Shown: piece after piece, positions 1 through 34,877 of the stretch
Layout of the letters: every line of letters starts with the position of its first letter
Numbering within the stretch: the stretch's first letter is position 1
Position numbers and translations under genes: made by a program
The notes under the pieces: generated by a model
What the model was told of the DNA's origin: nothing
The model's input: the letters and a program-made list of their open reading frames with translations, nothing else
The model's database searches: none
Source: Nemertoderma westbladi
Taxonomy: Eukaryota > Animalia > Xenacoelomorpha
Assembly (NCBI GenBank): GCA_032718475.1
Contig: JAUCBJ010007815.1
Coordinates: forward strand, 1 to 34,877
DNA length: 34,877 nt
Reading direction: 5' to 3'

Positions 1-357
1 CCAACCGTGACATTTAATATTAATAATATTTTTTTAATATTCCCAACTATGTAAAGTAAATCTTTCTGACTCACTAGATATTAGTATTATTATCTTATGT
101 ATATTATTGAGATGTTACATATAAAGACATATTTTAATATTCATAGATATATAGTGTACTGTATGTATTATAAATAAATATATACTGTAGGTACTGGTAT
201 ACAAATACCTACTGTATGGACGCACAGGACAAGTTGTAGAAGCCAGTACTGGCCATGGTGATAACTAAGGGAGGGAAGGGAGACCATGCTAGCGGAGTCT
301 GTGGCAGCCCACTTGACGGTGAGATACAGTAGTCCAGGGTGTGGCGGCCATAGTAGA

Positions 358-775
358 CTAATTATTGGTTCCTGCTTTAAATCGTTGGCGAGTTTTAAAC
401 GTCTTCATGGCATCTTCTCTGACTGATTGCGAATGTTCTTTTGCAAGATTATTTGCGAAGGCATTGCACACTGTAGTGAAAATAGTAGAAGAATATGAAT
501 GGCGTTGACAGCCAATTTCTAATGATGGACTATTTCCAAGTACATGTTGCAATATAGCAAGTGCTGCTGGTCGAAATGGGAGAGACCGCCCACGCAGTAG
601 TGTCTCCACTTGTGCCAAAATTAAAAAATAATCTTTGACAATCTCGCGGAGATTCGTTGCTGGGTATGTTAATCCCCCTTGATTGAGTAGGTCGAAGAAT
701 GGCCGGTCGGTTGCTCTTGATGAATCCTCAGCAATTGTATCGTTGCATGTTTTACATTTATCAATATGAGCAAAA
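358..775 (-). pseudogene. C-terminal fragment of a P-element/THAP9-like transposase
   Basis: ORF 358-807 contains CxxC (CKTC) followed by LNQGGLTYP, resembling the C-terminal region of P-type transposases. It is on the same strand as, and downstream of, a THAP domain. The catalytic core is missing, and the first ~12 ORF codons probably belong to the inserted repeat. Confidence 0.6.
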
Positions 776-1068
776 GTTGAGATTTTTGAGAGACTTTCAG
801 ACACCATCAGTGCAATGGTCTCCCGCTAGAGGGCCACATGTCTAAACATTAAATGCCCTCCCATTTCTTTGCTTTTAATCCGTTTAAGCTGAAACTTGGC
901 AGATATGTATTAGACCATTAGCTGTGACTTTCAAAGGAGGCGAATCCATCTGCAGTTCTCCAGTCTGCCGCTAGAGGGCCAACGTGACTATTTGCATAAA
1001 TTGACCTACCCCCTAACAGTGTCAATTCGCTAAGGCTCTGCCAACTTCGTGCTGCGCGAAGTCCCCAC
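776..1068. mobile_element. Short non-coding repeat fragment with a terminal hairpin (Helitron/Helentron-like, tentative) sitting between the transposase fragments
   Basis: Hairpin ACTTCGTGCTGCGCGAAGT (1044-1062) followed by CCCCAC. The same ~37-bp end recurs inverted at 34581-34616. Two CCGCTAGAGGGCC motifs (823-835, 968-980). Left boundary approximate. Confidence 0.45.
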
Positions 1069-1353
1069 TTCGTGTATTGTTGGGTAAGCCTCTTTCGTGA
1101 GCGTCGGTCTTTGTTTATTACTGTTGACAAATCTACTGTCAAAATGAAGGATGCATATTTTTGCTGAAGGACCAGGTGTCCAATCACTCACTACCATTTC
1201 CCATGAACACGATCCAGTTTTTATACTGGGCTGAGTCATGCGAAGGGAAACCGAACATAGATATGGATTCAACTGCAGTGGGGACAAACCTCTTCCGAAG
1301 GAACCCTTTTTGTATCCAGACCTGCATCCTTTCACATTACAAACTCCTACCAT
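1069..1353 (-). pseudogene. THAP zinc-finger domain (N-terminus of a P-element-like transposase), degenerate
   Basis: ORF 1030-1353 shows the THAP C2CH pattern: N-terminal CNVKGC, W..P, ICILHF and AYPTI (AVPTIF box). The reading frame runs into an unrelated repeat immediately after that box. Confidence 0.75.
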
Positions 1354-4299
1354 AGTTTATATTATTTTAGTGCCTGAACACTAAATGGTTACCGCGCAGG
1401 GTGATGACGACGATGTCAGATAACATACATACACTATTATAGGCCTATTAAATAACTTATAACGTAGTGTTTTAAATGGTTCTAGAATATAACAAACATA
1501 CCAACTAGGTTTTTTTGGGTAAAAATAATGTAATAATTAGTTAATAAACAGAAATGACTTTAAAAAATTTATTCACAACCACTTAATTATTTTTACTAGT
1601 TATTTTTTATTTAATATTGTAAAAAATATATAAATAAGAAAATTAAAATTGACAGTTTCCAAATAGGTTTCTATTTTCAAAAATAATAACATTGATGAAA
1701 AATACATTTAATACAAGTTTTAATAAACACATAGAATAAAAAAAATTTTGAGAAAAAAAGCATTTTTCCAATTCGCTACTATTTTCAAAAATACTAGCAT
1801 TCATGAAAAAATCAATTCTCCACAAAAAATATTTTATCCAAAAACACGAGCTAGTCAAAAAATACTAGCTACCAAAAAAATTTAATATACATTTTTTGGT
1901 CGCATGATGTTCCAGAAGACAAAGAACACAAGCTAGTACCGTTACAAAAAAGTGGGTGGGTCACCAATAGCAGAAAAGTACCAATAAAAAGAGGCGTTTT
2001 AACTAAAAATTAATAGCTATAATTATCTGATAGAAGATATAGTAATTGTTCTAGAACAATAAAAACAATACTGATAATATATTACATAGGCCTATTATAG
2101 GCAAACAAAGATAGAAAAAGTGCCAAGATGGAAACTTTACCGGTAATGCCTTAATAAGTATACATGCATCAACACATTTAAGTAGCTACAATTGCTTATG
2201 AATTCTGGAATTCAAATATTGTGTACAAGACAACCCATATTATTTACATATAGTTAGTAAATGTCTTCTACCTAAAGTTGTAGTAATCGTTTAAATAAGG
2301 AAAAATGCAAGAATTCCCAATCGATCTAAGCATAGCCTTGTCAAGTCATTTCAAAAAATAATAGTTTATAAATTTGCAGATGAGAATAATATTATTTTGG
2401 AACCTCTAACAACGGACGACTATGCCGATAAAGCACTTTTCACCTCAGTAGATTGTATACATTTCAGGCTAGACTTAACAAATTTTATCTATGGATTGAT
2501 TTTGTAATAGATTTTCCGATTTTCCGAGATTGACTAAGTTCCTTTACAACAAGGAAAACTTCGATGAAGCAAGAACGATTATCAACGAAACAATATAGAG
2601 AACGATGAAATCCTTGGTGAATGTCAGCTCAACGTACGGACAGACAAGCAATCGTTCTTCTAGAAGTAAAATTAAAAGGTAAAGTTTCATTAATAATATT
2701 TCGTTGATACCAGTAGTAGTGACTAAAAGTGCTGAGGAATAATAAATTATAGAAATTGTTGAAAATTATTATAAAGCATGGTTTTGATGGTTACTACGGT
2801 AACCAGGTAGTAAAATAATTTTATAAATTTGTTACAATTATACAAACCAATAATTTTTCATGAAGGTATGTCAGTACCAATAAGAATATTCCAATAAATA
2901 CATATTTAAAGTTGAATACCAGTTGCTATGGCAACCTTAAGTACAAAATATACCCCCCCCCCCCCCACCCGGCGGCGCGCAAGAAATGAAGAGATATTAT
3001 TATCTTGATCAGCATTATTGAATTTCCTAAAAAGAAAAATTCTAACTTTTTATCTGAAATATAGGTGAAAAGTGTATATTTTAAATCGTCGCTGCTGGTA
3101 GCTATGGTAACTAGGTGATGTTAAAACCTACACAGAATATAGGCAACTAACCAAATTATACCTGATTCAAGTTTTGACTTAATCGATATAAGTGTTCAGT
3201 TGTAAAATGCAAAATAAATGTATATATTGAAATTACATTACTGGTTGCTATGGTAATTGGCAGCAAAAAAAATTTCCTCAAAAGGTAGAAAATTTACTAA
3301 TCTAGAATTAGTGAAATTTTTGTGACCAGCAGATAAAGTGGGAAAAAGTTATTAAAGTTGAAAGTTACCCCACTAAATTTTTACGCCTGCAGCAGCATTC
3401 CGGGTCGTGTTATAGTAGGTCATGGTTGGACTATCTCTAAACGTATTCCACTTCGTATTCCACTTATCCCCTTCACTGAATATCCTGCTGGAACTGAGGT
3501 TCTTGGCTATCTTCCCTGGACTTCATGTTTCTAAAAATCATTTTCATATTATTTTAGTTTATTAGTTATATTGTTCTTTAGTGATTTTTTTTATATTGGA
3601 GCAGTCAAAATAAATATGCAAATTGAGTGTTGAAAAAATATATAATTTTGAGTAATTTTGTTATGTTATTTTTACACAATCAATAACTTCCCGAGATGCA
3701 CCAGACTGGCAGACAATCAGCACGACTGCGCATCGTAGTCTGCTATGCCTGCAGGGCCACACAATTGATCAGCAACAAAATTCAACTTGGACTTGAAAAT
3801 GGGTTAAATAAAATTTTTAATTTATTAAATAAACTTATAATTTATTATTATAACAATTTAAATTTTAATCAGAAAAAAAACACAAAATATATACCAGAAA
3901 ATATAGGTAATTCTAAATTGGTAATAAAATGACTTTGCAATATTCTATCACACCCTTTGAAACCCGGGGGCCCATATATGACCCATGCTGGCAAAGGAAC
4001 AGAGTGTTTCGAAAATTTTTTTTTTAGCAAATTGTGTTATTGGGACCTAAAATGACCTGTTAAAACACAAAAATAATTTTTACCATGATGGGAACATAAT
4101 TCGGGTCTGAAAGGGTTTTAACGTTTTATTTCAATGTATTATATTAATAAATACACAACATTCTAGAACACGATATTTTTCACCTGTAACAACACATTCA
4201 TAAATAAAATGTCCCAGATGGTAGTGTGGGGCGAGACACGAATGGCGAGCCATTCGTTTGAATTCCATTGATTTCCATTCCATTGATTTTTCAAAAGTC

Positions 4300-4324
4300 T
4301 GTGTGTGTGTGTGTGTGTGTGTGT
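4300..4324. repeat. (TG)n microsatellite
   Basis: About 12 perfect TG units. Confidence 0.95.
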
Positions 4325-4625
4325 CGGAAGCCATAAATGTTGGAAGCCATAATCTAAATTAATATCTTCAGCTAAATTGTATGGTTGAGTCATTTTGAAC
4401 GGTCTCTCCATGGAAATTAATTATTTAGCACCATACGATTAAAGTTAATTTGCACAGAAATTAGATATCTGGAATCCATGTACCCCATTCCATTATAGTT
4501 TTTTATTTTTTCAAGTGAATTGCGTTAATAAATGTATTTTTAATTGATTTAAACATAATTAACATTGTAAATTCATACGCTGATTCCATTCTCCCCCATA
4601 GAGCCTAAGGCATGGGAAGGGCAGC

Positions 4626-5757
4626 TGTAAAAGCTTTTGCGGATATAACAAGTAATTTTTCTCCGCAATATACCGTGTAGGTGCTTTAGCGGACATAACA
4701 AGCCATTTTCTGCCGCAATGCGCTTAATACTCTAAAAGACTGGAACTCAGATGACGAAATCTGTCAGCTGATTTACTGTAAACGTGGAACCTCTCTTTGT
4801 TCAGCTCGCTCAGCCAATCAGAGCGATTTTCATTTTATGTTGGACAAGGGCCTATGTAAAACCGCGCAATGCATTACGGTCTTTGTTTACCTTTCTGAGC
4901 GAGAGAACTGCTTGGAAATTCTTCTGTACTTCTGTGTGGAAGTTTCAGACTTTGACCTAAACATCAGAAACATCAGATGGCTTTGATTACAAGAACGTAA
5001 AACTATTAACGCAACGCAGCACACCGCATCACACCGCAAGTCAACATTGCTGCACAGCACATGGAACACTGCATAAGCAACACATACTGACTGTTCACCG
5101 CATTATTTGCTTCTGATATTAATTGGTGTTATGTTAATGTATATTGCTGATATATTTGGAGAATACCGATGAATAATCATAAAACCCCACAATCTTTTTG
5201 ATTACTGAAGGTTAGAGGAACAGGTTTACCGGTAGCAACTGCGACTTACATTATAGTGGTTTTTTTTGTGTGAATTAAATGCTATTTCATAATCCCTACA
5301 TGTGTCAGTTGCGATCCTCCTTATATATGATCAAATTCAGTGATGGTCGGCAGATCAGTGTGAAGTAGTGTGAAGCCGTGTGAAGTAGTGTGAAGGTTAA
5401 TAAGGCATCTCCTAAAGAATGCGCTTTTTACGAAACTCAGTAGCCATCCAGTTGTGATTAGTATAAGTCATAACTCTGTTTTATACTTAAAGCGCCACGG
5501 CCTAAAGGAACTGTTAATATTTCCCCGAAAGTAAATATATTGTCAGAGATTATATATTAACGATCAATCGAATAATACAGTAGGTCTACACTGCAATCAC
5601 TATCAAAGCATCCGAATCCAGTCTCCCTTAACTGTGGGTGAATGGTCGCGCACAGGCTGGCTTCGGCTGATGTAACTTCAGTACATTAAATAATTGATAT
5701 ACAAAAAGACAATTAAAATTGGCAGGTTAAACTGCTAAAGGTCTAAAAGCGCGAACA
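4626..5757 (+). repeat. 5' LTR of element A (1132 bp)
   Basis: Direct repeat of 15168-16391 with about 11 substitutions by eye plus indels; TGT..ACA termini; CCAAT box at 4814-4818. Confidence 0.95.
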
Positions 5758-5769
5758 TTAATAGTTTTA
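5758..5769 (+). other. PBS-position sequence of element A, complementary to its own LTR (4998-5009); no tRNA PBS
   Basis: TTAATAGTTTTA directly follows the LTR terminal ACA and is the exact reverse complement of TAAAACTATTAA at 4998-5009. No TGG start. Confidence 0.75.
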
Positions 5770-7261
5770 AACTCTTGATTGCACGTAGGCAATAAATTCG
5801 AATGTACCGGTCGGACGGTAAACTGTAGGCCTAAATACCTAACCACCCGAACCGGTACTTACCAGTACCCAGTATTATTTCGATTGAGATATATTGTATA
5901 TTGTAGGCTGTTAGGGGATTAGGGATTGATCACCCCTTATTCCTTTGTATGGTTTACTTATTTCTGTCAGTTTTATTTATCTGTAAGTGTGATATTGAGC
6001 AGAAGGCGTGTAAGCCTGCTCAAATTGTACAAATAATTTGTAGGCTGGATTGTTGTCTGGCTGTTGTTAAGTCTGAAGCGATTGCAGTGTGTGTAGAGTG
6101 TATGTCCGATAAAGTACTAGTTAGGAAGGTGGGGGCATCCAGTGTTGTAAGGTAAATCCCCCCCCCCCCCCCCCGAAAGAATAAGTCGTACTACTCGGTT
6201 AGAACGCCTACTAACTAACCATTTCGGAGTCTGCATATACTGTAGTTTATTTAGGCTTGCCAATAGTCTGCCAGCATTTGGTCTGTATTTTGTTTGTGTA
6301 GTCTGCACGGGTAGCGTAATATTTAATATTCGCAACCTACATAACTCCCCAAGTTTATTCCTACAGTAATTGTGCTTGTTACACATACCGTTATAGTTAA
6401 ATTAACCCCGGTACTACATCAGGGCTGCTTGGCGTAGGTAAAGACTGGTGCCTTTATGCTCTAGTCACTCCAGCAGATACCGTGGTTCTTTTAGCTGTAC
6501 AAGTATATTTAACTGCTGGTTATTTGTTGTATAAGTATTTGTACCTAATCTAGGGTTTAGTGTACAGTACTTTCCGAAGGTAATTGGTGTGTAGGCAGTA
6601 TATTTGTGTTGTAAAGTGGTTAATAGGCACGTTAGCTCTGGTTGGCTGCGGTAATTAACTTCTAGGTAAGGACACTCCGGGTACATAACGTAGTACTTAT
6701 AGAGCTGTAGAGCTAAAGACTATAAGTCATCAGACGGTGGTATTTTCTTATCTGGACAACGCAATTTATTTACTACTGCTTAATTATTTTCAAATACCGT
6801 AGTTTCCTGTCCGTTTGTAATAACCAGAAATTCTAACTCCTTGTTAGGCTGGTTTGTAGATTTCCTGCAAAATTACCCTAAAATTTGTACGTGTAACTTT
6901 TGTGTTTATTTAGAGATTGTAATCTCTCACAGTAATTGTATGTAATTTGTAGTAATAAGTAACTTAGTAAAGTAGAATTATTTGTTTTAGTGTCTAACAA
7001 GTAGCACTCCACTGAGAGTGTTCAGCTTCTGTGTAGTGACTCCTTACCAGAAATAATAACATTTATTTCAAACATTGACAAAAACCCTTGTACGGGTATA
7101 TAATATATTATAAATCAACTCAAACCGATTTATAAAATAGTAGGCCTGTTATACATCAATTAGGTCTTAATATCGGTTGGACTACTGCTTAATAACAGTA
7201 ATAAAGTAAAGGAAAGTAACCCTAAAATTCAGAAATTCAGTTATTCTAAAATAATTGACAT

Positions 7262-7520
7262 TACCGGTATTTATAATAGGCTTATTATATTTATTTCTAT
7301 AAATTTGGCTGAGATTATATACCCGTATTCTGTAATTAATCCTAGTCTATAATAATACTTATATATACTATAAGTGTATGCTGTATACCGGTATTTACGG
7401 TAGGCTTATTATATTTATTTCTATAAATTTATGCTGAAATTATATACCGGTATTCTGTGACTAATCCTAGTCTGTAATAATACTTATATATATACTATAA
7501 GTGTATACCGGTATTCTAAT
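7262..7520. repeat. Degenerate ~125-bp tandem duplication in the 5' leader of element A
   Basis: TACCGGTATTTA..TAGGCTTATTATATTTATTTCTATAAATTT..CCTAGTCT..TATAAGTGTAT occurs twice. A homologous duplication lies at ~19174-19420 in element B. Confidence 0.8.
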
Positions 7521-7653
7521 ATATTATATATATATCGCGTTACATTGAGTAACGATATCGGTAATTAATTACTAGGCTTACAGTTGATACTGAATTACTA
7601 GACTTGCTTTAACTGTCGTTTATAGTAGTAGGCATTCAACTGTACAATCAAAC

Positions 7654-10600
7654 ATGGCTGACACAAAGCAAACTCTGTCAGATAGTCTCCTAGAAAGAAC
7701 AGTCTGCGACTCAGACAGGAGTGCAGAACATCTGAGACCGAAGTCCAAGTCCCCTCCTACTGTAAGAAAGGTCATCCCTTCAAGTCAAGCGGGACCAAGA
7801 GGCAGCTGTTAAACAGCAGCAACACCCGAACCGAGAACTTATTTCCCAGCGGCCCGATAGCTCCAGTAGTTCAGATACTGTAAAGTTGACACCCGAGATC
7901 GGAGCAAAGATGGCAGAAGCGGTTTATTCGGATCCACTTCGCATTCTTCCTGAAGCTGTACTCACTAGGGTATTGATTGCGGTGGAGGAACATCAAATCG
8001 ATTGGGCGAGAAGTAAGCGATCGACCAAGGACAGTTATGCGGGATACACAATAGAGGAACTGAAGTCTATTGTCGAGACGCAATGGAACTTCCCCGGACC
8101 CGGACTCCCGTTTAACTTATCGGAAGCTGCCTGGGAGGACTTATACCAGATGGGAGTGGTAAAGGACACTAGAGATCCAGCTGTGTGGAAGAGGTCGGCA
8201 GCAGGATATGTACAGGGATTCTTCAGCTCTTTGGAGCGACTAGAGGAACACCTGTTTCAACAACTCCAAGGACCTCAAGAGCAGGGAGAGGTGCTTTATC
8301 AAGTTCGAGAACGAATCTTAAGGATCAGACTAATCCTTTTGGCCTTTGAGGAAGCCTCAAAGAGAAGTCAAGATACGTCGTTGCAAGTTGCCGTAAAGAC
8401 TTGGTACCAACGAGTGAGTCTTAAAGTCCAAGGAACGACCCAATGGAAAATTCAGCTAACTGAGCGCGCGACCCATGGAGAATCAACAGACGCTACCTTT
8501 TCTTAGGTGGAAAGCGAAGTTACATCAGATAAACCTCAGAAGAAAGACGCTATTGACATCTATCTGTCGGACTATCAACGATTTATAGGTAACAAAGAGT
8601 TAAGGAGAAGGCTAGCTGGACTTCCCCCTAATAGTGAGGGAGCCAAATTTGTGTTAGACTCCTTAGATGCCGAAATGTTAGCCGCCAATCGAGCTAAATT
8701 TGAGGAAAGAATCCGCATCGTTAGAGTCCAAGAAGAGCAGCTAAAGAAAAAAAACAAATTAAAGACAGAAAGGCAGCAACAGCGGCAGCGGCAGAAGCGA
8801 AAAGAAAAGCGGCAGTGGCAGAGGTAGAAAGAAAAGCGGCAGAGGCAGAAAGAAAAGCGGCAGCTGCAGAAGCGGAAAGAACTGCGGCAGAGGCAGTGGT
8901 AGAAGCAGAACGGAAGGCATCTGAAGAGACAACCCAACTAGTGTTGGAAAATCTTCAAGAGAGGCAAGACTACTTAAATAAACAGATAACAGCTAGTCAG
9001 ATGCAGATGATAAGTCGATCTACTCCGAAGAGACAGGGATTTACAGCATCTGATGAAGGCGATACAACAGATCCTGAAGGCGGAGGAAATAGATCTCGTT
9101 CCAGCAGACGTAGAAGAACACCCCACCGTCAGAAATTGCCTAATTTGCCCCCAGCTGTGAGAAGGCAACTAGCTAGTGTAGACTTAGGTAGTACAGAACC
9201 CACAAACCAAATTATTAGAGTAGAAAGACTCCCTACTATAGTAGATGAGCCTGAAATAATTGGGCCTGTTCTCGAAGCCACCCCTTCTGTGATAGAGACC
9301 CCTGTACTTCCAGAACCTAACTCTAAATTCCCTTTGCACAGTACTAAACTACCTGTGCCCAGTAGAATAGTCCCTGAATTCCCCCCGGTCCTGGACGCCG
9401 AGCAAGACATCAACGATTTGTCGCCCGTCATCCCTCGTCTGCCCGCTACTATGTTGGCGGCTCCCGCTTCGGCGGTAGAGTGGGTGGATGAGCGACGGCG
9501 GGGGATGGATCTCCTGCTTGGACAAAAGGAGGAACATCGGGCACGTTCCTCCCAACAGGTCCGGGAGTTGGAAGGGACTGTTCAGCAGTTAAAGGGAACA
9601 GTATGAGAGGGTAGGTTAGAACTGCAAGAAGTGCAGCAGAGTATCGTGTTAGAACGCGATAAATTAGTAAATATACAAAGGGGTATACCACCACCCCCTG
9701 TAACAATGTGTCAACCTGTTAGGTCTGAAGTATTTCATGCGCAAGGTGTGGAGCCTACATGCATCTATACTGCTAGTGAAGTAGAAACTCCTATAGTAAA
9801 CCCTATTAAGGATAATTATAAACCTGTTGATAATGATATTCCATATAGACCTGATCCTAATCCGAGAAATTTATTTACCGATAACTCGATATTAAATAAT
9901 ATGATGGCCCAAGAAAGTTTTACGAGTCAAATGGCTAGAACCGAAGCCCGTCAAGCGGTAAAGGTGGGAGAGATCGTCAAGTTCAATGGAGATGAGATGA
10001 AATGGTTACCTTTTAATGAATATTATAAAGATAACATACAGAACTCTGTACTATCTAACGGAGAGAAACTTAGATTCCTCATCGAGTGCTTGGAAGGACC
10101 TCCCAAGTTAATGGCGTTATAGTTTATTGGACATCCAGATGGATTAAGACAAGTTTGGGATACACTAAACATGAGGTATGGTAATAGGACTAACATAGCT
10201 AGGTATTTGTATGCGAAATTAATGGCGCCCCAAAAGTTCCTTAGCAGCGGGATTATAGAGTTTTCCGACGAGATTCAGGAGATCTGTAGACAGTTAGACT
10301 GGTTGGGTAAGTCTCATGAATACCAGAATTCTATGGTTGTAGGAGCCCTAGCATCAGCTTTGCCAAAGGGTAGAGTAGGTACTCGCTGGGACAAAAAGGT
10401 TCTCTATTTGATGGACCAACAACATAGAGATCCAACCATGACGGACCTTCTGTCATTCTTAAACCGAGAGGTAAGATTACAACTCCTAAAACAGTCTATT
10501 GAGAAGACTGCTGAAAGTGAGGTAAGTGAAAAACCTGTTTCTAGGAGAAAGGTAACACCAGTGTGTTATACAGACGACGGCGAAAGCCAAACCTCCCACG

Positions 10601-12156
10601 AGGAGAACAGCGGGAAAGACACCGAAAGATCTTATTATGTCAACAAAACTCGGAAAGACGTAAGTAAATCTAAGTCTCGAACCAGTGACAGGAGAGAACA
10701 GGTAACAACAATTCCTCCAACGTCTCCTAAGAGAATGCATGGAAGAAAGCCCGAGGAAAGAACAAGTGTGCACCACACAGCACAGGTTAAAGTAAGTAAC
10801 ATCAAACCCAAATGTGCATTGTGCGATGGGCCCCATCGCTTAAGTGGGTGTGATGAATTCTTGAAGAAATCCCTTAAGGATAGACGTGATGTCATGTGGG
10901 ATAAGCGGTTGTGTTATAATTGCCTCAGGCGAGGACACCAACGGCGGACCGGTTACTCAGATGCTAGGTGTGCTAAGTGCGGCGCGAAACATCATATCTT
11001 GCTGCACACAGAATTTGAAAGAACCCGCACGAGTCATGTAAGTGAGCCCGAACTACATGTCCAATTCAGTGATGTGAACGACACTGACCACAGCTCTGAG
11101 ATGGAAGGATTTTACATGGACGAATTCTCCGACGAAAACGAATCCTGTTATATGATAAACACCGCAGTGTATCGAGCGCTTACGTATGAGACTGACACCG
11201 ATAATGAAGCGCAACAGACTATTCCGGACCGGCAACCATCTTGGAAAGCGCCAACTTCCAACGTCGGAATCCGGGAATTCCCAGTGGTGCAGCTGAGAGT
11301 CCATGGGTTAGGTAAGAGTTTTATAGTAAACGCCCTCCTTGACTCCGGCAGCACAGGAACATTCATCGACAAAGAACTAGCCGAAGACATCTTTGCTGGA
11401 CAACCCAAGTTCCGAACTAAGTTGAACCTTTCAGGAATTATGCAGTTTTGGATATCCACAGTAGCTGCAGACTACTATGTAGGCGCATTGTCCACCCCCC
11501 AGGATGAACTAGGAGAACATAGCATAAGGTCAGTAAAATTGGTGGCGATAAAGAACTTTGCTACCAGCCAAGTGGAACCTTATAACTGGGATGAAGATCA
11601 TTTTACCCAGCAGCATGATATCCCTAGATTCAACACCGACTACCCAGGGGTACAAATATTGATCGGCCAAAATGCGCATGAGGCGCTAGAGACATTAGAA
11701 AAACGGCCTGCTCGACCGCAACCATTACAAACATATGCTGGAAGAACGAGAGTAGATTGGTACTTCACTGGACCTTCCCGTAGAACACTGATGGAAAGGC
11801 TCCCTCGAGAAAGGGTACATCAGGTGAGCGAATGGGAAGAAGAAATCAGTGAGGGAGAAACCACAACTGAGGGAACACCATACTCCTCAGATAACGACGA
11901 TATTAACCAGCCATACGATGAGGAAAATACAATTGATCTCCTCGCCGAAAGCCGGACTTGGTGTTTCCATCATCACTATTCCAGGACGAAGAAGAAACCT
12001 GGAATTGTATTCGAAACACAACAACTCAATCGCCCAGTTGGTCGTTTATGTTTACTGGAAAGAGACCGAGAACTGTCCAGAGACTGTGGAAGGCAAGATA
12101 CTCTTCCCACGACCACCTCCCTAATCCAACAAACATCTAGGGACTCCCCAACGTAA
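7654..12156 (+). pseudogene. gag-pro: Disrupted BEL/Pao gag-protease polyprotein of element A with Pol C-terminal tail
   Basis: ATG at 7654 (MADTKQTLSDSLLE, matching MSDTKQNLSDSLLD in B). DUF1759-like Gag (KFNGDEMKWLPF..LSNGEKLRFLIECLEG), triple zinc knuckle (CALCDGPH / CYNCLRRGH / CAKCGAKHHILLH), aspartic protease ALLDSGS, tail RPVGRLCLLE. Lesions relative to B: ~60-bp deletion near 7780, stops at 8504-8506, 9604-9606 and 10120-10122, frameshift near 8755. Confidence 0.9.
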
Positions 12157-12482
12157 CAGCGTCTGGAGTGGGTGTGTGTGACTATATTATTTTATATTTG
12201 TTTTTATTATTTTTATATCTATGTATGTATTATTACGTAATTTTATTATAATCGTTTTCTTTAATTTTATTTAGTAGAATGTTATTTTAGCGATTATTTA
12301 GTAGATTAGATTTAGTAGTTCAGATCCTCGTGTCTCGGCTAAACCAAGCTCTGGGTAGACCTTGGAAACGACTTGCCTCTTCAAACTGACATTGCTTCTT
12401 GCAATATTGCTCTCATACCGTATATTAAATAATACCTATAGTAGCGTGATGTCCCTTTAACAGTAGCGTAAAACGCAAAATA

Positions 12483-12972
12483 AATCTGTTAAACCCTTTG
12501 ACCATCTGCAATTCTAGTCGATTAAGATATCGCGGCACCCACCGATATACTTGAAAGACAAAATTCTAGAATCAGTGGTTAACGTCCCCAGACAAGTTCT
12601 GGAATAAATCGGTGCCCATCTTAAATATTAACTATTTAATATTTACAAATTCTATTAAAACAAATGCTATAATAGAATAAATGCAGACAAATAAACTCTA
12701 AGGAGTTTGAACACCCAGAAAATCTAGAAATCCAAAATCTGTTAAAATTCAGATCCTTTAAAAATTCTAGTCGATTAGGATATCGTAGCACTTACCGATA
12801 CTCTTAAAAGGACAAATTTCCTAGAATTAAGGATCCTAGTCCCCAGACATGCTCTGGAATAAAATTGTGTCTATTTTAATATTAAATAATAAAATTTACG
12901 GGAATAAATTTTAAATTCATATCCTCTCATGAATTTGATAAATTGTCATTTTTATACAATTTATAACATTCC
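12483..12972 (+). other. Structured spacer of element A: two ~140-nt stem-loop units plus a three-way-junction-like unit
   Basis: Nested inverted repeats, with compensatory changes between the units and between elements A and B (see findings). Confidence 0.6.
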
Positions 12973-13186
12973 CCAAAATTCCATTAATTAATAGATCATG
13001 GGAGCAGAGATTCATCCTATTAAGTATATTAGCGTGAGAGAATCTCCAATATATAGTCAATAGCCGATAAAATTCATAAAATCATGTATAAAGGGGAATA
13101 TTGACAATTAAAGAATTACTATTAAATAGCATCCCAGATCTGTATGCATGAAAATTATCCTAATTCTACTGCTAGCTTTCCATAAT

Positions 13187-13200
13187 GTCACCATAGCAAC
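13187..13200. promoter_or_regulatory. RFX X-box-like motif
   Basis: GTCACCATAGCAAC fits GTNRCC-N0-3-RGYAAC; identical in element B at 27397-27410. Confidence 0.4.
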
Positions 13201-13673
13201 AACCACGCTAGAATTAGAAGCGAGTTAAAAGAACAATAGAAAGCTTGCCCCATTGAATAGCATACGGAATAAATAGCACACTGCTAGTATCCAGGGATAC
13301 ATAATAATAACGTGGCATTCTGGAAGGCACTTGACTAACGGACAAATGGCCCGAATGTGTACAATTTGTGACAGTTGTGTGGAATTTGTGCGTTTATAGG
13401 TGAATGTTACTACTAAAGTGTGTTTACAGTAGCGAGTCGCAGTTGTGAAAGTAGACCTACCTCTGCAGTAAGAACCTGAAGTAAATCTAAGCCCTTGGGA
13501 CGGACAGTGGAGTGACTTGCGCTGGTTGTTGTTGTCATTGTGTAGCTACTACGTTGGCGATAGTACATCAGCGCTGAGGAGCTTGCGCGTCCGGGGGCAT
13601 TGAGGGGGAGGCAGCAACGACCGCTAGCCTAAATTATAATTAATTATAATATAGATAAACTCATATAGCAGCT

Positions 13674-15089
13674 ATGACTGAGTTGATAGAAGATGATCTT
13701 GGTATCAGGGAGCGATATACCCTACCATGGCAAGCGTTTGTTGATAGTTTAATACGCGGCGACACTAGTCACCCACTACGGAGGACGATGGCCGTTATAT
13801 CGAAACGCCAATGTTAAAGGAACAGCTCACGCTTGAACTGGACTATAGAAAATTCACCGCTCACTATACGCATCGTAATGGTACGCATATGGACTTCTTA
13901 ACTACTGGTCATCCTATCGATTTACACGATACGCACGATGTAGACACCGAAAGGGAAATGGTTCTATTTAAATATCATACCCAGTGGAGTCGGAACGATA
14001 AACTGAGAATCGAACACGAAAATTCTATTCGAAACCAACTCGAAAGAGAAGACGTTGAAGAGCCGGATAAACGCAGTGACTTCAACGAATATCTGGAATT
14101 CTTGAGAGAAACATATCTCAATATTGCCAGTCAACAAAATCTAGATACTCGATATCCTCAAGCTATACATCATGACCCTATGATAGAACTCAAACGGCTC
14201 TATTTCACTATGATGTACCTTACTGCCAATCGGGCCTCCTCACTCCCTAGTAAGACCTCAGACTCTTGATCCTAATAGTATGACGGATCCTCCCGAGCTT
14301 ACTCACTGTTCAAAGATCTAGTGTTACCCGAACAATTAGTCGGTGGCACTCCGGTTGTGGGCTCCCGAGATATTCGCCCATCCTACCTAGCCGGATTGGG
14401 ACGCGGATATTTAATATCGCCGTTCAACCCGTATAATCGTCCCGGTTTAACCCCCGATACAACCCGTCACCGAGGTGGAGGAGAGCGTTGTACGAAACGC
14501 GTTAGACACTATTCGACAAAGATCGGAAAAGGAACCTACGATTGTTTAGAGAACGTAAATTGCAGCAGCAAGTCCAAGCGGTAAACAAATTAGCTTTATC
14601 TCAGTTTGATCGGGAAATCCAGAATCTCTAAGAAGATATCGAACTTGGATGACCCTACTCTCTGCAAGAGTTTTGGACGCATGCTTCCAACGACAAGCGG
14701 AGGAAAATCAGCTCGAGGAGAAGTATATCGATTCCGATAGAGCCCGAGAATGCGAGTTGGAAAGAACCATCAAACCGAGGAAATTTCTCACTACACACGG
14801 TCTACCTACTGCTCTCGTGCAAACAACCCGTCCGGGACCAGTAAGAGCTGCTGTCTTAAAACGCGCTCTCAAGGTTGTTCAACCTCGTTCCACTGAGGTT
14901 GATACCGATCAACCGGGTACCTCGACCGGCGGATACACCGACCGTAACCCTAAACCTTCTGATGCAATTGTATTGCACCCTTCACCTAGGAGTTATAGCC
15001 CTCCTAGTAAAGTGGCTCGCCCCAAAGAGAAAAGGACTCTTGCTAGCCTCAAAAAACTGCGTAAACGCCGTTCACGTAAGAAGGACTAA
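13674..15089 (+). pseudogene. Decayed ORF2 of element A, unknown function, in the env-like position
   Basis: ATG at 13674 (MTELIEDDLGIRERYTL). Pieces 13811-14269, 14321-14584 and 14649-15089 end in the basic tail KKLRKRRSRKKD. A homologous, differently broken copy is in B. Confidence 0.6.
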
Positions 15090-15159
15090 CTGTTTAGAGT
15101 ATTTTTATATTTTAGAAACTGTGATTTTTTATATTTTATAGAATTAAATCCCATTTTCT

Positions 15160-15167
15160 GGGAGCGG
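15160..15167 (+). other. Short polypurine-tract-like sequence, element A
   Basis: GGGAGCGG abuts the TGT of the 3' LTR; identical in B (29302-29309) although the adjacent LTR sequence differs. Confidence 0.7.
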
Positions 15168-16391
15168 TGTAAAAGCTTTTGCGGATATAACAAGTCATTT
15201 TTCTCCGCAATATACCGTGTAGGTGTTTTAGCGGACATAACAAGCCATTTTCTCCGCAATGTACCGTGTAGGTGCTTTAGCGGACATAACAAGCCATTTT
15301 CTGCCGCAATGCGCTTAATACTCTAAAAGACTGGAACTCAGATGACGAAATCTGTCAGCTGATTTACTGTAAATGTGGAACCTCTCTTTGTTCAGCTCGC
15401 TCAGCCAATCAGAGCGATTTTCATTTTATGTTGGACAAGGGCCTATGTAAAACCGTGCAATGCATTACGGTCTTTGTTTACCTTTCTGAGCGAGAGAACT
15501 GCTTGGAAATTCTTCTGTACTTCTGTGTGGAAGTTTCAGACTTTGACCTAAACATCAGAAACATCAGATGGCTTTGATTACAAGAACGTAGCATTAACGC
15601 AACACATTAACGTTAATTACATTAACATAAACATTAATTAGCACATTAACGCAACGCAGCACACCGCATCACACCGCAAGTCAACATTGCTGCACATGGA
15701 ACACTGCATAAGCAACACATACTGACTGTTCACCGCATTATTTGCTTCTGTTATTAATTGGTGTTATGTTAATGTATATTGCTGATATATTTGGAGAATA
15801 CCGATGAATAATCATAAAACCCCACAATCTTCTTGATTACTGAAGGTTAGAGGAACAGGTTTACCGGTAGCAACTGCGACTTTCATTATAGTGGTTTTTT
15901 TGTGTGAATTAAATGCTATTTCATAATCCCTACATGTGTCAGTTGCGATCCTCCTTATATATGATCAAATTCAGTGACGGTCGGCAGATCATTGTGAAGT
16001 AGTGTGAAGCCGTGTGAAGTAGTGTGAAGGTTAATAAAGCATCTCCTAAAGAATGCGCTTTTTACGAAACTCAGTAGCCATCCAGTTGTGATTAGTATAA
16101 GTCATAACTCTGTTTTATACTTAAAGCGCCACGTCCTAAAGGAACTGTTAATATTTCCCCGAAAGTAAATATATTGTCAGAGATTATATATTAACGATCA
16201 ATCGAATAATACAGTAGGTCTACACTGCAATCACTATCAAAGCATCCGAATCCAGTCTCCCTTAACTGTGGGTGAATGGTCGCGCACAGGCTGGCTTCGG
16301 CTGATGTAACTTCAGTAGATTAAATAATTGATATACAAAAAGACAATTAAAATTGGCAGGTTAAACTGCTAAAGGTCTAAAAGCGCGAACA
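15168..16391 (+). repeat. 3' LTR of element A (1224 bp)
   Basis: Matches 4626-5757. Has one extra ~49-bp U3 repeat unit and a 54-bp CATTAAC-rich patch (15591-15644). Confidence 0.95.
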
Positions 16392-16480
16392 GCGGCCGTG
16401 CGTAATAATATTTCTTAAAGTTGTACATTATATGGCAAGCTAAAGTTATTGACCAAGCCAGTGCCTAGGCTAGCACACAA

Positions 16481-17340
16481 GGAAGTAGTATTTTGTGCTT
16501 TACAGTTTTTAGTCTTACACTAGTAGGTTTAATTATAAAGGGCATATATCCTTTAACTGACATACCGGTACTGACATACCGATCAAACTCATGGAATCAC
16601 TGCTGACTGATGATACATGCTGACTGCTGAAACATTGCAAACTCATAACAATCAGTGTTTTCATTGTTGTTTTATACTGCTATTTACCGTCAGTTCTTCA
16701 TAATATGGTTGACGAATAATTATATTTGGAATAACGATAAATAACCCCGAAACCCAATATTCTTGATATACCGAAGGTAAGAGAGAAGGGTTACAGATAA
16801 ACGATTGTGACTTATGTTAAAGTGGTTTGAAGTGAATCTAATGTTATTTGATAGACCCTACATGAGTCAGTCTGTGTTCCTTTTATATGTGACTAAAATC
16901 AGTGAAGATTGGCAGATTAGTGTGCAGTATTGTGCAGCATTGTGTATGAGTGAGTCTGTTAAAGAAGCAATTCCTAAAGAATGCGCCATATATGTGAATT
17001 ATAATTAAGCCATATCGTTGTGAGTAGTTTAAGTCATAACTCTGTTTATATAGATAAAGCGCCACGTCCTAAAGGAACTGTTAATATTCCCGAAGGTGAA
17101 TAATATTGTCAGAGATTATATAATACTGTCAGTCGAATAATACATTAGGCTTACATAGCAATAAAATTAAACCGTCGAACCCAATCTCCCGGGAATATCC
17201 AGCGGGTGAATGGTCGCGCACGGATTGGTTTCGACTAGTGTAGTGAATCAAATACTTGTCATAGACTAAAAACTGATTTAATATCTAGAAGACATCTTAA
17301 TTTGGTGGGTTAAACTGCCAAAAGTCTGAAAGCGCGAACA
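16481..17340 (+). repeat. 5' LTR of element B, lacking the first ~405 bp
   Basis: Nearly identical to the 3' LTR (about 2 substitutions seen); ends GCGCGAACA. Confidence 0.93.
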
Positions 17341-17352
17341 TTAAAGGATATA
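17341..17352 (+). other. PBS-position sequence of element B, complementary to its own LTR (16545-16556); no tRNA PBS
   Basis: TTAAAGGATATA is the exact reverse complement of TATATCCTTTAA at 16545-16556 (also at 29776-29787). Confidence 0.75.
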
Positions 17353-17663
17353 GCTTCTTTATTGCAGTAAGCAATAAAGTTGAAAGTACCGGTCAACCGG
17401 TACATCTGTAGGTCAGTAGGCCCAACTGCCAGAACCGGTACCAGTAGGCCTGACTACCTAACCACCCGGACCGGTACCTACAGCAGTACAGGTACAGCAG
17501 TATTATTCGATTTTGATTATTATATACCAGTAGGCCTTAATAATTAATCAGGGACTGCAGCCCTGGTTTTTTATTGAGATTTTTACTTATTTCTGTCAAG
17601 TTTTATTTGTTTGTAGGCCAGTATTGAACAGAAGGCGTGTAAACCTGATCAGATTGTACAGAC

Positions 17664-18230
17664 AATTTGTAGGCTGAGCTGTTGTCTGATTGCTGTTAAG
17701 TCTGAACGGATTACAGTGTGTGTAGAGCACTTGTCCGATTAAGTACGGTTAGGAAGTAGGGGCAGCCAATGCGGTAAGGTAAACCCCCAACTAAAGAATA
17801 AGTCGCACTACTGGGTTAGAGCGCATACTCCCTAATCATTTCGGAGTCTGCATGTCCTGTGGTTTATTTAGGCTTGAGAGTAGTCTGCCATCGTTTAGTC
17901 TGTACTTTGTTTGTGTAAGTCTGTACGGGTAGCGTATAATTTTATTTAAATAATTTGTAGGCTGGATAGTTGTCTGGCTGTTGTTAAGTCTGAACGGATT
18001 GCCGCGTGTGTAGATCATCTGTCCGATTAAGTACGATTAGGCAGTAGGGGCAGCGAACGCTGTAAGGTAAACCCCCAACTAAAGAATAAGTCGCACTACT
18101 GGGTTAGAGCGCATACTCCCTAATCATTTCGGAGTCTGCATATACCGTAGTTTGTTTAGGCTTGATAGTAGTCTGTCAGTGTTCGGTCTGTATTTTGTTT
18201 GAGTAGTTTGTACGCGTAGCGTAATATTTA
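17664..18230. repeat. ~288-bp tandem duplication in the leader of element B
   Basis: AATTTGTAGGCTG...GTAGCGTA occurs from 17664 and again from 17952; single copy in A (~6035-6325). Confidence 0.88.
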
Positions 18231-20734
18231 TTATTCAGAGTTTATGCGATTATTCGCAACATTCAAGTCCCCAAGTTTGTTCCTACAGTAATTGTGTTTG
18301 TTATACATACCGCTATAGTTAAATTAACCTCGGTACTACACGGGCTGCTTGGCGTAGGTAAAGACTGGTGATTTTGTGCATCGGTCACTCCAGCAGATGC
18401 CGTGGTTCTTTTAGCTGTTCAAGTATATTTAATTACTGATTATCTGTTGTACAAGTACTCGTACCTAATTTAGGGTTTAGTGTACAGTGCTTTCCGAGAA
18501 TAATTAGTGTAGGCATTATATTTGTGTTGTAAAGTGGTTGATAGGCACATTCGATTAGCTCTATTAACTTCTAGGTAGGAACACTCCGTGATACATAACG
18601 TAGAACCTATAGCGATACGGCTATAGGTCGTCAGGCGGTGGTATTTTCCTATCTAGACAACGCAGTGTATTTACTACTACTTATTATTTCAAATACCGTA
18701 GTACCCTGTCCGTTGTAATAATCAGTTTTCTAACCCTTTGTTAGGCTGGTTTGTAGACTTCTTGTAAAATTACCCTAAAAATTCGTATTTTGTGTTTTTT
18801 GTAAATTTTTGCATTTATTTAGAGATTGTAATCTCACCCGAATTGTACGTAATTTGTAGTATTAAGTAACTTAGGTAAATTAGAATTATTTGTTTTAGTG
18901 TCCTATACGTAACACTTCACTGAAAGCGCACCGCTTTGTGTAGTGATTACTCCCCAGAAATAATAACATTTATTTCAACATTGACAAAACCCATTAAAAC
19001 GGGTATATATATATTATAAATCAAATCTAACGATTTATAAATAGTAGGCCTACCATACAACCATTAGGTCTCAATATCAGTTGGATTACTGCTTAAATAA
19101 CGGTAATAAAGTAAGTTAAAGTAACCAAGTAACCCTAAAGTTCAGAAATTCAATTATTCCAAAATAATTGATATACCGGTATTTACGATAGGCCTATTAT
19201 CTTATTTCTATAAATCTAGGCTGAAATTATACCGGTACTTGTAATTAATTCTATTCCAGAATTATATATACTACAAACTGTAAGCTGTATACCGGTATTC
19301 CGATAGGCCTATTATATATTTATATATATTTGTGCTAAAATTATACCGGTATTCTGTGATAAACCTAGTCTGTAATAATACTTATATAGTTATATATACT
19401 ATAAGTATACCGGTATTCTAATATATTATATATATATTACGCTACACTGAGTAGCAGTAACGGTAATTAATTACTAGGCTAGCAGTTCATACTGAGTTAC
19501 TAGACTTGCTTAGACTGTAATATAGCAGTAGGCATTCAACTGTACATACCTAGTCATGTCTGATACTAAGCAGAACCTGTCAGACAGTTTATTAGATGTA
19601 ACTATCTGCAACTCAGATCGCGACGTACAACCGTCTGGTCGTAAATCCAGTTCACCTCCCACTGTGAGGAAGGTCATCCCTCCAGTAGTAATAACAGAAC
19701 CTAGGCTGGTCCAACATCGTAGGTCTATCATAGGCACTCGAGCTCAGGTCAAGCGGGACCAAAAGGCAGCGGAACAGCAACAACCCACTAGTCAAGAACT
19801 TATTCCTCAGCGGCCCAGCAGCTCCAGTAGTGAGGATACTGTAGAGCTGACACCCGAGAGCGGAGCAGAGATGACGGATGCGGTTTATACGGATCCCCTT
19901 CTCATCCTTCCTGCAGCCGTGCTCGCTGAGTTATTGATCGCGGTAGAAGAACACCAGATCGATTGGGCGAGAAGTCAACGGTCAACTAGAGATAGTCTAC
20001 GCGGGATACACTAGTGAAGAACTGAAGTCTATTGTCGAGTCGCAATGGAACTTCCCCGGACCCGGACTCCCGTTTGATTTATCAGAAGCTGCCTGGGAAG
20101 ACATACACCGGATGGGAGTAGCCAAGGAAACCATCGATCCAGCTGTATGGAAGAGGTCCGCAGCCGGATACGCACAGGGATTCTTCAGCTCTATGGAGCG
20201 AGTAGAGAGACAACTGTTTCAACAATCTCAAGGACCTCAAGAGCAGGGATCGCTGCTTTATCAAGTTAGAGAAAGAGTTCTGCGGATTAGGCTAATCTTA
20301 TCCGCCTTTGAGGAGGCTTCTAAAAGAAGACAAGACACGTCGTTGCAAGTTGCCGTAAAGACTTGGTTTCAAAGAGTGAATCTCCAGGTTCGAGGAACTG
20401 CTCAGTGGAAAGCTCAGCTAGAGGAGCGATCAACCCATGGAGAATCAACAGACGCTACTTTTTCCCAAGTGGAAAGTGAAGCGACGGCAGAGAAACCGCA
20501 TAAGAGGGATGCCATTGACATCTATCTGTCAGACTATCAGCGTTTCGTAGGTGATGAAGAGTTGCGGAGAAGACTAGATGGGCTTAGCCCTAATAGTGAA
20601 GGAGCCCAGCGTGTGTTGGATGCGATTGATGTGGATAGGTTAGCGGCGAACCAAGCTAAATTCGATGAACAACTCCGCATCGCTAGAGAAAAGGAAGAAC
20701 AAGTAAGGAAAAAACGTATAGAAGACAGAAAGAT

Positions 20735-20942
20735 AGCAGCAGTGGCAGAGGCAGAAAGAAAAGCGGCAGCGGCAGAGGCAAAAGCGGCAGCGGCAGCGGC
20801 AAAAGCGGCAGCAGTGGCGGAAGCAGAACGAAAAGCGACAGTGGCGGAAGCAGAACGAAAAGCGGCAGCGTCAGAAGCAAAAGCGGCAGCCGCAGAGGCA
20901 AAAGCGGCAGCAGTGGCGGAAGTAGAACGAAAAGCGGCTGAA
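20735..20942 (+). repeat. Coding tandem repeats specifying an Ala/Glu/Lys-rich helical segment
   Basis: Repeated AAVAEAERK / AAAAEAK units; a shorter version is in A (~8770-8920). Confidence 0.85.
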
Positions 20943-21991
20943 GAGATCATCCAACTGGAGTTGGAAAATCTTCAAGAGAAGCAAGACGACTTTAGTAAAC
21001 AGTTAGCAGCTAGTAATATGCAGATGATGAGTCGATCTACTCCCAAAAGACAAGGGTATACATCATCTGAGGAAGGCGATACCACCGACACTGAAGGCGG
21101 AAGAAATCGATCTCGCCTAAGCAGACGTAAAAGAACATTCCACCGGCAGAAATTGCCTGATTTGCCTCCAGCTGTTAGAAGGCAACTAAATAACACCAAA
21201 ATAGGTAGTACAGAACCCACAGACCAAATGATTACAATAGAAAGACTCCCTACTATAGTAGATGAGCCTGAAATAATTAGGCCTGTTCTTGAAATCACCC
21301 CTTCGGTGATAGACACACCTGTGCTCCCTGAAGCCACTTCTAAATTCCCTCTACATAGCACTAAGCTACCTGTGCCCAGTAGAACTGCCCAGGAGACAGT
21401 TCAGGTCCTGGACCCCGAGCGAAATATTCACAATTTGTCGCCCGTTGTCCCTCGTCCGCCCGCTACAACGTTGGCGACTCCCGCTTCGGCGGTCGAATGG
21501 GTGGACGAGAGACGGCGGGGGATGGATATCCTGCTCGGACAGATGCAGGAGACTGTCCAGCAGTTCAAGGGCACAGTAAGGGAAAGTAGGCTAGAGTTGC
21601 AAGAAGTGCAGCAAAGTATCGCGCTAGAACGCGATAAATTAGTAAATACTCAAAAAGGTATACCACCACCCTCTGTAACAATGTGTCAACCTGTTAGGTC
21701 TGAAGTATCGCATGCGCAAGGTGTGGAGCCTACACGCATTTATACTGCTAGCGAAGTAGAAACTCCTATAGTGAACCCTATTAAGGGTAATTATAGACCT
21801 GTTGATAATGATATTCCCTATAGACCTGATCATAATCCGAGAAATTTATATACCGATAACTCGATATTAAATAGCACGATGGCCCAAGAAAGTTTTACGC
21901 GTCAAATGGCTAGAACCGAAGCCCGGCAAGCGGTAAAGGTTGGAGAGATCGTCAAGTTCAATGGAGATGAGATGAAATGGTTACCTTTTAA

Positions 21992-23708
21992 CCCTTTCCG
22001 GCCTGAATTAATTTAATTTAGGAAAAAAAATTGGTTGGTCTTGTTAATGGGTTAATTATACACCAAATAATAATTTTCGATGAAAAAATTTTCAAAAAAT
22101 TATTTCCAATGTTGTTTTTTTTATTGTATACAAAAGTATACGTTAGGTATATGAAACATGTTCCCAATGTATACTTTTGTATACAAACCCTAGATTGTAA
22201 GTACTTACTTACATACATACATCGTATAGTAAGTATATTCTCTCTCTCTCTCTATATATATAGAATAAACAAAGCATGCAACGAGCAGGCAATTTTAATT
22301 AAAAAAATAAAAAGCTGTCAATATTGTGAAATTTGCCAAAATGCCAAAATTTTATAATTTTGTGTGTTTTCACAACACACGTTGTTTAAAAGCAACACAG
22401 TGCGACAAAAAACTTAAAATGAAGAATTATACAGTGAAGGTTTTTTTCTGTCAGTTTTGTTCAAGTTTGAAAAAAACAGTATCGACTGACTATTTTCAAT
22501 TGTTTGTATGTCTATCTGCCCTGCCTGTATACTGTGGGTGTACAACATCTACTCCCCAACGGTGGCTGAACCACATCTACTCCCAAATGGTGGCTGAAAC
22601 ACATCTACTCCCAAGGCCCAATGGTAAACATCTACTCCATATGGTGGCTACACCACATCTACTCCCCAATGGTCAACATTTACTCCATTGGTGGCTACAC
22701 CACATCTACTCATCAATGGTCAGCATCTACTCCACTATGGTGGCTGCATCACATCTACTCATCAATGGTCAGCATCTACTCCCTACTGGTGGCTGCACCA
22801 CATCTACTCATCAATGGTGGGTGCGCCAGATTTACTCCCCAATGGTGACTGCGCCACATCTACTCCCCATTAGTGGCTGCATCACATCTACTCCCAAGGC
22901 CCAATGGTGACTGCGCCACATCTACTCCCCAATAGTGGCTGCATCACATCTACTCCCAAGGCCCAATGGTCAACATATACTCCCCTATGGTGGCTACGCC
23001 ACATCTACTCCACAATGGAGGCTGTTCCACATCTACTCTCCAATGGTGACTGCACCACATCTATCCACAATGGTGGCTGCATCACCTCTACTACCCTATG
23101 GTCAACATCTACTCCCCATGGTGGCTGCGCCACATCTACACCCCAATGGTCACACATCGACTCCCCTATGGTGGCTGCACCACATCTAGGCGTACACCCC
23201 AATGGTGGATGCACCACATCACCCAAACGGTGGCTGAATCATATCTACTCCCCAACGGTGCTGCACCACATCTACTCCACAACTGTGGCTGCACCACTTC
23301 TACTCCCCAACTTTATAAACCTAACGTAGACAAATGTATACAGTGGTTTATCAATAACACTACCGGCCTACATGTACTATAAAGTTTATCCTGGAAATAT
23401 TATTATCTCATTGGACAATCCATCTTTGGAATACCCAATCAAAATTCTCAATATCGCTTTGCCAAAGCGGTTAAATAACCATCTTTCCTATACCAGGTAG
23501 TCATCATGCCAATACCTGAAAACACGGCATCTAAAATCGTTCATTGAAGCCTTCTACTACAATTATCCAATCAGAATCGGTAATTTATAAATAAAGGAAG
23601 TGTGATAGTGCCACAATTGGATGAAACCAACTATAATTAGTTAAAATTATGCAATCCGTAGTGAAATAAATTCAGTGTATACAAAAATATACAGTCGGCC
23701 GGAAAGGG
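21992..23708. mobile_element. Non-autonomous piggyBac-like DNA transposon (1717 bp)
   Basis: TTAA duplicated at 21988-21991 and 23709-23712. 12-bp TIR CCCTTTCCGGCC / GGCCGGAAAGGG. Empty site visible in A (CCTTTTAATGAA at ~10009-10020). No transposase. Confidence 0.93.
22545..23310. repeat. Degenerate minisatellite inside the piggyBac-like element
   Basis: Mixed ~28-bp (TGGTGGCTGCACCACATCTACTCCCCAA) and ~20-22-bp (TGGTCAACATCTACTCC..) units. Confidence 0.92.
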
Positions 23709-26700
23709 TTAATGAATATTACAAAGATAACATACAGAACTCTGTACTATCTAATGGAGAAAAACTTAGATACCTCATCGAGTGCTTGGAAGGATCTCCC
23801 AAGTTAATGGCATTAAAGTTTATTGGACATCCAGACGGATTAAGACAAGTTTGGGATACACTAAACATCAGGTATGGTAATAGGAATAATATCGCTGGGT
23901 ACTTGTATGCAAAGTTAGTAGCGCCCCGAAAGTTTATTAGTAGCGGAATTATCGAGTTTTCCGATGAGATCCAGGAGATCTGCAGACAATTAGATTGGCT
24001 AGGTAAGTCTCATGAGTATCAGAACACTATGGTTATTAGAGCAGTGGCTTCTACTTTACCTAAAGGTGGAGTAGGTACACGCTGGGATAAGAAAGTGTTA
24101 TATATGATGGAACAACAACGGCGAGACCCTACCATGGCTGATCTCATGTCATTCCTAGATGGAGAAGTGAAATTACAGCTCCTGAAACAGTCCAGAGAGA
24201 AGACAGCGGAAAGTAAGGTAAGTGAGAAACCCGTTTCTAGGAGAAGGGTAATACCAGTATGTTATACCGACGACGGTGAAAGCCAAACTTCTCAAGGAGA
24301 GGACAGCGGGAAAGACACTGACAGATCTTATGTCAATAAAATGCCTAAAGATCAGGTAAGTAAATCCAAGTCTCGACCCAATGACAGAAGGGAACCGGTA
24401 CAAAAAAACCCTCCTACGTCTCCTAAAAGAATTCAGGTGAGAAAGCCCGAGGAAAGAACAAGTGTGCACCACACAGCACATGTTAAAGTAAGTAACATCA
24501 AGCCCAAATGTGTGCTGTGCGACGGGCCCCACCGTTTAAATGCGTGTGATAAATTCCTGAGGAAATCACTAAAGGATAGACGTGAAGTCATGTGGGATAA
24601 GCGGTTGTGTTATAATTGCCTCAGACGAGGACACCAACGGCGAACCTGTAACTCCGACGCAAGGTGTGCAAAGTGCGGCGCAAAACATCATATCTTGTTG
24701 CACACGGAATTCGAACGAAACAGCCCGAGTCAGGTAAGTGAGTCCGAACTACATGTCCAATTCAGTGATATGAACGACACTGATCAATCTGAGATGGAAG
24801 GATTCTATACGGACGAGTTCTCCGACCAAAACGAATCCTGTTACCTAATAAACACCACCGCAGTGTATCGAGCACTCGTGTATGAGAAAGACACAGACAG
24901 CGACCTTACCTTAACTACTTCCGATCAACAACCATCTTGGAAAGCGTCAACTTCCAATATAGGAATCCGAGAATTTCCTGTAGTCCAGTTACGGGTCCAC
25001 GGACCTCAGAAGAGCTATATAGTGAACGCCCTCCTGGACTCCGGTAGCACAGGAACATTCATCGATAGGGAACTAGCCGAAGTCATCTTTGCTGGACAAC
25101 CCAAGTTCCGAACCAAGCTAAACATGTCAGGGATCATGCAGGTTTGGAATTCTACTGTAGCTGCCGACTATTATATAGGTGAGTTGTCCACCCCACAGGA
25201 TAAACTAGGAGAATACAGTATAAGGTCAGTGAAAATGGTGGCTATAAAGAACTTCGCTACTACTCAAGCAGACCTTTATAATTGGGACGAGGATGAGAGC
25301 ATCCAACATCTTAACATACCTCGATTCCAGACTGATTATCCTGGAGTGCAAATACTCATCGGCCAAAACGCGCATGAGGCGCTGGAGACATTAGAGAAAC
25401 GACCTGCTCAACCGCAACCACTTCAGCCCTATGCGGTAAGAACTAGAGTAGGTTGGTACCTTACTGGACCTTCCCGTAGAACGCTCAGAGAAAGACTGCT
25501 TCAAGATCGCGTCTGCCAGCGGAGTAAATGGGAAGATGATACTAGTGAGGGAGACGACCCAACTGAGGGAACACCATACTCCTCAGATAATGACGATATT
25601 AGCTCCAATTTAGATCAATGGAGATATTGTCCCAAGAAGTTTAATCCAACGGACATCGCTTCCAGAGGAGTAACTCCTCAAGAACTGACAGATACTACAG
25701 ACCGGTTAGGTGAACCCGACTTCCTGAGTAAGGAGGATGAATGGCCTCCCCATCTTACTCCGACTGAGATTAGACCAGCCAAGGGAGCGGAGAAAGTTAA
25801 ACCTAAAACCCGGGCGGGTGGAGCGGAGTTATTTGAACCCGGGATAGATCTGTCGGTATTACATGTTGCCAGGGACGACGCCGTGGATCTGGGCCTCCCC
25901 TCCGCGAGTGGATCCTTCATGAAGATCAGAGAGAGCGATTGGAGCTCTGGAACATCAGACGTCTCGCAGGGACTCTCACCTCTCCTGCAGAGAGCGACGG
26001 ACCACTATAGCTCCTGGAATCGGCTTTGTGACGCCGTCATACACTTTGAGCGATGTTTCTATCGTCACTATTCCAGGACGAAGAGGAAACCTGGAATTGT
26101 ATTCAGGATGCAGCGACTCAATCACCCAGTCGGTCGTTTGTGTTTATCGGAAGGGAATGGAGGACTCTCCGGAAACTGTGGAAGGCAAGATTCTCTTCCC
26201 ACGACCACCTCCCTAATCCTTCAAACATCTAGGGACTCCATAACGTAACAACATATGGAGTGGGTGTGTGACTCTATTATTTTATATTATTTTATTATTT
26301 TTATATTTCTGTATGTATTACTATGTAATTTTATTATAATCGTTTTCTTTAATTTTATTCAGTAGAATGTTATTTTAGCGATTATTTAGTAGATTAGTGC
26401 AATATATATTCGCGTTTATTACTTAATTACATATATATTATATTTAATGCGACGGCAAGAAATAATTCTTTTTCTCTTTCCTTACTGTCCGTATTACATT
26501 ACAAATACGTAACTACAGTAAGATGAAATGTCCGTACTTATTAAAGTACAATAAAGCCACTACTATATTTAAGTATTATTGGTAGGCAGAGTATTAGGAA
26601 TGCAAAGTTCAGATCCTCGTGTCTCGGCTAAACCAAGCTCTGGGTAGACCTTGGAAACGACTTGCCTCTTCACACTGACATTGCTTCGTGCGATATTGCT

Positions 26701-26771
26701 CTCATACCGTATATTAAATAATACATATAGTAGCGTGATGTCCCTTTAACAGTAGCGTATAACGCAAAATA

Positions 26772-27185
26772 AATCTGTTAAACCCTTTGACCATCTGTAA
26801 TTCTAGTCGATTAAGATATCGCGGCACCCACCGATATACTTGAAAGACAAATTCTAGAATCAGTGGTTAACGTCCCCAGACAAGTTCTGGAATAAATCGG
26901 TGCCCATCTCAAATATTAATTAGTTAATATTTACAAATCAAATAAGTCAAAATCTGTAAAATTCAGATCCTTCAACAATTCTAGTCAATTAAGATATCGT
27001 AGCATTTACCGATATTCTTAAAGAGACAATTTCTTAGAATTAAGGATCTTGTGTCCCTAGACATGTTCTAGAATCAAAATATGTCCATTTAATTGTCAAA
27101 TAATAAAATTTCAGGGAATAAATTTAAATTCATGCCTTTTAATGAATTTAATAAATTGCCATTTTACGCAATTTATAAAGTTCCC
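26772..27185 (+). other. Structured spacer of element B (homolog of 12483-12972)
   Basis: Same nested stems as in A, with compensatory substitutions. Confidence 0.6.
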
Positions 27186-27900
27186 AAAATTCCATTAATT
27201 AATAGATCAAGGGAGCGGAGATTTATATTATTATGCGTATGCGTGTACGAAAGTCTCCCAAACATAGTTAATAGCCGATAAAATTCTTAAAGTCATGTAT
27301 AAACAGGACATTGACTATTAAAGAATTCCTATTAAATAACATCCCAGATCTGTATGCATTGGAATTACTCTAATTCTACCGCTAGCTTTGCATAATGTCA
27401 CCATAGCAACAACCACGCTAGAATTAGAATTGAGTTAAACGAACAATAGAAAGCTTGTCCCATTGAATAACATAGGGAATAAATAGCGCACTACTAGTAT
27501 CCAAGGATACATAATAATAATACAGTGACATTCTGGAAGGCATTGACTAACGGACAAATGGCCCGAATGTGTGTAGTTGTGACCAGTTGTGTGGTATTTG
27601 TGAGTTTATAGGTGAATGTTACTGCTAAAGTGTGTTTACAGTAGCTAGTCGCAATCGTAAAAGTAACCTAACTCTCCAAGGAAAACCTGAAGTACATCTA
27701 AGTCTTTGGGACGGACAGTCGAGTGACTTGTGTCGGTTGTCGTTGTCATTGTGCGGCTACGTCGTTGGCGAAAGTACAGCGGCGACGACACATCGGCGCT
27801 GAGGATCTCGTACTGTCCGGGGTTGATTGGGGTAGGCAGCGACGCCCGCTCGCCTAAATATAAACTCATTATAATATGGATAAACTCATATATAGCAGAT

Positions 27901-29231
27901 ATGACGGAGTTGATAGAAGATGGTCTTGGTATCGGGGAGCGATATACTCTACTTTTACAAGCGTTTGTTGATAGCTTAATACGCGGCGACGTTAGTCCAA
28001 CTGCTGCGGAGGACGATGGTCGTTATATCGAACCGCCAATGTCCCAAGAGCAGCTCGCGCGAGTTAGACTATAGAAAATTCGCTGCTCGATATACGCGGC
28101 GTAATGGTATGTATATGGGCTTCTTAACTACTGGTCATCCTATCGATTTACACAATACGGACTATGTCGACTATATATCCTGCCCAGCGGAGTCGGAACC
28201 ATAAACGGAAATTCGAATGCGAAAATTCTATTCGAAATCGGCTCGAAAGAAAAAACATTAAAGAAACAAATAAACGCGGTAACTCCAACATATATTTGGA
28301 ATTCTTGATAGAAGCATTGTAACAACAATTAAATATCATCCGCGTTTCCCCTACCAGACGTACGTCTTTGGTATTATTACGGTAAATGCCCTAGACCCAG
28401 CCAATAAACGGAAAGACATAAACATCCACGGAAACGTTGTGTTAAACACAGTTGTGTTCGTTATATTTACTGGAGTTTCGAGCGAAACTTGTTTGACGTA
28501 TCACCTATGCTCACTCGGCTCTAACGATCCTAGAGTAAACCTACGATCAGAGTCCCGGAATACTCGGTCAAACCTCCTCATTCCTTAGTTGGACCTCAGA
28601 CCTGCGATCCTGGTGGCGTCGCGGATCCTATTGGACGGTATTCACTGTTCAAGATCTAGTGCTACCCTAACAATTAATCGGTAACACTCCGACAGTGATT
28701 TCTAGCTAGCCGCCCATCTTACCTAGCTGGATTATGACGCAGACACCTAATATCACTATCCAACCGTATGGTCGTCCCGTTTAACGCGATACAACCCTTC
28801 ATCAAGGTGAAGGAGAGCGTTGTACGAAACGAGTTAAACGTTATTTTATAAAGATCAAAAAGGAAACCTGCGTTTGTTCAGATAAACGTAAGTTATAACA
28901 GTGAGTCCAATCGATAAACGAATTGTCTTTATCTCAATTCGATTGGGAAATCCAGAATCTCTAAGAAGTTATCGAACTTGGACGATCTTATTCTCTGCGA
29001 GAGTTTTTTGGATGAACGTATCCAGCAACGAGCGGAGGAAAATCAGCTCGAGGAGAAGCATATCGAAACGGCAGATACCTCGACCACAATCCTACACCTT
29101 CTGATGCAATCATATTGCACCCTTCACCCAGGAGTTATGGCCCTCCTAGTAAAGTGGCTCCCCCCAAAGAGAAAAAGACTCTTGCTAGCCTCAAAAAACT
29201 GCGTAAACGCCGTCTGCGTAAGAAAGACTAA
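27901..29231 (+). pseudogene. Decayed ORF2 of element B
   Basis: MTELIEDGLGIGERYTL...; multiple frameshifts and deletions relative to A; ends KKLRKRRLRKKD* at 29231. Confidence 0.58.
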
Positions 29232-30352
29232 CTGTTTAGAGTATCTTTATGTTTTAGAAACTGTGATTTTTATATTTTATAGACTGAAAATCCCATTTTC
29301 TGGGAGCGGTGTAAAGGCCTTTGCTGAATTGCCCCGTTATTTTTATTATCTTTTACATTAAAATACTCTGTAGTTGATTTAATAAGTGTAAGAGACCGTA
29401 TTATTGCTGTATCGGTGTTTTTAGAGGATCTAAGACCTATTTCCTCCGTATGTGTACTGTGAAAGGCATATTTTATGATTCTATGGCAATTCGTGACGCA
29501 AAGGGGTGATAGCTACTCTTGAACAGTAGTTACTATGACTACGGTTAACAGCTGACATTCATACGTGTTGATTTCCTTTGTTCTACGGCGTCTCTCAGTT
29601 CAGTCAGCCAATTAGAGCGTTTTTGTGGCTCCTTGTACAGAAAATTTCCGAGAAATGACGCAATGCCTATGTGCAGTGTTTACATTCAGTCCTGAGCCAA
29701 AGAAAGAACGGCTTGGAAGTATTTTGTGCTTTACAGTTTTTAGTCTTACACTAGTAGGTTTAATTATAAAGGGCATATATCCTTTAACTGACATACCGGT
29801 ACTAACATACCGATCAAACTCATGGAATCACTGCTGACTGATGATACATGCTGACTGCTGAAACATTGCAAACTCATAACAATCAGTGTTTTCATTGTTG
29901 TTTTATACTGCTATTTACCGTCAGTTCTTCATAATATGGTTGACGAATAATTATATTTGGAATAACGATAAATAACCCCGAAACCCAATATTCTTGATAT
30001 ACCGAAGGTAAGAGAGAAGGGTTACAGATAAACGATTGTGACTTATGTTAAAGTGGTTTGAAGTGAATCTAATGTTATTTGATAGACCCTACATGAGTCA
30101 GTCTGTGTTCCTTTTATATGTGACTAAAATCAGTGAAGATTGGCAGATTAGTGTGCAGTATTGTGCAGCATTGTGTATGAGTGAGTCTGTTAAAGAAGCA
30201 ATTCCTAAAGAATGCGCCATATATGTGAATTATAATTAAGCCATATCGTTGTGAGTAGTTTAAGTCATAACTCTGTTTATATAGATAAAGCGCCACGTCC
30301 TAAAGGAACTGTTAATATTCCCGAAGGTGAATAATATTGTCAGAGATTATAT

Positions 30353-32381
30353 GGGTCGTTCTCACAAAAAGTGGCCAAACTTTTATGTCAAAATGTCCAT
30401 GCATTCGCACGGTTATATTTCCAAACGACACAGATTTAACCCCATGAACCTATATACCAATCGGAAGAGCGGAAATCTGCTCATATTTCAGCAAATTTTC
30501 AACAGATTCCATTCACAACCTAGAGAATGACACCATTTCAAATATCGAAAATGCATGTTTTTTGAAATGTCACATTGAATTATTTTGAAATATTTGGCTT
30601 CTGAGCTAAAGCAATGAAAGCAAAGGTTCCACATACCATACATCAAAATAAAGCAAATTTAATGCTCTTTCACATACTATTGGTGGTTTTCAACCGAAGC
30701 TACTCACATTTTATATATTTACTATTTACTAACAATTAATTACGCCGTCACTAGGATTTTGTCCACCATGTAACGCTCGTTTTTATGACATGGTTTTTTT
30801 ATATTTATTCACAACATCTCCAAGTGAGATATTTCTAAACGGCGATTTATTTAGCTATCAGCAGGTAAAAAAATTATAAGAATTCGTTCATTAGAACTCG
30901 AGTGTTGTGCGAAAACGTAAATCTACATAAAATACCGTCATTAGGAATGTCCTCAATGTAACGCTACTTTGAATAGCGATAACTTTTGCTTTACTAATCA
31001 TATCGACACCATTGAGGGCTCATATGAAAGAGCAATCGCAGATCTATCGAATCACATATTTGATTTTAATATAGTTTTAAAACAGACTATAGTCAACGCC
31101 ATGCTAATGAAAAATGTCTTCAATGTCCATCATGTAACGCATGTAACGCTGTCACAATCAATAGCGTTACACTTGAGACATGTCCATCATGTAACGTAGT
31201 TGGGCCTGAACATACCTAGCAGTACGAGTGGCGTTTCTTTTTACAAATTAGGCAGTCAGGGTCAAATTAACAATAGTCGATGGTTTCTGGTTTTCAGTAT
31301 TTAGTATAAACTACTGTAGTAGTAATATTATCTGTTGTAGTCTGTATTACCTAGTACCTAAAGGGTTTAGGAAAAGCTCATGAGTTTGTTTACCTTCTTT
31401 ATTTCGGTTCTAAAACAGTACTTCTTAATTGTCATGCAATTACAATTGTCAAACGGAATTAAGCGTGTTTTGTCCGGTAAGAACTTCTCGATTGAATTTA
31501 TAGTGATGGCGTTACACGTGAAGGACTTAGAGATTAAGTTAGTGATGGCGTTACACGTGAAGGACTTAGAGATTAAGTTAGTGATGGGATGGCGTTACAC
31601 GTGAAGGACATAGAGATTAAGTTAGTGATGGGATGGCGTTACACGTGAAGGACTTAGAGATTAAGTTAGTGATGGCGTTACACGTGAAGAAGGACTTAGT
31701 TACACGTGAAGGACTTAGAGATTACGTTAGTGATGGGATGGCGTTACACGTGGAGGACTTAGTTACACGTGAAGGACTTAGAGATTACGTTAGTGATGGG
31801 ATGGCGTTACACGTGAAGGACTTAGAGATTGCGTTAGTGATGGTTTTAAGGATTCCGTTAACTATTTTGTACAATTAGTGTTACAATAGTATGTATATTC
31901 ATATTGTATGGATACAATAATACAAACTAAATAATTTGCTGATTTGAAAAATATTATTTTCAGCCATTGGGTTGATAAATAAATCCGTAAAAAACCCGTA
32001 TAAATATAAAATAAATCCGTACATGACATTAAAGTGACTGTTGAATTTCTGGTATATATTTTAAATGTCAAATCCTGGATACTGATTGGCTAACAAGTAG
32101 CGTTACATTCGAGACAACGAGTTAGATTGTGGGCGTTTTGTGAAATGAAGGTTGCTGATTGGCTAACAAGTAGCGTTACACCAGGGACAAAATGTTACAT
32201 TGTGGACATTAATTTTTCGCGAATAAAACCTTACGACTTTACTAAAAAAAACGGCCCACTAGTGTATTCGAAATCGCCTCATCGAGAGCTCTCGAAATAT
32301 GTATATATTTATATGGTTTTGACAAAAAAAAATTTGACAATTTTTTCTCAAAATTTTGGCCACTTTTTGTGAGAACAACCC
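30353..32381. mobile_element. Non-autonomous TIR DNA transposon (2029 bp), possibly Sola-like
   Basis: 27-bp TIR GGGTCGTTCTCACAAAAAGTGGCCAAA / TTTGGCCACTTTTTGTGAGAACAACCC (1 mismatch). ATAT duplicated (30349-30352, 32382-32385). Empty site in the 5' LTR at ~17117-17120. Superfamily uncertain. Confidence 0.9.
31501..31843. repeat. 39-44-bp minisatellite inside the TIR element
   Basis: Units of TAGTGATGG(GATGG)CGTTACACGTGAAGGACTTAGAGATTAAGT with partial internal duplications. Confidence 0.93.
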
Positions 32382-32604
32382 ATATAATACTGTCAGTCGA
32401 ATAATACATTAGGCTTACATAGCAATAAAATTAAACCGTCGAACCCAATCTCCCGGGAATATCCAGCGGGTGAATGGTCGCGCACGGATTGGTTTCGACT
32501 AGTGTAGTGAATCAAATACTTGTCATAGACTAAAAACTGATTTAATATCTAGAAGACATCTTAATTTGGTGGGTTAAACTGCCAAAAGTCTGAAAGTGCG
32601 AACA

Positions 32605-32938
32605 CGTTGTGTTTAGTATAAGTCATAACTCTGTTTTATATACTTAAAAGCGCCACGTCCTAAAGGAACTGTTAATATTTCCCCGAAAGTGAATAATATT
32701 GTCAGAAATTATATAGTAACGATCAATCGAATAATACAGTAGGTCTGCACCGCAATAACTTTCAAAGCACCCGAATCCAGTCTCCCTTAACAGTGGGTGA
32801 ATGATCGCGCATAGGACTGGCTTCGGCTAATGTTACTTCATGTGCATTAAATAATTGTTATAGGCTAAAGTCGATTTGTAAACAAGAGGACAACTAAAAT
32901 TGGCAGGTTAAACTGCTAAAGGTCTGAAAGCGCGAACA
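32605..32938 (+). repeat. 3' portion of a third LTR of the same family (A-like)
   Basis: Aligns to 5451-5757 with moderate divergence and ends GCGCGAACA. It is followed by LINE sequence rather than an internal leader. Confidence 0.88.
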
Positions 32939-34577
32939 AATACTGCTCCCGATCGACACTTTGGTAATGAACTGAAATTATTTTTTGATTGTTTTTCATT
33001 GATATGGTCAGATTTACATATTTTACCCCATGACACTTTTTCATTTACCAGCCATGTACATGGCACAGTGTCGTGGTTAGACAACATCGTTTCCACCGCC
33101 GACTTTCACTCCTCTATTAGTAATATTACTGTCCTACGTGATCTTGTCTATGATGAACATTTACCCGTCTCAGTGACTGTATCTTTGCTGCTTAGTGCGT
33201 CAACACCAGGCAGTAGTAATAAGGTCACTTTTACCAATAACGCAAATTGGGATAAAGCCAGTGGTGAAAATATTTCAAAATATTCTCAAACTGTTGGGGA
33301 ACTACGTTTATTACAGTTACCCCTTACTGCTTTAACTTGCTGTGATATTCATTGTAAGAATATTAACCATAAAATGTCACTAAATTCGTGTTATAGGCCT
33401 ACTGATACTATTAATATTCTACATAGCTGCACGGCTAAATTTATTCCTCAAAAAAGGGGTAATTCGGTCTCCAATTGCATTCCTGGTTGGAATGAGTTTG
33501 TAAAAGAAAAGCGGGCTGCAGCCCAGGAGGCATTTCATATTTGCTGCGAACAAGGGCGGCCTAGGTTTGGGCTTGTTTGGGAGGTAAAGAAAAAAACGGC
33601 CGCGCAATTTAAATTGGCTCTCCGAAATTGCAAACGGGAGGAAGGTGCTTTGCGAGCAGATCGCCGTGCCGCTTCCTTTATTAATTCAAGAAAATATTTT
33701 TGGAGTTCAATAAAAAAAGCAACAACTACTAAAATGGGTTTAGCAACCTCTGTCGGTACCGCCCACACTGAGGAAGAAATCGCCGATTTGTTCAAATCTA
33801 ATTATTATGATATTTTTAATTCTGTCCCTGTATCTGTAATTGACTCTACTTTTGTGCAGTGTTAGTTTTCTGAATGGGACGGCTCCAATAATGTCCATAT
33901 TTCTGCTGATAAGGTGAAAGATGCCATCAACGGTCTGCAGAGTCGAAAGGCTGCCGGGCCTGATGTCATCTTCCCTGAAAGTTATATTTTTGGCGGTAAC
34001 CTTTTGCCAGTAATTTTGTGTTTACTGTTCAATTCTTTTATAACTCATGGGCGTTTGCCTCAATCGTTAATTAATTCTAGTTTGTTACCTATTATTAAAG
34101 ATAAAAACGCTAGTATAAGCGAACGTTCTAATTACCGACCCATAGCCAAAGCTACAGCTGGCTCAAAGGTATTGGAAATGTGTTTGCAAGGGCTCATTAT
34201 CATGCTTTCCAATATATCTGACAACCAGTTCGGTTTTGCAGAGGGCCTAGGTACAGAAATGTGTATTTTTGCCTTAAAACAAACAATTCACTTATACATT
34301 AGTAAAGACTCACCTGTGTATACTGCTTTCTTAGACGCCTCGAAAGCGTTTGACCGCGTTAATCATAGTAAATTTTTTCGAAATCTAATTGAAATAGGTG
34401 TATCTATTGGTATTGTAAGACTCCTCGCCTTTTGGTATTCTCACCAACTAATTTGTATTAGCTGGGGTTCTGCTACTTCCGGTGCATTTTCGGTTTCAAA
34501 TGGTGTCCGTGAAGGAAGTTTGCTCAGTCACCTCTTATAACATTTATATGAATGACTTAAGTGTAGAATTAAACACG
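32939..34577 (+). pseudogene. LINE (non-LTR retrotransposon) ORF2 remnant: end of APE endonuclease, linker and N-terminal half of RT
   Basis: WLDNIVS..DEHLPV (APE end), IPGWNEFVK, KAAGPD, NYRPIA, QFGF, FLDASKAFDRVNH, GVREGSLLS. In-frame stop at 33863-33865 and a frameshift near 34538 (NIYMNDLSVELN follows). Truncated before YADD. Clade not assigned. Confidence 0.9.
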
Positions 34578-34580
34578 TTC

Positions 34581-34877
34581 GTGGGGACTTCGCGCAGCAC
34601 GTAGTCGGCAAGCCTTGGCATACGGTTCATATAGAGCAAATGAGGCATGTCTAGTTTGGACCCCATATCCCATGCTATAAATGTATTCATTCGATATACA
34701 ATCATATGTTAATCCGCTAGGTGGTGTCAAATTGTTATTCTGCAATTTCGTACTTACCAGTGCAGCACTGTACAGCAGTACCGTACCGGTAGGCCTATGT
34801 CATTACTTCTGAGTCTCTAGCGGATCCCCAATTAAATGTCTTAACTTTTCAATTTCGTAAAAGATAGACTTCATGAT
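34581..34877. mobile_element. Hairpin-ended repeat related to 776-1068, opposite orientation, truncating the LINE
   Basis: GTGGGGACTTCGCGCAGCACGTAGTCGGCAAGCCTT matches the reverse complement of 1032-1068. CTCF-like CCGCTAGGTGGTG at 34714-34726. Far end not determined. Confidence 0.5.

Follow-up and report, generated by a model that had tools for sequence, protein, structure and literature searches.

Candidate self-priming from the element's own LTR transcript in a lineage of BEL/Pao retrotransposons

Introduction

Priming of minus-strand DNA synthesis by the element's own transcript has been described in parts of the Ty3/gypsy superfamily and predicted in one plant lineage of Ty1/copia, whereas the Belpaoviridae (BEL/Pao elements) are defined as tRNA-primed. 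In the available text of the relevant papers, Ty3/gypsy self-priming is described for Tf1 and Tf2 of Schizosaccharomyces pombe, Tj1 of S. japonicus and Tcn1, with an RNase H cut between bases 11 and 12 in Tf1 (PMC7175516, PMC4600332). In the plant TAR lineage (Houba, Osr-1), according to the part of the source that was accessible, the prediction takes as its sign a complement of 10 bp or more that begins 0–5 bp beyond the 5' LTR (PMC6317226). The ICTV profile of the Belpaoviridae gives an 18-nt primer site complementary to tRNA-Arg or tRNA-Gly and describes replication as poorly understood (PMC8742986). Self-priming is not assigned to BEL/Pao in the accessible part of PMC3601003, and a term search of the main text of two BEL/Pao surveys, as far as that text was available, found no mention of the primer site (PMC3118150, PMC554778).

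The original prediction made for the DNA studied here held that self-priming was not known for the Belpaoviridae. This agrees with the ICTV profile and with the freely accessible literature that we searched, where we found no published report of self-priming or of splice-built primers in BEL/Pao.

Results

Two BEL/Pao elements in tandem

The window, that is, the whole stretch of DNA analysed (34,877 nt of contig JAUCBJ010007815.1 of Nemertoderma westbladi), contains two related LTR elements in tandem, A and B, with internal parts about 80% alike. Their main parts are:

4626..5757, plus strand: 5' LTR of element A, 1132 bp, with TG...CA ends
5758..5769, plus strand: primer binding site position of A, with no TGG, adjoining the LTR end without a gap
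7766..12156, plus strand: gag-protease region of A, with DUF1759, three Cys/His knuckles and an aspartyl protease, interrupted by stops and a frame change
15160..15167, plus strand: polypurine tract of A, abutting the 3' LTR of A
15168..16391, plus strand: 3' LTR of A, in which short repeats inserted at about 15591-15644 take the place of part of the 12-mer described below
16487..17340, plus strand: 5' LTR of element B, truncated at its 5' side
17341..17352, plus strand: primer binding site position of B, with no TGG; a contig of a second organism also crosses this junction
19532..26248, plus strand: gag-protease region of B, with a remnant of the BEL/Pao RNase H-integrase tether, split by an insertion of about 1.7 kb
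29310..32604, plus strand: 3' LTR of B, with an intact 12-mer (29776-29787), an Inr-like motif (29686-29691) and a DNA transposon inside

The 5-bp flanks of A (4621-4625 and 16392-16396) match at four of five positions. DUF1759 scores above the Pfam cut-off in the Gag of both elements, the three Cys/His knuckles and the protease motif could be aligned, and database relatives of their proteins carry Peptidase_A17 (a Pao domain) and DUF1759. Neither reverse transcriptase nor RNase H nor integrase was found in A or B, the tether remnant being confined to B. Judged by their sequence, A and B are non-autonomous BEL/Pao LTR retrotransposons: they have flanking LTRs, a polypurine tract before the 3' LTR and a Gag and protease of BEL/Pao type, and a Ty3/gypsy polyprotein does not fit, since the relatives of their Gag-protease are BEL/Pao. 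Database searches returned no protein closer to those of A and B than about 30–45% local identity, so that an autonomous helper was not seen. Protein queries of viral contigs gave no relatives, and the LTR-end pattern had 0 matches in metagenome and viral contigs.

Several other sequences accompany these elements. In both, Gag is extended at its N-terminal side by a long stretch (7766-9606 and 19532-22016) that includes a repeat rich in Ala, Glu, Arg and Lys, has no confident match in Pfam and is preceded by a leader of about 2 kb. Broken extra frames common to A and B lie ahead of the 3' LTRs (13769-15089 and 27727-29361); they have no Pfam match and are a possible remnant of an accessory gene. 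The insertion within gag of B (21992-23708) carries a tandem array of 28-nt units, and the 3' LTR of B houses a non-autonomous DNA transposon (30353-32381) with 49-nt inverted ends, a 4-bp ATAT duplication and an internal tandem array. A piece of a third, A-like LTR, its downstream part only (32606-32938), adjoins the 3' LTR of B, and a broken non-LTR retrotransposon with an RVT_1 match occupies 32912-34540. On the minus strand, 358-1356 holds two frames (358-822 and 1030-1356), which we take to resemble the remnant of a THAP-domain transposase; 358-822 has no Pfam match.

Each primer site is complementary to the LTR of its own element

The segments involved in the pairing between primer site and LTR are:

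4998..5009, plus strand: predicted 3' end of the self-primer of A, 12 nt, exact complement of 5758-5769
4990..4994, plus strand: extension pairing in A, with 5773-5777 past a 3x3 loop
16545..16556, plus strand: predicted 3' end of the self-primer of B, 12 nt, at whose last base a duplication with a 14-nt period begins
16535..16540, plus strand: extension pairing in B, with 17357-17362, plus two G-U pairs
5773..5796, plus strand: leader hairpin region of A, which holds AATAAA (5791) and competes with the extension pairing
17357..17379, plus strand: leader hairpin of B, 9 bp, which hides AATAAA (17373)

As originally predicted, neither 5' LTR is followed by a TGG-type tRNA primer binding site; the 12 nt past each LTR are the exact reverse complement of a segment of the element's own LTR (5758-5769 of 4998-5009 in A, 17341-17352 of 16545-16556 in B), and both duplexes stop exactly at the LTR boundary. 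The proposed extensions were also found, together with the local hairpin that competes with the one in B. The 12-mers of A and B differ at 4 of 12 positions (3, 5, 7 and 8), all of them compensated by Watson-Crick pairs. Past a mismatch of 2–3 nt the pairing resumes, with 5 bp in A and with two G-U pairs and 6 bp in B, adding one further compensated change. The claim that the 12-mers occupy homologous LTR positions stood in part: they lie in each other's best ungapped 20-mer match (13/20; tied for best or second at 13, 25 and 30 nt), but are out of register in both global alignments of the LTRs, by MAFFT and pairwise.

The longest complement to the own LTR, counted from the boundary, is 12 nt in each element, unique at 4998 in A and at 16545 in the 5' LTR of B, with another occurrence at 29776 in the 3' LTR of B. 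Because the two 12-mers are rich in A and T, have a common ancestry and both end in the palindrome TTAA, a chance match of AT-rich sequence, or a copy templated at the DNA level in a common ancestor, might be suspected. Chance is opposed by the four compensated changes and by the frequency of such matches: 12 nt was reached in 9 of 20,000 dinucleotide shuffles of the LTR, for A and for B each, and by none of the 224 other TTAA starts in the window; among other start points in the window, 4 of 29,974 reached 12 nt for A and 7 of 29,974 for B. The crossed pairings are short (5 nt for the site of A with the LTR of B, 4 nt for the site of B with the LTR of A). The extended duplexes have energies of -22.0 (A) and -24.0 (B) kcal/mol with the own LTR versus -10.5 and -5.7 when crossed, the bare 12-mer duplexes being weak (-8.8 kcal/mol in A, -11.6 in B). 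Long-range folding gave pair probabilities from 0.00 to 0.99 depending on the boundaries chosen. The value was 0.00 when B was folded from its predicted start, and also in most unspliced models that reached 200 nt beyond the site; given this dependence, we do not count the folding as support for self-priming.

The 3' LTR of B keeps all 12 nt of the primer, and that of A has no intact 12-mer, its insertion leaving 6 complementary nt. This insertion (15591-15644) consists of short iterated local repeats placed exactly at the primer and could be a repair scar or a slip during strand transfer. AATAAA is conserved in A and B 32–33 nt past the LTR end, and the alternation between the hairpin beyond the primer site and the primer extension is a possible switch.

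Elements of the Cer7 type carry a tRNA-like primer gene inside the element. An element-encoded tRNA primer was rejected for A and B, as ARAGORN predicted 0 tRNA genes in the window and no Rfam match, tRNA included, exceeded its gathering score.

The primer would be an internal segment of the leader

Two further segments of the LTR of A bear on its transcript:

4809..4920, plus strand: block conserved between A and B by alignment, with a CCAAT box and a candidate core promoter; predicted start near 4887
5211..5492, plus strand: candidate intron predicted for the downstream portion of the LTR, with donor, branch-point-like motif and acceptor kept in B (16777-17059); it does not cross the primer

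The expectation of a Tf1-like transcription start, at or just upstream of the 12-mer, is probably wrong, since the compensated extension and promoter-like motifs point to a start about 100–120 nt upstream. Pairing continues to about 20 nt upstream. In B, a predicted Inr-like motif lies 100 nt before the primer end, accompanied by MTE- and DPE-like sequences spaced as expected and preceded by a CCAAT box; the predicted motifs are weaker in A. TATAAAG also occurs just ahead of the 12-mer of B, but it is not conserved in A and we do not read it as a TATA box. The primer of A and B is therefore likely, in this model of the transcript, to be an internal part of a leader of roughly 100 nt, longer than the first 11 nt used by Tf1.

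Further candidate donors occur in the leader at about 6152 (A) and 17777 (B). A splice-built primer was rejected for both elements, as complementarity across GT/GC..AG junctions always stays below 9 nt. In the LTR of B, the longest of the short-period repeats begins at the last base of the primer, which is also where the insertion in the 3' LTR of A is found; such repeats might have been left by slips at the first-strand transfer, a hint recognized only post hoc.

A very abundant family with several leader types

Evidence at the population level comes from assembled contigs, which do not link primer and site on one molecule. The host contains the A/B family in very high abundance, with 7256 contigs of run X1 matching 1451 bases of A. 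Contig depth summed over A, which is not a copy number, is low in the bins that cover the 12-mer and the stretch immediately after the site, whereas the end of the LTR has high depth; this pattern suggests that subfamilies diverge in both places, the 12-mer and the site. Of the 22 distinct joints listed, four begin at 5008-5010, where similarity to A stops. Five contigs of run X1 aligned to B carry an A-like site. A third leader type, starting with neither TGG nor TTAA and followed by the same hairpin, is represented by one contig in X1 and one in X5, a run with a second organism label and presumably of RNA; none of the LTRs in the window has a partner for it where the primer would lie. An 83-nt contig of X5 crosses the LTR/site junction of B with 2 differences. 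No TGG follows the LTR end among the 13 loose-end rows listed out of 23.

These data bear on whether own-family RNA might prime in trans, a short LTR-derived RNA of another copy, or a transcript ended near AATAAA, annealing in the manner of a tRNA. Such RNA would be abundant at so high a copy number, the AATAAA is conserved in both elements, and the fold in cis fails in several models. Yet that AATAAA lies within a hairpin, and the site of either element fits the LTR of that element and not the LTR next door, even though most leaders among the contigs appear to be of the B type; we consider priming in trans very unlikely.

Distant relatives pair across their own predicted splice junctions

An alignment scan of metagenome contigs with the Gag-protease yielded 59 loci. 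A candidate LTR pair was identified in 13 of them, among which are L005, whose pair lacks the LTR end, and L042, whose repeats are 65% alike and unreliable as a pair. In nine of these 13 (L007, L013, L018, L019, L021, L022, L034, L057 and L059, about five families) a TGG adjoins the LTR end, and their self-complement does not exceed 7 nt; L036 and L037, also among the 13, have no TGG. A motif scan of 39 loci found a TGG-type site in 15.

The LTR of L036 has a 108-nt GTAAGT...TAG intron (1616-1723), and the site at 1882-1893 is complementary to 12 nt that span the resulting junction, versus 7 nt in the unspliced sequence; a TATA-like motif would give a primer of about 110 nt after splicing. Two more cases, L038 and L001, were found among 15 loci scanned for splice junctions. 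The site of L038 (354-370) pairs over 17 nt across the junction of a 107-nt LTR intron (133-239), and that of L001 (340-350) over 11 nt across the junction of a 151-nt LTR intron (102-252), the LTR end of L001 being placed by inference on a contig with no second LTR. In eight of the 15 loci (L010, L016, L024, L025, L026, L032, L042 and L055), hits of at least 11 nt away from identified LTR ends were taken as background. L001 is the top scorer against the Gag-protease profile of the window, and unbroken frames encode a polyprotein of 2078 aa in L036 and span 2036 aa in L038; Pao RNase H and integrase domains are present in all three loci. All three introns are of the GTAAGT...TAG type, and in each exactly 7 nt of the primer lie on the downstream exon. 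None of the control k-mers matched the strict junction sets (0/6378, 0/6043 and 0/5273 for L036, L038 and L001), and 6/6378 matched a loose set for L036. Four of the 12 positions compared are different in L036 and L038, each with its compensating change. In L035, a non-TGG post-LTR sequence close to that of L038 occupies 78-95, most of the LTR lying beyond the contig.

In L036, L038 and L001, the site and the LTR of the same element are complementary at the level of LTR RNA and only across a splice junction. Since the complement of a splice junction can be read only from RNA, the partner in these loci is the element's own transcript. A copy made at the DNA level cannot produce such a complement; together with the evidence against chance given above, this leaves the reading of the pairing as coincidence or inherited DNA copy extremely improbable and already nearly refuted. 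The pairing of three distant BEL/Pao families across their own LTR splice junctions, and its lack in the TGG relatives, support the self-priming originally proposed for A and B.

Across the five families (A, B, L036/L037, L038 and L001), the matrix of sites against primers is diagonal, with 12, 12, 12, 17 and 11 Watson-Crick pairs counted from the boundary and at most 4 off the diagonal. There is no G-U wobble among these 64 pairs, and all five families have a C as the base after the primer and a helix that stops exactly where the LTR does. These properties matter for the idea that the pairing is a selected regulatory RNA helix (a packaging, translation or polyadenylation switch) and that something else, such as a tRNA half, is the primer. 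The competition between the extension and the leader hairpin hiding AATAAA is indeed switch-like; the exact end at the LTR boundary and the absence of wobble argue against a merely regulatory role, as do the at least six different post-LTR sequences, each of which would need another primer. We regard this explanation as quite unlikely.

In a tree of the Gag-protease, based on about 290 columns at 25–30% identity and with long branches, A and B group with L001 and L035-39, apart from seven TGG elements. The split has support of 98/94 with 22 rows, 100/99 with 16 rows (after removal of long and duplicate ones) and 99/99 with 13 rows (L035, L036 and L038 taken out as well). L027, L040 and P0001, which have no primer-type call, fall on the A/B side as well.

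Discussion

Our analyses make it likely that A and B prime minus-strand DNA synthesis in cis with their own transcript and not with a tRNA, a reading that rests on sequence comparison. In both elements, as in the Tf1 type, the post-LTR site is complementary to the element's own LTR RNA over at least 10 nt. Transcription would start about 100–120 nt upstream of the 12-mer, as predicted from motifs, and the 12-mer would then fold onto the site just past the LTR, aided by the extension of 5–8 bp. The cut after the last paired base would be made by a nuclease, for which Tf1 suggests the RNase H of a reverse transcriptase supplied by a putative autonomous helper; it would leave a 3' end, from which reverse transcriptase would extend into U5. 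Finally, plus-strand synthesis would read about 12 nt of the primer while it is still attached and so write them back into the site.

Copy-back of the primer into its site during plus-strand synthesis is established for the tRNA primers of retroviruses, and a study of the Tf1 self-primer reportedly concluded that the primer is not removed. Copy-back would explain how the pairing stays perfect while its letters drift freely; exact pairing that ends at the LTR boundary, combined with such drift, is what it would be expected to produce. More broadly, we give an even chance to the proposal that a whole branch of the Belpaoviridae gave up tRNA and uses its own capped leader of about 100 nt, cut internally at the boundary duplex. 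In many members splicing would assemble the last 12–17 bases of this primer, A and B would have them ready-made, and copy-back would rewrite the site in each cycle.

If this holds true, tRNA-free priming would occur in each of the three LTR superfamilies, and one of the lineages using it would be an animal lineage of high copy number. The primer would be internal and, in the relatives, built by splicing, tying replication to host splicing. Such elements would probably lie beyond the reach of silencing by tRNA fragments aimed at primer sites, and self-priming would account for BEL/Pao elements in which annotation finds no primer site.

A and B resemble canonical Belpaoviridae (Semotivirus) in the length of their LTRs (about 1.2 kb), the polypurine tract, a Gag that carries DUF1759 and Cys/His knuckles, the protease and the tether motif, and the flanks of A, matching at 4/5, correspond to the 5-bp target duplication of Semotivirus. 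They differ in that both lack reverse transcriptase, RNase H and integrase, as well as the 18-nt tRNA site, which has its counterpart in the TGG-type site of the TGG relatives. As far as the available descriptions go, A and B share with Tf1/Tf2, Tj1 and the Tf1/sushi and Tcn1 groups a site that complements the element's own LTR RNA, the absence of a tRNA and a duplex of about 11–12 nt. They also have the complement of at least 10 bp, 0–5 bp past the LTR, by which the TAR lineage was recognized in the accessible part of its description, although TAR elements are copia elements of plants with unrelated proteins. Unlike Tf1, A and B belong to another superfamily by their BEL/Pao Gag and protease and have LTRs of 1.1–1.3 kb, a loop of about 750 nt and a cleavage that is predicted; also unlike Tf1, their relatives build the primer by splicing. 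From their sequences, A and B would thus act like the self-priming Tf1 yet stand outside the Tf1/sushi group, as BEL/Pao elements by Gag and protease that lack the tRNA site of their family.

Follow-up and report, generated by a model that had tools for sequence, protein, structure and literature searches.

The window analyzed here is a 34,877-nt stretch of DNA from Nemertoderma westbladi, which holds two tandem LTR elements (A and B) and one LTR fragment (C); the coordinates of their features are collected in Table 1. The 5' and 3' LTRs of A differ by 12 substitutions in 1126 aligned bases, and A is flanked by a 5-bp target duplication with one mismatch (4621-4625 and 16392-16396), while that of B is unreadable owing to the truncation of its 5' LTR. 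Matches to DUF1759, zinc knuckles and an aspartic protease were found in the ORFs of both elements, and nine of nine homologues found have DUF1759 or Pao peptidase A17 domains. The ORFs show the Bel/Pao arrangement, in which a Gag carrying DUF1759 and zinc knuckles precedes an aspartic protease, and the LTR hallmarks of this group are also present (TG..CA ends, a 5-bp target duplication in A, and a purine tract). Full-length relatives align to A and B in the gag-protease region and in a short stretch after the RNase H domain only. A and B thus share with Belpaoviridae (Bel/Pao, Semotivirus) the DUF1759 Gag domain, zinc knuckles, DSG protease, 5-bp target duplication and TG..CA LTRs of 1.1-1.2 kb, and Pao peptidase A17, RT and integrase domains occur in their nearest proteins; they differ in having no tRNA primer-binding site (PBS) and in that RT, most of RNase H and integrase were detected in neither copy. 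Since Pol is represented by a short post-RNase H remnant only, A and B are non-autonomous Bel/Pao elements.

Table 1. Coordinates of the features of elements A and B and fragment C in the window
Feature	Position	Strand	Remarks
Element A 5' LTR	4626..5757	+	ends TGT...ACA
CCAAT-box-like motif	4812..4826	+	common to A and B (29606 in B)
Tether U, 5' strand	4970..4976	+	partner 5667-5673; in B 16517-16523/17235-17241
Self-primer tract of A	4998..5009	+	exact PBS complement; predicted cut after 5009
Candidate helix V	5091..5099	+	partner 5637-5645; in B 16680-16688/17205-17213; overlaps outer part of pseudoknot helix
Most conserved LTR segment	5461..5580	+	zero covariation
Duplex T (U5-leader), 5' strand	5584..5599	+	partner 5776-5790; in B 17149-17165/17358-17372
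Stem P	5612..5666	+	loop with CCC/GGG-closed variable segment and pseudoknot strand
Loop strand of stem P	5641..5651	+	complements LTR end; core 5646-5651/5749-5754; predicted H-type pseudoknot; invariant
Tether U, 3' strand	5667..5673	+	directly after stem P
Terminal hairpin	5719..5738	+	helix 3 of the sequence-only reading
LTR end	5749..5757	+	first template bases; 3' strand of predicted pseudoknot helix
PBS of A	5758..5769	+	not tRNA-like
Duplex T, 3' strand	5776..5790	+	alternative: local hairpin with following bases
Element A gag-protease region	7766..12156	+	DUF1759, zinc knuckles, DSG protease; interrupted by stops and frameshifts
Purine-rich tract	15150..15167	+	precedes 3' LTR of A; same tract in B, before 29310
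Element A 3' LTR	15168..16391	+	short repeats where 5' LTR has 12-nt primer tract
Element B 5' LTR	16487..17340	+	5' end truncated; primer 16545-16556, stem P 17175-17187/17222-17234
PBS of B and 3' strand of duplex T	17341..17372	+	PBS 17341-17352; duplex T strand 17358-17372
Element B gag-protease ORF	23645..26248	+	plus short remnant matching region past Pao RNase H domain
Element B 3' LTR	29310..32604	+	two parts, 29310-30352 and 32382-32604, inverted-repeat insertion between
Fragment C	32606..32938	+	3' third of A-like LTR

The gag-protease region has been kept in both elements (7766-12156 and 19532-26248, with 83% DNA identity), and both lack RT and integrase at the same position, a pattern suggestive of an old non-autonomous lineage. 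The gag region of B is broken at 22500-23310 by a tandem array with a 28-nt unit, and the 2-kb insertion inside its 3' LTR (30353-32381) has inverted ends of about 30-49 nt, an ATAT duplication and a 39-44 nt tandem array. Downstream of fragment C lies a LINE fragment with an RT domain (32939-34610), and a 30-nt inverted match was observed between positions 1039-1068 and 34581-34610. No tRNA genes were found within the window. A strong splice-donor-like site is located in the R-U5 region of B at 16775-16781, with a weaker version in A near 5209-5215, and a spliced gag mRNA could possibly arise from it.

According to the ICTV profile, Belpaoviridae use an 18-nt PBS for tRNA-Arg or tRNA-Gly, and the replication of Bel/Pao elements is described as 'poorly understood' (PMC8742986). 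No PBS for either of these tRNAs was found in A or B, and TGG is absent within 25 nt of the PBS in both, with the TGG-type PBS of 8 of the 17 related loci examined serving as the positive control. The PBS of each element is complementary to a tract of its own LTR located 750-780 nt upstream. All 12 positions pair in A and in B (12/12 each), four compensatory changes separate the two duplexes, and the chance expectation of a 12-nt match is about 0.0005 per LTR. With its flanks included, the cognate duplex reaches -15.3 and -19.9 kcal/mol, compared with -3.6 and -4.2 kcal/mol for the crossed combinations, and pairing resumes upstream beyond a small internal loop. Part of this covariation may come from the copying of the primer into DNA, a process that is reportedly treated in a paper on Tf1; such copying would imply self-priming anyway. 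Contigs from four public runs were compared with both LTRs, the variants being unlinked; among the variants listed, a change in the PBS of A at 5762 is accompanied by no change of its partner. The 12-nt primer tract is missing from the 3' LTR of A, where positions 15592-15649 hold short repeats resembling the LTR end and the first PBS bases; outside the primer-tract region the two LTRs of A are 99% alike. Contigs of the family also break or diverge directly past 5010.

An earlier reading of this DNA had proposed a large, covarying and apparently pseudoknotted RNA structure for 5236-5759, made of six helices. All 14 pairs of coordinates that it quoted (14/14) agree with the sequence. To assess its helices, all in-register helices common to A and B were collected and compared with 200 alignments whose columns had been shuffled within conservation classes, which preserves single-base but not dinucleotide composition. 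Because the comparison comprises two independent lineages (A and B) and a partial third (C), no formal covariation statistics are given. The stem from which the proposal started (stem P) is real and extends to 5612-5624/5654-5666, with two compensatory and two G.U-consistent changes between A and B. It is the best helix common to the two elements (-18.5 kcal/mol), and none of the 200 shuffles contained a helix with at least two compensatory changes at -12 kcal/mol or below. The best shuffled helix reached -16 kcal/mol in 7/200 cases and the second best in 0/200. The latter value applies to the helix between the loop of stem P and the LTR end, which at -16.6 kcal/mol is the second best common helix. 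This helix is present as proposed and identical in A and B, but it shows zero A/B changes, so that the covariation claimed for the structure does not extend to it. When taken alone, it was equalled by 2/30 and 1/30 shuffles, and the corresponding figure for a tRNA-primed LTR (L070) was also 2/30. The strands follow one another as 5612-5624, an 18-nt loop, 5643-5651, 2 nt, 5654-5666, about 82 nt and 5749-5757, which is a sterically ordinary H-type pseudoknot layout with a 2-nt linker. The evidence for this predicted pseudoknot is conservation by itself, and the LTR end is constrained by integration anyway; the outer pairs of the helix and the primer also compete for the two leading PBS bases. 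A few contigs near 5627 (loose ends in runs X4 and X5) hint at a changed base in the pseudoknot strand. The proposed terminal hairpin stood up well: it has 7 bp and three consistent changes, a local hairpin this good was found in 0/100 shuffles, and two variants in family contigs convert its G.U pairs to Watson-Crick pairs.

When the scan for shared helices was widened to 4945-5870, three additional helices (T, U and V) were obtained. Duplex T starts 6 nt past the PBS and joins the leader to U5; it has 14 bp in each element, with two compensatory changes and one consistent change, and was matched by 0/150 shuffles, compared with 19/60 for a control leader segment. Its cognate energies (-18.2 and -16.0 kcal/mol) are well below those of the crossed strands (-10.1 and -12.4 kcal/mol), and a variant of A (5585 T>C) preserves it. 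Tether U, with 7 bp and two compensatory changes, was equalled by 6/150 shuffles and is placed 21 nt upstream of the primer in both A and B; its 3' strand in fragment C agrees with a variant of A at 4974 (C>T), the two being unlinked. Helix V (9 bp, two consistent changes) is within chance, since a comparable helix at -11 kcal/mol or below occurred in 19% of 100 shuffles.

The six-helix proposal fared worse toward its 5' end. Its fourth helix had been said to change from one set of paired hexamers in A to another in B, but in a MAFFT alignment the hexamers of B are 3 nt out of register with those of A, and in the register of A, B pairs at 5/6 positions, three of them through G.U, with 0 compensatory changes. 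The two pairings of the fifth helix, one of which (GACTTA/TAAGTC) lies at 5243-5248/5464-5469, are indeed conserved; as evidence for a fold they carry no weight, because they are invariant and their energies fall within the null range, as does the energy of helix 4. The predicted pair probability of helix 5 in A is 0.00, and helix 4 and both pairings of helix 5 are incompatible with a local hairpin (5451-5457/5468-5474) favoured by consensus folds. At the sixth helix (5517-5522/5533-5538), a local A+T hairpin is possible in all copies, but the claimed change hinges on gap placement. The stability of 5236-5770 as a whole is not unusual, with z-scores of -1.5 (A) and -2.2 (B). Since helices 4 and 5 are uninformative or null, the 5' part of the proposed structure is unsupported; its 3' part holds. 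The supported extent is 5584-5790 plus tethers at 4970-5009, not all of 5236-5759. As far as sequence comparison goes, this is a real, selected RNA structure, of smaller extent and different build than that of the sequence-only reading. That reading had also posited a selected fold that brings the 5' end to the PBS; a sense-strand fold of this kind is backed, mostly by duplex T, tether U and the primer duplex, none of them among its six helices, but over a lesser extent than claimed.

Taken together, nine modelled helices with 66 pairs contain 10 compensatory and 8 one-sided changes and 0 broken pairs, the helices having been picked from the same two sequences. In a five-row alignment, 161/161 countable cells of duplex T, stem P, the pseudoknot helix and the terminal hairpin pair, compared with 26-38% for slid partners; pairs changed on both sides number 4/40, which was equalled by 65/500 shuffles. 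These sliding and shuffle controls favour the structure because it was derived from the same sequences. G.U accounts for 10 cells in the 66 pairs of the two sequences, where the opposite strand would read A.C, and this strand-specific usage points to a sense RNA rather than DNA. Of 20 variants listed for B, 13 lie in the unpaired linker 17262-17299 and 7 in modelled helices; three of the latter convert G.U to Watson-Crick pairs, one falls on a stem mismatch, two introduce the letter of A or C and would need a partner change, and one breaks a pair. At 17233, a G>A variant with a share of about 4% in X1 disrupts a pair of stem P unless the partner is changed. It is highly improbable that most of these are chance helices in an A+T-rich LTR, with conservation reflecting DNA-level signals and priming by an unrecognised host RNA. 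Such a reading could draw on the 199 helices of at least 5 bp that are common to A and B, on the null-range behaviour of helices 4-6 and on the weak whole-region z-scores, but it is opposed by the four compensatory changes within a perfect 12-bp primer duplex, by the performance of stem P, duplex T and the terminal hairpin against their nulls, and by the strand-specific use of G.U.

The closest known parallel is Tf1. In Tf1, the transcript's first 11 bases are described as pairing with the PBS, with RNase H cutting between bases 11 and 12 (PMC7175516), and a three-duplex pretzel is required, whose outer duplexes join sequences adjacent to the PBS to LTR sequence downstream of the primer (PMC10085805). 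A and B resemble Tf1, Tf2 and Tj1 in having a non-tRNA PBS paired with a tract of 11-12 nt in their own 5' LTR (PMC10085805, PMC7175516, PMC4600332). Both also have a leader-LTR duplex past the PBS. The counterpart of the upstream duplex, which joins the LTR end to the LTR, is complementary beyond column shuffles but invariant, so that of the two further PBS-adjacent duplexes described for Tf1, the one between loop and LTR end is here a prediction. Several differences were also observed. The host element is a Bel/Pao element and not a Tf1/sushi chromovirus of the Ty3/gypsy group: the proteins are of Bel/Pao type, and not a Ty3/gypsy polyprotein with a chromodomain integrase. About 750 nt separate the primer from the PBS, and the primer apparently does not form the extreme 5' end, because pairing continues upstream; the duplex upstream of the PBS arises from the loop of a covarying stem, giving a predicted pseudoknot; and there is an extra tether upstream of the primer.

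On these grounds, we consider it likely (probability roughly 0.7) that the covarying 3' part of the LTR and the leader fold into a Tf1-like self-priming scaffold in an RT-less Bel/Pao lineage. The motif at 4812-4826 is presumably comparable to a CCAAT box, and judging from its position transcription would start about 100 nt upstream of the primer, and in any case no less than 28 nt upstream of it. On the two sides of the PBS, duplex T and the loop-to-LTR-end helix would take the places that the outer duplexes have in the Tf1 pretzel. Tether U would hold the 5' leader on the core, and the fold would keep the primer on the PBS. Cutting after UUAA (5009) would be done in trans, by the RNase H of an autonomous Bel/Pao partner, because the copies A and B have none, and the RT of that partner would elongate the 3'-OH across the LTR end. 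A primer of at least 40 nt, longer than that of Tf1, is implied by tether U and the upstream pairing, consistent with the CCAAT-like box at 4812. Exact predictions follow, namely cutting at 5009/5010, two points at which a long primer is held, and the named helices.

Within the same self-priming system, the helices might instead form a switch with two alternations, one of stem P and the loop-to-LTR-end helix and one of duplex T and a hairpin after the PBS, which would separate translated from priming-ready RNA. Nested folding prefers stem P and duplex T in A, whereas in B both are near 0, the loop-to-LTR-end helix is preferred and the local post-PBS hairpin, a perfect 9-bp helix, reaches 0.97-0.99; helix V moreover overlaps the pseudoknot strand. 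However, nested algorithms cannot form pseudoknots, so mutual exclusion would be expected regardless, the linkers of the H-type layout (18, 2 and about 82 nt) permit both helices, and the changed base of A tracks its U5 partner at the cost of a mismatch in the local hairpin. We therefore regard a switch as unlikely.

The most conserved part of the LTR lies outside the supported structure. In 5461-5580, 106/117 positions are identical between A and B, including 32/33 in 5489-5521, compared with 1562/1887 in gag, and no tested pairing accounts for this conservation. A long helix (5405-5424/5492-5513) is predicted in the 3' LTR of A and in B, and it is within the null (31/100 shuffles). The word CCTAAAG occurs twice in the conserved core of both elements (5411-5417 and 5501-5507), where it could form a repeated protein-binding loop. 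Our guess is that a packaging or Gag-binding signal is the likeliest role of the core. As an account of the structure as a whole, with proximity to the PBS being incidental, a packaging or dimerisation signal for Gag is improbable. The conservation of 5461-5580 above that of gag would fit it, as would the repeated CCTAAAG and several GCGC words able to pair between molecules, and the elements keep gag and presumably must be packaged with the RT of a partner; a pseudoknot of Ty1, which is reportedly the subject of one paper, may be set beside it. But duplex T follows the PBS at a distance of 6 nt, the pairing of the loop strand reaches up to the PBS itself, and tether U keeps a constant 21-nt gap to the primer. 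A packaging role of the 5' core may exist alongside the self-priming scaffold.

Whether the structure helps to cleave out the primer had been raised as a question, with the remark that it could not be matched to hammerhead, HDV or group I consensus. This was borne out: no such core is common to A and B. No ribozyme, group II included, was matched in an Rfam search to E 1, in which two chance-level matches lay outside the LTRs, and none of the cores of hammerhead, HDV, twister, pistol, hairpin and group I ribozymes is common to both elements. A word at 5543-5554 resembles the group I R element; a group I reading was rejected in view of the missing S element and of the lack of a conserved P7 partner for 5543-5554. 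An HDV reading was also rejected, as neither the catalytic C nor the nested double pseudoknot of this motif is present in the GGGTGAATGG stretch. Small nucleolytic ribozymes leave a 2',3'-cyclic phosphate, which cannot be extended by RT. It is quite improbable that the core (taken here as 5405-5580) and the pseudoknot constitute a new ribozyme class in which the PBS serves as internal guide and the RNA is cut after UUAA without protein to leave a 3'-OH. The 32/33 invariant bases lacking an explanatory pairing, the R-like word and a PBS-guided duplex at the cut site, likened to P1, speak for such an activity; against it stand the missing Rfam match, known catalytic core and P7 partner, the absence of a U.G at the predicted cut site, the unsuitable ends produced by the small nucleolytic types, and the sufficiency of RNase H in Tf1. 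If it were true, an LTR retroelement would produce its own RT primer with neither tRNA nor protein. The invariant core may concretely be put forward as a packaging signal or, with lower probability, as a catalytic RNA.

Self-priming has been described for Tf1/sushi, Tcn1 and TAR elements (PMC6317226, PMC4600332, PMC3601003, PMC5341516). For the plant Tcn1 chromoviruses and the TAR (Houba/Osr-1) Ty1/copia elements, it was predicted from PBS complementarity alone; these belong to other superfamilies, and no comparable fold is described in the accessible text (PMC6317226). Retrozymes are likewise non-autonomous LTR elements with a conserved RNA structure inside the LTR, but theirs has a hammerhead core, which is missing here, and its cleavage serves circularisation, whereas A and B keep gag-protease. 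The accessible text of six papers (PMC3118150, PMC554778, PMC6238403, PMC8556966, PMC5443660, PMC11042837) yielded no passage on Bel/Pao priming, and neither self-priming nor a pretzel in Bel/Pao was the subject of any paper found in a literature search whose scope mostly excluded subscription journals and Repbase and excluded supplements, so an earlier mention in print is possible. If the pretzel-like fold of A and B is true, tRNA-free priming with the three-duplex logic of Tf1 would have had a separate origin in a third animal LTR superfamily, the earlier self-priming superfamilies being Ty3/gypsy and Ty1/copia.

Relatives were sought in a broad Bel/Pao scan that gave 91 loci, of which 90 were used (L030 was excluded from all analyses). 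The fold was not detected in these 90 other loci by blastn of the LTRs or by a covariance model of stem P built from three copies, which matched only the five copies in the window (best E value among the other loci, 1.3). The architecture of the A/B fold has so far been observed in the A/B LTR family only. Searches with DNA patterns of the conserved core gave no matches in viral, metagenome or genome contigs, and protein-guided scanning of viral contigs was likewise negative. Identity to the nearest proteins is mostly about 25-35%, so the collections searched contain no close relative together with its context. Among 17 loci whose LTR ends were inspected, 8 have a TGG-type PBS, 4 a non-tRNA PBS, and 5 received neither assignment. 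A first tree (28 rows) was built without the non-tRNA loci and left B unplaced. In a second, quick tree of the knuckle-protease region (32 rows, without element A, L085 and P0001), B groups with L086, L087, L089, P0002 and P0003 (SH-aLRT 97), although on a long branch (2.83); B thus groups with loci that likewise have no tRNA PBS, and self-priming may be a trait of this clade.

In L086, L087 and L089, pairing of the non-tRNA PBS spans an apparent splice junction inside the LTR. The first 8 PBS bases pair with the bases following an AG acceptor inside the LTR (L086:1330-1885, L087:1355-1793, L089:2070-3227), and the next ones with the exon end preceding a GT(A/G)AGT donor, which gives an apparent splice-built primer. 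Related loci with such a primer imply that the clade may hold several solutions. L085 has, within a 320-nt LTR, a contiguous 11-nt complement to its non-tRNA PBS (6301-6311/6415-6425). For A and B, a splice-built primer is unnecessary because the 12-mer is contiguous, and spliceosomal cleavage at the primer end was rejected since no GT follows UUAA in either element. Finally, L082-L091 are Bel/Pao retrotransposons, some of them complete with LTRs, in contigs filed under bacterial genomes, a filing that is likely due to host contamination of the bins.
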